From Candidatus Eiseniibacteriota bacterium (GTDB lineage Bacteria; Eisenbacteria; RBG-16-71-46): a stretch of 64,000 nucleotides of DNA. Shown in pieces: positions 1 to 64,000 of this stretch. The position numbers were made by a program, and so were the translations under genes. The DNA is taken from positions 1,760,001 to 1,824,000 of the forward strand of contig OY970178.1 of NCBI GenBank assembly GCA_963707915.1, read 5' to 3'. Numbering within the stretch: the stretch's first letter is position 1; the number at the start of each line of letters is the position of its first letter. The notes below the pieces were generated by a model, which was not told where the DNA came from, ran no database searches, and worked only from the letters and a program-made list of their open reading frames with translations.

Positions 1-1044
1 CTGCTCGACGCCGCCGGCGAGACCGGGATGTTCGTGCTGCTGGAGACGTTCGACGCCGCGGACCTCGACCGCGCCGGCGCGCTGCTGGCGGCCCGCGCGC
101 GGACCGGCGCGGGCCCCGCTCCCGACCTGCTGCTGGGCGTGAACAGCCGGGACCTGCGGGACCTCTCCAGCGACCGCGAGCGTCACGCGCGGCTCGCCGG
201 ACGCATCCCCGCGGGGCCGCCGCGCGTGGCCGAGAGCGGCATCGCCGACGCCGACGCCGTGCGGCGCGCGGTGCGCCACGGCTACCGGCTGGCGCTGGTC
301 GGCGAGGCGCTGATGCGCGCGGCCGACCCGGGCGCGGAGACCGCGCGGCTGCTCGAAGCGGGCCGGGCCGAGGCGGCGGCCGTCGCGGCCGCGCCGCGGC
401 TCGGCGTCAAGATCTGCGGCGTACGGGACACCGACACCCTCGCGGCCGCGGCCGCGGCCGGGGCCGACGCCGTCGGCTTCGTGTTCGCGCCCTCGCCGCG
501 GCGCCTCACTCCCGCCGCCGCGGAGCGGCTGGCGGACCGGGCGCCCGCCGCGCTCGAGCGGGTCGGCGTGTTCGCCGACGAGTTGCCGCCGTTCGCGGCC
601 GGCCTGCTGCGCGACGGCGTGATCCACGCGGTGCAGGCGGACGCCGCGGCGCTCGACCGGCTCGGCGACGACGTGCCCGCGGCGCGGCGCCTGCCGGTGT
701 TCCACGACGGCGACGGCGCGGAGGCCGCGGTCACCGCGCTGCTGGCGCGCGGGCCGCTGCCCTCGCGCCTGCTGTTCGAAGGGCGCGCCAGCGGCCGCGG
801 CCTGTCGCCCGACTGGGACCGCGCGGCGCGGCTCGCCGCCCGCGTGCGGCTGGTGCTGGCGGGCGGTCTCTCGCCGGACAACGTCGCCGCGGCGGTGCGT
901 CGCGTGCGCCCCGCCATGGTGGACGTCTCGAGCGGCGTCGAGTCCGCGCCGGGAGTGAAGGATCCCGCCCGCATCCGCGCCTTCGTGGCGGCCGCGCGGG
1001 CCGCACACGCGACCCCAGCCGAAGCCGGCGAGGAGCGCTCATGA
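1..1044 (+). CDS. trpCF: Bifunctional indole-3-glycerol-phosphate synthase / phosphoribosylanthranilate isomerase (5' end outside the window)
   Basis: TrpC C-terminal motifs GVNSRDL, VAESGI, LVGEALM, then TrpF motifs VKICG, AVGFVF, LAGGL..DNV, VDVSSGVE..PGVKD; frame open from base 1. Confidence 0.9.
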   Translation: MLDAAGETGMFVLLETFDAADLDRAGALLAARARTGAGPAPDLLLGVNSRDLRDLSSDRERHARLAGRIPAGPPRVAESGIADADAVRRAVRHGYRLALVGEALMRAADPGAETARLLEAGRAEAAAVAAAPRLGVKICGVRDTDTLAAAAAAGADAVGFVFAPSPRRLTPAAAERLADRAPAALERVGVFADELPPFAAGLLRDGVIHAVQADAAALDRLGDDVPAARRLPVFHDGDGAEAAVTALLARGPLPSRLLFEGRASGRGLSPDWDRAARLAARVRLVLAGGLSPDNVAAAVRRVRPAMVDVSSGVESAPGVKDPARIRAFVAAARAAHATPAEAGEERS

Positions 1045-2324
1045 ACCCGCTCATGCGGATCGACGACGCCGACCGGCCCGCCCTGCTCGGCGCCCTGGTG
1101 CGCGGGGAGTTGCCCGACGAACGCGGCCGTTACGGTCCCTTCGGCGGCCGCTTCGTACCCGAGACGCTGATCCCCGCCCTGGCGCGGCTCGAGGCGGGGA
1201 TGGCGGAGGCGTTCGCGGACCCCGCGTTCACCGGGGCTCTCGAGGCCGAGCTGCGCGACTGGGTCGGGCGCCCGACCCCGCTCACGCGGGCGCGCGGGTT
1301 GTCGCGCCGCTGGGGCGCGGACGTCTGGCTCAAGCGCGAGGACCTCGCCCACACCGGGGCGCACAAGATCAACAACGCCATCGGGCAGGCCCTGCTCGCG
1401 CGACGTCTGGGGGTCGGACAGGTGGTCGCCGAGACCGGCGCCGGCCAGCACGGCGTGGCGGCCGCGGCCGCGTGCGCGCGCGTCGGGCTCCCCTGCCGCG
1501 TCTACATGGGCGCGGTGGACGTCGCGCGACAGGCGCCGAACGTGGACCGCATGCGCCGCCTCGGGGCCGAGGTCGTGCCGGTCGCGTCCGGCGACGCGAC
1601 GCTGCGCGCCGCCATCGACGAGGCGCTGCGCGACTGGGTCGCGCACCCGGAGGACACCTACTACATGCTCGGCTCCGCGGTCGGCCCGCACCCCTACCCG
1701 CGGCTGGTGCAGCGGCTCCAGTCGGTGATCGGCGAGGAGGCGCGCGCGCAGGTGCGGTCGCGCTGCGGGCGGCTGCCCGAGGCGGTCTTCGCCTGCGTGG
1801 GCGGCGGGTCGAACGCCATCGGGCTCTTCCATCCGCTGCTCGGCGACGACGCCGTGCGCCTGGTCGGCATCGAAGCCGGCGGGCGCGGCGCGGCGCTCGG
1901 CGAGCACGCGGCCACGCTCGCCCACGGCACCCCCGGCGTGCTGCACGGCAGCCACTCGCTGCTGCTGCAGGACGCGGACGGCCAGGTGATCGAGACCCAC
2001 TCGATCTCGGCGGGGCTCGACTACCCCGGCGTCGGGCCGGAGCTCGCGCTGCTGCAGGCCGTGGGGCGCATCACGTGCGAGGTCGCGACCGACGACGAGG
2101 CGCTGGCGGCGCTGGACGAGTGCTGCGCCGCCGAGGGCATCCTGCCGGCGCTCGAGTCCTCGCACGCCCTCGCCGGGGCGAAACGCTACGCCGCCGCGCA
2201 CCCGGGCGCGATGCTGCTCGTCGGGCTGTCGGGCCGCGGCGACAAGGACCTGCCGGCGCTGGACGCGCTGCGGGCGCGCGGCGCGGCCGGCGGGCGTGAC
2301 GCGACCGGGGGGGGGCCGTCATGA
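1041..2324 (+). CDS. trpB: Tryptophan synthase beta chain
   Basis: [16 protein letters not shown] (PLP lysine), [44 protein letters not shown] overlap with trpCF. Confidence 0.97.
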
Positions 2325-3154
2325 GCGCGCGCGGCCGCGCGATGCCCGCCGGCGGCACGCGGCTGGAGCAGGCCATCCGCGGCGACCGGCGCACGCCGCG
2401 CCCGGCCCTCGCGGCGTTCCTGACCGCCGGCTTCCCCGACCGCGAGCGCTTCCTCGGCCTGCTCCCCACCGTCGCCGCGGCCGCGGACGTGGTCGAGGTC
2501 GGCGTGCCGTTCAGCGACCCGATGGCGGACGGGACCACGATCCAGCGGGCCAGCCGCGAGGCGCTCGCCGCGGGGACCACGCTGCGCTGGATCCTCGAGG
2601 CGCTCGCCGCGCTGGCGCCGCGCCCGCGCGCCCCGCTCGTGCTGATGAGCTACCTGAACCCGCTGCTCGCCTTCGGCCTCGAGCGGCTCCCGCGCGCGGC
2701 CGCCGCCGCGGGGATCTCGGGCGTCATCGTCCCCGACCTGCCGCTCGAGGAGAGCGCGGCGGTGCGCTCCGCCCTCGGCCCGGCCGGGATCGCGTCGATC
2801 GGGATGGTCACGCCGGTCACGCCGCCCGAGCGCCTGGAGCGGATCGGCGCGGCCAGCCAGGGCTTCACCTACGCGGTCACCATGACCGGGACGACCGGCG
2901 GCGCGGTCCCGGCGCGCGACGGGCTCTCGCACTACCTGGACCGGGCGCGCGCGGCCTCGATCGTGCCGTTGCTGGCCGGGTTCGGCATCCGCGACGCGCG
3001 GCAGGTCGCCGCACTCGCCGGCCACGTGGACGGCTTCATCGTGGGCAGCGCGCTGATCGAGGCGATCGAGGCCGGCCGCGACCCGGCAGCATTCCTCGCC
3101 GGCCTGCGTGCCGGAGCCACGCCGCACCCCGGAGACCCCGAGGAGGACGCATGA
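2321..3154 (+). CDS. trpA: Tryptophan synthase alpha chain
   Basis: [41 protein letters not shown]. Confidence 0.96.
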
Positions 3155-4191
3155 TCGCAGTGCTCGAACGCGGCTGCCCGATGCACCAGAAGGCCGAGGT
3201 CGTGCGGCTGATCGAGAGCGAGGGCCTGCGGGCGCAGGTCAGCGAGCTGGAGCACGAGACGCTGGTGGGCGTGGTCGGGCAGGCCGCCGCCTCGCTGGCG
3301 GCCCGGCTCGAGGTCCTGCCCGGCGTGCGCGAGGTGCGCATGACCGCGCCTCCGTACCCGCTCACCGCGCGCGCCTACCACCCGGCCGACAGCCGCATCC
3401 GCGTCGCGGGCGTGACCGTCGGCGGGCCCGAGATCGTCGTGGCCGCCGGCCCGTGCGCGGTCGAGGACGAGGCGCAGTTGCTGGCGACGGCGCGCTGCGT
3501 GGCCGCCGCCGGGGCGCGGCTGCTGCGCGGGGGCGCGTTCAAGCCGCGCTCCTCGCCGTACAGCTTCCAGGGCCTCGGCGAAGCCGGGCTCCGGCTGCTC
3601 GCCGCCGCCCGCGAGGAGACCGGGCTGGCGGTGGTCACCGAGGTCCTCGCCCCCGAGGACGTGGAGCTGGTGGCGCGCTACGCCGACCTGCTGCAGATCG
3701 GGGCCCGCAACATGCAGAACTTCCGGCTGCTCTCGGCGGTCGGCTCACAGCCCCGGCCGGTCCTGCTGAAGCGCGGATTGATGGCCACACTGGACGAACT
3801 GCTGCTCGCGGCGGAGTACGTCGCCGCGGCGGGCAACCCGCGCGTGATCCTGTGCGAGCGCGGGATCCGCACGTTCGAGCCGGCGACCCGCGGCACCCTC
3901 GACCTCTCGGCCGTGCCGGTGCTCAAGGAGCTGACCCACCTGCCGGTGATCGTGGACCCGAGCCACGCCGCGGGACGGCGCGAGTGGGTCCCCGCCCTCG
4001 CCCGGGCCGCGCTCGCCGCCGGCGCGGACGGCGTGATCGTGGAGGTCCACCCGGAGCCGGACCGCGCGGTCAGCGACGGCCGGCAGAGCCTGACGTTCGC
4101 GGGCTTCGAGGCGATGATGGCCGGGCTGCGTCGGGTCGCGGGGGCGCTCGACCGCACCCTCGCCGGCCCCCCGCCGCCGGCAGGCGGCTGA
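3151..4191 (+). CDS. aroF: DAHP synthase type I-beta with N-terminal regulatory domain
   Basis: [52 protein letters not shown] 3151 with GAGGAGG RBS overlapping the trpA stop. Confidence 0.93.
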
Positions 4192-4404
4192 CCCGTCGGA
4201 CCGCGGGCCCCGGCCGGGGCGGCCGCGGCTGAAGGACGGCCCGCGAACGCGCTATAGTCCGGGGCCCGCGGCCGGGCGTCCCCGCGGCCGTCTCTGGTAT
4301 CCTCCGCCGGTGCCGCGGCTGCGTCGGATCGTCGGGGCCATGGACGCCACGGCGCGGCGGCCGCCGAAGCCGCGCGGTGAATCGAACACGAGGGAGGGTC
4401 TGCG

Positions 4405-5517
4405 ATGACCACGCCGAGCCGGACGGTCCCGGGCTTCGTCAACGCCCACACGCACATCTACAGCGCGCTGGCCCCCTACGGCATGCCGCCCGCGGCCCCT
4501 CCCCCCGAGAACTTCGTGCAGATCCTCGAGCGCGTCTGGTGGCGACTCGACCGCGCCCTCGACGAGCGCTCGCTGCGCGCCTCGGCCCGGCTCTATGCCG
4601 CCGAGTCCCTGCTCTACGGCACCACCACGCTCATCGACCACCAGGAGTCGCCCGCCTTCATCGAGGGCTCGCTCGACGTGCTGGCCGAGGCCTGCCAGGA
4701 GTTCGGCATCCGCGCGGTGTTGTGCTACGGCGCGACCGACCGCAACGGCGGCCGCGAGGAGGGCCGCCGCGGGCTGGCCGAGTGCCGCCGGTTCCTCGGC
4801 GCGAACCACCGGCCGCTGGTGCGCGGAGTGGTCGGCCTGCACGCTTCGTTCACCTGTTCGGACGAGACGCTGCACGAGGCCGGCGAGGTGGCGCGCGAGC
4901 TCGACACCGTGGTGCACGTGCACATGGCCGAGGACCGGGCCGACCTCGAGGACGCGCGCAAGCGCGGCTACGAAGGCCCGCTCGAGCGGCTGCTCGCGAC
5001 CGAGGCGCTGCCCCCGGGCTCGATCCTGGCGCACGGCGTGCACCTCGAGCCCTCGCAGGTGCGCATGGCCGAGTCGCAGGGCCTGTGGCTGGTGCAGAAC
5101 CCGCGCTCCAACGAGGGCAACCGCGTGGGCTACGCCTCGTCGTTGTGGGTGAGCGGCAAGGTGGCGCTCGGCACCGACGGCTGGGAGGCCGACATGCCGA
5201 AGGAGTTCGCCGCGCTCGAGCGGCTCAGCGCGGGCAGCGTGCACGAGGAGGTGGATGCCGCCGCGCGCCGGCTGGTGACCGGGCGCGTGCTGGCGGCCGA
5301 GCGCTTCGCCGGGGCGCCGGGCGAGCCCGGGCTCGAGGGCGACCAGGTGGTCTACGCGGCGGGCGACGGCGCGGCGGCCGCGCGGGTGAGCCGCGTGACG
5401 GTGGCCGGGCAGGTGGTGGTGGACCAGGGCCGGCTGGTGCGCGGCGACATCGAGCAGCTGCGCGCCGAGGCCCGCGAAGAGGCGCAGAAGCTCTGGCCGC
5501 GCATGGCGGCGCTGTAG
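4405..5517 (+). CDS. Metal-dependent amidohydrolase (SsnA/chlorohydrolase-like)
   Basis: PGFVNAHTHIYS, GTTTLIDH, GLHASFT, HVHMAED, AHGVH, NPRSN, LGTDG. Confidence 0.85.
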   Translation: MTTPSRTVPGFVNAHTHIYSALAPYGMPPAAPPPENFVQILERVWWRLDRALDERSLRASARLYAAESLLYGTTTLIDHQESPAFIEGSLDVLAEACQEFGIRAVLCYGATDRNGGREEGRRGLAECRRFLGANHRPLVRGVVGLHASFTCSDETLHEAGEVARELDTVVHVHMAEDRADLEDARKRGYEGPLERLLATEALPPGSILAHGVHLEPSQVRMAESQGLWLVQNPRSNEGNRVGYASSLWVSGKVALGTDGWEADMPKEFAALERLSAGSVHEEVDAAARRLVTGRVLAAERFAGAPGEPGLEGDQVVYAAGDGAAAARVSRVTVAGQVVVDQGRLVRGDIEQLRAEAREEAQKLWPRMAAL

Positions 5518-5629
5518 CGGGTCGCGCCCGGGCGCGGGCCCGGTTCGCAGGCGGGCCCCCGGGCCGTGCGGCCCGGGGGCCCTCGTCTCGCCGGGGCGCC
5601 CGCACGCGGGCGCACGCCGTCCGCGCCGG

Positions 5630-6340
5630 CTACGGGGCGATCAGCTTCACCAGCTTCACCTGGTCGACCCCGACCGCCGTGCCCCGGATCACGAGGCCCA
5701 CGCCGGGCGCGTAGACGTTCCGCTCCCGCGGTCCGCGCTCGAGCGCGGACCAGTCCTCGGTCTCGAGGCAGGCGGTGAACGTCTCGTGCAGCACCATCGC
5801 CCTGGCGTCCAGGTTCCGCACCTCCGCCAGGTCCTCCACCTTGCCGCGGCGGTACCCCTTCCGGTACACCATCCCGACCTCGGGGATCGCCGGCATGACG
5901 ATCCCGGCGGACGCGCTGTCCACGCCCGCCTCCCAGGCCCCCGCGGTGCTCACCACCACGCCGTCGCGCAGGTCCCTGGTGTCCTCGCCCAGGGTCCAGA
6001 CGTTGCCCTTGCGGTCCTGCGTGAACCAGTCGAAGGACTCCTCGACCAGCTTCCCGCCGCGATACGTGCGGTCGCGCACCACCACCGCCGCGACCCCGAG
6101 GACCGTCCGCGTGTCGCGCGTCACGACGACCGTGTCCACCTCGGCCGTCTTGCCGGCGCCGCTCTCGTACACCAGGACCGTGCCCGGCCGCAGCGGGAAG
6201 TACGGGTTGTCCACCACCGAGGTGCAGCCCGCCGGATCGAACGCCGCGACCGGGGGCCCGGGACGGGCGGCCCTGCGCCCGGACGGGGCGGTCGCGGCCA
6301 GGGCGGAGACGATCGCCAGCGACACCAGGAACACGTTCAT
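5630..6340 (-). CDS. Secreted hypothetical protein
   Basis: N-terminal signal-like segment; VDNPYFPL, DWFTQDRKGNVW, YAPGVGLV; purine-rich RBS upstream. Confidence 0.7.
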   Translation of the reverse strand: MNVFLVSLAIVSALAATAPSGRRAARPGPPVAAFDPAGCTSVVDNPYFPLRPGTVLVYESGAGKTAEVDTVVVTRDTRTVLGVAAVVVRDRTYRGGKLVEESFDWFTQDRKGNVWTLGEDTRDLRDGVVVSTAGAWEAGVDSASAGIVMPAIPEVGMVYRKGYRRGKVEDLAEVRNLDARAMVLHETFTACLETEDWSALERGPRERNVYAPGVGLVIRGTAVGVDQVKLVKLIAP

Positions 6341-6397
6341 GCGTGGCCTCTTTCGTGGCAAGGGAGGAAGTCACCCGGAGCCGCGCGCGGCGGCCGC

Positions 6398-7264
6398 TCA
6401 GACCACCAGCACCGCGTCCAGCCAGCCGAGCAGGTCGCGAACGGCCTGGCCGCGGTCGGGATCGTTGAAGACCTCGTGATAGACACCGGCGTAGGTGATG
6501 AGCCGCACCATGCCGTGCGGCGCGGCGGCATTGAACTCGAGCGCGCCCTTCGGGTCCGCGATGCGGTCCGCCATCCCCTGCAGCATCAGCGTGGGCGCCT
6601 GCAGCCGCCGCGCCTCGCGTTGCACGCGCTGGCGGGCCTCGTTGAACGAGAAGTAGAGCCGCGGGCTGATCCGGTCGTGCACCCGGTGGTCCTGCCGGCG
6701 CAGCGCCAGCACCTCGGGATCGCGCGCCATGCCGCTCTCGTCGAGCCCGTGCGCGAAACCGGCGCCCGGTGCGGTGAAGCGCGCCGCGTGTCCCAGCGCG
6801 AGCTTCCACCACGGCGGCATCCCGATGCGCAGGCCGGGCGACGACGCCACCGCGGCCACGATCGTGCGAGGGTGGGCGATCGCGTAGTCCAGCGCCAGCA
6901 CGCCGCCCAGGCTGTGCCCGAACAGCACGTGCGGGAGGTCCATGGGCTGGCCGGGCAGCCCGCGCAGGGCGGTGAACATGGCCGGCACGACCTGCTCGCG
7001 CAACTGCGTCCACGAGGTCACGTCGCCCCGCCGGCCGGGCGCCTCGCCGTGCCCCGGCAGGTCGAGCGCGGCGACGCTGAAGCGCGCCTGCACCAGGTCG
7101 GCGGCGAGCGCGGCGTAGCGCCCGCAGTGCTCGCCCAGCCCGTGGGCGATGGCGACCAGGGCGCGCGGCCGCTCGGCGCACCAGACGCGTCCGGGCAGCA
7201 TCAACCCGTGCTCGAGACGCACCTCGATCAGGTTCGCGGGAACACCGCCGGCGCCGGGGTTCAC
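6398..7264 (-). CDS. Alpha/beta hydrolase (lysophospholipase / monoacylglycerol lipase-like); start uncertain
   Basis: HGLGEH..RY, DLPGHG, GHSLGG nucleophile elbow, YHE. Confidence 0.88.
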   Translation of the reverse strand: MNPGAGGVPANLIEVRLEHGLMLPGRVWCAERPRALVAIAHGLGEHCGRYAALAADLVQARFSVAALDLPGHGEAPGRRGDVTSWTQLREQVVPAMFTALRGLPGQPMDLPHVLFGHSLGGVLALDYAIAHPRTIVAAVASSPGLRIGMPPWWKLALGHAARFTAPGAGFAHGLDESGMARDPEVLALRRQDHRVHDRISPRLYFSFNEARQRVQREARRLQAPTLMLQGMADRIADPKGALEFNAAAPHGMVRLITYAGVYHEVFNDPDRGQAVRDLLGWLDAVLVV

Positions 7265-7426
7265 GGTCGCGGCGCTCCGGCACGACGGTCCATGCCGATC
7301 TCGTCCATGTCGCCGGTATCCTAGTCGCATGGCGGCCGCGCCGCCAGCTTTCCAAGCCGGTCCGGGCGCGCTAGGCTGGGTGCTCGATTATCGCGTGCGC
7401 CGACCCTCCTCCCACTCGGGATCCCC

Positions 7427-8791
7427 ATGTCGCCTGACGATCCGAAGGACCCACCCCGCCCCGGGCGCATCATCCTGCCCGGCTCCGAGTCCGTCCCGCC
7501 CGCCGAGGCGCCGCGCCTGGTGATCCCGCCGGGCGTCTCGATCGACGAACCCGACGACCTGCCCGAGTTCCCACGCCTGCGCCCGCTGATGTTGATGCCG
7601 GTCAAGGACCAGGGCCGCGAGCTGCTGATCGTGAGCGACCCGCTCGGCGTGATCCCCGGCCAGCCGGTGCTGGGCATCGAGGCCCTCGGCATCCTGCAGC
7701 TGCTCGACGGCAGCGTCTCGGTGAACGACATCACCGCCGCGCTGATGCGTGAGAGCAAGGACATCCGCATTGGCCAGATGGTGCGCGGGTTCATCCGCCA
7801 GCTCGACGACCTGCTGATGCTCGACTCGCCGAAGTTCCACGCGGCGTGGCGCGAGCTGCGCGAGGCCTACCACCCGCTCGAGGTCCGCCCCGCCGCGCTC
7901 GAGGGCCACTCCTATCCCGCCGAGCGCGAGGCGCTCGAGGCCTTCCTCGACTCGAACTTCGCCCAGGCGGAGAAGCTGCGCGCCGCGGCCGGTGAGCCGG
8001 TGGCGTCGGCCGGCGCGCGACCGCGCGCCCTGCTCGCCCCGCATCTGGACCCGCGCCGCGCCGGGGCGACCATCGCGCGCGCCTACCTCGAGCTCGGACC
8101 CGAACAGGACGGCCCGCTGCGCGTCGTGGTCCTCGGCACCGGGCACTCGCTCCAGGGCGACCTGTTCGGCCTGACGCGCAAGCACTACCAGACCCCGCTC
8201 GGGAAGCTGGAGTGCGACACCGCGTTCGTGGACACCGTGGCGGCGGCGCTGGGCGAGGACCCGTACCACGCCGAGCTGGCCCACCGCGACGAACACTCGA
8301 TCGAATTCCAGGCGCTCTACCTGCAGCGCCGCCTCGGCTCGCGGCCCGTGAAGATCGTGCCCATCCTGTGCGGCGGCTTCGGTGCGCTGCTCGACCAGGG
8401 GATCGCGGCGCGCGAGGACGAGCAGGTCGAGCGCCTGGTCGCCGCGCTGCGGGACGCCGAGCGCAGGCACGGTGGGGCGACCGTCTACGTGGGCGCCATC
8501 GACCTGTCGCACGTCGGCCCGCGCTTCGGCGAACCGAAGCTCGACGAGCGCACCCGGGCGGAGGTCGAGGAGAAGGACCGCGCCGCGCTCGCCGCGGCCG
8601 GGCAGGGCGACGCCGAGGGCTGGTTCCAGGCCATCGCCGCACACGACGATTCCACGCACATCTGCGGCTTCGCGCCCACCTACCTGGTGCTGCGCGCCTG
8701 CGGGCCCGGCCCGGGCCGGCTGCTGCGCTACCAGCAGTCGGACGAGCCCGACGGTTCGATGGTCAGCACCGCCGCGATGGTGTGGCCGTAG
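7427..8791 (+). CDS. MEMO1-family protein (AmmeMemoRadiSam protein B) with N-terminal extension
   Basis: RPAA..G.SYP, APHLD, GTGH, EHSIEFQ, DLSHVG.RFG, ICG. Confidence 0.85.
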   Translation: MSPDDPKDPPRPGRIILPGSESVPPAEAPRLVIPPGVSIDEPDDLPEFPRLRPLMLMPVKDQGRELLIVSDPLGVIPGQPVLGIEALGILQLLDGSVSVNDITAALMRESKDIRIGQMVRGFIRQLDDLLMLDSPKFHAAWRELREAYHPLEVRPAALEGHSYPAEREALEAFLDSNFAQAEKLRAAAGEPVASAGARPRALLAPHLDPRRAGATIARAYLELGPEQDGPLRVVVLGTGHSLQGDLFGLTRKHYQTPLGKLECDTAFVDTVAAALGEDPYHAELAHRDEHSIEFQALYLQRRLGSRPVKIVPILCGGFGALLDQGIAAREDEQVERLVAALRDAERRHGGATVYVGAIDLSHVGPRFGEPKLDERTRAEVEEKDRAALAAAGQGDAEGWFQAIAAHDDSTHICGFAPTYLVLRACGPGPGRLLRYQQSDEPDGSMVSTAAMVWP

Positions 8792-8801
8792 GCGCCGCCC
8801 G

Positions 8802-12517
<3,716 letters not shown>

Positions 12518-12575
12518 TGCCCGCCCCGATCCACCCGCTTCCGTGCCGGCGACGCCGACCGGCCAGGACCTGACC

Positions 12576-14423
12576 ATGCCCGCCCTCACCAATCCGGACG
12601 TCGCGCACCTGCTCGGCACGCTCGCCACGATGCTGGAGATCGACGGCGCGAACCCGTTCCGCACCCGGGCCTACCGGGAGGCGGCGCGCATCGTCGAGGC
12701 GCTGCCCGAGCCGGTGGCGCGGCTGGCCGGCGAGGCGGGCGCGCTCGAGGCGCTGCCCGGCATCGGCAAGGACCTGGCGCAGAAGATCCGCGACCTGCTC
12801 GCCACCGGCACGACCGCGCTCTACGACGAGCTGCTGCGGAAGTACCCGCTCGAACTGGTGCGCCTGACCGAGCTGCAGGGGCTGGGCGCGAAGCGCGTGC
12901 GCGCGCTCCACGACGCGCTCCACATCCGCGACCGCGCGGGGCTCGAGGCCGCGGCCAAGGCCGGGCAACTGCGCGGGCTGCCGGGCTTCGGCGAGAAGCT
13001 CGAGCAGAAGGTGCTGCACTCGCTCGCGATCGCCGAGCAGGTCTCCGGCCGCCTGCTGCTGGCGAACGCCTGGGCCGTGGCGCATGGGCTCGCCGAACGG
13101 CTGCGCGCGGTGCCGCGCGTGACGCGCGTCGAGCTGGCGGGCTCCTTCCGCCGGCGACGCGACACCGTCGGCGATCTCGACCTGCTGGTCTGCGGCGGCG
13201 AGGTCGAGCCGGTGATGGACGCCTTCACGACGCACGACCAGGTCGCCGAGGTGCTGGCCCGCGGCGCGACGCGCTCCGCGGTGCGGCTCGCCAGCGGCCT
13301 GCAGGTGGACCTGCGGCTGGTGCCCGCCGAGTCGTTCGGCGCCGCGCTGCTCTACTTCACCGGCAGCAAGGAGCACAACATCGAGCTGCGGCGCGTGGCC
13401 AACGGCCAGGGACTGACGCTGAACGAGTACGGGCTGGCGCGCGAGCGGGACGGCAAGGCGGTCGCGGGTCGCACCGAGGAGGAGATCTACCGCGCGCTGG
13501 GCATGGACTGGATCCCGCCCGAGCTGCGCGAGGCGCGCGGCGAGATCTCGCTGGCGCGGGAAGGGCGGCTCCCGCGGCTGGTCGAGCAGGACGACCTGCG
13601 CGGCGACCTGCACATGCACACCACCCGCAGCGACGGGCGCCACACGCTGGCGGAGATGGTGCGGGCGGCGCAGGACCGCGGCTACGCCTATGTCGCCATC
13701 ACCGAGCACTCGAAGTCGCTGGCCATGGCGGGCGGCTTCGACGAGGCGCGGGTGCGCCGGTCGGTGGCCGAGATCGCGGCGGTGCGGCGCGAGGTGCCGG
13801 GCATCGAGGTGCTGCACGGGCTCGAGGTGGACATCCTCGCCGACGGCGCGCTGGACCTCGACGACGACGCGCTCGACCTGCTCGACTGGGTCGTCGTCTC
13901 GCTGCACTCGCGGCTCGACCAGCCGGCCGAGGCCGCGACCGCGCGCGTGCTCCGGGCGCTCGAGCACCCGGCGGTGTGCGCGATGGGACACCCGACCGGG
14001 CGCATGATCGGCACGCGGCCGGCGTCGGCCTTCGACATGGAGCGCGTGCTCGAGCGCGCGGCCGCGCTGGGCGTGGCGATGGAGATCAACTGCCAGCCCG
14101 ACCGCATGGACCTCTCCGACGTGGACGCGCGGCTCGCGCGCGAGAAGGGCGTCACGCTGGTGATCGACACCGACGCCCACAGCGTCGCGAACCTCGACCT
14201 GATGCGCTACGGCGTGTTCGTGGCGCGGCGCGCGGGGCTCACCCGGGACGACGTGCTGAACGCCTGGCCGGTCGAGCGCATGCGCAGGGCGCTGCGCAAG
14301 GGCCGCGGCGGCGCGGCCCGGGCCACGACGCCGGCGAAGGCGGCGGCCCCGGAGCGCGCGAAGCCGCCGGCCAGGACGCCCGCGAAGCGCGCGGCAAGAC
14401 CGAAACCCGCGAAGCCGCGATGA
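12576..14423 (+). CDS. polX: DNA polymerase X with PHP (3'-5' exonuclease) domain
   Basis: AGSFRR, GDLD catalytic motif, [32 protein letters not shown]. Confidence 0.95.
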
Positions 14424-14601
14424 GCGCCGCCGGCGCCCGGGCGTTCACCCGCCCCGCGCGCCGCGGGTCGCGCTGAGTCGGCCGCGTCCGCCTCGGCCGC
14501 TGCGCTCCGCGCGCCAGGCGACAGGGCCGGCCCGGGCCCGCGGGGCCCGGCCCACGGGGTCCCGCCGGCCGTCCGACACGCGGGTCAAGTCGAACCGATG
14601 C

Positions 14602-17406
14602 TTGCCGATACCCCTTCCAGAGGTGCTGTCCCCGGGCCTGGCAGGCCGCCTTTCTCGTTTCCATCGATTCCCGACACAGGACGGTATGACCCTTCGCGGT
14701 CCGTTCGCTCGCGTGCGCGCCTGGCGTCCCAGCCTGCGGCTCGTCGACCCTCCGTGGGTCGCGGGGCCGGCCAGCATGGATCCGTCCGTGGGAGTGTCCG
14801 CCGCGTGGCGGAGCCTCGCCCGGCGCGGCCGGATCGGCGCTCCGCTCTACGCCCCGCTCTGCCTGGTCACCGCCGCCACGACCGGGATGCTCGCGACCCA
14901 CCTGACCCTCGTGGTCGGCTTCACGGCCGCGCTGGCCCTGGCCGGCGCCTGGAAGGTCCGGCTCGGCCGGATGGTCGAGCACCCGCACGACGCGATTCCG
15001 GCCGCGTGGCGCTGGGCGTTCACCGGTGCCACGATGGCGCAGGCCCTGCTCTGGGGCGGCTTCGCCGCGTTCGTCCTCGGGTACGACCGGTCGGGCGGTC
15101 ACGGGCTGATCGCCTGGCTCCCCACCATCGGGTTGTGCGCGAGCGCGATGACCTCGATGGCCGCCAGCCCGGTGATCTTCCGGCTGTTCCTGGCGTGCGC
15201 GCTGGGCCCGCCGCTGGTAACCGTGCTGGCCCCGGGCACGCAGCTGGGCCTCGGCTTCGGCGCGATGATCGTGCTCTTCATCGGCTTCATCGTGCTCGAG
15301 GGGAACCACCAGGGCCGGTCGTTCCGGCGGGCGATGATCAAGAACTTCCTGCTCGAGCAGCACGCCGCCGACCTCAAGGAGGCGCACCGCAGCGCCGAGC
15401 AGGCGCGCCGCGACGCCGAGGACGCGAACCGCCTCAAGTCCGAGTTCATCGCCAACGTGAGCCACGAGATCCGCACGCCGATGAACGGCGTGATCGGGAT
15501 GACCAGCCTGCTGCTCGACACCGCGCTGAACCCCGAGCAGCGCTCGCACGCCCTCGTCATCCGCAGCAGCGCCGACTCCCTGCTGGGCATCATCAACGAG
15601 ATCCTCGACTACTCGAAGCTCGGGGCCGGGCACGTGAACATCGAGGTCACGGACTTCGACGTGCGCGAGACGATGGACGAGGCCGCCGACCTGCTCGCGG
15701 CCCAGGCCCACGTCAAGGGCCTCGGCTTCGCGTGCCGCGTCCCGCCCGGCAGCCCGACGCAGCTGCGCGGCGACCCGAGCCGCATCCGCCAGGTCCTGGT
15801 GAACCTGATCGGCAACGCCATCAAGTTCACCGACACGGGCGAGGTGGTCATCGCGGTGCAGCCGGTGGCGCAGGAGACCGGCGCGGTCACGCTCCGGTTC
15901 ACCGTGCGCGACACCGGCATCGGGATCCCGCCGGAGCGCCAGGCCGCCGTCTTCGAGAGCTTCATCCAGGCCGACGGGAGTACGACGCGCCGGTACGGCG
16001 GCACCGGTCTCGGGCTCACCATCTCGCGCCAGCTCGTCGAGCTGATGGGCGGACGCATCGGGGTCGAGAGCGAGCCCGGGCGGGGCAGCACGTTCTGGTT
16101 CGAGCTGACGCTCGAGCGGACGGCCGCCTCCAGCCAGCCGGCCGCGGCGGACCACGACGGCCTGGCGGGACTGCCGGTCCTGGTGGTCTGCGCGCGCGCG
16201 ACCCAGCGGGAGATCATGGCGGAGACGCTCGCGTCCTGGGGCTGCCGGCCGATCGAGGCCTCGTCCTGCGAGGCGGGGTTGAGCATCCTGCGCGACAGCC
16301 GGGACGGGGACTCCGTCCGCCTCGTCCTGCTCGACCCGGGCGCGCGCGGGCTCGAGGGCGGGCACGCCCTCTCCGCGATCCGCTCCGACCGGCGGTTCAC
16401 CGCGCTCCCGATCGTCCTGCTGCTTCCCATCGGGACGTCGGGCGGCGACGAGGTCGCGCGGAGCCGCCAGTTCGCCGCCGTGCTTCCCGCGCCGGTGCGG
16501 CAGTCGCGGCTGCTCGAGGCGGTGCGGGCCGCGGTCGGCGTGGGCGCGCCCGCCACCGGCCCTCGCGCGGGGTCCGCGGGCGAGAATCCGCGGTCCCGGT
16601 TCCTCGGCTGCCGCGCGCTGCTGGCGGAGGACAACCAGGTCAACCAGCGCGTCGCGCTCGGCATGCTGGAGCGGCTGGGCGTGCGGGCGGACGCGGTCGC
16701 CAACGGCACCGAGGCGCTCGCCGCCCTCGACCTGGTGAACTACGACCTGGTGCTGATGGACGTGCAGATGCCGGAGATGGACGGCTTCGAGGCCACCGCC
16801 GTCATCCGCGAACGCGAGCGCGGCGGCGACCGGCGGCTCCCGATCATCGCCCTGACCGCCCACGTCATGCAGGACTACCGCGAGCGCTGCCTCGCCGCCG
16901 GGATGGACGACCACCTGCCGAAGCCGATCGAGCCGCGGCGGCTCGAGGAGGTCCTGCTGCGCTGGGCCCCCGAGCGGTCGGCGCGCGCGACTCCGCGGCC
17001 CGCGACCGCCGCGCCCGCCGAGGCGCCCGCCCCGTCGGAGGACACGGCGGAGGGCGAGTTCCCGGATCTCGACCTGGAGCGTCTCCAGTCCCTGACCGAT
17101 GGCGAGCCCGCACTGGAGCAGGAGCTGCTGACCCTGTTCGTCGAGAGCGCCCGCGAGACGCTGGCGGAACTGCGGGCCGCCCTCGAGGCCGGCGACGCCC
17201 GGCTCCTGAGCGCGAGCGCCCACGCCCTCAAGGGCAGCAGCCGCACCGTCGGGGCCGTCGAGCTCGGCGAGGTGGCCTGCGAGCTGGAACGACTGGGTGA
17301 CACCTCCGATTTCGCATCCGCATACGGAGCGCTCCTGAGCGCGGACGCAGCGTTCGAGCGAGTGGCGGCGACCATCAACGCGCGGCACCTCAAGCAGGCC
17401 GCCTGA
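14602..17406 (+). CDS. Membrane-bound hybrid sensor histidine kinase (HisKA, HATPase, degenerate REC, REC, Hpt); start uncertain
   Basis: Several TM segments; [46 protein letters not shown]; Hpt AHALKGSS. Confidence 0.93.
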
Positions 17407-17419
17407 AAGCGAGCACCCG

Positions 17420-19660
17420 ATGAACCCGACCCGCAACGACCTGGCGAGCACGAACGCGGCCCCGAATGGACACTGGCTGTCCGACGTCGTGACCCGGCAG
17501 CGGCTGGCCCCGCCCGGCGCCCTGCAGCTCCTGCCCGGAGACGACCTCGAGGCCTGCTGGGCCGCGGCGGCGCGCGCGTCCGGGATCAGCCAGGACGAGC
17601 TCGCGATCCACGTCGCGACGCACTTCGGCCTCGCCGCGGCGTCGCTCGCGTCCGCGGACCCGCGGACCGTGCGCCTGCTGCCGGAGCCGCTGATGCGGCG
17701 CCACCACGTGTTTCCGCTGCGGGAGGACGATCGCGAGCTGGTGGTCGCGGTCGCGGACCCCACGAACATGTCGGTCGAGGACGACGTGGCCTTCTCGTCG
17801 GACCGCAGGCCGGTGCTCGAGATCGCGCCCCCCCTGGCGATCCTCGAGGCCATCCGCAGCCTGATGGCGCCGGCCGATGGCATGGCGATGGACGTCGGCA
17901 ACGGGGCCGAGGCGGCGGTCGAGCTCCTGGAAGAGGCCTCCGTCGAGGTCGTGGACGCGCAGGAGGCCGAGTTCGCGCCGGTCATCAAGCTCACCAACCT
18001 GATGCTGCGGTCGGCGGTGGATCGGCGCGCGAGCGACGTGCACGTCGAGATCGTCGGGCGCGAGGGCCTGGTGCGCTTCCGCGTGGACGGCGTGCTGCAC
18101 AACTACATGCGGATGCCCCTCCCGGCGCTCAACCGCGTGCTCTCGCGCATCAAGATCATGGGCAAGCTCGACATCGCGGACCGCCTCCACCCGCAGGACG
18201 GGCGCGCCAGCATCAGCGTCAACGGCTCGGTCTGCGACCTGCGCATCTCGACCGTGCCCACGCGTCTCACCGAGAAAGCCGTGATCCGGCTCCTGCCGCA
18301 GGGCACCGCACCGAGACTTCCCGACCTCGGCCTGCCGGAGGACCAACTGCTCGCGATCCGCGCGCTGGTCTCCAACCGCAACGGCATCGTGCTGGTCACG
18401 GGCCCGACCGGCTCCGGCAAGACCACCACGCTCTACGCGGCGATCCGGGAGCTCTCGACCGGCCAGCAGAACATCATGACGGTCGAGGACCCGATCGAGT
18501 ACGACCTGCCGGGGATCACCCAGGTCCAGGTGGAGCCCAGGCAGGGCTTGACCTTCGCCTCCGCCCTGCGCAGCCTGCTTCGGCAGGACCCCGACGTCAT
18601 CCTGGTCGGCGAGATCCGCGACCTCGAGACCGCCGAGGTGGCGGTGCAGGCGAGCATGACCGGGCACCTGGTGCTGGCCACGCTGCACACCAACGACGCC
18701 CCGGCGGCGATCCAGCGGCTGCTCGACCTCGGGCTGGACCGCTCGAGCGTCGCCGCGACGCTGCGCGGTGTCATCTCCCAGCGGCTGGTGCGGCGCGTCT
18801 GCCCGGCCTGCGCCCAGCCGGTGGACGGCGCCCTGAACGCCGGCGAGCGACGCCTGGCGGAGCTGAGCGGCGCGGAACCGGTGGTGCGGGCCGTCGGGTG
18901 CCAGAGCTGCACGAAGTCCGGCTACCGTGGACGGATGCCGGTCGTGGAAGTGCTCACGATGACGTCCCCGCTGACCGCGCTGGTCTCCCACGGGGCCACC
19001 CTCGACGAGCTGCAACTCGGCGCCCGCAAGGCCGGCCTGGTCACCCTGTGCGAGGCGGCCCTGGTCCGCGCACGCGCGGGCGAGACCACGCTCGAGGAGA
19101 TCGACCGGGTCATCGGGTTCCCGCCGGCGCCGGAGCGGCCCGCCGCGGGGCCGGCACCGGCCGCGGCGCCCGCCCCCGCCGCGCTCGCGGCGGTGCCGCC
19201 CCCGCCTGCCGTTCCGGCCGTCCGCGGGGCCGTGGCGACGCCGGCGGTGGCCGCCACGGCCGCCGCGATGCCGGTCGTCGCGGTGCGGCCGCTGATCCTG
19301 ATGGTGGACGACGACCTCGTGAACCGGCGGGTCGCGCGCGTGTCCATGGAGAAGAGCGGCTTCCGCGTGGAGGAGAGCGTGGACGGCGTGGAGGCGGTCG
19401 AGCGCCTGAAGCGGGAGCCGCCGCCCGAACTCGTCGTCCTCGACCTGCAGATGCCGAGGATGGGCGGAGCCGATGTCCTGGACTGGATGCGGAAGACCCC
19501 CGCCACGGCCTCGATCCCGGTGATCGTCTTCACCGCGATGGGGGCCGACAACGAGGCCCAGCTGATGGACGCCGGCGCCGACGACTACGTGCGCAAACCG
19601 CTCGACCCGCCGCGCTTCATCTCGCGGATCAAGGCCGCGCTCAGGCGCCGGACCTACTAG
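17420..19660 (+). CDS. GspE/PilB-family secretion/pilus ATPase fused to a C-terminal receiver domain
   Basis: ASDVH, RFRVDG, PQDGR, Walker A GPTGSGKTT, TVEDPIEY, LVGEIRD, GHLVLATLH, CPAC/CQSC; Pro/Ala linker; REC VDDD..LDLQMP..FTA..RKP. Confidence 0.92.
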   Translation: MNPTRNDLASTNAAPNGHWLSDVVTRQRLAPPGALQLLPGDDLEACWAAAARASGISQDELAIHVATHFGLAAASLASADPRTVRLLPEPLMRRHHVFPLREDDRELVVAVADPTNMSVEDDVAFSSDRRPVLEIAPPLAILEAIRSLMAPADGMAMDVGNGAEAAVELLEEASVEVVDAQEAEFAPVIKLTNLMLRSAVDRRASDVHVEIVGREGLVRFRVDGVLHNYMRMPLPALNRVLSRIKIMGKLDIADRLHPQDGRASISVNGSVCDLRISTVPTRLTEKAVIRLLPQGTAPRLPDLGLPEDQLLAIRALVSNRNGIVLVTGPTGSGKTTTLYAAIRELSTGQQNIMTVEDPIEYDLPGITQVQVEPRQGLTFASALRSLLRQDPDVILVGEIRDLETAEVAVQASMTGHLVLATLHTNDAPAAIQRLLDLGLDRSSVAATLRGVISQRLVRRVCPACAQPVDGALNAGERRLAELSGAEPVVRAVGCQSCTKSGYRGRMPVVEVLTMTSPLTALVSHGATLDELQLGARKAGLVTLCEAALVRARAGETTLEEIDRVIGFPPAPERPAAGPAPAAAPAPAALAAVPPPPAVPAVRGAVATPAVAATAAAMPVVAVRPLILMVDDDLVNRRVARVSMEKSGFRVEESVDGVEAVERLKREPPPELVVLDLQMPRMGGADVLDWMRKTPATASIPVIVFTAMGADNEAQLMDAGADDYVRKPLDPPRFISRIKAALRRRTY

Positions 19661-19681
19661 GTCGCGCGCGACCGGAAGCGC

Positions 19682-19712
19682 CGATGGCCGCCCGGCTCAC
19701 GGGCGGCCATCG
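19682..19712. terminator. Perfect 13-bp hairpin downstream of the ATPase gene
   Basis: CGATGGCCGCCCG-gctca-CGGGCGGCCATCG; no clear U-tract. Confidence 0.5.
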
Positions 19713-19946
19713 TGCGTGACGCGGGCGCTCCGCCGGGCCCGACGACTGGCGCGTCTCGCACCGGCGGTCGGCGTCATGGGTGGGCCCCTCCCTTCGACGG
19801 ACCCAGACTAGGAACGGGCGCGGCGGGAGCCAATCCCGGATGCCGGCGCCGGCCGCCGGACGTGCGGCCTCCCGCGTGCGGGGCTATGATGCGCCCTGAT
19901 CGACCGCCGCGACTTCACCCGCATCCCTCTGCACAGGAGGTTCGTC

Positions 19947-21986
19947 ATGGGTCACCAACGCCTCGCCGCGGCTCTCGCCGCGCCCCTCGTGATGCTCCTG
20001 TTCGCGCACTCGGTGTCCGCGGCGCCGCCCGCGACGCACGGCCTGGACCCTGCCGACCTGGACACCACGGTCGCGCCCTGCCGGGACTTCTACCGCTACG
20101 CGGACGGCGGCTGGATCGCCCACGCGAAGATGCCCGCGGCCTACTCGCGTTACGGCGGCTTCGAGGAGCTCTCGGACCGCAACATCGACCAGGTGCACCG
20201 CCTGCTCGAGGACGTGGTGCGGAAGGCCGGTGGCTCGACCCGCGGCAATCCCGGCCTGCTCGCGACCTTCTACGGCACGGCGATGGATTCGGCGCGGGCC
20301 GAGCGCGAGGGCAGGCGTCCGATCGATCCGCTGCTGGCCCGCATCGGCGCGCTCGAGAGCAAGGCCGGGCTGGCCGCCGAGGCCGCGCGACTCCACGCCG
20401 ACGGTGTCGCCGCGCTCTTCTCGCTGGCCGGCATGGCCGACCCCGGGAACAGCTCGAGGGTGATCGCGACCGCGGGCCAGGGCGGCCTCTCGCTGCCCGA
20501 CCGCGACTACTACTTCCGGTCCGACTCGGCCTCGCAGCACGTGCGCACGGAGTTCGTCGCCCACGTCGCGCGCACCTTCGGCCTGCTGGGCGAGCCCGGC
20601 GAGACAGCGGCCGTCCAGGCGCAGGCCGTGATGGGGATCGAGACCGCGCTGGCCCGGGCCTCGATGACGCGCGTGCAGCAGCGCGATCCCCGGGCCACCT
20701 ACCACAAGCTGCCGCTGGACGAACTGCGCAAGCTGTGCCCGTCGCTCGACTGGAGCGCGTACCTCGCCGCCGCGGGCGTCCCGGGGGTGACCGAGTTGAA
20801 CGTGCGCCAGCCGGGCTTCTTCGCCGCGCTCGACAGCACGCTGCAGGCCGTGCCGCTCGCCGACTGGAAGACGTACCTGCGCTGGCAGGTCGTGCGCGCG
20901 GCCTCTCCCCTCCTGTCCACCCCGTTCGTGAACGAGGACTTCCGCTTCCAGCGCGTGCTCTCGGGCGCGACCGAGATGCTGCCCCGCTGGCGCCGCGCCA
21001 TCGAGGCCACCGACCGCTCGCTGGGCGAGGCGCTCGGCGCGGTCTACGTGCAGACCTACTTCACCCCGGAAACCAAGACCCGCGCGCTCGAGCTGGTGAA
21101 GAACCTCAAGGCCGCCTTCCGCGACCACATCCAGAACCTGCCCTGGATGAGCGACACCACCAAGGCGCAGGCGCTGCGCAAGCTCGACGCGATGGGCGTG
21201 AAGATCGGCTGGCCCGACCGGTGGCGGGACTACGCGAAGCTCGAGCTCGAGCACGACTCGTTCGCGGCGAACTGGATGCGGGCGAATCGCTTCGAGCGCG
21301 CCTGGCGGCTCGGGAAGATCGGCGGGCCGGTGGACCGGACCGAGTTCAGCATGACGCCGCCGACCGTGAACGCGCGCTACAGCCCCTCGCTCAACGACAT
21401 CCTGTTCCCGGCCGGCATCCTGCAGTTCCCCTTCTTCGACCCGAAGGCCGACGACGCGCTCAACTACGGCGGCATCGGCGCGGTCATCGGGCACGAGATG
21501 ACGCACGGGTTCGACGACAGCGGCCGCCAGTACGACGCCGAGGGGAACCTCAAGGACTGGTGGAAGGCCGAGGACGCGAAGAAGTACCAGGTGCAGGTGG
21601 ACCGGATCGTCGCCCAGTACGACGCCTACACCGTGCTCGACACCGTGCACGTGAACGGCCGGCTGACCACCGGCGAGAACGTCTCGGACCTGGGCGGGCT
21701 CACCATGTCCTACGCCGCGCTGCAGAAGGCGCTCGACGGCAAGCCGCGGCCCGCCATCGACGGATTCACGCCCGAGCAGCGCTTCTTCCTCTCCTACGCC
21801 CGCGTCTGGCGCCAGCTCGTCCGGCCCGCCGAGGCGGTGCGCCGCATCAACACCGACCCGCACTCGCCCGGCATCTGGCGCGTGATGGGACCGCTCTCCA
21901 ACATGCCCGAGTTCGAGCGGGCGTTCGGCTGCACCGGCGAGGGCACCATGATGCGGACGGAGGCGGAGCGCGTGAAGATCTGGTAG
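19947..21986 (+). CDS. Secreted M13 (neprilysin/PepO) metallopeptidase
   Basis: Signal peptide, VNA.Y, GAVIGHEMTHGFD, GENVSD, DPHSP; AGGAGG RBS. Confidence 0.95.
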   Translation: MGHQRLAAALAAPLVMLLFAHSVSAAPPATHGLDPADLDTTVAPCRDFYRYADGGWIAHAKMPAAYSRYGGFEELSDRNIDQVHRLLEDVVRKAGGSTRGNPGLLATFYGTAMDSARAEREGRRPIDPLLARIGALESKAGLAAEAARLHADGVAALFSLAGMADPGNSSRVIATAGQGGLSLPDRDYYFRSDSASQHVRTEFVAHVARTFGLLGEPGETAAVQAQAVMGIETALARASMTRVQQRDPRATYHKLPLDELRKLCPSLDWSAYLAAAGVPGVTELNVRQPGFFAALDSTLQAVPLADWKTYLRWQVVRAASPLLSTPFVNEDFRFQRVLSGATEMLPRWRRAIEATDRSLGEALGAVYVQTYFTPETKTRALELVKNLKAAFRDHIQNLPWMSDTTKAQALRKLDAMGVKIGWPDRWRDYAKLELEHDSFAANWMRANRFERAWRLGKIGGPVDRTEFSMTPPTVNARYSPSLNDILFPAGILQFPFFDPKADDALNYGGIGAVIGHEMTHGFDDSGRQYDAEGNLKDWWKAEDAKKYQVQVDRIVAQYDAYTVLDTVHVNGRLTTGENVSDLGGLTMSYAALQKALDGKPRPAIDGFTPEQRFFLSYARVWRQLVRPAEAVRRINTDPHSPGIWRVMGPLSNMPEFERAFGCTGEGTMMRTEAERVKIW

Positions 21987-22245
21987 ACGAAGACGCCCGA
22001 CGAGGGCCATACCAACGCGCGGGGCCGGCTCCCACGAGCCGGCCCGGCGTGTCTGCCACGACCGCCGGAGGGACCCCGATGGCGGCGTGGTTCACCGGAC
22101 CCGCGGAAGGTCGTTGCATCCTCCGGTGGCCGGTGGGACACTCATGCAGGTCATCCCCCCTGCGGCTGCACCGGAGGGTTCCGACGCGGCCCACGAGGCC
22201 CCTCGCGGAAGCGCCATCCGCTCCCGCGGATCATGGGAGGGTCGC

Positions 22246-22899
22246 ATGCGGATCCGCTGCTTCGTCCTCGTTCTCCTGCTGGGTGCCGGCTGGCCTGCCG
22301 CGGCAGCCGCCGCGCCATCGCTTCCGGTTGCCGATCCCACCCACTGCACCACGACCGTCCGCTTCGTCGTCTGCCCCGCCGGGGACGTCCCGTTCGAGGT
22401 CGTCGTGCTCGACCAGTACTGGATGCCGATGGCCGGCAGCGGGGTCTGGATCGACTTCAGCCGATGCGCCGGCCTGCGGCTCTGCCCGGACTGCTGCGCG
22501 GGCGCGGTCGTCGATCCGGCGGCCCGCACGATCCGCGCGACGACCGACGCGTCGGGCAGAGCCCGCTTCTGGCCCGCGATGGGCGGCGTCTGCAACGGTT
22601 CCACGGTCAGCGTCTCGGTCGCCGCCATGCCCGGAGACACCCGGCCCACCGTCTTCCTCAAGGTGTCCGCCGTGAGCTCGTCCGACCAGGACGGCGACCT
22701 GGACGTGGACGCCGACGACGTCGGGATCGTGACCGCAGCGCTCTACACGATCAACTGGGGCGCCGACTTCAACGGCGACGGAGAGGTGTCGCCGGCGGAC
22801 CTGGCCTGGCTCACGAACGGCCACGTCGGGCACGCCTGTGCGGGCGTCGTGCCCGCCCGGGCGTCCACCTGGGGAGCGCTCAAGCTGCACTACCGGTGA
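22246..22899 (+). CDS. Secreted Cys-rich protein with dockerin/EF-hand-like loops and C-terminal TWGALKLHYR motif
   Basis: GGAGG RBS, signal peptide, DQDGDLDVDADD and DFNGDGEVSPAD loops. Confidence 0.7.
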   Translation: MRIRCFVLVLLLGAGWPAAAAAAPSLPVADPTHCTTTVRFVVCPAGDVPFEVVVLDQYWMPMAGSGVWIDFSRCAGLRLCPDCCAGAVVDPAARTIRATTDASGRARFWPAMGGVCNGSTVSVSVAAMPGDTRPTVFLKVSAVSSSDQDGDLDVDADDVGIVTAALYTINWGADFNGDGEVSPADLAWLTNGHVGHACAGVVPARASTWGALKLHYR

Positions 22900-22979
22900 T
22901 CGTGCCGCGCGTCGCGCGGAGCCCCGCCGGGGCCGGCTCGCTCGAGCCGGCCCCGTCATATTCGGGCGTTCGCGCGGAG

Positions 22980-24027
22980 CTACGCCCCGAACCAGCGCGC
23001 CACCAGGCTACGGGCGAGCGACAGGTCGTCCGTGCCCTTCACGATCGCGCGGCCGTCGGCGAAGAGCGTGAGCTCGTAGGGTGGCACGCGCAGCCGCACG
23101 ACGAACCCGTTCGCCAGCACCTCGCCGGCCCCACCCGCGGCCCGCGTGCCACGCAGGCGCGCGGCGACCGCGGCGAGGTCGGGCACCGCGCCGCCCGCCG
23201 GCCTCACCAGCACCGCGTCGCGGCCGCACAGGACCTCGGCCGGCTCCGCGCCGCGCTCCAGGAACTCGAAGCGCCGCTCGCCGCAGCAGGGGCAGCGCGG
23301 GTCCCGCGGCGGCAGCTCGACGTGCTGGAAGCGCAGGTCCCAGACGTCCGCGCTCACCATCACCGCAGGCTCGGGGGCCTCGCGGGTGACGAGCCAGCGC
23401 AGCGCCTGTGCCACCTCGAGCGCGGCGATCAGGTGCGCGACGGGGCCGAGGACGCCGACGGTGTCGCAGGTCGGAGTCGAGCCCGGCGGGGGCAACTCGG
23501 GCTGGATGCAGCGGAAGCACGGGGTGCTGCCCGGCACGATCAGCGTGCTCACCCCGTAGCTGCCGACGCAGGCCCCGTGCACCCAGGGCAGGCCCGCGTG
23601 CACGCAGGCGTCGTTGAGCAGGTAGCGGCCCTCGAAGTTGTCGAAGCCGTCCACCACCAGGTCCACGCCCTCGATCAGCCCGGCGAGATTGCCGGCGTGC
23701 AGGTCGGTCGACCACGGGCTCGACCGCGACTTCGGAGTTGATCGCGGCGAGGTGGCGCGCGGCGGCCACGGCCTTGGGGATGCAGTCGCGCGTGTCGGCC
23801 TCGTCGAAGAGCGCCTGCCGCTGGAGGTTCGTGAGGTCGACGACGTCGCGGTCCACGATCCGCAGGAAGCCGACGCCCCCGCGCGCCAGCAGGTTCGCGG
23901 CCTCGGCGCCGAGCCCGCCGCAGCCCAGCAGCAGCACGCGCGCGGCGCGCAGCCGCGCCTGCCCCGCCACCCCGATCGGCGCGTGGAGGATCTGCCGCGA
24001 GTAGCGGTCGTCGGCCGGCGGGCGCAT
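22980..24027 (-). pseudogene. ThiF/MoeB-family adenylyltransferase with one frameshift near 23705 (probably a sequence error)
   Basis: RYSRQI, GCGGLG, DRDVVDLTNLQRQ in one frame; DGFDNF, PCFRC, TCDTVG, CPCC, LFADGRAIVKGT in the other. Confidence 0.85.
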
Positions 24028-24142
24028 CGGACGCTCCTCTCCTGTCATGCCGACATGTTGTCCGGGTCGTCGCCGAGAATCAAGCCGCCCCGGGAGTCCG
24101 GGGCGGCCAGGGCGTTGCCGGGAACACCCCCCGAGCCGGGGA

Positions 24143-25921
24143 CTACGGACACCCGGCCGGTCTCGTGAAGTGCACCGTGATCACGTTCTGGGGGTTCACG
24201 GCCAGCCGGGTGGCGGGGTCGATGCCCTGCACGCAGCGCCCCCGACCCGGGATGGCCTCGCAGTCCACGCAATCGCAGATCTCGATGCTGACCCGGATGT
24301 CGCCCGAGGCGAAGGGGTTCCCAGCCTCTCCACCCGGCTTGAAGGTGACCTCGCGAGAAGCCACGCCGTATGCCCCGACCGGGTACGGATCGCTGCCCGG
24401 CACGAGGTAGGTCCACGAGGTGTCGCGGCCGGCCAGGTTCTTCCCGTAGAGCGTGATGGTGAAGCGCAGCGTCGTCTTCGACACCGGGCCGCCGGCCGTC
24501 GTGTTCGCCGCGTTGGGATCGCAGGGATCGGCGTCCATTCCCAGCAGACGGAAGGTCCAGGTGCAGCTGCCCGACGGATCCGGGAACTCCTGCCCCGCCA
24601 CGGGCACGAAGCTGGCGTTGCTCCGGACCAGCGCCGGCGCCTTGTCCACGTAGAAGGTGATGACCTTGCGCCGCGCGAGCCGTTCGGCTTCCGTGCCGCC
24701 GCCGGCGTCCACGAGGTCGGCGAGGGTGATGGCGTCCCTGATCCGGACGTCCAGGCCGCCGTCGGCGTCCTGCGCGCGCGCCAGGGCGTAGGCCTTCCCC
24801 GCCGCGTACATGCGCCAGTACCCCGCGAGACGCGGCGCACGGAACACCGACGTGGGCTCGAAGACCGGGTAGAGACCGGTCTGGGCCGGGATCATCTTGA
24901 GGCCACCGGGCGTGAGGCGCTCGGCGACGAGCGACCGGAAGCCGACGGGCGAGCCCATGAGGCCCAGCGTCTGGAGTGCGGCGTAGCGCTCCGGGTCCGC
25001 GGCGAAACCGGCCGGCAGCGCCGGGTCCGTGGGATCCACCCGGGGCACGTACTTCGAGTCCTTGTCATAGCCGCCGTTCACGAGCACGACCCACGAGTTC
25101 TGGTGGACCGTGTCCCCTTCCGAGCGGGCGAAGATGCGGTCGCCGTAGATCTCGTAGAACGTCCCGCGGCGGTCGTCTCCGCGAAGCGGCTGCCGCATCG
25201 AGGGCAGGTAGCGGAACGAGTCCGGTCCGAAGTACGCGCGCCCGTCCGGCGGCCAGGCCGTGGCGGTGGTGAAGCGCCCCCAGTCCTTCACGTCCACCGC
25301 GCGAGCCCGCTCGCCGTCGCTCGAGAGCGGCCACAGCCCGGGGATCGGGCCCGCCCACCAGGTGTCGGGGGCGAAGTTCGCGAGGCAGATCAGGGTTTTC
25401 GTGCCTCCGCCCGCCTGCTCCGGCACGGTCACGTGGATGAGGTTGAACCCGGGGACGAGCGTCTGGGTGTCCGGCGGGGCCGGGCGGTCACCTCCCGACT
25501 CCGCGAGCGTGGACACGTCCACGGCTCGAGTCGGGTCGAGATCGGCCTCGAAGGTCGAATCGGCGACCCCGTGCCGCGCACGGAGGGACCGCCACGACCA
25601 GTAGGCAAGGCTGAAGGCCGGCACCGTGTCCCGGGGAGCCACCCCCGGCACGAACTCCTGGGTCAGCCGGAAGACCCGGCGGGGATGGGCGACGGGACGG
25701 GAGTCACGGCCCAGAGTGACGATGGTGCCGACCGCCCGGGCATCGAGGACCCACTTGCGCCCCGACGAGTCGGTACACGAGACACCGGCACCGCCGGTCT
25801 CCGATGCAGGCGGCTGGCTGACGGCCCGGATGGCGGTGGGACGGAGGGGCTTGGTGCACCCCGCGCACCAGGCGGCGACCACGGTCAACAGAACGAGGGG
25901 GATCGTGGGACTCGTACGCAT
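24143..25921 (-). CDS. Hypothetical lipoprotein
   Basis: GGAGGT RBS, hydrophobic N-terminus ending in lipobox-like CAGC; 592-aa ORF with balanced composition; C-terminal CDCVDC cluster. Confidence 0.7.
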   Translation of the reverse strand: MRTSPTIPLVLLTVVAAWCAGCTKPLRPTAIRAVSQPPASETGGAGVSCTDSSGRKWVLDARAVGTIVTLGRDSRPVAHPRRVFRLTQEFVPGVAPRDTVPAFSLAYWSWRSLRARHGVADSTFEADLDPTRAVDVSTLAESGGDRPAPPDTQTLVPGFNLIHVTVPEQAGGGTKTLICLANFAPDTWWAGPIPGLWPLSSDGERARAVDVKDWGRFTTATAWPPDGRAYFGPDSFRYLPSMRQPLRGDDRRGTFYEIYGDRIFARSEGDTVHQNSWVVLVNGGYDKDSKYVPRVDPTDPALPAGFAADPERYAALQTLGLMGSPVGFRSLVAERLTPGGLKMIPAQTGLYPVFEPTSVFRAPRLAGYWRMYAAGKAYALARAQDADGGLDVRIRDAITLADLVDAGGGTEAERLARRKVITFYVDKAPALVRSNASFVPVAGQEFPDPSGSCTWTFRLLGMDADPCDPNAANTTAGGPVSKTTLRFTITLYGKNLAGRDTSWTYLVPGSDPYPVGAYGVASREVTFKPGGEAGNPFASGDIRVSIEICDCVDCEAIPGRGRCVQGIDPATRLAVNPQNVITVHFTRPAGCP

Positions 25922-26021
25922 GACCACCTCCAAGCCCCCGGTCGCTGCGTCATTGGTACGGCTCGACGCTAGCACTCGACATCCGGATGTCAATCGGGAA
26001 GTGGCCCGCGGAACGAGGTAT

Positions 26022-26222
26022 CTACCCCCCGCCGATCAGGTGGATGACCTCCACGACGTCGCCGTCGTGGAGCACGGTGGTGGGGACCTGCTCGCGCTTC
26101 ACCACCCGCTGGTTCACCAGGATGACCCGCAGCGGGAACGTGTAGGTCTTCTCCCGCAGCAGGGCCTCGACGGTGAGGCCCTCGCGGTGGGGATGCGGGT
26201 CGCCGTTGACGGTGAGCGCCAT
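26022..26222 (-). CDS. ThiS/MoaD-family sulfur carrier protein
   Basis: 66 aa, LTVNG...LHDGDVVEVIHLIGGG with C-terminal Gly-Gly. Confidence 0.88.
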   Translation of the reverse strand: MALTVNGDPHPHREGLTVEALLREKTYTFPLRVILVNQRVVKREQVPTTVLHDGDVVEVIHLIGGG

Positions 26223-26224
26223 CG

Positions 26225-28234
26225 TCACTCCGTGACGCCGTGCGCCTTCAGCAGCTCCACGACCCCTTCGACCCGGTCGATGCCGAGGGCGCGGACCTTG
26301 GCGAGCGTCGGGATCCCGTCGGGGGTCCAGCCGCGCCGCTTGTAGACCGCGTCGAGCAGCTTCTGGTAGCGGTCCTCGCGGTACGCGCGCAGCGCCGCGC
26401 GGCGCTGATCGAGCGAGAGCGGCGCGGGGTCCACGCCGGCCTCCTCCTTCAACTGCTTGTCGTAGCGCTCCTGGCGCGACTCGTACTCGGCGGCGGTGAC
26501 CGGGCCCTGCGCGCGATACGGGATCGCGTCGTGCGCGCGGCGGCCGAAGCCCATCTTGAGGTTGAAGATGCGCTGGAAGTTGTAGACCCGCTCGCTCTGC
26601 AGGATGAGGTCCTCGGGCCGGACCTCCTTGCCCGTCATCCCGGCCACGAACTCGCAGTAGCCCTGCACGTGGCGCGGCACCTTGGCCGGCGCGCCGGACT
26701 CGGCGTTGTCCTCGGGCTCGACGTCGTTCCACAGCAGCTTGCACAGCCCGTTCAGGCCGAACCACGTGCGCCACATCGGGAAGTAGTGCAGCGCCTCGGC
26801 CTTGTCCTCGAAGCTCGGGATCTGCTTGTTCACCATGTCCATGAAGATGAGCCAGGCCTCGTCGTGCTGCGGGCCCTTCAGCGCGATGCCGTAGCCGCCC
26901 TGCTGGGCGAGCGACTCCTTGCAGATGTAGCCGGAGTACTCGAGCCCCTTGGCCTCCATGCCGACGTCCTGCAGGAACGCGGGGTCGGCGCCGAAGCGCT
27001 CGGCGAAGATCCGCTTCATCCGCCGCACGCCCTGGCCGGCGAGCAGGCCGAAGCCCTCGCCTCGCGCCATCTGGTGCAGCACCTCGAGCGTGCCGTCGAT
27101 GCTGCCCGGCGAGAGGTCGAGGCCGCCGGTGTGCTCGCGCTGCAGCACGCCGGCCTCGAAGCACTCCATCACGAACGCCATCAGCGTGCCGAAGGAGATG
27201 GTGTCCAGCCCGTAGTGGTCGCAGTAGTAGTTGATCTCGATGATGGCCCAGGGCTCGAAGATGCCGAGGTTGCTGCCGGCGCACGAGACCGTCTCGTACT
27301 CGGGCCCGTCCACCAGCACGGACTTGCCCCGGTCCGGCCCGGTGCGCAGCACGTGACCGTCCACCGCCTTGGCGCAGGCCATGTCGCAGCCCAGGGCGCA
27401 GCCGTCGGCCACGCCCTGCGTGAACAGCGCCTTGAACTTGTCCGAGGCGATGCGCGGCGTGTCGACGTGCTTCCCGTAGCGGTAGTTGTGGACCGGCAGG
27501 AGGTCGTAGTCGTCCATGATCTCGGTCAGGTGCGCGGTGCCGATCTCGCGCATGTGGCACTGGTGCTTGTCCAGCACCAGCACCTCGCGGGTGAGCTCGG
27601 CGCCGGCGCGGCGGATGCGGTCGGCGTCCACCGGGTGGTTCGGGTCCTCGGTGAAGCGGATCGCCCCGGTCGGGCACACGCTGGCGCAGGCCATGCAGCC
27701 CACGCAGGCCGACGACGCCTCGCCGTAGGGCATCGCCACCCGGCGCGACTCGCCGCGCCCCTCGAAGGCCAGCACGTGGTGCCAGACGCCCTCGTCGCAG
27801 AGGCGCACGCACAGGCCGCACAGGATGCAGGCGTTCGGGCTCTCGTTGCGCTGCGGGTGCGCGAAGCGGGGCGCGGCGACGCCGGCCTCGCGCGCCATCT
27901 CCTGCACCACCTTCACCTGGGGCCAGCGCGCCAGCATCATCTCGAGCACCAGCCGGCGGGTGCGCAGGGCGCGCTCGCTGCGGGTGAAGACCTCGACCGG
28001 CTTCTGCAGCGGGTAGTTGCAGGCGGTGACGATGCGCTTGCGGCGCCCCTCGTCCACCTCGACGCTGCAGACGCGGCAGACCCCGTAGGCTTCGACCAGC
28101 GGGCTGTGGCACAGCGCCGGGATCTCCACGCCGGCCTGCTTCGCGGCCGCGAGGATGGTGGTGCCCGGCGCCACCTCGGTCTTCCTGCCGTCGATCGTGA
28201 CCTGGATCATGGCGGGGTTCCTTTCGCCGCTCAT
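26225..28234 (-). CDS. Fusion: HydA/NuoG-like N-terminal Fe-S module ([2Fe-2S] + 2x[4Fe-4S]) joined to aldehyde:ferredoxin oxidoreductase C-terminal domains
   Basis: IPALC..CRVC..TAC; CILCGLCVRLC; CVGCMACASVC; then AOR motifs LPVHN, GCALGCDMAC, GPEYET, CDHYGLDTIS, KGLE, GLCK, YKRRGW..DGIPT. Confidence 0.9.
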   Translation of the reverse strand: MSGERNPAMIQVTIDGRKTEVAPGTTILAAAKQAGVEIPALCHSPLVEAYGVCRVCSVEVDEGRRKRIVTACNYPLQKPVEVFTRSERALRTRRLVLEMMLARWPQVKVVQEMAREAGVAAPRFAHPQRNESPNACILCGLCVRLCDEGVWHHVLAFEGRGESRRVAMPYGEASSACVGCMACASVCPTGAIRFTEDPNHPVDADRIRRAGAELTREVLVLDKHQCHMREIGTAHLTEIMDDYDLLPVHNYRYGKHVDTPRIASDKFKALFTQGVADGCALGCDMACAKAVDGHVLRTGPDRGKSVLVDGPEYETVSCAGSNLGIFEPWAIIEINYYCDHYGLDTISFGTLMAFVMECFEAGVLQREHTGGLDLSPGSIDGTLEVLHQMARGEGFGLLAGQGVRRMKRIFAERFGADPAFLQDVGMEAKGLEYSGYICKESLAQQGGYGIALKGPQHDEAWLIFMDMVNKQIPSFEDKAEALHYFPMWRTWFGLNGLCKLLWNDVEPEDNAESGAPAKVPRHVQGYCEFVAGMTGKEVRPEDLILQSERVYNFQRIFNLKMGFGRRAHDAIPYRAQGPVTAAEYESRQERYDKQLKEEAGVDPAPLSLDQRRAALRAYREDRYQKLLDAVYKRRGWTPDGIPTLAKVRALGIDRVEGVVELLKAHGVTE

Positions 28235-30114
28235 CGGACCAGCACCGCGCCGTCCTTGCAGACGTCCATGCAGGTGCCGCACTGGATGCACTTGTCCTGC
28301 GCGATGGTGTGGAGCTCGCGGCGCACGCCGGTGATCGCGTCGGTCGGACAGACCTTCACGCACGCGGTGCAACCGGTGCAGTCCTCGGTGATGGTGTAGC
28401 GGATGAGCGCCTTGCAGACCCCCGCCGGGCAGCGCCGCTCGCGGATGTGGGCCTCGTACTCGGCGCGGAAGTAGCGCAGGGTCGAGAGCACCGGGTTCGC
28501 CGCGGTCTGCCCCAGGCCGCAGAGCGAGCCGTCGGCCAGCACCGCGCCGAGGTCCTCGAGCAGCGCCAGGTCCTGCTCGCGGCCCTCCCCCGCCGTGATG
28601 CGCGTGAGCACCCCGCGCAGGTTCACCAGGCCCTCGCGGCACGGCGTGCACTTGCCGCACGACTCGTCGCACAGGAAGTCCACGAAGTAGCGCGCCACGT
28701 CCACCATGCAGGTGCGGTCGTCCATCACGATCATGCCGCCCGAGCCCATCATCGAGCCGGCCTCGACCAGCGTGTCGAAGTCCACCGCCAGGTCGAGCTT
28801 CGACTCGGGCAGGCAGCCGCCCGAGGGACCGCCGGTCTGCACCGCCTTGAACGCCCGACCGTCCGGGATGCCGCCGCCGATGTCGAAGACGATCTCGCGC
28901 AGCGTGATGCCCATCGGCACCTCGACCAGCCCCGAGTTGCGGATGTTCCCGACCAGCGAGAACACCTTGGTGCCGCTGCTGCCGCCCCAGGGCGACTTCG
29001 AGACGTCGCCGGTGCCGATCGCGGCGAACCACTCCGGCCCGTTCAGGACGATCTGCGGGACGTTGGCCCAGGTCTCGACGTTGTTGAGCACCGTCGGCAG
29101 GTCGCGGAAGCCGTGCTCCACGGTGTGCACGTACTTCGCCCGCGGCTCGCCTGCGCGGCCCGCCATCGAGGCCATCAGCGCGGTGGACTCGCCGCAGACG
29201 AACGCGCCGGCGCCGCGGTGGACGGTGATGTCGAACGCCATCCCCGCGCCGAGCACGTCCGCGCCCAGCAGCCCCCAATCGCGCGCCTGCGCCAGCGCCC
29301 GGGTCAGGCGCTTCAGCGCCAGCGGGTACTCGTGGCGGATGTAGACGAAGCCCTCGACCGCGCCGATCGCCCGCGCCCCGATCAGCATGCCCTCGATCAC
29401 CGCGTGCGGGTCGGCCTCGACGATGCTGCGGTCCATGAAGGCGCCCGGGTCGCCCTCGTCCCCGTTGCAGACCACGAAGGGGCGCACGCCCTGCGCGCGC
29501 GCCGCGGCGAGGCAGCTCTGCCACTTCACGCCGGCCGGGAACCCGCCGCCGCCGCGCCCGCGCAGCCCCGAGCGGACCAGCCGCTGCACCAGCGCGTCGC
29601 CGTCGAGCCCTTCGCGCAGCACCTTCGCCAGCGCCTGGTAGGCGCCGGTGCGGATCGCGTCGGCGATGTCCTCGGGGTCGATCTTGCCGCGGTTGCGCAG
29701 CGCGATGCACTGCTGCTTGGCGAAGAACTCGATGTCCTTCTCGAGCGGGACCGGCTTGCCGCCGTCCGCCGCGTGGAAGAGGAAGGCCTCGAGCGGCTGC
29801 TGCTTCACGAAGTGCGACTCGATCAGCTCGGGCACGGCCTCGGGCTTGAGGCGCTCGTAGAACACGCCCTCGGGCTGGACCACGCAGATCGGCCCGTGGG
29901 CGCAGAAGCCGTTGCACCCGGTGGCCACCACCTGGATCTCGTCCTGCAGGCCGCGGCGCTCCAGCTCCCGGCGGAAGGCGTCGCGCAGCGGCAGCGACTT
30001 GGCCGAGACGCAGCCGGTGCCGGCGCAGACCATGAGCATGGACTTCCAGCCCGCGTGCCGGCGCTGCGCCTCGTGCGCCAGCGCGCCGAGGTTCTCGAGG
30101 GTCGCCCTAGGCAT
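28231..30114 (-). CDS. HydB/NuoF-like NADH/FMN-binding subunit with extra N- and C-terminal Fe-S domains
   Basis: CAGTGC..GCNGFC, GRGGGGFP, DEGDPGAFMDR, GAFVCGE, NNVET, GGPSGG, ESCGKCTPC..SLC, two C-terminal CxxCxxCxxxC motifs. Confidence 0.93.
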   Translation of the reverse strand: MPRATLENLGALAHEAQRRHAGWKSMLMVCAGTGCVSAKSLPLRDAFRRELERRGLQDEIQVVATGCNGFCAHGPICVVQPEGVFYERLKPEAVPELIESHFVKQQPLEAFLFHAADGGKPVPLEKDIEFFAKQQCIALRNRGKIDPEDIADAIRTGAYQALAKVLREGLDGDALVQRLVRSGLRGRGGGGFPAGVKWQSCLAAARAQGVRPFVVCNGDEGDPGAFMDRSIVEADPHAVIEGMLIGARAIGAVEGFVYIRHEYPLALKRLTRALAQARDWGLLGADVLGAGMAFDITVHRGAGAFVCGESTALMASMAGRAGEPRAKYVHTVEHGFRDLPTVLNNVETWANVPQIVLNGPEWFAAIGTGDVSKSPWGGSSGTKVFSLVGNIRNSGLVEVPMGITLREIVFDIGGGIPDGRAFKAVQTGGPSGGCLPESKLDLAVDFDTLVEAGSMMGSGGMIVMDDRTCMVDVARYFVDFLCDESCGKCTPCREGLVNLRGVLTRITAGEGREQDLALLEDLGAVLADGSLCGLGQTAANPVLSTLRYFRAEYEAHIRERRCPAGVCKALIRYTITEDCTGCTACVKVCPTDAITGVRRELHTIAQDKCIQCGTCMDVCKDGAVLVR

Positions 30115-30658
30115 CGGCGTCCTCCGCCGGGCCCTTCGCCCCCTGCGCGGCCACCGAGCCGGTGTTGCGGTGCCGGCGCATCAGCTTGCCGACCTTGGAG
30201 GAGTCCACCCCGCCGACCAGCTCGGCCCCGAAGGTCACCACCGGCGCCAGCCCGCAGCAGCCCAGGCAGCGCACGCCCTCGAGGCTGTACTTCTGGTCCG
30301 CGGTGGTCTCGCCCGGCTTCACCCCCAGCTCGCGGCCGAAGGCGTCGAGCACCCGCGCCGCGCCCTGCACGTGGCAGGCGGTGCCGGTGCAGACCTGGAT
30401 CGTGGTCTCGCCGCGCGGCACCAGCGAGAACGCCTTGAAGAACGTGGCGATGTGGTAGAGCCGCGCCAGGTCCGCCTGGGTGCGCTCGGCGATGCGCTCG
30501 AGCGCGGCCTTCGGCAGGTGGCGGTAGTGCTTCTGGACGTCCTGCAGCATCTCGACCGCGAACTCGGGGTCCGCGCCCCAGCGGTCCACGATCGAGTCCA
30601 CCGCGAGCACGTCCGGGACGAGCACGGACCGCCCGGCGCCGTTCCCTCCCGCGCTCAT
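30107..30658 (-). CDS. HydC/NuoE-like [2Fe-2S] subunit
   Basis: ATFF..FSL, VCTGTACHVQG, RCLGCCGLAPV. Confidence 0.92.
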   Translation of the reverse strand: MSAGGNGAGRSVLVPDVLAVDSIVDRWGADPEFAVEMLQDVQKHYRHLPKAALERIAERTQADLARLYHIATFFKAFSLVPRGETTIQVCTGTACHVQGAARVLDAFGRELGVKPGETTADQKYSLEGVRCLGCCGLAPVVTFGAELVGGVDSSKVGKLMRRHRNTGSVAAQGAKGPAEDADA

Positions 30659-31437
30659 GGCGCCTCCACCGACATCGCCCAGCGCGGGCGGTTCTTCGCG
30701 CTGCGCGCCACGATCGCCTTGAGGTTCTTGTTCATCATCACGCTGCCCAGCCCGCCGCGGCCGGCCTGCTTGAGGCGCGGTTCGTTGCGCTTCCAGTCGA
30801 AGAACGAGACGTTGATGCAGCCGATCAGCGTGTGGAGCGCGCCGCGGCCCGCCGAGACCACCGAGATGTCCTGCAGCTCGGCCGGCGTGCGCGCGTACAT
30901 GGCGTGCAACTGGCCGGCGACGTCGTAGGAGTCGAGCGCCTCGTGCGGGGCGGTCTCGAGCGTGACGCGGTGCGCGTCGCCGTCGATGACCAGCAGCACG
31001 AACTCCGCGGCCTTGCCGCGCACCTCGAGGGCGTCGAAGCCGGCGAACTTGAGCAGCGGTCCGAAGTGCCCGCCGACGTTGCAGTCCATCACCGAGCTGG
31101 TGAGCGGTGAGATGCCGGTGACCAGGCACTTGCCCGAGCCCGAGAAGTAGGGCGTGCCGGCCAGCGGGCCCGCCGAGAAGTACAGCCCGTTGCGCGGGTC
31201 GTCCCAGGCGATCGGGCCGGGGACCGACTTCCACATCAGGTAGAGGTCGAAGCCCTTGCCGCCCGTGAAGGTGTCCTTCATGTAGGGCGTCACCGGGCGG
31301 ACCTCGATGGTGTTGGCCCCGAGGTCCACGTGCAACGTGCGGTTCGCGTAGCCGCGCTCGACCTCGCCGGGCGGGTAGTCGAGCGCGGCCAGGACACGAT
31401 GGGCCGCCTTCATCTCGTTCAGCGCGATGGGATTCAT
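30655..31437 (-). CDS. Stand-alone aldehyde:ferredoxin oxidoreductase N-terminal domain
   Basis: GY..RTLHVDL, FTGGKG, GPLAG, SPLT, GGHFG..LKFAGFDA, AGRGGLGSVM..KNLKAI; stops shortly after. Confidence 0.9.
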   Translation of the reverse strand: MNPIALNEMKAAHRVLAALDYPPGEVERGYANRTLHVDLGANTIEVRPVTPYMKDTFTGGKGFDLYLMWKSVPGPIAWDDPRNGLYFSAGPLAGTPYFSGSGKCLVTGISPLTSSVMDCNVGGHFGPLLKFAGFDALEVRGKAAEFVLLVIDGDAHRVTLETAPHEALDSYDVAGQLHAMYARTPAELQDISVVSAGRGALHTLIGCINVSFFDWKRNEPRLKQAGRGGLGSVMMNKNLKAIVARSAKNRPRWAMSVEAP

Positions 31438-31676
31438 GAGGTCTCCGGGCCGTCCGGGGTGGGACCGGCGCAAGCGGCCCGAGTATGCCACAACGTCGAC
31501 GGAGCTTCACGGGGCGGGGCGGATCGGACCGGCGGCGCCGCCGAACGATATTCGGCGGTCCCTCCCCGCACGCGCCGGATCGGCCGAGCCCGCTCCCGGC
31601 GCGGCCCGGCCGCGGGATGCCCGGGTGCGGCCGGGTGCGATAAGATGCCGCGCAGCCAACCACGGGAGGGACCCGG

Positions 31677-33260
31677 ATGTTCTGCACGCGCTTCAAGAAC
31701 GAGCCCATCTGCGACTACTCCGTCGAGGCCAACGTCCGGGCGGCCGAGCGGGCCATCGCCGCGCTGGAGAAGTCGCTCGGCGGCTACCACCCCGCCGTCA
31801 TCGGCGGCCGCGAGGTCGAGACCGAGAAGAGCATCGTCTCGCTCTGCCCGGCGCAGCCCGACCGCGTGGTCGGCCGGGCGGCCAGCTGCACGCGCACCCA
31901 CGTGGACGAGGCCGTCGCCGGGGCGCGGAAGGCGTTCGCCTCCTGGGCGCGCACCGACCCCGAGACCCGCGCCGAGACGCTGATGAGGCTCGCGGCGCTC
32001 ATCCGCCGCGACCGGTTCGACTTCCTCGCGCTGCTCTCGTTCGAGATCGGCAAGGACTGGTACGAGGCCGACGCCGAGATCGCCGAGGCCATCGACTTCT
32101 GCGAGTACTACGCGCGGCTGGCGGTCCGGCACTTCCAGTACCAGCCGCTGACCCGCATCCCGACCGAGGACAACTGCTTCTTCTACATCCCGCTGGGCGT
32201 CGGCGTGGTCATCGCGCCGTGGAACTTCCCGCTCGCGATCCTCGCCGGCATGACCATGGCCGCCGTGGTGAGCGGCAACGCCGTGCTGGTGAAGCCCTCC
32301 TCCGACACGCCGGTGATCGCCGCGCGCCTCGTCGCCCTGGCGCGCGAGGCCGGCGTGCCCGACGGCGTCATCAACCTGCTGCCCGGCCCGGGCGGCGAGG
32401 TCGGCGACACCCTGGTCACGCACCCGCAGGTCCGCTTCGTGTCGTTCACCGGCTCGGCCGCCGTCGGCCTGCGCATCAACGAGATCGCCTCGAAGCCCGG
32501 CCCGGACCGCCGCTGGATGACCCGTTTCGTCCTCGAGATGGGTGGCAAGGACGCCATCGTCGTGGACGAGACCGCCGACCTCGACGCGGCGGCGAGCGCC
32601 GTGGTGCGCTCGGCCTTCGGTTTCCAGGGGCAGAAGTGCTCGGCCTGCTCGCGCCTGGTCGTGGTCTCGTCGGTCAGGGACCGCCTGCTCGACCTGATCC
32701 TCGAGAAGACCCGGCCGCTGCCCGCCGACCTGCCGTGGAACGGCCCCTGCGTCTTCACCGGCCCGGTGGCGAACGCGAAGGCGCGCGCCGGCATCCTCGA
32801 GGCGATCGAGCGCGGCAAGGCCGAGGCCCGGCTGGTGCACGGCGGGCACGCGCTCGACCGGCCCGGCTATTACCTCGCCCCGACCGTGTTCGACGGCGTG
32901 GCATCGCGCTCGTTCCTCGGCCAGGAGGAGGTCTTCGGCCCGGTGCTGGCCGTGATCGAGGCCGCCGACTTCGACCGCGCGCTCGACATCGCCAACGACA
33001 CGCGCTACGGCCTCACCGGCGCGGTGTTCTCCAGCCGCATCGAGCGGCTCGACCGCGCGAAGCACGAGTTCCATTGCGGCAACCTCTACCTGAACCGCGG
33101 CTGCACCGGCGCGCTGGTGGGCGTGCACCCCTTCGGCGGGTTCAACCTCTCCGGCACCGACTCGAAGGCTGGCGGCCCCGACTACCTGATGAACTTCACG
33201 CAGGGCAAGACCACCTCCGAGCGCATCACCGTGCCGCGCATGCCCGGGATCGGCGTATGA
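31677..33260 (+). CDS. pruA: 1-pyrroline-5-carboxylate (glutamate semialdehyde) dehydrogenase
   Basis: FKNEP, EAIDFCEYY, PWNFP, FTGS, EMGGKD, GQKCSACSR, EEVFGP, PFGGF.LSGTDSKAGGPDYL. Confidence 0.92.
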   Translation: MFCTRFKNEPICDYSVEANVRAAERAIAALEKSLGGYHPAVIGGREVETEKSIVSLCPAQPDRVVGRAASCTRTHVDEAVAGARKAFASWARTDPETRAETLMRLAALIRRDRFDFLALLSFEIGKDWYEADAEIAEAIDFCEYYARLAVRHFQYQPLTRIPTEDNCFFYIPLGVGVVIAPWNFPLAILAGMTMAAVVSGNAVLVKPSSDTPVIAARLVALAREAGVPDGVINLLPGPGGEVGDTLVTHPQVRFVSFTGSAAVGLRINEIASKPGPDRRWMTRFVLEMGGKDAIVVDETADLDAAASAVVRSAFGFQGQKCSACSRLVVVSSVRDRLLDLILEKTRPLPADLPWNGPCVFTGPVANAKARAGILEAIERGKAEARLVHGGHALDRPGYYLAPTVFDGVASRSFLGQEEVFGPVLAVIEAADFDRALDIANDTRYGLTGAVFSSRIERLDRAKHEFHCGNLYLNRGCTGALVGVHPFGGFNLSGTDSKAGGPDYLMNFTQGKTTSERITVPRMPGIGV

Positions 33261-33658
33261 CGCCGCCGGCGGGGAGCGGGCCGGTCGCGCGCCGTGTTCT
33301 GGACAGCCGGCGGGCGACGAGGATCGCCGCGCGCACCGTGCACATCGTGGCGATGGCGCTGGTGCTCGGCGGCGTGGCCTACGCCGCGCCCGCGCGGGCG
33401 CTGGCCGTGCCGCTCGCGCTCACCGTGGCGAGCGGGGTGCTGATGATCGGCATGGACCTGTGGAAGAGCGGCGCCTGGCTCTACCAGGGCAGCGGCGCGG
33501 CGGTCCTGCTCAAGCTCGCGCTGCTCGCGCTCGGGCAGATGCTTCCGGCCGCGCGCCTCGAGTGCTACCTCGCCGCCACCGCCGTCGCCTCGCTCGGCGC
33601 GCACATGCCGAAGGCCTGGCGGCACTGGTCCTTCCTCGATCGACGCGTGATCGACTAG
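33257..33658 (+). CDS. Small membrane protein
   Basis: ATGA overlap with pruA; 3-4 hydrophobic segments; HMP..WRHWS tail. Confidence 0.65.
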   Translation: MTPPAGSGPVARRVLDSRRATRIAARTVHIVAMALVLGGVAYAAPARALAVPLALTVASGVLMIGMDLWKSGAWLYQGSGAAVLLKLALLALGQMLPAARLECYLAATAVASLGAHMPKAWRHWSFLDRRVID

Positions 33659-33747
33659 GGCGTGCCGGTCCATGAACCGCCGACCGGGAACGGGTGAAGC
33701 CCATGGGCCTCGTGGAGTCGCCGCGTGAACGGGCCGGGCCGGTGGCG

Positions 33748-34977
33748 ATGCTGACCTACCGCGAGGCGTTGGAGCGCGTGCTGGACTCGGCCGCGGCGAG
33801 CCTCGAGCGGCGCGTGCCGCTCGAGGACGCGCTCGGGTTGGTCGCGGCGGCCGGCGTCGTCTGCCCCGGCCCGGTGCCCCCGTTCGACAACTCCGGCATG
33901 GACGGCTTCGCCGTGCGCGCCGCGGACGTCGCGGGCGCGACCGCGCAGACGCCGGTGCGCCTGCGCGTCCTGGAGGACCTGCCCGCCGGCCGCGTCGCGG
34001 AGCACGCGGTCGAGGCGGGCACGGCGCACCGGATCATGACCGGGGCACCCGTTCCCGCGGGCGCCGACGCCGTGGTCCCGGTCGAGGGGACCGCGCCAGC
34101 CGGCGACCACGTCGAGATCCGGCGCGCCGTGCGCGCGGGCGCGAACGTGCGGCGTGCCGGCGAGGACCTCGCGGCCGGCGCGGCCGTGGTGGCGCGGGGC
34201 GACGTCCTGCGCCCCGCCGACATCGGCCTGCTCGCCGTGGCCGGCTGCGCCACCGTGCCGGTCGTCCCGCGGCCCCGGCTCGCCATCGTCACGACCGGCG
34301 ACGAGCTGGTGGACGTCTCGGAGGAGCCCGGGCCGGGGCGCATCCGCGACGCCAACCTGCATGCCCTGCGCGCGCAGGCCCTGGCCTTCGGCGCGCTGCC
34401 CGTCGGGTTCCCGCGCGTGCCCGACCGCCGCGCGGACGTCGTGAGCGCGCTGCGCCGGGCCGTCGCGGCCGCGGACGTCGTCGTGACCACGGGCGGCATC
34501 TCGATGGGCGAGTACGACTGCGTGAAGGACGTGCTCGACGAACTGGGCGCGGAGCGCGTCTTCTGGCGGGTCGCGCAGAAGCCCGCCGGCCCCCTCGGGC
34601 TCTGGCGGCTCGACGGCCGGCCCGTCTTCGGCGTCCCCGGCAATCCCGTCGCCGCGATGCTGGTGATGGAGGAGTACGTGCGGCCGCTGCTGCGCCTGAT
34701 GATGGGCTTCGCGCATCTCTTCCGCCCGGAACGCCACGGCACGCTCGAGACCCCGTGGACCCGGCGCGCCGGCGACGACCGCCTGCACTTCCTGCGGGTC
34801 TCCGTGCGCGCGGAGGCGGACGGGCTGCACGCGCGCCTGTCGGGCCACCAGGGCTCGGGCGTGCTCTCCTCGATGGCCCGCGCCAACGCGCTGGCGCTGA
34901 TTCCCGGGGATGTCGAGGCGGTGCCCGAAGGCGGGCGGGTGGTGCTGCACATGATGGAGGAGACGGAGGATCACTGA
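33748..34977 (+). CDS. moeA: Molybdopterin molybdo/tungsto-transferase
   Basis: PPFDNSGMDGFAV, IMTGAPVP.GADAVV, TGDEL, TTGGISMG..D, GVPGNP, HQGSG. Confidence 0.94.
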   Translation: MLTYREALERVLDSAAASLERRVPLEDALGLVAAAGVVCPGPVPPFDNSGMDGFAVRAADVAGATAQTPVRLRVLEDLPAGRVAEHAVEAGTAHRIMTGAPVPAGADAVVPVEGTAPAGDHVEIRRAVRAGANVRRAGEDLAAGAAVVARGDVLRPADIGLLAVAGCATVPVVPRPRLAIVTTGDELVDVSEEPGPGRIRDANLHALRAQALAFGALPVGFPRVPDRRADVVSALRRAVAAADVVVTTGGISMGEYDCVKDVLDELGAERVFWRVAQKPAGPLGLWRLDGRPVFGVPGNPVAAMLVMEEYVRPLLRLMMGFAHLFRPERHGTLETPWTRRAGDDRLHFLRVSVRAEADGLHARLSGHQGSGVLSSMARANALALIPGDVEAVPEGGRVVLHMMEETEDH

Positions 34978-35158
34978 GCGGGGGCGCCGGTCGGCGCAGG
35001 GTGTTCCGGCGAGCACGGGGACCTGATGCCGGAGCGTGGCCCGCCGTGCGGTGGGGCACGGCCGGCCGGTGGAGCGCCTCCCGGTCCTGACGCCACGGAT
35101 CACGGCAGGATCCCCCGCCGTTTGCCTCCGCCCCACCCCGCTCCCATACTGCGGCCCC

Positions 35159-36433
35159 ATGCGCCGCGGTCTCCCGGTCCGCATGCTCGCGGGCCTCCTC
35201 ATCGGCATCGTCTCCGGCGTCGCCGCGAACCTCCTCGCCGGCGACTCGCCGCGGCTCGCCGCCTTCGTCCAGTACGTGACCGAGCCGGCCGGGCGCATCT
35301 TCCTGCGGCTGCTCTTCATGCTGGTCATCCCGCTCATCCTCTCGGCGCTGGCGCTGGGCGTGGCCGGCCTGGGCGACATGCGCAGCCTCGGGCGCATCGG
35401 GCTCAAGACGCTGGTCTACACCGTCGCGGTCTCGGCGATCGCGGTGCTGATCGGCGTCACGCTGGTGGACACGCTGCGGCCGGGCGCGGGGCTCTCCCCC
35501 GCGCTCAAGGCGCGGCTCGCCACGCAGGCCACCTCGGTGCCGGCGCCGGCGGCCGCGGCCGGCACGGGCGGCATGGACTTCTTCGTCGCGCTGGTGCCTT
35601 CGAACGTCGTGAAGGCCATGGGCGAGGGCGACATGCTCGCGGTGATGGTCTTCGCGCTGTTCCTCGGCGTGGGACTCGCGCTGACCCGGACGCCCGCGGC
35701 CCGCGCCTTCGAGCGCTCGCTCGAGGGGCTCTACGACGTCACCATGAAGCTGCTCGGCCTGGTCATCCAGGTCGCGCCGCTCGCCGTCGCCTGCCTGCTG
35801 TTCACGCTCACCGCCCGGCTCGGCATCGACGTGCTGCGTCAGCTCGGCGCCTACGTCGGGGTGGTGCTGCTGGGGCTCGTCATCCACCAGTTCGGCGTCT
35901 ACTCGCTCTCGGTGGCCTGGCTGGGCGGCATGAGCCCGTGGCGCTTCTTCCGCGGCGTGCGCGCGCCGATGCTGACCGCGTTCTCGACCGCGTCGAGCAA
36001 CGCCACGCTGCCGACCGCGCTGCTGGCGGCCGAGGAGGAGCTGCAGCTGCCGCCGCACGTGAGCCGCTTCGTGCTCACCATCGGCTCGACCGCGAACCAG
36101 AACGGCACCGCGCTGTTCGAGGGCGTGACGGTGCTGTTCCTCGCCCAGTTCTACGGCATCGACCTGACGCTCGCCCAGCAGGTGACGGTGGTGCTGATCT
36201 GCATCCTCGGCGGCATCGGCACCGCGGGCGTGCCGGCCGGCTCGATCCCGGTGGTGGTGATGATCCTCGGGCTGGTGCACGTGCCGGCCGAGGGCATCGG
36301 CATGATCATCGGCGTGGACCGCTTCCTCGACATGTGCCGCACCACGCTCAACGTGACCGGCGACCTGGCCGCGGCGGTGGTGGTCTCGCGCGGCGAGGCG
36401 ATGGCGCCGCAGGTGGCGGAGGCGGACGCGTAG
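35159..36433 (+). CDS. Dicarboxylate/amino acid:cation symporter (GltP family)
   Basis: FLRLLFMLVIPL, AFSTASSNATLP, ANQNGT, GTAGVP, VDRFLDMCRT.LNV.GD. Confidence 0.92.
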   Translation: MRRGLPVRMLAGLLIGIVSGVAANLLAGDSPRLAAFVQYVTEPAGRIFLRLLFMLVIPLILSALALGVAGLGDMRSLGRIGLKTLVYTVAVSAIAVLIGVTLVDTLRPGAGLSPALKARLATQATSVPAPAAAAGTGGMDFFVALVPSNVVKAMGEGDMLAVMVFALFLGVGLALTRTPAARAFERSLEGLYDVTMKLLGLVIQVAPLAVACLLFTLTARLGIDVLRQLGAYVGVVLLGLVIHQFGVYSLSVAWLGGMSPWRFFRGVRAPMLTAFSTASSNATLPTALLAAEEELQLPPHVSRFVLTIGSTANQNGTALFEGVTVLFLAQFYGIDLTLAQQVTVVLICILGGIGTAGVPAGSIPVVVMILGLVHVPAEGIGMIIGVDRFLDMCRTTLNVTGDLAAAVVVSRGEAMAPQVAEADA

Positions 36434-36714
36434 GTCCTCCGCCGGAGCCGGTCACGGTACCTGCTGCCGGGTGTGCGCAGAGCACCTTTGCGAGCGCACT
36501 GCCGAGCGACTCAGCGCGCAGCGCGTACCGCACGCGCTCCGGGAGCGGGGCGTCGGTGACGAATTCGCCACTGGGCGCCCTGCGACGGCGACCCACGCTG
36601 CACGTGGGTGCCCGCGGCGCGCCCATCCCGCGGGGCCGGGCCACTCCAGCCGCGGCGCCACCCGCCCCGCATGCGGGCACCACGGCGCACCCTTCCGCGG
36701 GGTCGGGTGCAGGT

Positions 36715-38073
36715 TCACGCTGCCGGGCGCGTGACCGCCGTGCGCGGGCCTCCGTAGCACTTGAGGGCGTGGCGCAGGCGCACGTCGAGCGGGGCGTCGG
36801 GCGGAGCCTCGCAGCGCTCGGCGACGCCGCGCGCCTCGTCCCCGCGCAGCCCGAGCGACTGCAGCCAGGGCACGAGCTCGGCCCGGTGCGGCGCCAACTC
36901 CGGCTTCCCGCTCCGCTCGCGCCGGGTGACCTCCGCCGATCCACCCCTCCCACTCCGCTCCCGTTGCACCGCAGGCCTGCGCCGCGAATCCATGAACCCG
37001 CGCCCGAAGCGCTGCTCGGCCTCGTACTGGTTGTGGGCCCGGCAGCGCAGGCGTAGGCCCCCCACCGTCGCGCGCCCGCCCAGTGCCACCGGCTCGACGT
37101 GGTCGTACTCGAGCCGCGTGCGCGCCTCGCAGCGATGCCCGCCCTCGCCCACGAACGTGCAGCAGCCGCCGTCGCGCTCCCAGACGGCGCGCTTCACGTC
37201 CGCGGGTACGTGACGGGGGCCTTCGCTCGGGCGGCAGGCACAGGGCCGCTCGGCCTTCGCGAACTTCTGCCGCTCGAGCTGCGCGATCAGGGCCTTCAGC
37301 GCCCGGGCGAACACCTCGGCCGGGTCGCCGGAGGGCAGGCTGTGACCCAGCAGGGCCTGGGCGTAGAGCAGGTCGTCGTGCGTCGCCTGGTCCACGGTGA
37401 ACTGGACGGCGTAGCGCCCCGGCGCTAGGGGAGTCACTGGGCGGGTTCGGGTCATCGCCGACGGGGCGGCGGCACCTGCCGAATCGGTTGCCGCAGTGGC
37501 CTCATGTTCAGCAGAACTGAAATTCACTCGCCCCGGGGCGAGTGAAATTGAGTCACACTGAACAAGAGCGCCCGTTTGCGGCGGAGTCGTCGCAGCTCCC
37601 GCCCCGAGGGACTGCTGCTCCCCGGGCCCGACCTCGGACAGCGGCCGAATCGAGCCCGGCAGGTCGGGCCGCGGGAATCGCTCGGCCAACAACTGCTCGA
37701 TCGCCGCCCGGCTCCGGTGCGTCGCCACCGCCAGCAAGTCCTCGGCGTTCTCGGGGGTCAGGTAAGGCGCCAGGGCTCCCAAGCCGCCCAGGTGCAGCCG
37801 ACCGTCGGCCAGCATCCCGTGGATGGCCGGGAACTCGCGGGCCAGCCGCGCCGCGCGGATGCGCTTGTAGGCGCTGTCTTCCGAGAAGCGCAACCGCTCG
37901 ACGCAGTACGCGAACATCGAGGGGTAGCCGGCTTCGGCGTAGAGCCGCCGGGCATCGACCTCGCCAAGGTGGGCGACCAGCAGGGCCGTGGTCGCGCGGT
38001 CCTGCGAGACGAGTGTCCGCAGTTCGCGCAGCAGGGCCTGGTCGGAGACGTGGGACAGTGCGTAGCGATCCAT
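36715..38073 (-). CDS. DUF222-like / HNH endonuclease-domain protein
   Basis: HLGEVDARRLY...GYPSMFAYC; VWERDGGCC, RC, LEYDH, GG, LRLRCRAHN. Confidence 0.8.
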   Translation of the reverse strand: MDRYALSHVSDQALLRELRTLVSQDRATTALLVAHLGEVDARRLYAEAGYPSMFAYCVERLRFSEDSAYKRIRAARLAREFPAIHGMLADGRLHLGGLGALAPYLTPENAEDLLAVATHRSRAAIEQLLAERFPRPDLPGSIRPLSEVGPGEQQSLGAGAATTPPQTGALVQCDSISLAPGRVNFSSAEHEATAATDSAGAAAPSAMTRTRPVTPLAPGRYAVQFTVDQATHDDLLYAQALLGHSLPSGDPAEVFARALKALIAQLERQKFAKAERPCACRPSEGPRHVPADVKRAVWERDGGCCTFVGEGGHRCEARTRLEYDHVEPVALGGRATVGGLRLRCRAHNQYEAEQRFGRGFMDSRRRPAVQRERSGRGGSAEVTRRERSGKPELAPHRAELVPWLQSLGLRGDEARGVAERCEAPPDAPLDVRLRHALKCYGGPRTAVTRPAA

Positions 38074-38292
38074 CGAAGTGACTCCGCGCGGGGGCGGGTC
38101 ACGGGGGTGTGCGAACCTCCTTCTATCACACCCCTTTTCGGCGCGCGCAGATCACCGCACGCCGCGGAGCGCGTCCTCGCGAGCGAACGATGCCGCGGCC
38201 GGGCGCGAAACCACGGCGGCGCGGCACCACCGGCGCGCTGGGACCCGATTGGAACGCCTCACGGGACTCCGACAAGTGCCCGCGCTCTGGGC

Positions 38293-39704
38293 TGTCAAGA
38301 GGAATCACCGGTTCAGACCGGGCACACTGGTAACAGATCAGACCGGGGACATGGGTTACAGCCCGCGGGCATCATGGGTGGTTCGAGGAGGACCACACGA
38401 TGCCCTGGGCGAGGACCGACTGGATGTCTGAACGAGTGAAGTTCATTGCCGCCTACCTGCAGGCGGAGGCCAGCTTCTCCGACTTGTGCCACGACTTCGG
38501 GGTCAGCCGGAAGACGGGGTACAAGTGGGTCCGTCGTTATGAGGCCGACGGGGTCGCGGCCCTCGAGGAGATCTCACGCGCGCCGCACTCTCATCCCAAC
38601 GCCGTCGCCGCCGACCTCGTGCAGGCGATCGTCGCGATCCGACGTCGCCATCCGCGTTGGGGACCACGCAAGGTGCGGGTGGTGCTGAAGCGGGAACGGC
38701 CGCCGGTCGCGCTCCCGGCGGCCAGCACGATCGGCGACATCCTGAGGCGCAGCGGACTGGTTCGCCCGCGCCGGCGAGTCCGGCGCAGCTCACCGTACGG
38801 GGACCGGCTGCGGCAGTACGACGCACCCAACGCCGTCTGGTGTGCCGACTTCAAGGGCCACTTCCCGCTGGGTCGCCGGGGTGAACGCTGTCATCCGCTG
38901 ACCATCAGCGATGGATACAGTCGCCTGCTCCTTCGCTGCCGCGCCCTGCGTCGTCCGCTCACTCAGCATGTCCGGCGCGTCTTCGAGTCCGCTTTCACCG
39001 AATACGGCTTGCCGAGGGCGATCCGCACCGATAACGGGCCGCCGTTCTCGACGCTCGCCCCGGGCGGACTGTCGCGTCTCTCGGTCTGGTGGATCCGACT
39101 CGGGATCCGTCCCGAACGCATCATGCCAGGTCGTCCCGAACAGAACGGGCGCCACGAGCGCATGCATCGCACCTTGAAAGCCGAGACCGCCAGACCGCCG
39201 CGCTCGAGCTTCAGCGCCCAGCAACGCGCGTTCGATCGCTTCCAGACGGAGTACAACCAGGAGCGGCCGCACGAGGCGCTCGGCCAGGAGGTGCCGGCCG
39301 CGCTTTACCGCCCATCGCTTCGCTCGTACCCGCGCGAGCTCCCCGAACCAGAGTACCCGCGACACTTCGAGACCCGGGTGGCCTATCCCAACGGCGTGAT
39401 CACCTTCGGCACCACGCAGTGGTACGTGAGCAACTGCCTCGTCGGCGAACGGGTCGGACTCGAGCCCTGCGACGATGGCCGGTGGCGTGTCCACTTCGGC
39501 TGGGTGCCGATCGGACTGCTAGATCTCAAGCAGGCCACCGACCGCGGACCCCGCCACTTTGGGCGGCTCGAACCCATCGTTGATCCTGCCTTGAGCAGAC
39601 GTCGTCGCCGCCGTTATGGAAGCTAGAATGTGTTACCCATGTGCCCGGTCTGTCCTGTCACCCATGTCCCCGGTTGCTTCAACCCATGTCTCCGGTTGCT
39701 TCAC
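38293..39704 (+). mobile_element. IS481-family insertion sequence (ends approximate)
   Basis: Transposase flanked by inverted arrays of a ~20-bp motif GACCGGG(C/G)ACATGGGT(A/T)ACA at 38316, 38341 and, inverted, at 39631, 39656, 39678. Confidence 0.8.
38400..39626 (+). CDS. IS481-family DDE transposase
   Basis: N-terminal HTH (FGVSRKTGYKW), WGPRK, WCADFKG, RTDNG.PF, QNGRHERMHRTLK, YN.ERPH. Confidence 0.93.
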   Translation: MPWARTDWMSERVKFIAAYLQAEASFSDLCHDFGVSRKTGYKWVRRYEADGVAALEEISRAPHSHPNAVAADLVQAIVAIRRRHPRWGPRKVRVVLKRERPPVALPAASTIGDILRRSGLVRPRRRVRRSSPYGDRLRQYDAPNAVWCADFKGHFPLGRRGERCHPLTISDGYSRLLLRCRALRRPLTQHVRRVFESAFTEYGLPRAIRTDNGPPFSTLAPGGLSRLSVWWIRLGIRPERIMPGRPEQNGRHERMHRTLKAETARPPRSSFSAQQRAFDRFQTEYNQERPHEALGQEVPAALYRPSLRSYPRELPEPEYPRHFETRVAYPNGVITFGTTQWYVSNCLVGERVGLEPCDDGRWRVHFGWVPIGLLDLKQATDRGPRHFGRLEPIVDPALSRRRRRRYGS

Positions 39705-39951
39705 GCGATCCGGACCGGGAACATGGGGCCGCGTTCACCTGGCATCGGCGACCGAGCACGGCGCGAGCGATGCGTGGTGCAGGGCCGGAACCTGAGCCGG
39801 GGCCGTGGCCGGCCCTACGTCCGCACGCCTGAAGCTCGTCGCGACGCCCCTGGAGCGCGAGGGATCCGGGCCGGGCGCACGGGTGACCGATCGACCCGGG
39901 GAGCGGCGTGACGTTTCCGGGCCACCTCGAAGCGGCACCGGGCGGGCCGGG

Positions 39952-40518
39952 CTACTCCCGCCCGGGCTCCTCGGAGTAGTACGCGCCACCCGCGCACGAG
40001 CGGCACAACGGGCCCTCGGCGCCCTCCACGTCGCGGCCGTCGAGCACGGTCTCGCCGCAGCGCGTGCAGGGGACGGCGCGCAGCGGCTTGCCGGGGAGCT
40101 CCATCGGCGCGAGCGCCACGCGCACGCGGCGCCAGGCGAGCGTCTCCTCGTCCGGCAGCTCGAGCACCGCGCGGCAGGCCGCGTCCGCGGCGCCCGGCGG
40201 GTGCGCGAAGTGTTTCGCGGTCACGCGCCACGCCCACCCGGTCCCGGTGTCCACGAACGTCGCGGCGGTCTTGCCGAGGTCCACGAGCTTCGCGCTGCGC
40301 TTGCCGACCCTCGTGCCGGTCACGACCTGGATCGCGTCGGCGACGCAGCGGGCGTTCTCGATGTAGACGATGAGCCGCTTCGGATCGCGGGTGCCGGCCA
40401 GCTCCATGCCCTTGAGCGCCATGCGCACGCCGAGCACCTGGCCCATGCACAGGTGGCCGTGCCAGGCGACGCAGCGCTCGAGCCACCCGGCGCGCCCGAG
40501 CGGGGCGCTCTCCACCAT
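39952..40518 (-). CDS. FmdE-family protein with C-terminal zinc finger
   Basis: WHGHLC.G..LG, E..RC..DAIQ..TG, C..CGE...C..C. Confidence 0.88.
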   Translation of the reverse strand: MVESAPLGRAGWLERCVAWHGHLCMGQVLGVRMALKGMELAGTRDPKRLIVYIENARCVADAIQVVTGTRVGKRSAKLVDLGKTAATFVDTGTGWAWRVTAKHFAHPPGAADAACRAVLELPDEETLAWRRVRVALAPMELPGKPLRAVPCTRCGETVLDGRDVEGAEGPLCRSCAGGAYYSEEPGRE

Positions 40519-40525
40519 CGCGGCC

Positions 40526-41287
40526 CTACCTCGCCCGGCGCTGGGCGAGGATCCACGCCGGGAGCGCGAAGTCGGCGAAGGCCGAGACCCAGCAGCCGTG
40601 GCCGAGCTCGGGGTAGAGCGTCATGCGCGGCTCCGGGAGGCCGCCCGCCTGCTTGCGCCGCGCCAGTTCGGCGATGATGCCCTGGGTCTCGCGCGGGTCC
40701 ACCACGTCGTCCTTGAGTCCGTGGAACGCCCACACCGGCAGCTTCCACGCGCGCGGGGCCACCGTCTGGGCGCGGCCGTAGCCGCACACCGGCACCAGGC
40801 AGGACCAGAGCTCCGGGTGCCGCGCCCCGATCGTCCACGCGCCGTGCCCGCCCTGCGAGATGCCGGCGAGGGCGATGCGGTCGGGATCGATGTTGAACTC
40901 CTTCCGCACGACCTTCAGCGCCCCGAAGACGAGGTCCTCGCGCTCCTCCCACTCCTCGTCCGCGCCCGGCTTCTGCGGCATCACGGCCACCACGGGCCAG
41001 CGCTCCGGGTGTGCGAGCAGCTCGGGGCCGAGCCCCTGCCAGGTCTGCTTCCGTCCGTCGGTGCCGCACTCGCCCGAGCCGTTCATGAACACGATGCAGG
41101 GCCACGGGCGCGCGCGGTCGTAGCCCGGCGGCAACCAGATGGCGTAGGCCATCGAGTCGCCCTTCACGCGCAGGTGCCGGACCTGGAAGACGGAGTCGGC
41201 GGGCGCCGCGACCGCGCCGGCCGCCGGCAGGCCCGCCACGCACAGGATCGCGCCGCAGAGGAGGGCGGCGGGGCGCACGGGGCTCAC
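40526..41287 (-). CDS. Secreted alpha/beta hydrolase (esterase/peptidase-like)
   Basis: GTG start overlapping the upstream stop; signal peptide; GSGE.G.D, GISQGG, FHG..D, GH. Confidence 0.8.
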   Translation of the reverse strand: MSPVRPAALLCGAILCVAGLPAAGAVAAPADSVFQVRHLRVKGDSMAYAIWLPPGYDRARPWPCIVFMNGSGECGTDGRKQTWQGLGPELLAHPERWPVVAVMPQKPGADEEWEEREDLVFGALKVVRKEFNIDPDRIALAGISQGGHGAWTIGARHPELWSCLVPVCGYGRAQTVAPRAWKLPVWAFHGLKDDVVDPRETQGIIAELARRKQAGGLPEPRMTLYPELGHGCWVSAFADFALPAWILAQRRAR

Positions 41288-42306
41288 GACCCGCCGTTCG
41301 GGTAGCGCGCCAGCGCGAGGTCCACGATCTCGCCGACCAGCTCGGTGTAGGAGCGCCCGGCCTTCTTCGCGGCCATGGCGAACTCCGACTCGGGGTGCAG
41401 GTAGGGATTGGGGTTCACCTCGAGCACGTGCAGCGCGCCGTCGGCGGCCAGGCGGAAGTCGATGCGCCCGTAGTCGCAGAGCTTCAGGGCCTGGAACGCC
41501 TGCACCGCGGTGTCGCTGAGCTTCTTCTGCAGGTCCGCGTCGAGGTCGGCGGGCAGGAAGGCCTTGGTCTGCTCGTAGGCCTCGGTGCCCTCCTCCCACT
41601 TGACCTCGGTGCCGGCGATCTTGGGGGTGCCCTGCGGCAGCTTCGAGAGGTCCAGCTCCACCGCGGGCAGCGCCTCGGGCTTCTCGTTGCCCAGCACTCC
41701 CACGTAGAACTCGCGGCCCTCGATGTACTCCTCGATCAGCGCCGGGGTGTTGAACTCGGCGTGGAGGTAGTCGATGCGCTCCATCAGTTCCTTGATCGAG
41801 GTGCAGACCGCGCCGAAATGGATGCCGATCGAGCCGTCCTCGGAGGCGGGCTTCACGATCACCGGGAACTGGATGTCCTGCGAGTGCTCGGTGCGGCCGC
41901 GGAACACGGTGGCGAAGTAGGGGGTGTGGATGCCGTGGAAGGCGAAGATCTTCTTCGCCAGCGCCTTGTCCTGCGCCAGGTGGAGGCCCTGCGAGCCGGT
42001 GCCGGTGAAGCGGCGGTGCAGCATCTCGAGGAAGCCCGCGACGTCGCTGTCCTGGGTGTCGTCGCCGCCGAAGGACTCGACCAGGTTGAAGATCAGGTCG
42101 GTCTCGGAGTGGGCCAGCTCGACCAGGCTCTCCCGCGTGCCGTCGAGGCGCAGGAACACCGGGTAGTGCCCGGCCTCCTTGAGGGCCTCGTAGACCGCCT
42201 GCACGTCCTCGTCGGGGGTCTTGCGCTTGGGGCGGGTCCCCTCGGCGCGCTCCTCGTCATCGCCCCACCAGTAGTCGTACAGCACGCCGATCCGCAGCTT
42301 GGCCAT
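41284..42306 (-). CDS. D-Ala-D-Ala-ligase-like ATP-grasp enzyme
   Basis: FNLVE, DKALAK, IVKP..EDGSIGI, IEEYIEGRE, YGRIDFR, LEVNPNP. Confidence 0.85.
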   Translation of the reverse strand: MAKLRIGVLYDYWWGDDEERAEGTRPKRKTPDEDVQAVYEALKEAGHYPVFLRLDGTRESLVELAHSETDLIFNLVESFGGDDTQDSDVAGFLEMLHRRFTGTGSQGLHLAQDKALAKKIFAFHGIHTPYFATVFRGRTEHSQDIQFPVIVKPASEDGSIGIHFGAVCTSIKELMERIDYLHAEFNTPALIEEYIEGREFYVGVLGNEKPEALPAVELDLSKLPQGTPKIAGTEVKWEEGTEAYEQTKAFLPADLDADLQKKLSDTAVQAFQALKLCDYGRIDFRLAADGALHVLEVNPNPYLHPESEFAMAAKKAGRSYTELVGEIVDLALARYPNGGS

Positions 42307-42357
42307 GGCGTTCCTCGCCTTGCTTAGGGGCCCCGTTCCTCGGGGCCCTGCGCCGGT

Positions 42358-43371
42358 CTATTTCTGCTCGAAGCGCCGGCGCGTGAGGTAGTTCATCGCG
42401 AGCGTGGTGCCGTATGCCGTCAACTCCACCAGGTAGTCCGCCTCGCGGGCGGTGTCTGCGAACAGCCGGAGATCGCGCGCCGTCCGCACGATGTGCTCGA
42501 TCAGGGCACGCACCACCGGCCGTCGCACGCCGGTCCAGTAGGTGATCTTGTCGGTCAGCACCTTGCGATGCTGCTCGACCAGCTCCCACGCCGGGCGGAT
42601 GCCCTTGCGCCGGCGGCCCTGGGGGATGAACAGGTCGCCGAGGTCCGCCTCGAGCGCCACCTTCACCCCCGCGCCGTTCTGGCGCATGAGCCGGCGGTAG
42701 AACTGCTCGACCGTCACCTTGAGGTCCTCGACGGGGACGTCGAAGGCCCCGGTCGAGACCACCGGCTCCTGGGCGCGCACCCGGCGCGCCACCTGGTCAA
42801 CATACCGCAACTTGCGTATCGCGGGCCATGATTTGTAGCGGGCCCGCCACTGGGAGCGGGGCGTGAGCCAGACCGCGAAGGTCTCGGCGAAGTCCTCGTC
42901 GGGGTGCTTCTGCCCGTACCAGCCGGCGATGTGACGCACGAACTTGCGGCTGAACGGGACCGGCCGGTAGTCGTCGCGGTAGCGACGATTGAACGGTCCG
43001 AAGAGGCGCCGCCACTCGGGCGTGACGAAGAGCCGGTACGCGTAGTTGAAGGCGTGGCCCGCCTCGTGGCGCATGTACATCATGATCTCGCGCTCGTCCT
43101 CGAGGTCGTTCATCTGGCGCTCGAGGCGCGCGAGCTTGGGGTCGGCGAGGTAGAACGGGATGCCGATCACCGGCTGCCCATCGGGACAACCCCACTCGTC
43201 GGTGAGGTAGCAGACCGGGCGGAAGTGCTTGAGCCCCTTGCGCTCGAGCTCGCGGTAGAGCTGGAGCACGAAGCGTTCGACCGGCGAGCCTTCGAGGCGC
43301 AGGCCGAGCTGGCTGATGCGCTTGCCGAGGAGCTCGCGGACCTCCGGGGGAGCCTTCTCGAAGTCGGGCAT
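42358..43371 (-). CDS. Putative zinc-binding metallopeptidase (zincin-like)
   Basis: HEAGH (HExxH) and downstream HPDEDFAETFAVWL. Confidence 0.8.
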   Translation of the reverse strand: MPDFEKAPPEVRELLGKRISQLGLRLEGSPVERFVLQLYRELERKGLKHFRPVCYLTDEWGCPDGQPVIGIPFYLADPKLARLERQMNDLEDEREIMMYMRHEAGHAFNYAYRLFVTPEWRRLFGPFNRRYRDDYRPVPFSRKFVRHIAGWYGQKHPDEDFAETFAVWLTPRSQWRARYKSWPAIRKLRYVDQVARRVRAQEPVVSTGAFDVPVEDLKVTVEQFYRRLMRQNGAGVKVALEADLGDLFIPQGRRRKGIRPAWELVEQHRKVLTDKITYWTGVRRPVVRALIEHIVRTARDLRLFADTAREADYLVELTAYGTTLAMNYLTRRRFEQK

Positions 43372-43686
43372 GAGGCGCGGATGCTAGCGGCTCCGGCCGT
43401 GCCGCCACAACCGGCGCCCCGCCGGGGCCCACCTGGGGCGGTACCGCCCGGGCGGGGGCCGGCCGGGCCGGACCCGCGGCCGCCCCGCGCCCGGTCGCCC
43501 GCCACCACCGGCCGAATCGTTCGGCGCCCGGCCTCATCTCAGTGGTTGGTAGTCAGCGAAGGCACCGGCCTGCGGCCCAACGACCTGCCGACCCAACAGG
43601 GCCGGTGCCCCACTGATCCGAGCCGCAACCGCCCATCGCCCGGCGCCGGCCGCACCCACGACGCCGAGGACGAAAGGAGCCTTTCC

Positions 43687-44298
43687 ATGAAGCGCCTCAC
43701 CCTCGCGCTGGCATTCGCCCTGCTGGGCGCTGCCTCCGCCGCCGTGGCCGCCCCGCAGCACTTCGACATCGACAAGGTGCACTCGCAGGTCGGCTTCTCC
43801 ATCCGGCACTTCTTCTCGAAGGTCCCCGGACAGTTCAAGGACTTCAGCGGCACCATCGTGATGGACCAGGCGAAGCCCGAGGCGTCCTCGGTCGAGGTCA
43901 CGATCCAGGCGGCCAGCATCTCCACCGACAACGACGCGCGTGACAAGCACCTGCGCAGCGCGGACTTCTTCGCCGTGGACTCGCTGCCGACGCTGACCTT
44001 CAAGAGCACGAAGGTCGCCCCCGAGGGCAAGGACCGCTACAAGGTCACCGGCGACCTCACGATGCACGGCGTCACCAGGAGCGTGGTGCTGGACGTCGAG
44101 TTCCTCGGCGTGGGCGAGGTCGGCGTCGGCGGGCAGAGCTTCGGCACCAAGGCCGGGTTCGACGCCACCACCAGCATCAACCGCAAGGACTTCGGCATCA
44201 ACTGGAACAAGACGCTCGACCAGGGCGGGCTGATGCTGGGCGAGGACGTGGCCATCAGCCTGCACGTCGAGGCGAGCCTGAAGCCGCCGGCGAAGTAG
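43687..44298 (+). CDS. Secreted YceI-family protein
   Basis: AAAGGAG RBS, signal peptide, ID..HS.VGF, RDKHLRSADFF, GDLT.HGVT, INRKDFG. Confidence 0.92.
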   Translation: MKRLTLALAFALLGAASAAVAAPQHFDIDKVHSQVGFSIRHFFSKVPGQFKDFSGTIVMDQAKPEASSVEVTIQAASISTDNDARDKHLRSADFFAVDSLPTLTFKSTKVAPEGKDRYKVTGDLTMHGVTRSVVLDVEFLGVGEVGVGGQSFGTKAGFDATTSINRKDFGINWNKTLDQGGLMLGEDVAISLHVEASLKPPAK

Positions 44299-44327
44299 AT
44301 CGTCCTTCCGCACTGCGCGGCTCCACG

Positions 44328-44361
44328 GCCCCCGGTTCCCCCCGGCCGGGGGCTTCGTGTT
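44328..44361 (+). terminator. Probable intrinsic terminator after yceI
   Basis: GCCCCCGGTT-cccccc-GGCCGGGGGC followed by TTCGTGTT. Confidence 0.5.
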
Positions 44362-44485
44362 GCTCCGCGACGGCGCCCCCGATCACCGTCCATGCGGTGC
44401 ACAGAACGGCGCGTCAATTGCATGGCGATGATCCCCGACGTTCCCCCTTGCGCGCGCGATCGGCTTCGTCCAACATGCGCGCAGG

Positions 44486-45253
44486 ATGACTCCCCAGACC
44501 GCCACGCTGACGGATCAGCTGCGCTTCACCACGATCGCCCACCGGGATCATGTGTTCCTCAACCCGCTGAGCAGTCCGAAGGTGGACCAGGTGCTTTCCA
44601 TGCTCGAACTGCCGCAGGGCGCCCGCGTGTTCGACGCGGGCTGCGGCAAGGGCGAGATGCTGGTGCGGCTCGCGGACCGCCGCGGCGCGCGGGGCGTGGG
44701 CGTGGACGTGAACCCGGCGTTCCTCGCCGACGCGGGCCGGCGGGCCGAGGCGCGCGTGCCGCACGCCGGCCTCGCCTTCCACGAGCAGCCCGCGGGCGAC
44801 TTCCCGGCGGAGCCCGGCGCCTTCGACGCCGCGCTGTGCGTCGGGTCGACCGAGGCGTACGGCGGCTACCGGGACGCGATGCGCGCGCTGGCCGGCCTCG
44901 TCCGGTCCCACGGGCGCCTGATGATCGGCGAGCGCTTCTGGCGCCGCCGCCCCCACCCCGACTACCTCGAGGTGCTGGGCCTCGACCAGGACGACCTGCT
45001 GGACCACCCGCGCAACGTGCGCGCGGGCGAGGAGGCCGGCCTGGTCCCGATCTGCACCGCCGTCAGCACCGAGGACGAGTGGGCCCGCTACGAGGGGCTC
45101 TACGCCCACGCGGTCGAGGAGCACGTGAGCGGGCACCCCGAGGACCCCGAGGCCGAGAGCATGTGGAAGCGCATCCGCCGCCACCACGAAGCCTGGGAGC
45201 ACTGGGGCCGCGACACGATGGGCTTCGCGCTCTACGTCTTCCAGAAGAAGTAG
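44486..45253 (+). CDS. Class I SAM-dependent methyltransferase
   Basis: VFDAGCGKG motif I, GVDVN, FDAALCVG. Confidence 0.85.
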   Translation: MTPQTATLTDQLRFTTIAHRDHVFLNPLSSPKVDQVLSMLELPQGARVFDAGCGKGEMLVRLADRRGARGVGVDVNPAFLADAGRRAEARVPHAGLAFHEQPAGDFPAEPGAFDAALCVGSTEAYGGYRDAMRALAGLVRSHGRLMIGERFWRRRPHPDYLEVLGLDQDDLLDHPRNVRAGEEAGLVPICTAVSTEDEWARYEGLYAHAVEEHVSGHPEDPEAESMWKRIRRHHEAWEHWGRDTMGFALYVFQKK

Positions 45254-45418
45254 CCCACCGCCGCAACCTGAAGACCGACAAGCAAGTAGACCTGGGGCAC
45301 GCCGGCGTCCGGCACGGAGGCGTCCCCGTGCGGCGGCGGCGTATCCTGCGCGCTCGCGGCCCGCCGGCGGGCCCGAGCTGCAGGAGCCCTTCGTCACGCC
45401 CATCGGATCGAGGTCCCC

Positions 45419-46468
45419 ATGAACTACCGTCTGTTCGGCAACAGCGGACTACGCGTCTCCGAGCTCTGTCTCGGCACCATGACCTTCGGCGAGGAGTGGG
45501 GCTGGGGCGCCTCGAAGCAGGAGAGCCGCAGGATCTTCGACGCGTACGCGGCGGCCGGCGGCAACTTCATCGACACCGCCAATCGCTACACCGAGGGCAC
45601 CAGCGAGCGCTTCGTGGGCGAGTTCGTCGCCGCCGAGCGCGAGCGTTTCGTGGTGGCGACCAAGTACACGCTCTTCACCCGCAAGGGCGATCCCAACAGC
45701 GCGGGCAACCACCGCAAGAACCTGGTGCAGTCGCTCGAGGCCAGCCTGGAGCGTCTGAAGATGGACTGCGTGGACCTCTACTGGGTGCACGCCTGGGACT
45801 ACCTGACCCCGGTGGACGAGGTGATGCGCGCGCTCGACGACGTGGTGCGCGCGGGCAAGGCGCTCTACGTCGGCATCTCCGACACGCCGGCCTGGATCGT
45901 CTCGCGCGCCAACACGCTCGCCGAGCTGCGCGGCTGGACGCCGTTCGCCGGGATCCAGGTCGAGTACAGCCTGATCCAGCGCACGGTGGAGCGCGAACTG
46001 CTCCCGATGGCGCACGCGCTCGACCTGGCGGTGGCGGCGTGGGGACCGATCGGCGGAGGCATGCTCACGGGCAAGTACAACGCCGACGCGGGCGCCGAGC
46101 AGCGGGCCGAGCCCGCTCGCATGCGGGACAACCCCGCCGCCGCGCGGCTCGCCGAGCGCAACCTGCGCATCGCGGGCGTGGTCCGGGAGGTGGCGCGGGA
46201 GACCGGCCGCACGCCCGCGCAGGTCGCCGTGAACTGGGTGCGTCACCGGCCGGGCAAGGTCATCCCGATCGTGGGCGCGCGCACGCTCGGGCAGATCGAG
46301 GACACGCTGGGCGCGGTGGCGTTCGAGCTCGAGCCCGCGCAGGTGAGCCGTCTCGACGAGGCGAGCCGCATCGAGCCGGGATTCCCGCACGAGTTCCTGG
46401 CGCAGCCGAACATCCGCGACCTGGTCTACGGCGGCACCCTGGACCGGATCCTGGACCGGAGACCGTAG
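45419..46468 (+). CDS. Aldo/keto reductase
   Basis: LCLGTMTFG, FIDTAN.Y, ATKY, SLERL, YVGISD, PIVGART. Confidence 0.93.
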   Translation: MNYRLFGNSGLRVSELCLGTMTFGEEWGWGASKQESRRIFDAYAAAGGNFIDTANRYTEGTSERFVGEFVAAERERFVVATKYTLFTRKGDPNSAGNHRKNLVQSLEASLERLKMDCVDLYWVHAWDYLTPVDEVMRALDDVVRAGKALYVGISDTPAWIVSRANTLAELRGWTPFAGIQVEYSLIQRTVERELLPMAHALDLAVAAWGPIGGGMLTGKYNADAGAEQRAEPARMRDNPAAARLAERNLRIAGVVREVARETGRTPAQVAVNWVRHRPGKVIPIVGARTLGQIEDTLGAVAFELEPAQVSRLDEASRIEPGFPHEFLAQPNIRDLVYGGTLDRILDRRP

Positions 46469-46605
46469 GCGGCCCGCGGCGGGGCCTTCGGGAGCGGCAC
46501 GCGCGGCCGGTGGAGGGTGCCGGTCGCACCGGGCGAGCCGTGGCACCATGCGCCCGGCGGCACGAACGGCGCCCTTGGCCGCCGTTCGGTCCTCCTGCCC
46601 GGCGT

Positions 46606-47355
46606 TCAGCCCCCCGTGGCGAAGAGCTTCCACGCGGCGACGGCGAGCACCACGGCGAGCAGGCGGCGCAGCGTGGGAGGAGGCAGCCGCCGGCTGCCCA
46701 CGGTCGTGCCGATCAGGCCGCCGGCCACCGCCGCGACCGCCAGGACCGGCAGGCCCGGCGGCAACGCGCGCACGCTCGAAGCGCGTCCCAGCAGCCCGGC
46801 GACCGAGTTCACCAGGATGAACGCGGCCGACACGGCCGCCGTGGTGCGAACGTCGGCCCAGCGCGCGAGCACCAGGACCGGGCTCAGGAAGATGCCGCCC
46901 CCCACCCCGGTGAGCCCCGAGAGGAACCCCATGCCCGCGCCGATCGGCAGCGCCGCCGCCTTCGGCACCGGGCGCATCGTGCCGTCGGACTTCGCGCCCG
47001 CGCGTTGCCACAGGCGCAGCGCGGCGTAGACCAGCACCGCGCCCACGACGCGCCGGTAGAGCACGTCGGGCAGCATGACGGCGCCGCCCACGAAAGCCAT
47101 CGGCACGGCGGCGAGCGCGAACGGCCAGAAGGTCCGCCACGAGAAGCGTCCGGCGCGGGCAAACTGCACGGTGGCGATCGCCGAGACCAGGATGTTGAGC
47201 ACCAGCGCCGCCGGCTTCATCACCTCCGGCGCCAGGCCGAAGAGCGCCATCGCCGCGAGGTACGCCGAGGCGCCGCCGTGCCCCACCATCGAGTAGAGCG
47301 CGGCGGCGGCGAAGACCAGCAGGGCGAGCAGGGCGAGTGGGGCGGGATCGAGCAT
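46606..47355 (-). CDS. TauE/SafE sulfite-exporter family membrane protein
   Basis: VGHGGASAY and SGLTGVGGGIFL.P repeats; many TM segments. Confidence 0.85.
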   Translation of the reverse strand: MLDPAPLALLALLVFAAAALYSMVGHGGASAYLAAMALFGLAPEVMKPAALVLNILVSAIATVQFARAGRFSWRTFWPFALAAVPMAFVGGAVMLPDVLYRRVVGAVLVYAALRLWQRAGAKSDGTMRPVPKAAALPIGAGMGFLSGLTGVGGGIFLSPVLVLARWADVRTTAAVSAAFILVNSVAGLLGRASSVRALPPGLPVLAVAAVAGGLIGTTVGSRRLPPPTLRRLLAVVLAVAAWKLFATGG

Positions 47356-47432
47356 CCGGTCTCCGGCGAGGTCGGGGGGAAGCGGCGCGGACGGGGCCGG
47401 CGGCCCCGTCCGTCTGCCGGAGGAGCGCGACC

Positions 47433-47804
47433 TTACTTCGCGCCCGCCATCTTCATGCCCTTGAAGAGCGTCATCACGTGCTCCTTCATGGCGGGGTCCT
47501 GCATCGCCACGTTGAGCGCGCCGTCGATCAGCGTCTGGTTCTTCCCGACCACTTCCATCACGGCCTGGGCGCCGCCCGCGCTGCCGACCAGCCGGTCGAT
47601 GACGATCGCGCGCGTGCTGTCGGTGCCGAGCAGCCGGTCGACCATGCCGCCGGCCACGGCCCGGTCGGCGGTGATCATGTCCATGACCTTCGCCTGGAGC
47701 TCGGGGTTGGCCATCACCTGCTTGCCGGCGTCCCCCGCGCAACCCAGCCCCAGCACCACGCACGCCGTCGCGACCAGCACGATCGTCCACCTCGTCTTCC
47801 GCAT
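47433..47804 (-). CDS. Hypothetical lipoprotein
   Basis: AAGGAGGAGG RBS; basic N-terminus, hydrophobic stretch, LGC lipobox; Met-rich helical body. Confidence 0.7.
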   Translation of the reverse strand: MRKTRWTIVLVATACVVLGLGCAGDAGKQVMANPELQAKVMDMITADRAVAGGMVDRLLGTDSTRAIVIDRLVGSAGGAQAVMEVVGKNQTLIDGALNVAMQDPAMKEHVMTLFKGMKMAGAK

Positions 47805-47890
47805 GATCCGGTCCTCCTCCTTCGATGGCGGCCACGGCCCGACGCCGCGCCGCTGGTGATGCGAGCCTTCCCCTCCGGCGCCCGCGCCGT

Positions 47891-49342
47891 TCAGGCGACG
47901 GGCGGGCGCTTCGTGTGCCAGTCCGTCCGCTGCTGGTACGCATGCCCGACGCGTACCAGCAGCGCCTCCGAGAACGCCGGCCCCACGAGCTGGAACGAGG
48001 TGGGCAGCCCATTCTCGCCGAAGCCGTCCGGCAACGCGAGCGCGGGCAGGCCGCACAGGTTGCCGGCCGGGATCAGCGCCGGCCCGCCGCTCACGCCGGG
48101 GTAGGCGTCCTCGAAGTTCCGATCGGCCGGGTAGGCCACGCTGGCGCGCGTCGGCGCCACCACCGCGTCGAAGCGCTCGAAGAGCCGCGCGACCGCCCGC
48201 TTCATGGGCCGCCTCAGCCGCATCGCCTGCAGGTAGTCCACCGCCGGCAGCAGCAGCGAGGAGTAGCCGCCCGAGCGGTCGGCCGGGCAGGTGAGCTGCT
48301 GCGCGCGGCCCGACTCGAGCAGGTCGAGGAACGCGGCCGCGCCCTCGGCGCCCACGATGGTCCCGACCGCCGGCCCCCAGGGGAAGTCGGGCCACTCGAC
48401 CTCGCGCGTCACCTCGACGTCGCCGCCGAGCGCCCGCAACGCCGCCTCGAAGTTCTCGCGCACCGCGGGCTGCACCTTCTCGGTCACGCCCTTCGGCACC
48501 GCCAGCCGCAGCTTCTTCGCGCCGCCGAGCGGCGCGGACTTCACGTGCGCGAAACCGCGCTCCAGCGCGCTCTCGTCGAGCGGGTCGGGTCCCGCCATGG
48601 CGGCCAGCACGAGCGCGCAGTCGTCGGCGCTGCGCCCCAGCGGCCCGAGCTTGTCGAGCGTCCAGCACAGCGCCATCGCGCCGTGGCGGCTGACGAGCCC
48701 GTAGGTCGGCCGCAGGCCGGTCACGCCGCAGAAGGCCGCGGGCGTGAGGATCGAGCCCGAGGTCTCCGAGCCGATGGCGAAGGGCACCAGGCCCGCCGCC
48801 ACGGCGGCGCCGGGGCCGCTCGAGGAGCCGCCGCTCCAGAACTTCGTGTTCCACGGCGTGAGGCCCGGCCCGGTGAACGAGGCGTTCGCGTGGTTGTAGC
48901 CCATGCCGCCGGCCAGTTCCACCATCGCGAGCTTGGCGACCAGCACCGCGCCCGCCTCGCGCAGCCTCCGCACCGCGGTGGCGTCGTAGTCGAAGACCTG
49001 GTCCCGGTACGGCTCGGCGCCCCAGCTGGTGGGCACGCCCTTCGTGGCGAGCAGGTCCTTCACGCCGTAGGGGATGCCGTGGAGCGGCCCGCGGTCGTGA
49101 CCGTTCGCCAGCTCCTGCTCGGCGAGCCGGGCCTCTTCCATCGCCGGTTCGCGCATCAGCGTGGCCACCGCATTGTACTTCGGGCCCAGCCGCTCGAGCC
49201 GGTCCAGGCAGCCCGCCACCAGGTCGGTGGGCTTCAGTCGCCGGGCGCGGATGCGGGCCGCGAGCTCGGAGACGGGCAGGAAGAAGACGCTCTCGTCGAG
49301 TGCGGCGGGCGTGTGCGGGACGGCGCGTGCCTGCGTTTCCAT
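47891..49342 (-). CDS. Amidase-signature family enzyme
   Basis: GIPYGVKD, GGSSSG, GSETSGSI (Ser-cisSer-Lys triad). Confidence 0.92.
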   Translation of the reverse strand: METQARAVPHTPAALDESVFFLPVSELAARIRARRLKPTDLVAGCLDRLERLGPKYNAVATLMREPAMEEARLAEQELANGHDRGPLHGIPYGVKDLLATKGVPTSWGAEPYRDQVFDYDATAVRRLREAGAVLVAKLAMVELAGGMGYNHANASFTGPGLTPWNTKFWSGGSSSGPGAAVAAGLVPFAIGSETSGSILTPAAFCGVTGLRPTYGLVSRHGAMALCWTLDKLGPLGRSADDCALVLAAMAGPDPLDESALERGFAHVKSAPLGGAKKLRLAVPKGVTEKVQPAVRENFEAALRALGGDVEVTREVEWPDFPWGPAVGTIVGAEGAAAFLDLLESGRAQQLTCPADRSGGYSSLLLPAVDYLQAMRLRRPMKRAVARLFERFDAVVAPTRASVAYPADRNFEDAYPGVSGGPALIPAGNLCGLPALALPDGFGENGLPTSFQLVGPAFSEALLVRVGHAYQQRTDWHTKRPPVA

Positions 49343-49352
49343 GGCCGTGCTC

Positions 49353-49715
49353 CTACGCCCGGAAGGTGAAGTCGGGCTCGTCAGCGTTGCCCAGCTTCAC
49401 CTCCCGCATGCGCTTCAGGGCCTTGAGGTCGCCGTCGAAGTCCCGCGCGATGGACTCCAGCTGCTCCTTCGAGAGATGCCGGCCGCAGCGCCGCTCGATG
49501 ATCCCGGCGAGGGCTCGTGCGTCCTCGCCGATCTCGGGCGGCGCCTGGGCCGCCGCCGTGTCGGCAGGCGCGGTCGACGTGGCCGGAACCGGTGCCGCAC
49601 CCGGCGCCGGCGCCGGCGTGCCGGCGAGCGCCGGCGCCGCGAGCGCCGACGAGATCCCCGCCAGGCCGACGGTCTTCAGGAATTCGCGGCGATCGGTGCT
49701 CGCGACACTGGACAT
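49353..49715 (-). CDS. Small Tat-signal protein, probable amidase partner
   Basis: AGGAGG RBS; DRREFLK twin-arginine motif; C-terminal L.NADEPDF.F. Confidence 0.7.
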   Translation of the reverse strand: MSSVASTDRREFLKTVGLAGISSALAAPALAGTPAPAPGAAPVPATSTAPADTAAAQAPPEIGEDARALAGIIERRCGRHLSKEQLESIARDFDGDLKALKRMREVKLGNADEPDFTFRA

Positions 49716-49756
49716 GCGTTCCTCCTGGATCGGGACGACGGCCTCGGCGCGGGCGC

Positions 49757-50737
49757 TCAGGATCCCGCCCGGGCCTCGGCGACCACCTGCCGGATGGCCT
49801 TTCGGAGCGACGTGCGGACCGACTCGGGCAGCTTCTCCCCCCGCCAGGCGCGGCAGGTGACGAGCACGTCCTTCAGGGTCGCGCAGGTCGCGCCGCAGTC
49901 CGGGCACCCCTTCACGTGGACCTCGAGCCTGGCGCACACGTCGGCGTCGAGCTCACCCTCGAGGTAGCGGCTCACGAGCCGCGCCGTGTCGGGGCAGCCC
50001 GGGGCCACCCGGGCGCGCGGCGCGTGCGGTGCGAGCAGCTCGCGCAGGGCGACACGGGCGCGGTGGAGCCGTGACTTGACCGCGCGCTCCGAGATCCGCA
50101 GGGCCTCCCCCACCTGCTTCGCGGGTAGACCCTCGATGTCGCGCAACACCAGCACCTCGCGCTGCGAGGGCGGCAGCGCCGCGATGGCGCGTTGCAGCGC
50201 GTCACGCAGTTCCGTGCGCTCGAGCGCCTGGTGGGGGTCCTGGCGCGGGTCCGCGACCTGGAGCGCGCCCGGGCGGTTGGGCGTGCCCCCGTCGAGCGGC
50301 TCGAGGCGCGCGGGCGCCTGCGCGCCCCGGCGCCGCTGCCGGGTGCAGGCGTTGCGCGCCACCCGGTAGGCCCAGGTCGTGAGCGAGGACTCGCCGCGGA
50401 AGCCGTGCAACGAGCGCGCGACCGCGGCCAGGGTGACCTGCGCCACGTCCTCGGCATCGTGCGGATCGCCGCAGAAGCCGCGGCCGAAGCGGTACACGGG
50501 CCCGCTCAGCAGCTGGAGCAGCCGCTCGAGCGCCTGGCGCTCCCCGCCGCGGGCCGCCGACAGCAGGCGGCGCTCCTCGGCGCGCGTCAGCCGGAACACC
50601 GCGGCGCTGCGGGCGCCCGAATCGACGCTCCGCTTCAGCGAGCGGACGGTCGCGGCGCGCACCGCCGCGGGGGCTCCGGCCACCGCCGGAACGTCATCCG
50701 GTTTGGCGCTCAAGGTCAGGCACCTCCACAGGCTCAT
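49757..50737 (-). CDS. ECF sigma factor fused to a C-terminal zf-HC2 (anti-sigma-like) zinc finger; start uncertain
   Basis: DAEDVAQ, FRGESSLTTW.YRVARN, VKSRLHRAR; C...LVSRYLEGEL....RLEVHVKGCPDC. Confidence 0.85.
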   Translation of the reverse strand: MSLWRCLTLSAKPDDVPAVAGAPAAVRAATVRSLKRSVDSGARSAAVFRLTRAEERRLLSAARGGERQALERLLQLLSGPVYRFGRGFCGDPHDAEDVAQVTLAAVARSLHGFRGESSLTTWAYRVARNACTRQRRRGAQAPARLEPLDGGTPNRPGALQVADPRQDPHQALERTELRDALQRAIAALPPSQREVLVLRDIEGLPAKQVGEALRISERAVKSRLHRARVALRELLAPHAPRARVAPGCPDTARLVSRYLEGELDADVCARLEVHVKGCPDCGATCATLKDVLVTCRAWRGEKLPESVRTSLRKAIRQVVAEARAGS

Positions 50738-50842
50738 GCGTGCTCGTCGAGACCGAACCCGGCGCGGGCCACGGAGCGCGGGACGAGCGGCATGATAGCA
50801 GAGACCCCGGCCCGGCTCCGCGCGGGAGCGCGGCGCGACGCC

Positions 50843-51531
50843 TCATGGGTGAACAACCAGGCCCCGCCGGCGAGGATCAGGAGGCCGCGACCACGCGCAG
50901 CCAGCGGGTCGCGGTCTGGAACCGGCCCGGACGGGCGAGCGCCGCGGCCGCGCCGACCGAGGTGCCGGCCACCAGCAGCAGCAGCGAGTGCCCGAGCCCG
51001 TAGGCGAACAGCCGCGCGCCGCGCGGCGCGCCAATCCACGGGACCAGGCCGGCGCAGCAGCACCGGCCCGGTGCACGGCAGCGAGACGATGCCGAATACG
51101 AAGCCCAGCACGAACGCGCCCAGCGCCCCCGCGGCGCGACGCCGGGCCGGCGGCAGGGGGATCCCGGGAAGGCGCAGCCAGCCGAGCAGGTGCGGCGCGG
51201 TGAAGGCGCACACGGCCAGCAGCACGTAGCGCCACCAGGGCGTGCCCAGGACGGCCCTCGCGCCCGAGAGGACGGAGAAGAGCAGGGCCAGCTCGAGCGC
51301 GAAGCCGCCGACGAAGAGCAGGGAGAAGCCCAGGGTGCGCCGCCAGGGGCGCTCGCTCGCGCCGCGCCCGACCAGGCCGGCCGAGAAGCCGACCATGAGC
51401 GGGACCATGGCCAGCACGCACGGGTTGAGCGCGGTGAGCGCGCCGCCGAGGAACGCGGCCAGCGGCGCCAGCGCGGGGCTGTGGGCGATGACCGCGGCCA
51501 GTTGCTCGCTCAGGCTCTCCAGGACGTCCAC
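50843..51531 (-). pseudogene. CcdA/DsbD-like cytochrome c biogenesis membrane protein, frameshifted; 3' end approximate
   Basis: LNPCVLAMVP and SLPCTGPVL redox cysteines; frame lost after about 51060. Confidence 0.75.
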
Positions 51532-51547
51532 GCGTCCCCCGCTCCCG

Positions 51548-51957
51548 CTACTTCGCCGCGGGGCGCAGGGCCACGCCGAGACTGTCCTTGAAGATCCGCT
51601 CGATCTCCTCGCGGGAGAAGAAGCCCTCGTGGCGGAATCGCTCGCGGCCGGTCCGGTCGAAGAAGACCTGCGTGGGGATCAGGCGGATGCCGTACGGCTT
51701 GCCCGCCTGCGGCTCCTTCCAGACGTCGATGAACTGCACGTCCACCGCGCCGGCGTAGTCCACCCGGAGCGCCTCGAGGATGGGGGCCATGCGCTTGCAC
51801 GGGATGCACTTCCCCGCGCCCAGGTCCACGAGGCGCGGGAGCGCGCGACGGGCGGGGCGGGCTTCGGGGCCTTGCGGGCGAGGGCGGGCACGGCGGTGAT
51901 GAGCGCCAGGCTCACGAGCAGCAGCGCGATGCGTCCGGTGCGACCTGTCACTGGCAT
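51548..51957 (-). pseudogene. Exported thioredoxin-family protein, frameshifted near 51845
   Basis: Signal peptide in one frame; LVDLGAGKCIPCK..IPTQVFFD..HEGF in another. Confidence 0.8.
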
Positions 51958-52079
51958 CCTCCTCGGGACTCGGCGTTCGGGGCTCGAGCGGCGACTCGAT
52001 CGCCGACACCGCGGCGGCGCGTCCCGTCCGGCGCATCGAACGATCCGCGGACCGCGCGCCCGGCAGGCCGCGGAGCCTC

Positions 52080-52126
52080 TTGACGACCGGGCGCGAGGAT
52101 ACTACATTTCGTCACATGGCGAAATG
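52080..52126 (+). promoter_or_regulatory. Sigma70 promoter with overlapping ArsR-type operator
   Basis: TTGACG (52080) - 17 bp - TACATT (52103); palindrome CATTTCGTCA-ca-TGGCGAAATG at 52105-52126. Confidence 0.7.
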
Positions 52127-52131
52127 GCAGG

Positions 52132-52609
52132 ATGAACATGCTGCTTGAGCTGGAGGCGGCCCTCAAGGCGGCCGGCGACCCGACCCGGACCCGCATCCTG
52201 AAGCTGCTGGAGGCGGGCGCTGTGCGTCTGCCAGGTGCAGGCGGTGCTGGGGCTCGCGCCGTCGACGGTCTCGAAGCACCTGACGCTGCTCAAGGCCGCG
52301 GGCTCGTGACCGACCGGCGCGACGGCCGCTGGATCCACTACGCGCTCGCCGCGGAGGAGCGCAATCCCTACGCCCGCGCGGTGCTGGCGCTGCTGCGCGG
52401 GCCGCTCGACCGCGACCCGCGGTGCTCGAGGACCGCCGGCGGCTGCGCAGGGTGAAGGCCGTCCCGGTCGAGACGCTGTGCGCCCTGCCGCCGGCCCGGC
52501 GGGCGCCGTCGCCTCTCGTGCAGGTCGGGACGCCCCGCACCGCGCGCCGGCGCCGGCGCGCGTCGCCCGCGCGGCGCCCGCCCGCCGGCGCGGACCTCCG
52601 CATGCCTGA
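52132..52609 (+). pseudogene. arsR: ArsR/SmtB transcriptional repressor, frameshifted; end approximate
   Basis: KAAGDPTRTRILKLL; LCVC..STVSKHL in a shifted frame; RRDGRWIHY. Confidence 0.75.
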
Positions 52610-53035
52610 GCGCCTCCCCCGCCTGCTCTTCGTCTGCGTCGAGAACTCCTGCCGCTCGCAGATGGCCGAGGGCTTCGCGCGCGCGCTGGGCAGGGGACGG
52701 GTCGCCGCGTTCAGCGCGGGCTCGCGCCCCTCGGGCCGGTGAACCCGCGCGCGATCCGGTTCATGGGCGAGCAGGGCATCGACCTCTCGGCCCAGCGCTC
52801 GAAGGGGCTCGACGAGCTGCCGGCGGGACCCTGGGACAACGTCGTCACGATGGGCTGCGGCGACGCCTGCCCGCACCTGCCGGCCCGCGCACCGGCGGGA
52901 CTGGGACCTGCCGGATCCGAAGCACCTCGACGACGAGGGCTTCCGGGCGGTCCGCGATCGCATCGCGTCCTGGTCCAAGGACTCATCGACGAGGCGGCGC
53001 CCGACGGCTCCGCCGAAGCGAGCACCGAGGACTGA
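52602..53035 (+). pseudogene. arsC: Arsenate reductase (LMW-PTP type), frameshifted
   Basis: [38 protein letters not shown] across frames. Confidence 0.85.
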
Positions 53036-53064
53036 CGAACGACACTCCACCCGGGAGTCACGAC

Positions 53065-54153
53065 ATGGCAGACAGACGCGATCCGCGGCGCACGCCGGAG
53101 TCGCCGGCCGGCTCTCCTTCCTCGACCGCTACCTGACGCTCTGGATCTTCCTCGCCATGGCCGTCGGCGTCGGCGGCGGCTGCCTGTTCCCCGGCGTGGT
53201 GCCGCTTCCTGAACCGCTTCAACGTCGGCACGACCTCCATCCCCATCGCCATCGGCCTCATCCTGATGATGTACCCGCCGCTGGCGAAGGTGCGCTACGA
53301 GGAGATGGGCCGGGTCTTCCGCAACGGCCGGGTGCTCGCGCTCTCGCTGGTGCAGAACTGGGTCATCGGCCCGATCCTGATGTTCGGCTGGCGGTGCTCT
53401 TCCTGCGCGACCAGCCCGAGTACATGGTCGGGCTCATCCTGATCGGCCTGGCGCGCTGCATCGCCATGGTCATCGTCTGGAACGACCTGGCGAAGGGCGA
53501 CAGCGAGTACTGCGCCGGCCTGGTGGCCTTCAACTCGATCTTCCAGGTGCTGTTCTTCTCGCGTCTACGCCTACGTCTTCATCACGCTCGCTGCCGCCGC
53601 TGGCTCGGCCTGCGAGGGCGTCGTCGGTGAACATCACCATCGGCCGAGATCGCCAAGAGCGTCTTCATCTACCTCGGCATCCCGTTCCTCGCCGGGATCC
53701 TCACCCGCTTCGCGCTGCTGCGCGGCCAAGGGCAAGGACTGGTACCAGCGGCGGTTCATCCCGAAGATCAGCCCGATCACGCTCGATCGCGCTGCTCTTC
53801 ACCATCGTGGTGATGTTCTCGCTCAAGGGCGAGAAGATCGTGCAGCTGCCGCTCGACGTGGTGCGCATCGCCATCCCGCTGCTCATCTACTTCGTCGTGA
53901 TGTTCTCGTCTCGTTCTTCATGAGCAAGCGGGTGGGCGCCGAGCTACCCGCAGTCGGCGACGCTCTCGTTCACCGCGGCCTCGAACAACTTCGAGCTGGC
54001 CATCGCGGTGGCGGTCGCGACCTTCGGCATCCACCACGGCGCGGCCTTCGCGGCGGTGATCGGGCCGCTGGTCGAGGTGCCGGTGCTGATCGGCCTGGTG
54101 AACGTGTCGCTGTGGTTCCGGCGGCGCTGGTTCCGCGACGCGAGGCGGCGTGA
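53065..54153 (+). pseudogene. acr3: Acr3-family arsenite efflux transporter, multiple frameshifts
   Basis: [66 protein letters not shown]. Confidence 0.88.
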
Positions 54154-54161
54154 GACCACCG

Positions 54162-55203
54162 ATGAGCAGGTGCCCCGCGCGCGGCTCGGCGCCGCCTGCT
54201 GCCCTTCCGCTCGGCGGGCGCCCTGCTGCTGTGGGTCGCGCTCTACGGCGTGCTCCGGCGCGGCTGCCGCGTGGCTCACGCGCGACCTTCTGGGCTCGCC
54301 GCCGGCGACGCACCTCGGCAGCGCCGTCGAGTTCTTCGTCTTCGAGGCGCCCAAGGTGCTGATGCTCCTGACGCTGGTCGTCTTCGGCGTCGGCGTGGTC
54401 CGCTCGTTCTTCACGCCCGGAGCGCACCCGCGCCATCCTCGCCGGCAGGCGCGAGTCGGTGGGCAACGTGCTGGCCGCCGCGCTCGGCATCGTGACGCCG
54501 TTCTGCTCCTGCTCGGCGGTGCCGCTCTTCATCGGCTTCGTCGACGGCGGGCGTCCCGCTGGGCGTGACCTTCTCGTTCCTGATCTCGGCCCCGATGGTG
54601 AACGAGGTCGCGCTGGTGCTGCTGTTCGGCCTGTTCGGCTGGAAGGTGGCCGCGCTCTATCTCGGGCACCGGCCTGTGATCGCCATCGTCGCCGGCTGGG
54701 TCATCGGCCGGCTGCGGCTGGAGCGGCACGTCGAGCCCTGGGTCTACCAGATGCAGCGCGGGCGACGGCCGGGCTGCGCGAGCGCCGCCTGACCTGGGAG
54801 CGAGCGCCTAGGCCACGGGCTCGACGCGGTGCGCGACATCGTGGGCAAGGTCTGGCCCTACGTGCTGGCCGGCATCGCCGTGGGCGCCGGCATCCACGGC
54901 TACGTGCCCGAGGACTTCATGGCCGTCCATCATGGGCAAGGGGGCCTGGTGGTCGGTGCCGCTCGCCGTGCTCATCGGCGTGCCGATGTACTCCAACGCC
55001 GCCGGGATCATCCCCATCGTGCAGGCGCTGCTCGAGAAGGGCGCGGCCCTGGGCACGGTGCTGGCCTTCATGATGGCGGTGATCGCGCTGTCGCTGCCGG
55101 AGGTCATCATCCTGCGCAAGGTGCTCCGGCCCGTGCTGATCGCGGCTTCATCGGCGTGGTCACGGCCGGGATCATCCTGGTGGGCTACCTGTTCAACGGC
55201 TGA
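54162..55203 (+). pseudogene. ArsP/DUF318-like permease, multiple frameshifts; start approximate
   Basis: [40 protein letters not shown]. Confidence 0.82.
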
Positions 55204-55255
55204 TGTGATGTACTGCCTTCCGCCGTCCGGAAGGCCATTCCGAAGGGAGACGACG

Positions 55256-55489
55256 ATGACCCGGATCGAGGTGCTCGGTCCCGGCTGCGCCAACTGCGAG
55301 CGGCTCTACCGGAACACCGAACGCGCCGTGAAGGAACTCGGGCTCGATTGCGAACTCGAGAAGATCACCGACCTCAACGTCATCATGGGCTACCGCATCA
55401 TGTCCACGCCCGGACTCGTGGTCGACGGCGTGGTCCGGTTCTCCGGGCGGGTGCCCTCGGTCGAACAGTTGAAGGAGATGCTGTCCTGA
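55256..55489 (+). CDS. Small redox-active disulfide protein (MTH895/thioredoxin-like)
   Basis: IEVLGPGCANC, MSTPGLVVDG, GRVPS; AAGGGAG RBS. Confidence 0.88.
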   Translation: MTRIEVLGPGCANCERLYRNTERAVKELGLDCELEKITDLNVIMGYRIMSTPGLVVDGVVRFSGRVPSVEQLKEMLS

Positions 55490-55523
55490 GCGACTCCGTG
55501 CCCCCCAGACGGGACTCCCGGCC

Positions 55524-56426
55524 GTGGAGAGCGTGACCCACCATCACGCGCCTGCCGCCCAGGACGGCGTCCGCACCGCCTTCCTCGTGGCCGCGGGGCT
55601 CAACGTCGCCTTCGTCGCCTTCGAGGTCTTCTACGGGTTCCGGTCCGGCTCGCTCGCCCTGCTCTCGGACGCCGGCCACAACCTCGGGGACGTGCTCGGC
55701 CTGCTGCTCGCCTGGGGCGCCATCCTACTGGCCCGGCGTGCGCCGAGCGCGCGCCGCACCTACGGCCTGCGCCGCTCCACCATCCTGGCGGCGCTCGCCA
55801 ACGCCGTGGTGCTGCTGATCGCCGTGGGCGCCGTCGCACTCGAAGCGGTGCAGCGGCTTCGTCACCCGGGCCCCGTCGCCGCGCCCACGGTGATCGTGGT
55901 GGCCTCGCTCGGCATCGTCGTGAACGGTCTGAGCGCCTGGCTCCTGGGACGCGGCCGGCGCGACGACCTGAACGTGCGCGCCGCGGCGGCGCATCTGGCG
56001 GCGGACGCCGCCGTTTCGCTGGGCGTCGTGCTCACCGGCGTCGCCATGGTCCTCACCGGCCGGTGGTGGCTCGACCCGGTCGTCAGCCTGCTGGTGAGCG
56101 CGCTCATCGTCGGCAGCACCTGGGGGATCCTGCGGGAGTCGCTCGACCTGGCCATGGACGCCGTGCCCGGGCGGATCGACCCGGCGGCGGTCCGGGCCTA
56201 TCTCGAGGCGGTGCCCGGCGTCGTGGAGGTGCACGACTTCCATATCTGGGCCATGAGCACCACCGAGATCGCCCTGACGGCCCACCTGGTCACCGACCGC
56301 GCCACCCTGGACGACGAACTCACCGTGCGGATCGCCCACGACCTGTCGGAGCGCTTCGGCATCGTGCATCCCACCCTCCAGTGGGAGGGCACGGGCCGTG
56401 CGCAGCCCTGCCGTCAGGGTCGCTGA
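55524..56426 (+). CDS. Cation diffusion facilitator (CzcD/ZitB-like)
   Basis: SLALLSDAGHNLGD, TYG..R, H..AD, VHDFHIW, HPTLQ. Confidence 0.92.
   Translation: MESVTHHHAPAAQDGVRTAFLVAAGLNVAFVAFEVFYGFRSGSLALLSDAGHNLGDVLGLLLAWGAILLARRAPSARRTYGLRRSTILAALANAVVLLIAVGAVALEAVQRLRHPGPVAAPTVIVVASLGIVVNGLSAWLLGRGRRDDLNVRAAAAHLAADAAVSLGVVLTGVAMVLTGRWWLDPVVSLLVSALIVGSTWGILRESLDLAMDAVPGRIDPAAVRAYLEAVPGVVEVHDFHIWAMSTTEIALTAHLVTDRATLDDELTVRIAHDLSERFGIVHPTLQWEGTGRAQPCRQGR
56246..56419 (+). repeat. 174-bp direct repeat, copy 1 (3' end of the CDF gene)
   Basis: Matches 58005-58178 with about 8 substitutions and no indels. Confidence 0.9.
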
Positions 56427-56466
56427 CCGGTCCCCCGAAGGCCGATGCAGCGGGGGTCGACGCCCT

Positions 56467-57157
56467 CCGCCTAGCGCCCATGGATGCGCCCCCTCGTCCA
56501 GAGGAACTGGTTCCGGACCGGATCGACGACCATCTCCCCGATGACCCGGCCGGTCGCGTGGACGGCTTCAGGCGAATCGGTCGAATCCAGGGCGCCATAG
56601 GCGACCCACGCGATGTGATAGAGCGTCGAATCCGGCAGCCCGCAGGTCGCGTTTGGGTACCAGGACCGTGGATAGGCACCCATCCAGCCGTCGGGGCGGT
56701 GGTCCGCATACTCCGCAAGGATCGACTGCGTCGAAAGCGTCGTATCGGCGGCCAGGTCACGGACGGGGCGAACGAGCGCGCCCACGTGCGCGTTCGTGCG
56801 GATCGAAAAGTAGAGCAAGGTCGCGTGGGTGACGTTGGGGACAACCTCCTCTATCCTATTCGCGAAAGTAAGGACTTCGCTGGGCAACTCCCACAGCAGG
56901 GAGTCCCCTCTCACGATGATCGTGTCCCCCTGACCGCTTGCGAATACATAGGGGTCGCCCTGGCGGTCAACCGTCCTCCGGGACTGGTCAACTCCGGACC
57001 CACGAGCATGGGCCGGAGCGGGTGGTGGTGGCGGCGGAGTCCCGGCAACGCAGGCCCCGCCCATGAATGCCGCGAGGAGGAGGGCAAACCCTGAGAAGCG
57101 ATTGACGGCGGGAAGGATCGCGCAAGTAGGCATTGGGTTTACTCCCGACATTGGTGG
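56467..57157. repeat. 691-bp direct repeat, copy 1
   Basis: Matches 57223-57913 at offset 756, scattered substitutions. Confidence 0.92.
56471..57133 (-). CDS. Hypothetical exported protein, copy 1
   Basis: 220-aa ORF with hydrophobic N-region and poly-Pro linker; frame preserved in both copies. Confidence 0.55.
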   Translation of the reverse strand: MPTCAILPAVNRFSGFALLLAAFMGGACVAGTPPPPPPAPAHARGSGVDQSRRTVDRQGDPYVFASGQGDTIIVRGDSLLWELPSEVLTFANRIEEVVPNVTHATLLYFSIRTNAHVGALVRPVRDLAADTTLSTQSILAEYADHRPDGWMGAYPRSWYPNATCGLPDSTLYHIAWVAYGALDSTDSPEAVHATGRVIGEMVVDPVRNQFLWTRGRIHGR

Positions 57158-57222
57158 ATGACCGCTCCGGCCGAGGGCGCCAGGCAGAGCGCCGCTGCGA
57201 TGATCAACAGGGGCAAGAAGTG

Positions 57223-57913
57223 CCGCCTAGCGCCCATGGGCGCGCCCCCTCGTCCAGAGGAACTGGTTCCGGACCGGATCGACGATCATCTCCCCGATCA
57301 CCCGGCCGGTCGCGTGGACGGCTTCAGGCGAATCGGTCGAATCCAGGGCGCCATAGGCGACCCACGCGATGTGATAGAGCGTCGAATCCGGCAGCCCGCA
57401 GGTCGCGTTTGGGTACCAGGACCGTGGATAGGCACCCATCCAGCCGTCGGGGCGGTGGTCCGCATACTCCGCAAGGATCGACTGCATCGAAAGCGTCGTA
57501 TCGGCGGCCAGGTCCCGGACGGGGCGAACGAGTGCGCCCACGTGCGCGTTCGTGCGGATCGAAAAGTAGAGCAAGGTCGCGTGAGTGACGTTGGGGACAA
57601 CCTTCTCTATCCTATTCGCGAAAGTAAGGACTTCGCTGGGCAGCTCCCACAGCAGGGAGTCCCCTCTCACGATGATCGTGTCCCCCTGACCGCTTGCGAG
57701 TACATAGGGGTCGCCCTGGCGGTCAACCGTCCTCCGGGACTGGTCAACTCCGGACCCACGAGCATGGGCCGGAGCGGGTGGTGGTGGCGGCGGAGTCCCG
57801 GCAATGCAGGCCCCACCCACGAACACCGCAAGGAGGAGGGCAAACCCTGAGAAGCGATTGACGGCGGGACGGATCGTGCAAGTAGGCATTGAGTTCACTT
57901 CCGACGTTTGTGG
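57223..57913. repeat. 691-bp direct repeat, copy 2
   Basis: Matches 56467-57157. Confidence 0.92.
57227..57889 (-). CDS. Hypothetical exported protein, copy 2
   Basis: About 10 amino-acid differences from copy 1. Confidence 0.55.
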   Translation of the reverse strand: MPTCTIRPAVNRFSGFALLLAVFVGGACIAGTPPPPPPAPAHARGSGVDQSRRTVDRQGDPYVLASGQGDTIIVRGDSLLWELPSEVLTFANRIEKVVPNVTHATLLYFSIRTNAHVGALVRPVRDLAADTTLSMQSILAEYADHRPDGWMGAYPRSWYPNATCGLPDSTLYHIAWVAYGALDSTDSPEAVHATGRVIGEMIVDPVRNQFLWTRGRAHGR

Positions 57914-58004
57914 CCACGTCTTCGCGTTAGCGGTACTTGCTCTTGAGTTCACCCCATGAGATCCGGCGGCAACGCGGGGTGCCCCCCCGCGGAGGGGGTG
58001 GTGG

Positions 58005-58178
58005 CTGGGCCATGAGCACCACCGAGATCGCCCTGACAGCCCACCTGGTCACCGACCGCGCCACCCTGGACGACGAACTCACCGTGCGCATCGCCCACAA
58101 CCTCTCGGAGCGCTTCTGCATCGTGCATCCCACCCTCCAGTGGGAGAGCGCAGGCCGTGCGCAGCCCTGCCGTCAGGG
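58005..58178 (+). repeat. 174-bp direct repeat, copy 2 (orphan CDF 3' fragment)
   Basis: Encodes WAMSTTEIALTAHLV...QPCRQG, as in the CDF C-terminus. Confidence 0.9.
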
Positions 58179-58254
58179 CCGGACGCGCCCTAGCCGGCGA
58201 TTCGATGACCCGCTGCCGGGCCGCTGGCAGGTTCCGCGCACCCCGGACCTTCGC

Positions 58255-58298
58255 TTGCGGAGCGGTGGCCCGGGCCCATATACTCATCTGCATGAGTA
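58255..58298 (+). promoter_or_regulatory. Probable leaderless promoter and operator of the second arsR
   Basis: TTGCGG - 18 bp - TATACT - 7 bp - ATG; palindrome TACTCAT-ctgc-ATGAGTA at 58281-58298. Confidence 0.55.
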
Positions 58299-58660
58299 CA
58301 CTTCAGGCCCGCCCCGCGGAACGGATCGACACGATGTTCCGGGCCTTCGCGGACCGGACGCGCCTCCGGATCCTCCATCTGCTGCAGGACGGCGAGCTCT
58401 GCGTCAGCGACATCATCACCATCCTGGAAGTGCCCCAGGCCAAGGCGTCGCATCACCTCAACTACCTGCGCCGAGCCGGGCTGGTCGAGACGCGCAAGGA
58501 GGGCCTCTGGTGCTTCTATCGGCTCCGTCCGGCGAAGTCGCCCTTCCACGAGAAGCTGCTCGAGTGCCTTGGGCAGTGTTTCACCCACGTGCCCGGGCTC
58601 GCCGCGGACCGCAAGCGGGCGGCGAAGATCAAGGCGTCCGGCGGATGCTGCCCACGATGA
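58292..58660 (+). CDS. ArsR/SmtB transcriptional repressor
   Basis: FRAFADRTRLRIL, ELCVSD, SHHL.YLR.AGLV, EGLW..Y; C-terminal GGCC. Confidence 0.9.
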   Translation: MSTLQARPAERIDTMFRAFADRTRLRILHLLQDGELCVSDIITILEVPQAKASHHLNYLRRAGLVETRKEGLWCFYRLRPAKSPFHEKLLECLGQCFTHVPGLAADRKRAAKIKASGGCCPR

Positions 58661-58775
58661 CCCATGGCGTCGGGGGTCCACCGATCGTCCTGGCTGACGA
58701 ACGGGCTCGAATGGCCGGCACTGGACCGCGACCGATGTCGATGGATCGGCACACTCACCACCAGAGGGGGTAACG

Positions 58776-59539
58776 ATGAACCGCCGTGGCCTCGGTTTCA
58801 TCTTGCTCATGCTCTGGACCCTGGGTCCGATCGCCGCGGCCTCGGCGCAGCGCGACGTGGACTCCGCCGCGAAGCAGGGGAAGATCGCCTTCATCCTCGT
58901 CACGGATCCGGGCGCGACCGGCGTCGACCAGGCGACGAGACATCATCCAGCAGGCGATGAAGCAGGTCAGCGGGTCGACCCTGGTCGAACTGGACCGGTC
59001 GGACCCGGAGAACGCCGAGCTACGTCGCGAAGCTGCGGCTGGCCGGCGCGCCTGTGCCGCTGATCCTCGTCGCGGCGCGCAACGGCGTCCTGCGCGGCGG
59101 GATTGCTGGCGGCCCAGGCGACGCCGGCGATCCTGCTGCGCGCTGGTTCCCTCGCCCAAGAAGGCCGAGATCCTGCAGGCTCTCCAGAGCGGCAAGCCCG
59201 TGTTCATCACCGTGAGCCGGAAGGGCATGCCCCGCGAGCCCAAGGCGGTCGCCGACTTGCGTCGCGGCGTGCGGCAAGATGGGCGACAAGTCCGCGCTGG
59301 TCCGGATCGACATGGCGGATCCCCGGGAGGCGGCGTTCCTCTCGCAGCTCAAGGTCGACTCCGCCGCGACGGAGCCGGTGACGCTGGTGGTCAACGCGCA
59401 GGGGCAGGTCACGGGCTCGTACACGGAAGCGCAGGAGGTGGCGAGTCTCGTGCAGGCGGCGACCAGGGTCGTGAGCGGCTGCGGCCCCGGTGCCGGCGGT
59501 CCGGGTGCGGCGAGTTCCTGCGCTCCGGCCAAGAAGTAG
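58776..59539 (+). pseudogene. Exported hypothetical protein (thioredoxin-like repeats suspected), multiple frameshifts
   Basis: Signal peptide; coding fragments in three frames (VELDRSDPEN, VPSPKKAEIL, VRIDMADPREA); Cys-containing C-tail. Confidence 0.55.
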
Positions 59540-59551
59540 CGGCGGGTCGGC

Positions 59552-60774
59552 ATGAACCTCCGCACCATCCTCTGGAAGGAACTCTGGCTGCGGAAGTCCC
59601 GGATGGTCTCCGGGCTTCTCGCGATCACGCTCGGCATCGCGGTCATCGTCGCCATCCAGTCGGTCGCGTCCGTCTCGGAGCGGGCGGTCAAGATCAAGCT
59701 CGACAACCTCGGGGCGAACATCCTGGTGCTGCCCCAGGCGGCTTCGGTGGATGACTACTACACCGCGGACATCGACGCGCCGACGTTCCCCGAGGACTAC
59801 GTGGAGCGGCTCGCCACGTCCATGCTCCCGGGCGTCGACAACCTGTCCCCCAAGCTCACGCGGCGGGTCAGGGTCGGCAGCGTTCCGGTCATCCTCACGG
59901 GCATCCTGCCGGCCAACGAGCTGGCCTCCAAGCCGATCTGGCAGAGCGCCGGGCTGGCCGGCGCGGCGCTCGCCGCCGCCTGCGGCCCGAGCCCCGAGGT
60001 CGCGAAGAAGGGCCCCTCGTACGTCGACGAGCGCCTCCAGCGCAAGGCGATCACCGCTCTCGCCCCGACGGAGGTGCTGCTCGGAAGCGTCGCGGCCCGG
60101 CGCCTGAACCTCCAGGCAGGCGGCAAGGTCACCATCGCGGGACGCGAGTTCTCGGCCGCGCGCGTCCTGCCGGAGACGGGCACGATCGACGACGATCGCA
60201 TCTACGCGCACCTGCACGTGGTGCAGGGCCTGCTGGGGACCGGGCGCAGGTCAGCGCCATCGAGATCATGGGCTGCTGCTCGGCGATCTCCGACGGGCTC
60301 CTCGGGAAGCTGCGGAACATCCTGCCGGACACCCGGATCACGACCATCGGGCAGATCGTGAACACGCAGATCGAGACCAATCGCCTGATGGGCGAAGATC
60401 TCCCTGATCCTGCTCGTGATCATCGTGCTCGTGGGCGCGATCTCGATCGCGAACTACATGTGGGCCAACGTCGAGGAGCGCAGGCGCGAGATCGGCACGC
60501 TCCTCACGCTCGGCGCGACCCGCGGGAGCATCTACCGCCTGTTCTTCGCGAAGTCGATCGTCCTGGGCGTCCTGGGCGGGATCGGCGGCTACGTTGTCGG
60601 GACGCTCGCTGCCCTGATCCTCGGTCCGGAGCTCGCGGACTGTCCGTCCAGCCGATCCCGATCTACCTCGCCTGGTCCGTCCTGATCTCCCTGGTGATCG
60701 CCGTGCTCGGGAGCTGGTACCCGACGTACCGCGCGACGCGCCTCGATCCGGCCTCGATCCTCCAGGAGTCCTAG
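59552..60774 (+). pseudogene. MacB/FtsX-like ABC exporter permease, frameshifted
   Basis: [44 protein letters not shown]; periplasmic IMGCC. Confidence 0.82.
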
Positions 60775-60776
60775 CG

Positions 60777-61493
<717 letters not shown>

Positions 61494-61552
61494 AGCTTCT
61501 CCCGGCAAGCTCGGGAAGCGACTCCCCGGCCGGTGCGGGTACGCTCCGCGCC

Positions 61553-61847
61553 ATGCGACACGCCCACTTCGAATCCGACGAGCTGCGGGAGTACGTCGCC
61601 GCCCGGGGCGGGACGCTGCGCGTCTCGCTCCAGGCGATCATGCACGGCTGATGAAGGGTCGAGCGCGGCCCGGTCGGGTCGCTCGAGATGCCGCAGGACC
61701 CCGCCGGGCATGAGCGCCTGGACGCCGGCGGGATCGCGCTCTACGTCGCAGCGGGATGTGCTCGCGGCTCTCGCGGATCCCGCCCGGGTGAGCTTCGCGT
61801 TCGGCCGCTTCGGCCGCTGCTCCATCCGCCTCGGCGCCGGCGCCTGA
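61553..61847 (+). CDS. Putative HesB-like (vicinal Cys/Sec) selenoprotein with tandem Sec-Sec; one apparent extra base near 61750
   Basis: In-frame GGC-TGA-TGA at 61646-61654; coding-like sequence continues in the same frame; SECIS-like hairpin immediately 3'. Confidence 0.7.
61659..61686 (+). promoter_or_regulatory. Bacterial SECIS-like stem-loop
   Basis: TCGAGC-gc-GGCCC-[GGTC]-GGGTC-GCTCGA; apical loop 17 nt after the second TGA and 20 nt after the first. Confidence 0.7.
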
Positions 61848-61905
61848 GGCTCCGGCCGCCGGGCGTCGCGACGCAGGCGGTCGCGGAATCGCGCGCGCGG
61901 CCGGC

Positions 61906-62291
61906 TCAGCGGGCGCCTCCGGAGCCGGCCCGTCGGCCGGGCCGCGGTAGCGCTCGCGGAGCCGACCGGTCTCGAGCAGCGCCGCGCCCAGCAGCGCCAG
62001 CAGCGCCACGCCGCCCAGGATCGCGGCCAGTCGCCCCCAGGGCTCGCCCGCGGCGCGCCGAGCGGGCAGCAACTCGGCCAGCGTGCGCATCCACTCGAGC
62101 GCGCCCGCGACCAGCGCGAGCTGCGCCAGGCGCGCGGCCCACCGCCGGCGCACGAGGAGCAGGCCGAGCAGCGCGACGCAGGCGACCACCCACCCGAGCT
62201 CGCCCCGCCGCAGGAAGTGCGCGCCCAGCACGAGCGCGCTCAGGCCCGCGGGCAGCAGCAGCAGGAAGCCGCGCGTGCCGGCCGCCCTCAT
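61906..62291 (-). CDS. Small membrane protein (3' end uncertain, possible frameshift)
   Basis: ATGA overlap with the upstream gene; AHFLR, EW.RT, GEPW.RL..IL; four hydrophobic segments. Confidence 0.65.
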
Positions 62292-63220
62292 CGCGCCTTC
62301 CCCGCGGGGTCCGTCCGGGCCAGGTCCGCGTAGACCACCCGCAGGAACCGGTCCGGCTTCATGAAGCCCCCGCCCCAGGCGTCGTCCAGGTCGGCGAGCG
62401 GCTTCGCCGCCAGCACCTGCTCGAGCGTGCGGCCCTCCGCGACGAGCTTCGCCACGCGATCGCGCACGGTCACGAGCATGTCGCGGAAGCGCAGCATCGC
62501 CGCGCGGTCGGCGAGCGGGCCGTGCCCGGGGACGACCCGGGTGGCGGGGCCGACGAGCGTCAGCAGCCGCTCGAGCGAGTGGACCATGCCGCCGATCGAG
62601 CCCCCCGCTCCGACGTCGATCACCGGGTAGGTGCCGTTGAAGAGCAGGTCGCCCGTGTGCAGGACGTCCACGGCGGGCACCCACACGACGGCGTCGCCGT
62701 CGGTGTGGCCGGGCGGCAGGTGGAAGACGCGGAGGTCGGGCCCGCCGAGGTGGAAGGTGAGCGAGTCGGCGAAGGTCAGTACGGGCAGCGCCCCCGCGGT
62801 CGCCGCCTTCGTGCTCTCCCTGGGGGTCATGTTGAACCGGCCCGCGTCCATGCGGCGCCGCGTGTTCGCCTGCGCCACGATGGCCGCGCCTGCGGCGGCC
62901 ATGGCCGAGTCCCCGCTGACGTGGTCGCCGTGGTAGTGCGTGTTGACGACGAAGCGCAGCCGGCCGCCGCCGGAGAGCGAGTCCGCTGCGGCGCGGATCC
63001 TCGCCGCGAGCTGCCCGTACTGGGAATCCACCAGCAGCACACCGTCCGGTCCCGCGCAGACCAGCAGGTTCCCGCCGGCCCCGCTGAGCATCCAGAAGCC
63101 GTCGGCGAGCCGCTCCGGCCGGATGACGACCTGCTCCCAGTCACGCTGGGCGTGCGCGGCCGAAGCGGCGGCCAGGGCGAGGCCGGCGAGCAGGACGAGG
63201 AAACGCGTGAAGCGTCCCAT
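62288..63220 (-). CDS. Secreted MBL-fold metallo-hydrolase
   Basis: Signal peptide; NTHYHGDH, GHTDGD, HTGDL, VPGHG. Confidence 0.9.
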   Translation of the reverse strand: MGRFTRFLVLLAGLALAAASAAHAQRDWEQVVIRPERLADGFWMLSGAGGNLLVCAGPDGVLLVDSQYGQLAARIRAAADSLSGGGRLRFVVNTHYHGDHVSGDSAMAAAGAAIVAQANTRRRMDAGRFNMTPRESTKAATAGALPVLTFADSLTFHLGGPDLRVFHLPPGHTDGDAVVWVPAVDVLHTGDLLFNGTYPVIDVGAGGSIGGMVHSLERLLTLVGPATRVVPGHGPLADRAAMLRFRDMLVTVRDRVAKLVAEGRTLEQVLAAKPLADLDDAWGGGFMKPDRFLRVVYADLARTDPAGKAR

Positions 63221-63233
63221 CGGGGCCTTCGCG

Positions 63234-63473
63234 TCACGCCCCGGGCTTGGGGGCGGGCGGTTCGAGGTCGAAGGCGGCGACTTCCGAGCGGAACCCACAG
63301 GTCTTGTGGGCCCCGTCGCAGAACGGCTTCTTCTGCGAGTGGCCGCAGCGGCACAGGCTCGCGTGCGGACGGCCCGCAAGGCCGAAGGCGCGGCCTTCCG
63401 AGTCCACGATCTCGAAGTCGCCTTCGACCCGCAGGGAGCTGTCGTTCTTCACCGTGATTCGGGCGGCTGCCAT
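63234..63473 (-). CDS. CDGSH iron-sulfur domain protein
   Basis: LCRCGHS.KKPFCDGAH. Confidence 0.9.
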   Translation of the reverse strand: MAAARITVKNDSSLRVEGDFEIVDSEGRAFGLAGRPHASLCRCGHSQKKPFCDGAHKTCGFRSEVAAFDLEPPAPKPGA

Positions 63474-63774
63474 CCGTTCCTCCAGGTTTCCGCGCGGGAC
63501 CCCGCGTTCCCCGGGCCAGTTCGGCATCCACCCGGCCCGGAGCGCGTACCCGCTTGGGACGCAGCCACTTTAGCCCGACCCGTTCCCGTACCGCCAGCCG
63601 GGGTACGGGCGGTCGCGGTGGCGGCGGACCGGCCCGGCCGGCGGCGGCCGGGTGCCGCGCAACCGGGCGCGGGCCCGGCCCGTACTAGGATGCAGGTGAG
63701 TCGCGCCCCGGAGGCGAGCACCCGACTGGGAGACGGCCGGGCCGATCCCCGGGACGCAAGTGGAGGGCAGGGAG

Positions 63775-64000
63775 ATGTTCGAGTTGCTGGCGCTGGGGTT
63801 CGCGGCGTTCGTGGTCTTCGCGGTCGTCAGCGCGCTGCTGGGCGTCGCCGCGCTGGTCTTCTGGGTGGTGCTCCTCCCGTTCCGGCTGCTCGGCTTCGCG
63901 TTCAAGGCCCTGGGGGCGCTGCTCTTCCTGCCCGTCCTGTTCGTCGGGGGGCTGGTGATCGCGGCGCTGGTCGGGATCCCGCTGCTGCTCGTCGCGCTGC
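63775..64000 (+). CDS. Hypothetical membrane protein (runs off the window)
   Basis: AGGGAG RBS, ATG 63775, continuous hydrophobic sequence MFELLALGFAAFVVF... Confidence 0.6.
   Translation, partial: MFELLALGFAAFVVFAVVSALLGVAALVFWVVLLPFRLLGFAFKALGALLFLPVLFVGGLVIAALVGIPLLLVAL

Follow-up and report, generated by a model that had tools for sequence, protein, structure and literature searches.

A putative electron-bifurcating aldehyde oxidoreductase of the WOR family with a split catalytic subunit and no WorS, encoded in a Candidatus Eiseniibacteriota genome

The window analysed, a stretch of 64,000 bp, was taken from contig OY970178.1 of Candidatus Eiseniibacteriota bacterium (assembly GCA_963707915.1, positions 1,760,001 to 1,824,000 of the forward strand); positions below are those of the window. 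Five open reading frames were found on the minus strand at the positions given by the initial annotation, in the order WorN/BfuC/BfuB/BfuA::WorC/ThiS. WorN (30655..31437; 260 aa) represents domain 1 of the WOR/AOR large subunit and matched Pfam AFOR_N only (E 7e-48). BfuC (30107..30658; 183 aa) is HydC/NuoE-like (PF01257) and carries C90, C95, C131 and C135 for the C1 [2Fe-2S] cluster. BfuB (28231..30114; 627 aa) is HydB/NuoF-like, with an N-terminal [2Fe-2S] motif and two C-terminal [4Fe-4S] motifs. The BfuA::WorC fusion (26225..28234; 669 aa) consists of Fer2/Fer4 domains followed by AFOR_C. Its residues 1-196 (27647..28234) form the BfuA part with clusters A1 [2Fe-2S], A2 and A4 (both [4Fe-4S]), and residues 197-669 (26225..27646) the WorC part, corresponding to WOR domains 2 and 3 (AFOR_C, E 1e-90). 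The last gene (26022..26222) encodes a ThiS/MoaD-like sulfur carrier with a GG terminus, scoring above the TIGR01683 cut-off. Such a protein is known as 'WorX' in WOR operons (PMC13328260) and likely has a role in cofactor making rather than being a subunit. Overlapping stops and starts, as noted earlier, were seen at the WorN/BfuC, BfuC/BfuB and BfuB/BfuA junctions, and the thiS ATG lies 2 bases past the BfuA::WorC stop. Neither a promoter nor a terminator consensus was recognised. Contigs from RNA libraries of relatives span the operon, which is not a demonstration of transcription.

WorN and WorC were compared with an intact relative of 716 aa (L028). Residues 10-250 of WorN align to its residues 6-246 (50% identity) and residues 197-658 of the fusion to residues 248-709 (62% identity), leaving 1 residue unaccounted for. 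WorN is the sole AFOR_N match in the genome, and trees of the N-half and the C-half recovered the same main groups. The view that both halves belong to one AOR/WOR of a single clade was supported. Residues of the Mg/pterin-phosphate side of the cofactor site in WorN (K103, N120, K223, Q224, R227) are invariant in 123/123 sequences. In WorC, the [4Fe-4S] ligands C279, C283, C287 and C498 (spacing Cx3Cx3C) and the second-shell residues T233, E314, Y436 and H457, mapped on 1AOR and 8C0Z, are kept in 113/113 homologues. The latter four are the second-shell residues of aldehyde-oxidising AORs, corresponding to Thr243/Glu313/Tyr427/His448 of P. furiosus AOR (PMC12096430). In total, 24 key residues are invariant in 113/113 fusions and at 13/13 further loci. 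Tiling of the halves and distribution of the ligands support a pterin site between two polypeptides, as proposed initially, which the two chains would have to share.

AOR structures contain two DxxGx(C/D) pterin-binding motifs. The first is canonical in WorC (D339-D344). The second reads GLNGLC instead (G493 to C498); the residue equivalent to Asp489 of P. furiosus AOR is Gly in 105/113 homologues and likewise in intact relatives. AF2 models were obtained for WorN (pLDDT 90, pTM 0.91; TM ~0.70 to AOR structures) and for the whole BfuA::WorC fusion (pLDDT 88, pTM 0.85; TM ~0.5 to AOR structures). Identity to solved AORs is 19-32%. Judged by sequence, the catalytic subunit comes from a WOR clade of ~720 aa that has no characterised member, and is cut at the linker between domains 1 and 2.

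The BfuA part carries 12 Cys for A1, A2 and A4, conserved in 113/113 homologues. The His-ligated A3 motif, the H-cluster domain, the WorA zinc finger and the adaptor helix are all absent from it, and the HydA match ends at residue 197, in agreement with the annotated lack of an H-cluster and of a His-ligated cluster. An identity as [FeFe]-hydrogenase HydABC was rejected because of the missing H-cluster domain. The best PDB match of BfuA is 9MQX_A (E 1e-36), stopping at residue 190 of its 247. BfuB contains the B5 [2Fe-2S] cluster, the FMN/NAD(P) site, B1, the B2/Zn ligands and B3/B4; its residues 200-627 have Acetomicrobium mobile WorB (9MQX_B) as best PDB match. The bifurcation motifs AFM (225-227), F305 and GGPSG (428-432) are present, whereas three control NuoF-like sequences have TFK, Y and GGASG and no B3/B4. 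In bifurcating beta subunits, the Phe that serves as a diagnostic mark is F282, 80 residues after AFM (PMC8880783). In our mapping its counterpart is F305, located in GAFVCGES. Of the marks listed initially, AFM, GGPSG and the C-terminal [4Fe-4S] motifs were thus found as described, and the assignment of the Phe to KVF was corrected. The predicted BfuB has all published sequence marks of a bifurcating beta subunit. BfuA and BfuB share with A. mobile WorA and WorB the A1/A2/A4 set, CGES and PRxKYxH; as NAD-using WorB has the same Ser in CGES, the Glu-to-Ser change gives no NADP assignment. The genome also encodes RnfD and a 79-aa ferredoxin.

Recurrence of the gene order was examined at 30 loci with an N-half. 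Nine have the full four-gene order, three the same order up to the contig end, three other split forms and 11 an intact WorL; four are cut too short to class. Among the top 120 homologues of BfuA::WorC, 119 carry Fe-S and AFOR_C domains and none AFOR_N. For the fused N-protein, 120/120 top matches are AFOR_N::NuoE fusions, so that in these relatives WorN is covalently tied to the module. The two fusion proteins of the split family comprise at least 119 and at least 120 distinct 90%-clusters, respectively. A metagenome scan of 80 loci yielded 70 intact long WORs and three split ones. By their labels, the MAGs that carry this family belong to Eisenbacteria, Myxococcota, Planctomycetota, Bacteroidetes, Elusimicrobia, Aminicenantes, Fermentibacteria, Cloacimonetes and Calditrichia. 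Among 10 clusters looked up, none had a cultured organism as carrier of the split form. The assembly is frameshifted elsewhere, which could point to an assembly or gene-calling artefact. This explanation can be considered negligible: the halves are separated by 3 kb of intact genes, the same order occurs in many independent genomes, and short-read contigs of a relative bridge both WorN/BfuC/BfuB and BfuB/BfuA::WorC. The order is thus not unique to this assembly.

The four-gene form belongs to a series of layouts: among relatives there are fusions with three or two genes, versions lacking the flavin, and one locus without BfuBC. The four-subunit composition put forward initially thus holds for the sub-clade of the window, but not for relatives with three or two chains, some of them lacking the flavin domain or BfuBC. 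At three loci (L142, L144, L146) the FMN domain, B5 and B3/B4 are lost and all WOR residues are kept; cut tails at two further loci resemble these flavin-less triple fusions. L023 has no adjacent bfuBC, and BfuB of L017 and L026 lacks the DEGDPGAFMDR loop, with WOR residues and the BfuA::WorC fusion kept at all three. Evidently, the enzyme can persist without bifurcation, which is dispensable in some relatives. The BfuBs of split loci group in a single clade (support 92). In one C-half tree two intact sequences fall inside the split group, and another free tree needs four changes; in the AU test a single clade was not rejected (p 0.4). Types with WorN and BfuC fused or separate are sister clades. 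Most likely, an intact long-WOR gene received a bfuC-bfuB-bfuA cassette a single time, and fusions, fissions and losses came later.

The nearest characterised system is WorABCSL of A. mobile (Class IV WOR, Type 2 Wor-Bfu; PDB 9MQX), an NAD/ferredoxin-bifurcating aldehyde oxidoreductase that was purified and solved (PMC12318220, PMC13328260). Both combine a WOR catalytic fold with a BfuABC module, have a BfuA with A1/A2/A4 and no A3, and contain a ThiS-like WorX in the operon. WorB is the closest match of BfuB, including CGES and PRxKYxH, the domain sets of WorA, WorB and WorC of Class IV are shared, and electrons are predicted to enter at A4 in both. Here, in contrast, WorL is split, with domains 2-3 fused to BfuA, whereas Class IV has both domains in one chain. 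No WorS, which carries four [4Fe-4S] clusters in Class IV, is encoded in the operon, and WOR domains replace the WorA zinc finger and adaptor helix. Lacking these three elements, the enzyme would not form an (SL)3 nanowire. With L(N)-C-B-A::L(C)-X, the operon matches neither of the arrangements SLCBA and CBASL, and the WOR part, only 19% identical to WorL, must come from another clade.

In Type 1 Bfu enzymes (FeFe-HydABC, Nfn-, Fdh- and F420-Bfu), as described in the available part of PMC9304861, the catalytic domain for the third substrate is built into BfuA. Here BfuA carries two of the three catalytic domains, whereas the remaining one stands as a chain of its own or is joined to BfuC; the same part of that paper lists no Type 1 Wor-Bfu. 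Single-chain AOR/FOR enzymes (P. furiosus 1AOR and 1B25, C. autoethanogenum 9G7J, A. aromaticum 8C0Z) share the three-domain fold, the Thr/Glu/Tyr/His second shell, the EYE motif, the first DxxGxD and the Asn for Mg. The split form differs from them in having two chains, ~100 additional residues, Cx3Cx3C instead of Cx2Cx3C, Lys at their Arg76 and Arg182, and Gly at their Asp489. Uncharacterised intact 'long WORs' of ~700-740 aa (Anaerolineales, Heimdallarchaeota, many metagenomes) are 50-65% identical over both halves, have the same motifs and often occur with ThiS/ThiF, but are single chains, and a WorS frequently lies upstream. WorS-like genes were found at 24/109 loci, all 24 with an intact WorL. 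Class II benzoyl-CoA reductase BamB with BamGHI also links a WOR fold to a BfuABC-like module. BamB has lost the second-shell residues and has a Cys metal ligand (PMC12096430), whereas T/E/Y/H are all kept here. A BamB identity was rejected on this ground, and no BamCDE-like genes are adjacent.

Taken from sequence, the locus probably encodes a WorS-less aldehyde oxidoreductase of the WOR family whose catalytic subunit is split and which reduces NAD(P)+ and ferredoxin together by bifurcation; the metal is probably tungsten. WorN would dock on WorC, closing the bis-pterin site, with Mg/phosphate ligands provided by WorN and Thr/Glu/Tyr/His plus the [4Fe-4S] cluster by WorC. Oxidation of the aldehyde would yield the acid and release electrons that pass from W via the WorC [4Fe-4S] cluster to A4, A2, A1 and BfuBC, BfuA taking over the task of WorS in WorABCSL. 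Two aldehydes would yield one NAD(P)H and two reduced ferredoxins, the latter usable by Rnf. The fusion would set one pterin site per flavin without a nanowire. A more far-reaching form of this proposal is put forward tentatively: a second, independently evolved bifurcating tungsten enzyme, in which the three-gene Bfu module is an inserted super-domain and an interchain pterin site is wired directly to A4 without WorS. It would serve a dedicated catabolic aldehyde (possibly glutamate-5-semialdehyde), and the natural forms with 4, 3 or 2 chains, without the flavin or without BfuBC would make up a deletion series. If the proposal is true, this series could show which parts of BfuBC are required for bifurcation.

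The same split WOR might also not bifurcate tightly. BfuA would then be only an internal wire in place of WorS, either NAD(P)+ or ferredoxin would be the sole acceptor, and BfuBC would be accessory. The flavin-less triple fusions at three loci with the two similar cut tails, the BfuBC-less L023 and the degenerate BfuB of L017 and L026 favour this explanation, and thermodynamically aldehyde oxidation is possible without bifurcation (PMC12318220). It is judged unlikely for the window, where BfuB, like that of most relatives, retains B1-B5 and all three diagnostic motifs, and the closest solved BfuB is part of an enzyme requiring both NAD and ferredoxin. Still less probable is operation in reverse, in which NAD(P)H and reduced ferredoxin would be confurcated for the conversion of carboxylic acids to aldehydes. 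AORs and Bfu enzymes are described as reversible in the accessible portions of PMC9295118 and PMC9304861, respectively, and Rnf in this genome can make reduced ferredoxin. However, with NADH mixed in, acids are harder to reduce than by ferredoxin on its own (Wor -560 mV, Fd -500 mV, NAD -280 mV; table in the part of PMC9304861 seen), and an alcohol dehydrogenase lies near only one of the annotated split loci (L023).

Loss of cofactor supply could mean that the family is functional but that the enzyme of this strain is going out of use. Downstream of the operon, an unrelated 616-aa gene occupies the place of tupABC, which lies between thiS and moeB in a 93%-identical relative; a stretch of ~40 bases resembling the tupC 3' end remains (24045..24085, minus strand). 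The adjacent moeB/thiF-like gene (22980..24048, minus strand), the sole such match in the genome by tblastn, has ThiF in two frames through a one-base frameshift when aligned to the in-frame gene of L011. tupA and tupB gave no match in this genome; tupA occurs in 2/8 genomes of the genus, and tupABC lies inside the operon of some relatives. Nevertheless, such decay is improbable: the five operon genes are intact and 93-95% identical to those of a relative, other members of the genus run from thiS directly into moeB without tup, and moaE and two moeA genes are present. One moeA (33694..34977, plus strand), involved in metal insertion into the pterin, also neighbours the operon in close relatives. 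COX1 is broken into five frame pieces, so indels in this assembly may be errors; none of the sequencing runs searched held the exact strain (best share 0.16).

A divergent neighbour (31677..33260, plus strand) encodes P5C (L-glutamate gamma-semialdehyde) dehydrogenase (NF002852, 699 bits, cut-off 648), a possible substrate hint. The natural substrate might then be a specific semialdehyde derived from an amino acid; glutamate-5-semialdehyde, formed from proline, ornithine or arginine, would be the most likely candidate. The enzyme would be a catabolic, energy-conserving counterpart of P5C dehydrogenase and would not act in broad detoxification. Bifurcation is compatible with this reading, and the divergent gene recurs at L011, L013 and L024. 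At L045 a P5C dehydrogenase (53% identical) lies downstream, and the ALDH near intact WorSL in L132 and L133 has P5CDH as best family, below cut-off. We nonetheless regard it as a doubtful assignment. P5C dehydrogenase is absent at most split loci (L014-L019, L021-L023, L025, L026 and the fused loci of the phylum), the upstream cases may represent one inherited block, and ALDHs at L057 and L102 are of other types. No proline dehydrogenase family was recognised, by eye, among neighbour clusters present at at least 3 of 109 loci, and no paper was found for the glutamate-semialdehyde assignment.

Bifurcating aldehyde oxidation is already known; new is the layout, with a split catalytic subunit, no WorS and BfuA fused directly to pterin domains. 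Literature searches, subscription papers being outside their scope, gave nothing relevant on a split or fused WOR. 'Split', 'fused' and 'fusion' in that sense are absent from PMC13328260, PMC12096430, PMC12318220 and the available part of PMC9304861. The 2026 WOR classification, restricted to proteins containing both domains, arrived at ~100 bifurcating WORs (PMC13328260); as it requires the two in one chain, it would miss the split form. The mechanism of BfuABC bifurcation is still unsettled, and among aldehyde-linked members only 9MQX has been solved, a flexible nanowire complex with a 1:3 ratio. The enzyme predicted here, with a 1:1 ratio and two to four chains, would offer a simpler test system, to whose value natural variants with the same catalytic half but without FMN, B5 and B3/B4 add. 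Datasets 1 (neighbourhoods of all WORs) and 2 (accession numbers) of PMC13328260 may hold members of the clade. In databases, proteins of the split family go under the names '(2Fe-2S)-binding protein' or 'NADH:ubiquinone oxidoreductase subunit E'.

The five minus-strand ORFs that the initial annotation had described at 26022-31437 were recovered as described there: WorN (P0001, 260 aa), containing only AFOR_N, domain 1 of the tungsten-family aldehyde oxidoreductases (WOR/AOR); NuoE-like BfuC (P0002, 183 aa); NuoF-like BfuB (P0003, 627 aa); BfuA::WorC (P0004, 669 aa), with Fe-S domains followed by AFOR_C (domains 2-3); and the ThiS protein WorX (P0005, 66 aa). The overlapping stops and starts were found at three junctions. 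The host genome is a single contig of 3.6 Mb (completeness 94.8%), and no second AFOR_N or WorC match was found elsewhere in it. Its closest named relatives are MAGs labelled Candidatus Eisenbacteria (identity 86-93%). Short-read contigs from an RNA library (run X17), ~91-94% identical, span worN/bfuC/bfuB (29428-30756), the bfuB/bfuA and bfuA-worC junctions (26843-28659) and the worC/thiS junction; these contigs establish gene order, not transcription.

The proposal that both halves make one AOR was borne out by alignment to full-length chains. Residues 10-250 of WorN and 197-658 of BfuA::WorC tile positions 6-246 and 248-709 of the intact catalytic chain (WorL) of locus L028 (716 aa), and the same tiling was obtained with L029 and L031. 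The alignments place the split point in the domain 1/2 linker. The AORs of P. furiosus and A. aromaticum served as references for assigning residues. WorC retains T233, E312-Y313-E314, Y436, H457 and D339/D344 as well as cluster ligands C279, C283, C287 and C498. All 113/113 aligned fusions keep every one of these residues, along with the 12 cysteines of BfuA; WorN N120 (equivalent to Mg ligand Asn93), K103, K223, Q224 and R227 are kept in 123/123. The accessible text of PMC12096430 gives Thr/Glu/Tyr/His as the four second-shell residues of aldehyde-oxidizing AORs, lacking in BamB and YdhV. Unlike the reference AORs, the clade has Cx3Cx3C spacing, Lys replacing Arg76 and Arg182 and, in 105/113 fusions, Gly replacing Asp489, features common to its intact relatives. 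The AlphaFold2 model of WorN (pLDDT 90, pTM 0.91) matched WOR structures at TM ~0.70, these being the only 9 matches at E ≤0.001. For BfuA::WorC (pLDDT 88, pTM 0.85), the best structure matches were 1B25, 9G7J, 9MQX_D and 9MQX_A, and a pTM this high points to a fixed arrangement of BfuA relative to WorC. WorN presumably binds WorC.

The nearest PDB entry to the BfuA part is WorA (9MQX_A, E 1e-36) of WorABCSL, the bifurcating WOR of A. mobile. Its set of Fe-S cluster sites, A1/A2/A4 without A3, is identical in BfuA, but the match stops before the zinc finger and the adaptor helix with which WorA recruits WorS (PMC12318220). BfuB residues 200-627 best matched WorB, and both proteins carry CGES and PRxKYxH. 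CGES also occurs in T. kivui HydB, at a position that we take to be able to set NAD versus NADP preference. BfuB carries the B1-B5 ligands together with AFM, F305 and GGPSG; the sections consulted of PMC8880783, PMC7311640 and PMC9304861 list AFM, Phe, GGPSG and B1-B5 as marks of bifurcating beta subunits. Three NuoF-like control rows had TFK, Tyr and GGASG, with B3/B4 absent.

Around these established parts, motifs and conserved residues we propose, with assembly, metal, substrate, electron path and bifurcation all putative, that the enzyme quite probably performs bifurcating aldehyde oxidation. Aldehyde would be oxidized at a W-bis-pterin enclosed jointly by WorN and WorC, and electrons would pass from the WorC cluster via A4, A2 and A1 to the BfuBC core. 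Reduction of NAD(P)+ would be coupled to that of ferredoxin, as in Eq. 1 in the accessible text of PMC12318220, and Rnf would re-oxidize ferredoxin. The host genome has moaE, two moeA, RnfD and a 79-aa ferredoxin. Tungsten is favoured for the family because tup genes occur at L011 (a 93% identical relative, tupABC between thiS and moeB), L024, L150 and, on the other side, L019. In the window, the tupABC place is occupied by a minus-strand 616-aa gene (24143-25993) without Pfam match, beside which ~40 bases resembling the tupC end are left; it has a 50%-identical paralogue (G000:C1:2944734-2946347). No match to tupA or tupB was found anywhere in the host genome, and tupA occurs in 2/8 genus genomes. 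The sole moeB match carries a one-base frameshift. COX1 (heme-copper oxidase subunit I) lies in five frame pieces (G000:C1:1399300-1400573), either a pseudogene or assembly indels, so the latter are possible.

The same gene order was found in other genomes: at 30 loci with WorN, the full four-gene order was present in 9 and up to the contig end in 3, WorN::BfuC / BfuB / BfuA::WorC in 2, WorN / BfuA::WorC without adjacent bfuBC in 1 (L023) and intact WorL in 11; 4 were too short to class. Assembly-type breaks lie within genes at four of the nine (L011, L014, L019, L024). Fe-S and AFOR_C domains were found in 119 and AFOR_N in none of the 120 best P0004 homologues, and AFOR_N plus NuoE in 120/120 best homologues of the fused N-protein, counts that are not frequencies because score ranking favours such fusions. 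Among the best 80 of 584 metagenome loci from a WorC-motif scan, 70 were intact, 3 split and 7 cut; split forms therefore make up a minor branch within a common clade of intact WORs. WorS-like genes were seen at 24/109 loci, every time with intact WorL.

Within the window's phylum the clade occurs in 28/201 genomes, and 20 fetched regions comprised 16 split and 4 intact. The 16 include three four-gene, one three-gene and one cut region. Five carry a WorN::BfuC::BfuB fusion of ~1,080 aa (L135, L137, L138, L140, L149), which would bring the enzyme down to two chains, and one more has its N part cut off. Three other WorN::BfuC::BfuB fusions (L142:7059-9257, L144:6827-9106, L146:8960-11047) lack B5, the FMN domain and B3/B4, retaining of BfuB only SLBB-like and B1 [4Fe-4S] parts beside an intact BfuA::WorC, and are natural flavin-less variants; two more have similar cut tails. 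All 24 key BfuA/WorC residues are retained in the 13 tested of the 16 split loci, flavin-less ones included. L023:8001-11255 encodes WorN / BfuA::WorC / thiS with no bfuBC between. The loci without the flavin domain or without BfuBC argue most strongly that bifurcation is optional in the split-WOR family. BfuB without the DEGDPGAFMDR flavin loop (L017:4464-6338, L026:8585-10474) is possibly losing NAD/FMN function. The L023 BfuA::WorC has a long C-terminal tail of Lys/Ala repeats, and its genome has several BfuB homologues elsewhere. Another BfuA::WorC fusion (P0252, 651 aa) appears to have degenerate versions of the EYE, Tyr and His catalytic motifs. The MAG of L011 also contains L012, where the start of the operon is present a second time in truncated form, reflecting strain mixture or assembly duplication.

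The simplest reading of the layout is that a bfuCBA cassette was inserted into worL. For 20 paired loci, the trees of the N-half and of the C-half agree on the main groups. In quick LG+G trees of hand-picked subsets, with long-branch warnings and ~600-aa WORs as outgroup, intact long WORs diverge at the base and the split forms lie nested within. Split N-halves form one side of a branch (support 77), as do split BfuBs (support 92, against just 6 outside rows). In C-half trees some intact rows are mixed among split forms, and a single split clade was not rejected (AU p 0.4). Two intact long WORs, P0248 and P0249, were placed inside the split group in these trees, possibly through reversion or recombination. 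At 862 aa, P0249 (uncultured Cloacibacillus cluster) carries 120 residues inserted into domain 2/3. From the last WorN strand to the first BfuC motif, the distance is 51-57 residues in 111/120 fusions (the pattern missed 9) and 49-57 codons in 12/12 four-gene loci, so fused and unfused types differ by little beyond the stop-start. The four-gene and fused types are sister clades, consistent with either fusion or fission of WorN and BfuC.

The split layout is real, and we infer that it works like WorABCSL. Class IV WORs, as covered in the accessible part of PMC13328260, have single-chain WorL, WorS and either of two operon orders, whereas the window enzyme has a split WorL, no WorS and neither order, and therefore falls outside Class IV; that survey took in only proteins with both domains. 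Among Bfu enzymes Type 1 is nearest, and the available text of PMC9304861 lists no Wor member of it. No account of a WOR that is split or fused to BfuA turned up in a literature search, and the portions seen of PMC11291895 and PMC13689815 held nothing further on one.

The divergent neighbour of the operon is a P5C dehydrogenase, which also adjoins L011, L013, L024 and L045 and is absent at most loci; at L132 and L133, ALDHs resembling P5CDH are found close to intact WorSL. These neighbours give a weak lead to glutamate-5-semialdehyde as the substrate. By eye, ORFs at 36715-39626 and ~51500-56400 look like those for an HNH-type protein, an IS481-like transposase and an arsenic-resistance block in pieces (ArsR, ArsC, permeases).

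Follow-up and report, generated by a model that had tools for sequence, protein, structure and literature searches.

The window, a stretch of 64,000 nucleotides from the genome of a Candidatus Eiseniibacteriota bacterium (G000), carries near its end a short gene with two adjacent in-frame TGA codons and a hairpin directly behind them. The features of this region are given below by their positions in the window.

52284-56423 (+): arsenic and metal genes (an ArsC-type LMWPc fragment, an ACR3 fragment, ArsP_1 permease fragments, Thioredoxin_3 and an intact CDF gene), with many single-base indels relative to the ortholog locus L037
58037-58657 (+): ArsR-family regulator (Pfam HTH_5, E 6.6e-17)
59540-61490 (+): MacB-type ABC permease and ATPase genes in several frames, directly upstream of the TGA-containing gene, with the Pfam MacB_PCD and ABC_tran matches split over ORFs
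61553-61847 (+): candidate Sec-Sec gene of 97 codons (predicted Gly32-Sec33-Sec34), its frame broken by one extra base at 61748
61649-61654 (+): tandem in-frame UGA codons, proposed to encode Sec-Sec
61659-61686 (+): SECIS-like hairpin, with a lower stem (61659-61662/61683-61686), a 2-nt bulge, an upper stem (61665-61671/61676-61682) and the loop GGUC (61672-61675)
61748 (+): additional G, causing a +1 shift of the frame and missing both from L037 and from a related contig in metagenome run X3
62291-63569 (-): convergent metallo-beta-lactamase-fold gene and CDGSH iron-sulfur gene (Pfam Lactamase_B, E 6.5e-18; zf-CDGSH, E 1.4e-16), in an order shared with L037

The original prediction, made from the letters alone, had placed a start codon at 61553, two TGA codons at 61649-61654, a hairpin and a stop on this strand, for a product of about 97 residues, and every one of its coordinates proved correct. 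The frame opens with the ATG and runs through 32 sense codons ending in ATC ATG CAC GGC before TGA TGA; the spacer AGGG then separates the second TGA from the start of the hairpin at 61659. With TGA written as U, the translation is MRHAHFESDELREYVAARGGTLRVSLQAIMHG-U-U-RVERGPVGSLEMPQDPAGHERLDAGGIALYV. Past 61747 the sensible reading lies in the +1 frame, and when GCAG is taken as a single step (X) at the break, the product has 97 residues with the C-terminus RDVLAALADPARVSFAFGRFGRCSIRLGAGA and the final TGA at 61845-61847. The extra base that had been suspected near 61750 is the G at 61748. The window differs here from L037 by this one letter (TACGTC[G]CAGCGG), the X3 contig (61658-61812) likewise omits one base at 61748, and the intact paralog and the orthologs read V-H-R/S-D-V-L at the break. 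A programmed +1 frameshift at 61748 was rejected because orthologs and paralog do not have that base.

The letters of the TGA site itself agree with independent sequence. Logan contigs from four metagenome runs, which at a likeness of at least 85% come from relatives other than the same strain, aligned to the gene; those of the independent runs X2, X3 and X4 span 61649-61654, with no differing letter between 61620 and 61687 among the rows listed, and the summed contig depth peaks around the TGA TGA site. Among public sequencing runs, none contained half or more of the sampled words (best share 0.16), and no RNA run was listed. Upstream of the gene, a -10-like element (61538-61552) lies 5-7 nt from the ATG in 4/4 close copies (window, L002, L022 and L023; GGTACGCT, GGCATAGT, GGCATACT and GGTATGCT), and none of the four shows a Shine-Dalgarno sequence ahead of its ATG, so the mRNA may be leaderless. 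A simple promoter and terminator scan found nothing.

The combination of tandem TGA and hairpin exceeds chance in this genome. The hexamer TGATGA occurs 1604 times on the two strands, and in only three cases does a hairpin with a GGTC loop and at least 6 pairs lie 12-29 nt downstream; two of these are the window gene and its paralog, the third being an out-of-frame ATGATGAAC. As background, 41 of all 62406 TGA triplets in the genome have such a hairpin.

A profile built from three close copies was run against 206 genomes of the phylum. Matches were found in nine of them, G000 included, comprising 10 full-length loci, each with two in-frame TGA codons, and one C-terminal remnant in G000. Gly-TGA-TGA is present in the translation of 10/10 full-length loci, and the earlier question of whether homologs retain both TGAs and the hairpin was answered in the affirmative for all of them. 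The nine intact proteins show 28-77% identity to the first sequence and share only seven invariant columns, three of which are G32, U33 and U34. Between copies, differences at third codon positions predominate before as well as after the TGAs (13/9/31 by codon position downstream of the TGAs for the window and its paralog), and coding selection therefore acts on a single frame to either side of them. The gene family is genuine.

Within G000, a search with the NCBIfam model NF041239 also recovered the second locus (C1:164201-164392, again with two in-frame TGAs); the intact paralog occupies C1:164177-164467 and reads MRQAHFES...MHG-U-U-RVDLGPVGSLEIPED...HVHRDVLAKLKDPARLSFAFGKFGRCWLRLGADP-stop. 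The remnant is a third copy, at C1:159354-159488 (L063 4354-4488, + strand), which consists of the C-terminal half only, ending YERLDAEGVAIHVQRDVLTVLQSPKRLTFAFGSFGRCVLRLEAAP-stop, without the Sec-Sec half, and which adjoins a DsbD-like gene. Most members of the window's branch have a Cys close to the C-terminus, in FG-x-FG-x-C. A contig scan gave three loci. Two of these, L036 and L037, were left out of the count because they may come from genomes already counted; the other, L038, was spurious, a chance SLQAIMHG match within a 721-aa ORF on the other strand. All homologs known at the DNA level belong to one class of one phylum. A motif scan of metagenomes, unbiased as to C, U or W at both positions, returned 24 loci, none of them homologous, and hence no DNA of the family from outside the phylum; a tblastn search of plasmids gave no match to it.

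In protein databases the gene appears in pieces. Our search of 5.8 billion proteins returned seven matches, two C-terminal pieces starting VRGPVGSL and five N-terminal pieces ending ...MHG. Among 1.84 billion representatives, an exhaustive search found 38 matches, of which three are long tandem-repeat proteins (P0011, P0034 and P0040); among the other 35, four match positions 1-32 only and 31 match from position 36 onward only, so that none spans positions 33-34. The database halves accordingly end at residue 32 or begin at residue 36 or later. A full-length profile of nine sequences gave 10 matches of 54-70 residues, assessed by length and coverage only, and together with the 5.8-billion search it yielded proteins of just 54-96 aa, covering at most 64% of the query. 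The prediction that the ORF track misses the gene agrees with these findings: gene callers miss it, as the databases hold halves only. No full-length Cys-containing homolog, whether CC, CU or UC, was found in the protein-database searches. The usual argument from Sec/Cys alignment is therefore lost, and the lack of a Cys form may explain why homology-based selenoprotein finders would miss the family. The repeat protein P0034 (309 aa) contains four tandem units of ~43 residues, each with GGGCITFQRVGGRGCCRGARRPIGSFGVPEVA, which resembles the Sec-Sec motif region with Cys-Cys in its place; this may be either a remote relative in repeat form or the chance translation of a DNA repeat.

The hairpin claimed in the original prediction is present letter for letter from 61659 (TCGAGC gc GGCCC [GGTC] GGGTC GCTCGA). 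Counted from the second and the first UGA, its loop begins at 17 and 20 nt in the window, and at 21 and 24 nt in the second branch of the family. The 10 loci were aligned without gaps, anchored on the loop, with the register set by eye. The seven loop-proximal pairs are formed in 94.3% of the 70 cells, while in a control with the 3' arm slid by 1-3 columns pairing reached only 28.6-54.3%. In three of the seven pairs both partners change (C-G to G-C, G-C to C-G and C-G to U-A). The covariation score is 0.390 against a shuffle mean of 0.142, and 0/500 shuffles reach it, although this control overstates the support because the homologs are related. In L032 the pairs lie one column off, around a GGU triloop. 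An argument stronger than the covariation statistics is that the RNA structure is retained while the encoded peptide and the codon phase differ between branches. In the window branch, G-P-V-G-S is the peptide encoded by arms and loop, the latter read as (CC)G GTC; in the other branch (L029-L031), P-S-G-R-M is encoded and the loop, four bases farther from the TGAs, is read as GGT C(GG).

The 48 nt after the UGAs have minimum free energies (MFE) of -16.6 to -24.4 kcal/mol at the 10 loci, and the hairpin is part of the MFE fold in eight of them, two favoring another structure. Taken alone, the 71-nt RNA is no more stable than its shuffles (z -1.28, in a genome of 72% G+C); the support for the hairpin therefore comes from conservation and not from energy. 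The rules for bacterial SECIS elements given in a 2026 catalogue are a loop of 3-9 nt with a G in the first two loop positions, a stem of 4-16 bp, a distance of 16-37 nt from the UGA and an MFE of at most -7.5 (PMC13188914), and the hairpin falls within these ranges with its GGUC loop (GGU in L032), its stem of 6-8 bp, its spacing of 17/20 or 21/24 nt and its MFE. Rfam gave four matches (E 0.55-10), all far under the gathering scores and none to a SECIS family. The likeness to the fdhF-type consensus of E. coli consists in a coding-region hairpin just after the UGA with a small apical loop starting GG or GU; unlike in that consensus, one hairpin must here serve two UGA codons 3 nt apart.

Whether the genome encodes selA, selB, selD and tRNA-Sec had been proposed as a check, and the complete set is present. 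For tRNA-Sec the score is 71.3 bits (gathering score 47) and the anticodon, according to ARAGORN, is tca; selB scores 345 bits and selA 544 bits. The selD gene (368 bits) adjoins tRNA-Sec and has an in-frame TGA of its own (VACAG-U-ASKLGP), followed by GGGUCC-GGC-GGACCU, in which the GGC loop starts 17 nt downstream. Genome-wide reassignment of TGA was ruled out, as rpoB and rpoC are single open frames with no internal stops and TGA is therefore not a general sense codon here.

The only family matched by profile is NF041239, the "CC/Se motif family (seleno)protein" (Moor_selen_rel), with E values of 1e-9 to 2e-4. The first 66 residues of the window protein score 32.7 bits and the read-through protein 35.4 bits (E 8.6e-9), where the curated cut-off is 40; all 10 proteins lie below it, nine at 21.7-38.2 bits and L032 with no match, and 0/41 genomes scanned with this model had a hit above it. 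The match covers profile positions 6-69 with U-U inside, as judged from its extent and not from a residue-by-residue alignment. In length the two families are similar (91 profile positions), and the matched segment crosses the motif region. They differ in that NF041239 appears in the 2026 catalogue with the motif CxxU and one Sec (PMC13188914), whereas the window family has two adjacent, invariant, predicted Sec residues. The latter is a divergent branch related to NF041239, one that we did not find in the catalogue text searched.

The protein had also been likened to small HesB-like proteins, and the predicted fold, nearest to the IscA/HesB type, agrees with this in a weak yet consistent way; the sequence matches neither Pfam Fe-S_biosyn nor NCBIfam TIGR01911 at E up to 10. 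A search of the PDB by sequence gave only two chance matches (E ~0.09), and no IscA. The AlphaFold2 model, built from a 36-row alignment of the nine read-through proteins and the database halves, has a mean pLDDT of 95.5 and a pTM of 0.85 across both halves, and it places residues 32-34 in a turn between strands 21-31 and 35-43. Foldseek found nothing at E 0.001 or better; its best rows, all weak, were IscA (1s98, E 0.014, probability 0.98, TM 0.42; also 1r94 and 1x0g), DsrR, HI1723, AQ_1857 and SufA. With VIA, which is independent of Foldseek, the top seven rows were all of the IscA-type fold, with Z of only 3.7-4.6 and an rmsd of 3.1-3.9 over 76-82 residues, the next row having Z 2.6. Over nearly the whole model, the best structural matches are IscA, SufA, DsrR, HI1723 and related "Fe-S biosynthesis" proteins; as in HesB-like (TIGR01911) and A-type carrier proteins, the model is that of a small single domain with a predicted reactive residue in an inter-strand loop and a further Cys near the C-terminus. 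Against this likeness, the catalogue gives HesB-like proteins as UxGP with one Sec (PMC13188914).

That the gene lies beside arsenic and metal genes had been stated from the window, and ArsR, ACR3, ArsP_1, CDF and others are indeed found there. Flanks were examined at eight loci, leaving out the short loci of G068 and G074, and arsenic-resistance genes were present at five of the eight.

Window: ArsC-type, ACR3, ArsP_1, Trx_3, CDF, ArsR and MacB/ABC genes, then the Sec-Sec gene; MBL and CDGSH genes convergent
L037: ArsR, ACR3, ArsP_1, Trx_3 and CDF genes, then the Sec-Sec gene; MBL and CDGSH genes convergent, with a chromate transporter beyond
G000, second copy: divergent ArsC-ACR3-ArsP_1-Trx-Trx-DsbD genes; MacB/ABC genes after the gene
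G003: divergent ArsC-ACR3-ArsP_1 genes; thioredoxin and DsbD genes after the gene
G066: ArsP_1, thioredoxin and DsbD genes, then the Sec-Sec gene; ACR3 and ArsR genes convergent
G044, G073 and G041: flanks free of arsenic genes

The MacB/ABC pair that adjoins the second copy in G000 is an intact paralog of the one in the window. In G073, a gene for a Fer4_5 protein (a NapH-like 4Fe-4S membrane protein) lies directly upstream of the homolog (L066 2896-4275, + strand), and this protein is a possible different redox partner.

The locus most likely belongs to an overlooked family of selenoprotein genes in which a Sec-Sec pair is invariant, and from the sequence comparisons we put at about 0.8 the probability that both UGAs are read as Sec with one SECIS serving both. 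The gene would then encode a cytoplasmic protein of ~95 residues. SelB with Sec-tRNASec would dock on the hairpin and read the first UGA, and one translocation later a second SelB/Sec-tRNASec complex would read the second, the one GGUC-loop hairpin immediately downstream directing both insertions. In the modeled IscA/HesB-like fold, Gly-Sec-Sec would form the turn that ends a beta-hairpin. The arsenic context and the vicinal pair suggest a part in detoxifying arsenic and metals: by analogy, the vicinal diselenol might capture a soft metalloid or metal, As(III) for instance, or hand it over. Alternatively, the Sec-Sec pair might cycle as a diselenide, fed by the neighboring thioredoxin and DsbD proteins. 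The ArsD metallochaperone and the C-terminal Cys-Cys of MerA offer a parallel, with a vicinal chalcogen pair as the hand-over site for soft metals or metalloids in resistance operons and, in ArsD, a third Cys besides the pair; they have unrelated folds, no Sec and no homology to the family, and the analogy is one of mechanism only. We propose the metalloid role tentatively, at somewhat less than even odds. The composite picture of a family occurring solely in Sec-Sec form, in which SelB delivers twice in succession from one SECIS within the coding region and a vicinal diselenol/diselenide captures arsenic-like metalloids, seems to us slightly better than an even bet.

Bacterial Sec insertion is usually viewed as one UGA, one hairpin and a fixed distance, the SECIS acting by its position next to the UGA. 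We know of no bacterial system in which SelB has been established to deliver twice from one hairpin at codons 3 nt apart, and recoding of a single UGA in E. coli is inefficient. In eukaryotic selenoprotein P several UGA codons of one mRNA are read as Sec as well, but there the SECIS lies in the 3'UTR and acts at a distance. A conserved tandem-UGA gene with one hairpin would offer a direct test of whether, and how efficiently, SelB reloads on the same SECIS one codon later. If the pair is real, vicinal Sec-Sec would be a rare natural diselenol site of relevance to metalloid binding and redox chemistry, and a family in Sec-Sec form only would combine a recoding mode and a protein chemistry that we have not found described for bacteria. 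The class of gene is one that escapes both ORF callers and selenoprotein finders based on Cys homology, since the former split it and no Cys form was found for the latter to use. The main text of the 2026 catalogue lists no adjacent bacterial Sec pair, and the strings GUU, UUx, xUU, UUG, UUC and CUU are absent from it (PMC13188914). The available portions of deep-Sep and BSepDB mention no case of two or multiple Sec, beyond a script allowing them, and those of the 2007 Olavius symbiont paper mention two Sec only for archaeal FrhD. In the literature searched, where most queries were swamped by unrelated words, we found no description of adjacent bacterial Sec or of one hairpin serving two UGAs.

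Two other ways of reading the tandem TGAs have to be weighed. Only one UGA might encode Sec, the other being decoded by a near-cognate tRNA (e.g. that for Trp or Cys) to give U-X or X-U. Tandem SelB delivery has no demonstrated precedent, and in the window only the second UGA stands at the 17-nt spacing seen in selD, the first lying at 20 nt, which would fit a single insertion. However, both codons are TGA at all 10 loci despite the divergence of the proteins; were Cys or Trp sufficient at one of the sites, TGC, TGT or TGG would be expected there in some lineage. The second branch, with its loop 21 and 24 nt away, also indicates that the spacing is tolerant, and we consider a single Sec unlikely. 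The tandem TGAs might instead be a true, strong stop, yielding a 32-residue peptide with a separate downstream product or none, and the hairpin a by-product of regulation or coding. In its favor, halves of just this kind are what gene callers annotate, and no full-length Cys homolog was found in protein databases. It is very improbable nonetheless, as the two halves stay in one frame in 10/10 loci, both contribute strands to one confidently modeled domain, the window has no start codon after the TGAs until a Met at 61688, the hairpin covaries independently of the peptide and the genome holds the full Sec machinery. Reading both UGAs as Sec remains the preferred interpretation of the family.

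The state of the window copy is a separate matter, as the arsenic island here could be a duplicate in decay and its Sec-Sec gene a dead pseudogene, with only the copy at C1:164177-164467 functioning. Its frame is broken by the base at 61748, and the neighboring ACR3, ArsP_1, MacB and ABC genes are fragmented too, the stretch 53094-61800 being dense in single-base indels that are mostly insertions relative to the ortholog. All of the broken genes have intact paralogs, 77-89% identical, at C1:160-167 kb of G000, and the unbroken state of rpoB, rpoC, selA and selB shows that the assembly is not poor throughout. On the other side, the indels relative to L037 between 53.1 and 56.4 kb are nearly all of a single base, with 24 extra and 8 missing bases and no long deletions, and the gene has no defect other than 61748. 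The broken genes are also exactly those with a paralog elsewhere, as expected from read mis-assignment in polishing, while the CDF, MBL and CDGSH genes, which are not duplicated, are uninterrupted. Insertion-dominated single-base indels confined to duplicated genes look closer to a consensus error from mis-assigned reads than to decay. One of the two EF-Tu-like (tuf) matches of G000 (C1:1907726-1908611, - strand), beside a tRNA cluster, is likewise split in two frames (model positions 1-154 and 157-267), which points to a frameshift or an assembly error there. We regard a dead window copy as possible but doubtful; the break reflects either an assembly error or a decaying duplicate.

One further feature of the window concerns the organization of the island. 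The 178 nt at 58005-58182 are 85% identical to the 3' end of the L037 CDF gene (4746-4923), and they edge a block of ~5 kb containing the ArsR gene, an unknown gene and the MacB and ABC genes. This block is missing in L037 between the CDF and Sec-Sec genes, and by sequence the CDF-like stretch looks like the trace of an insertion or duplication.
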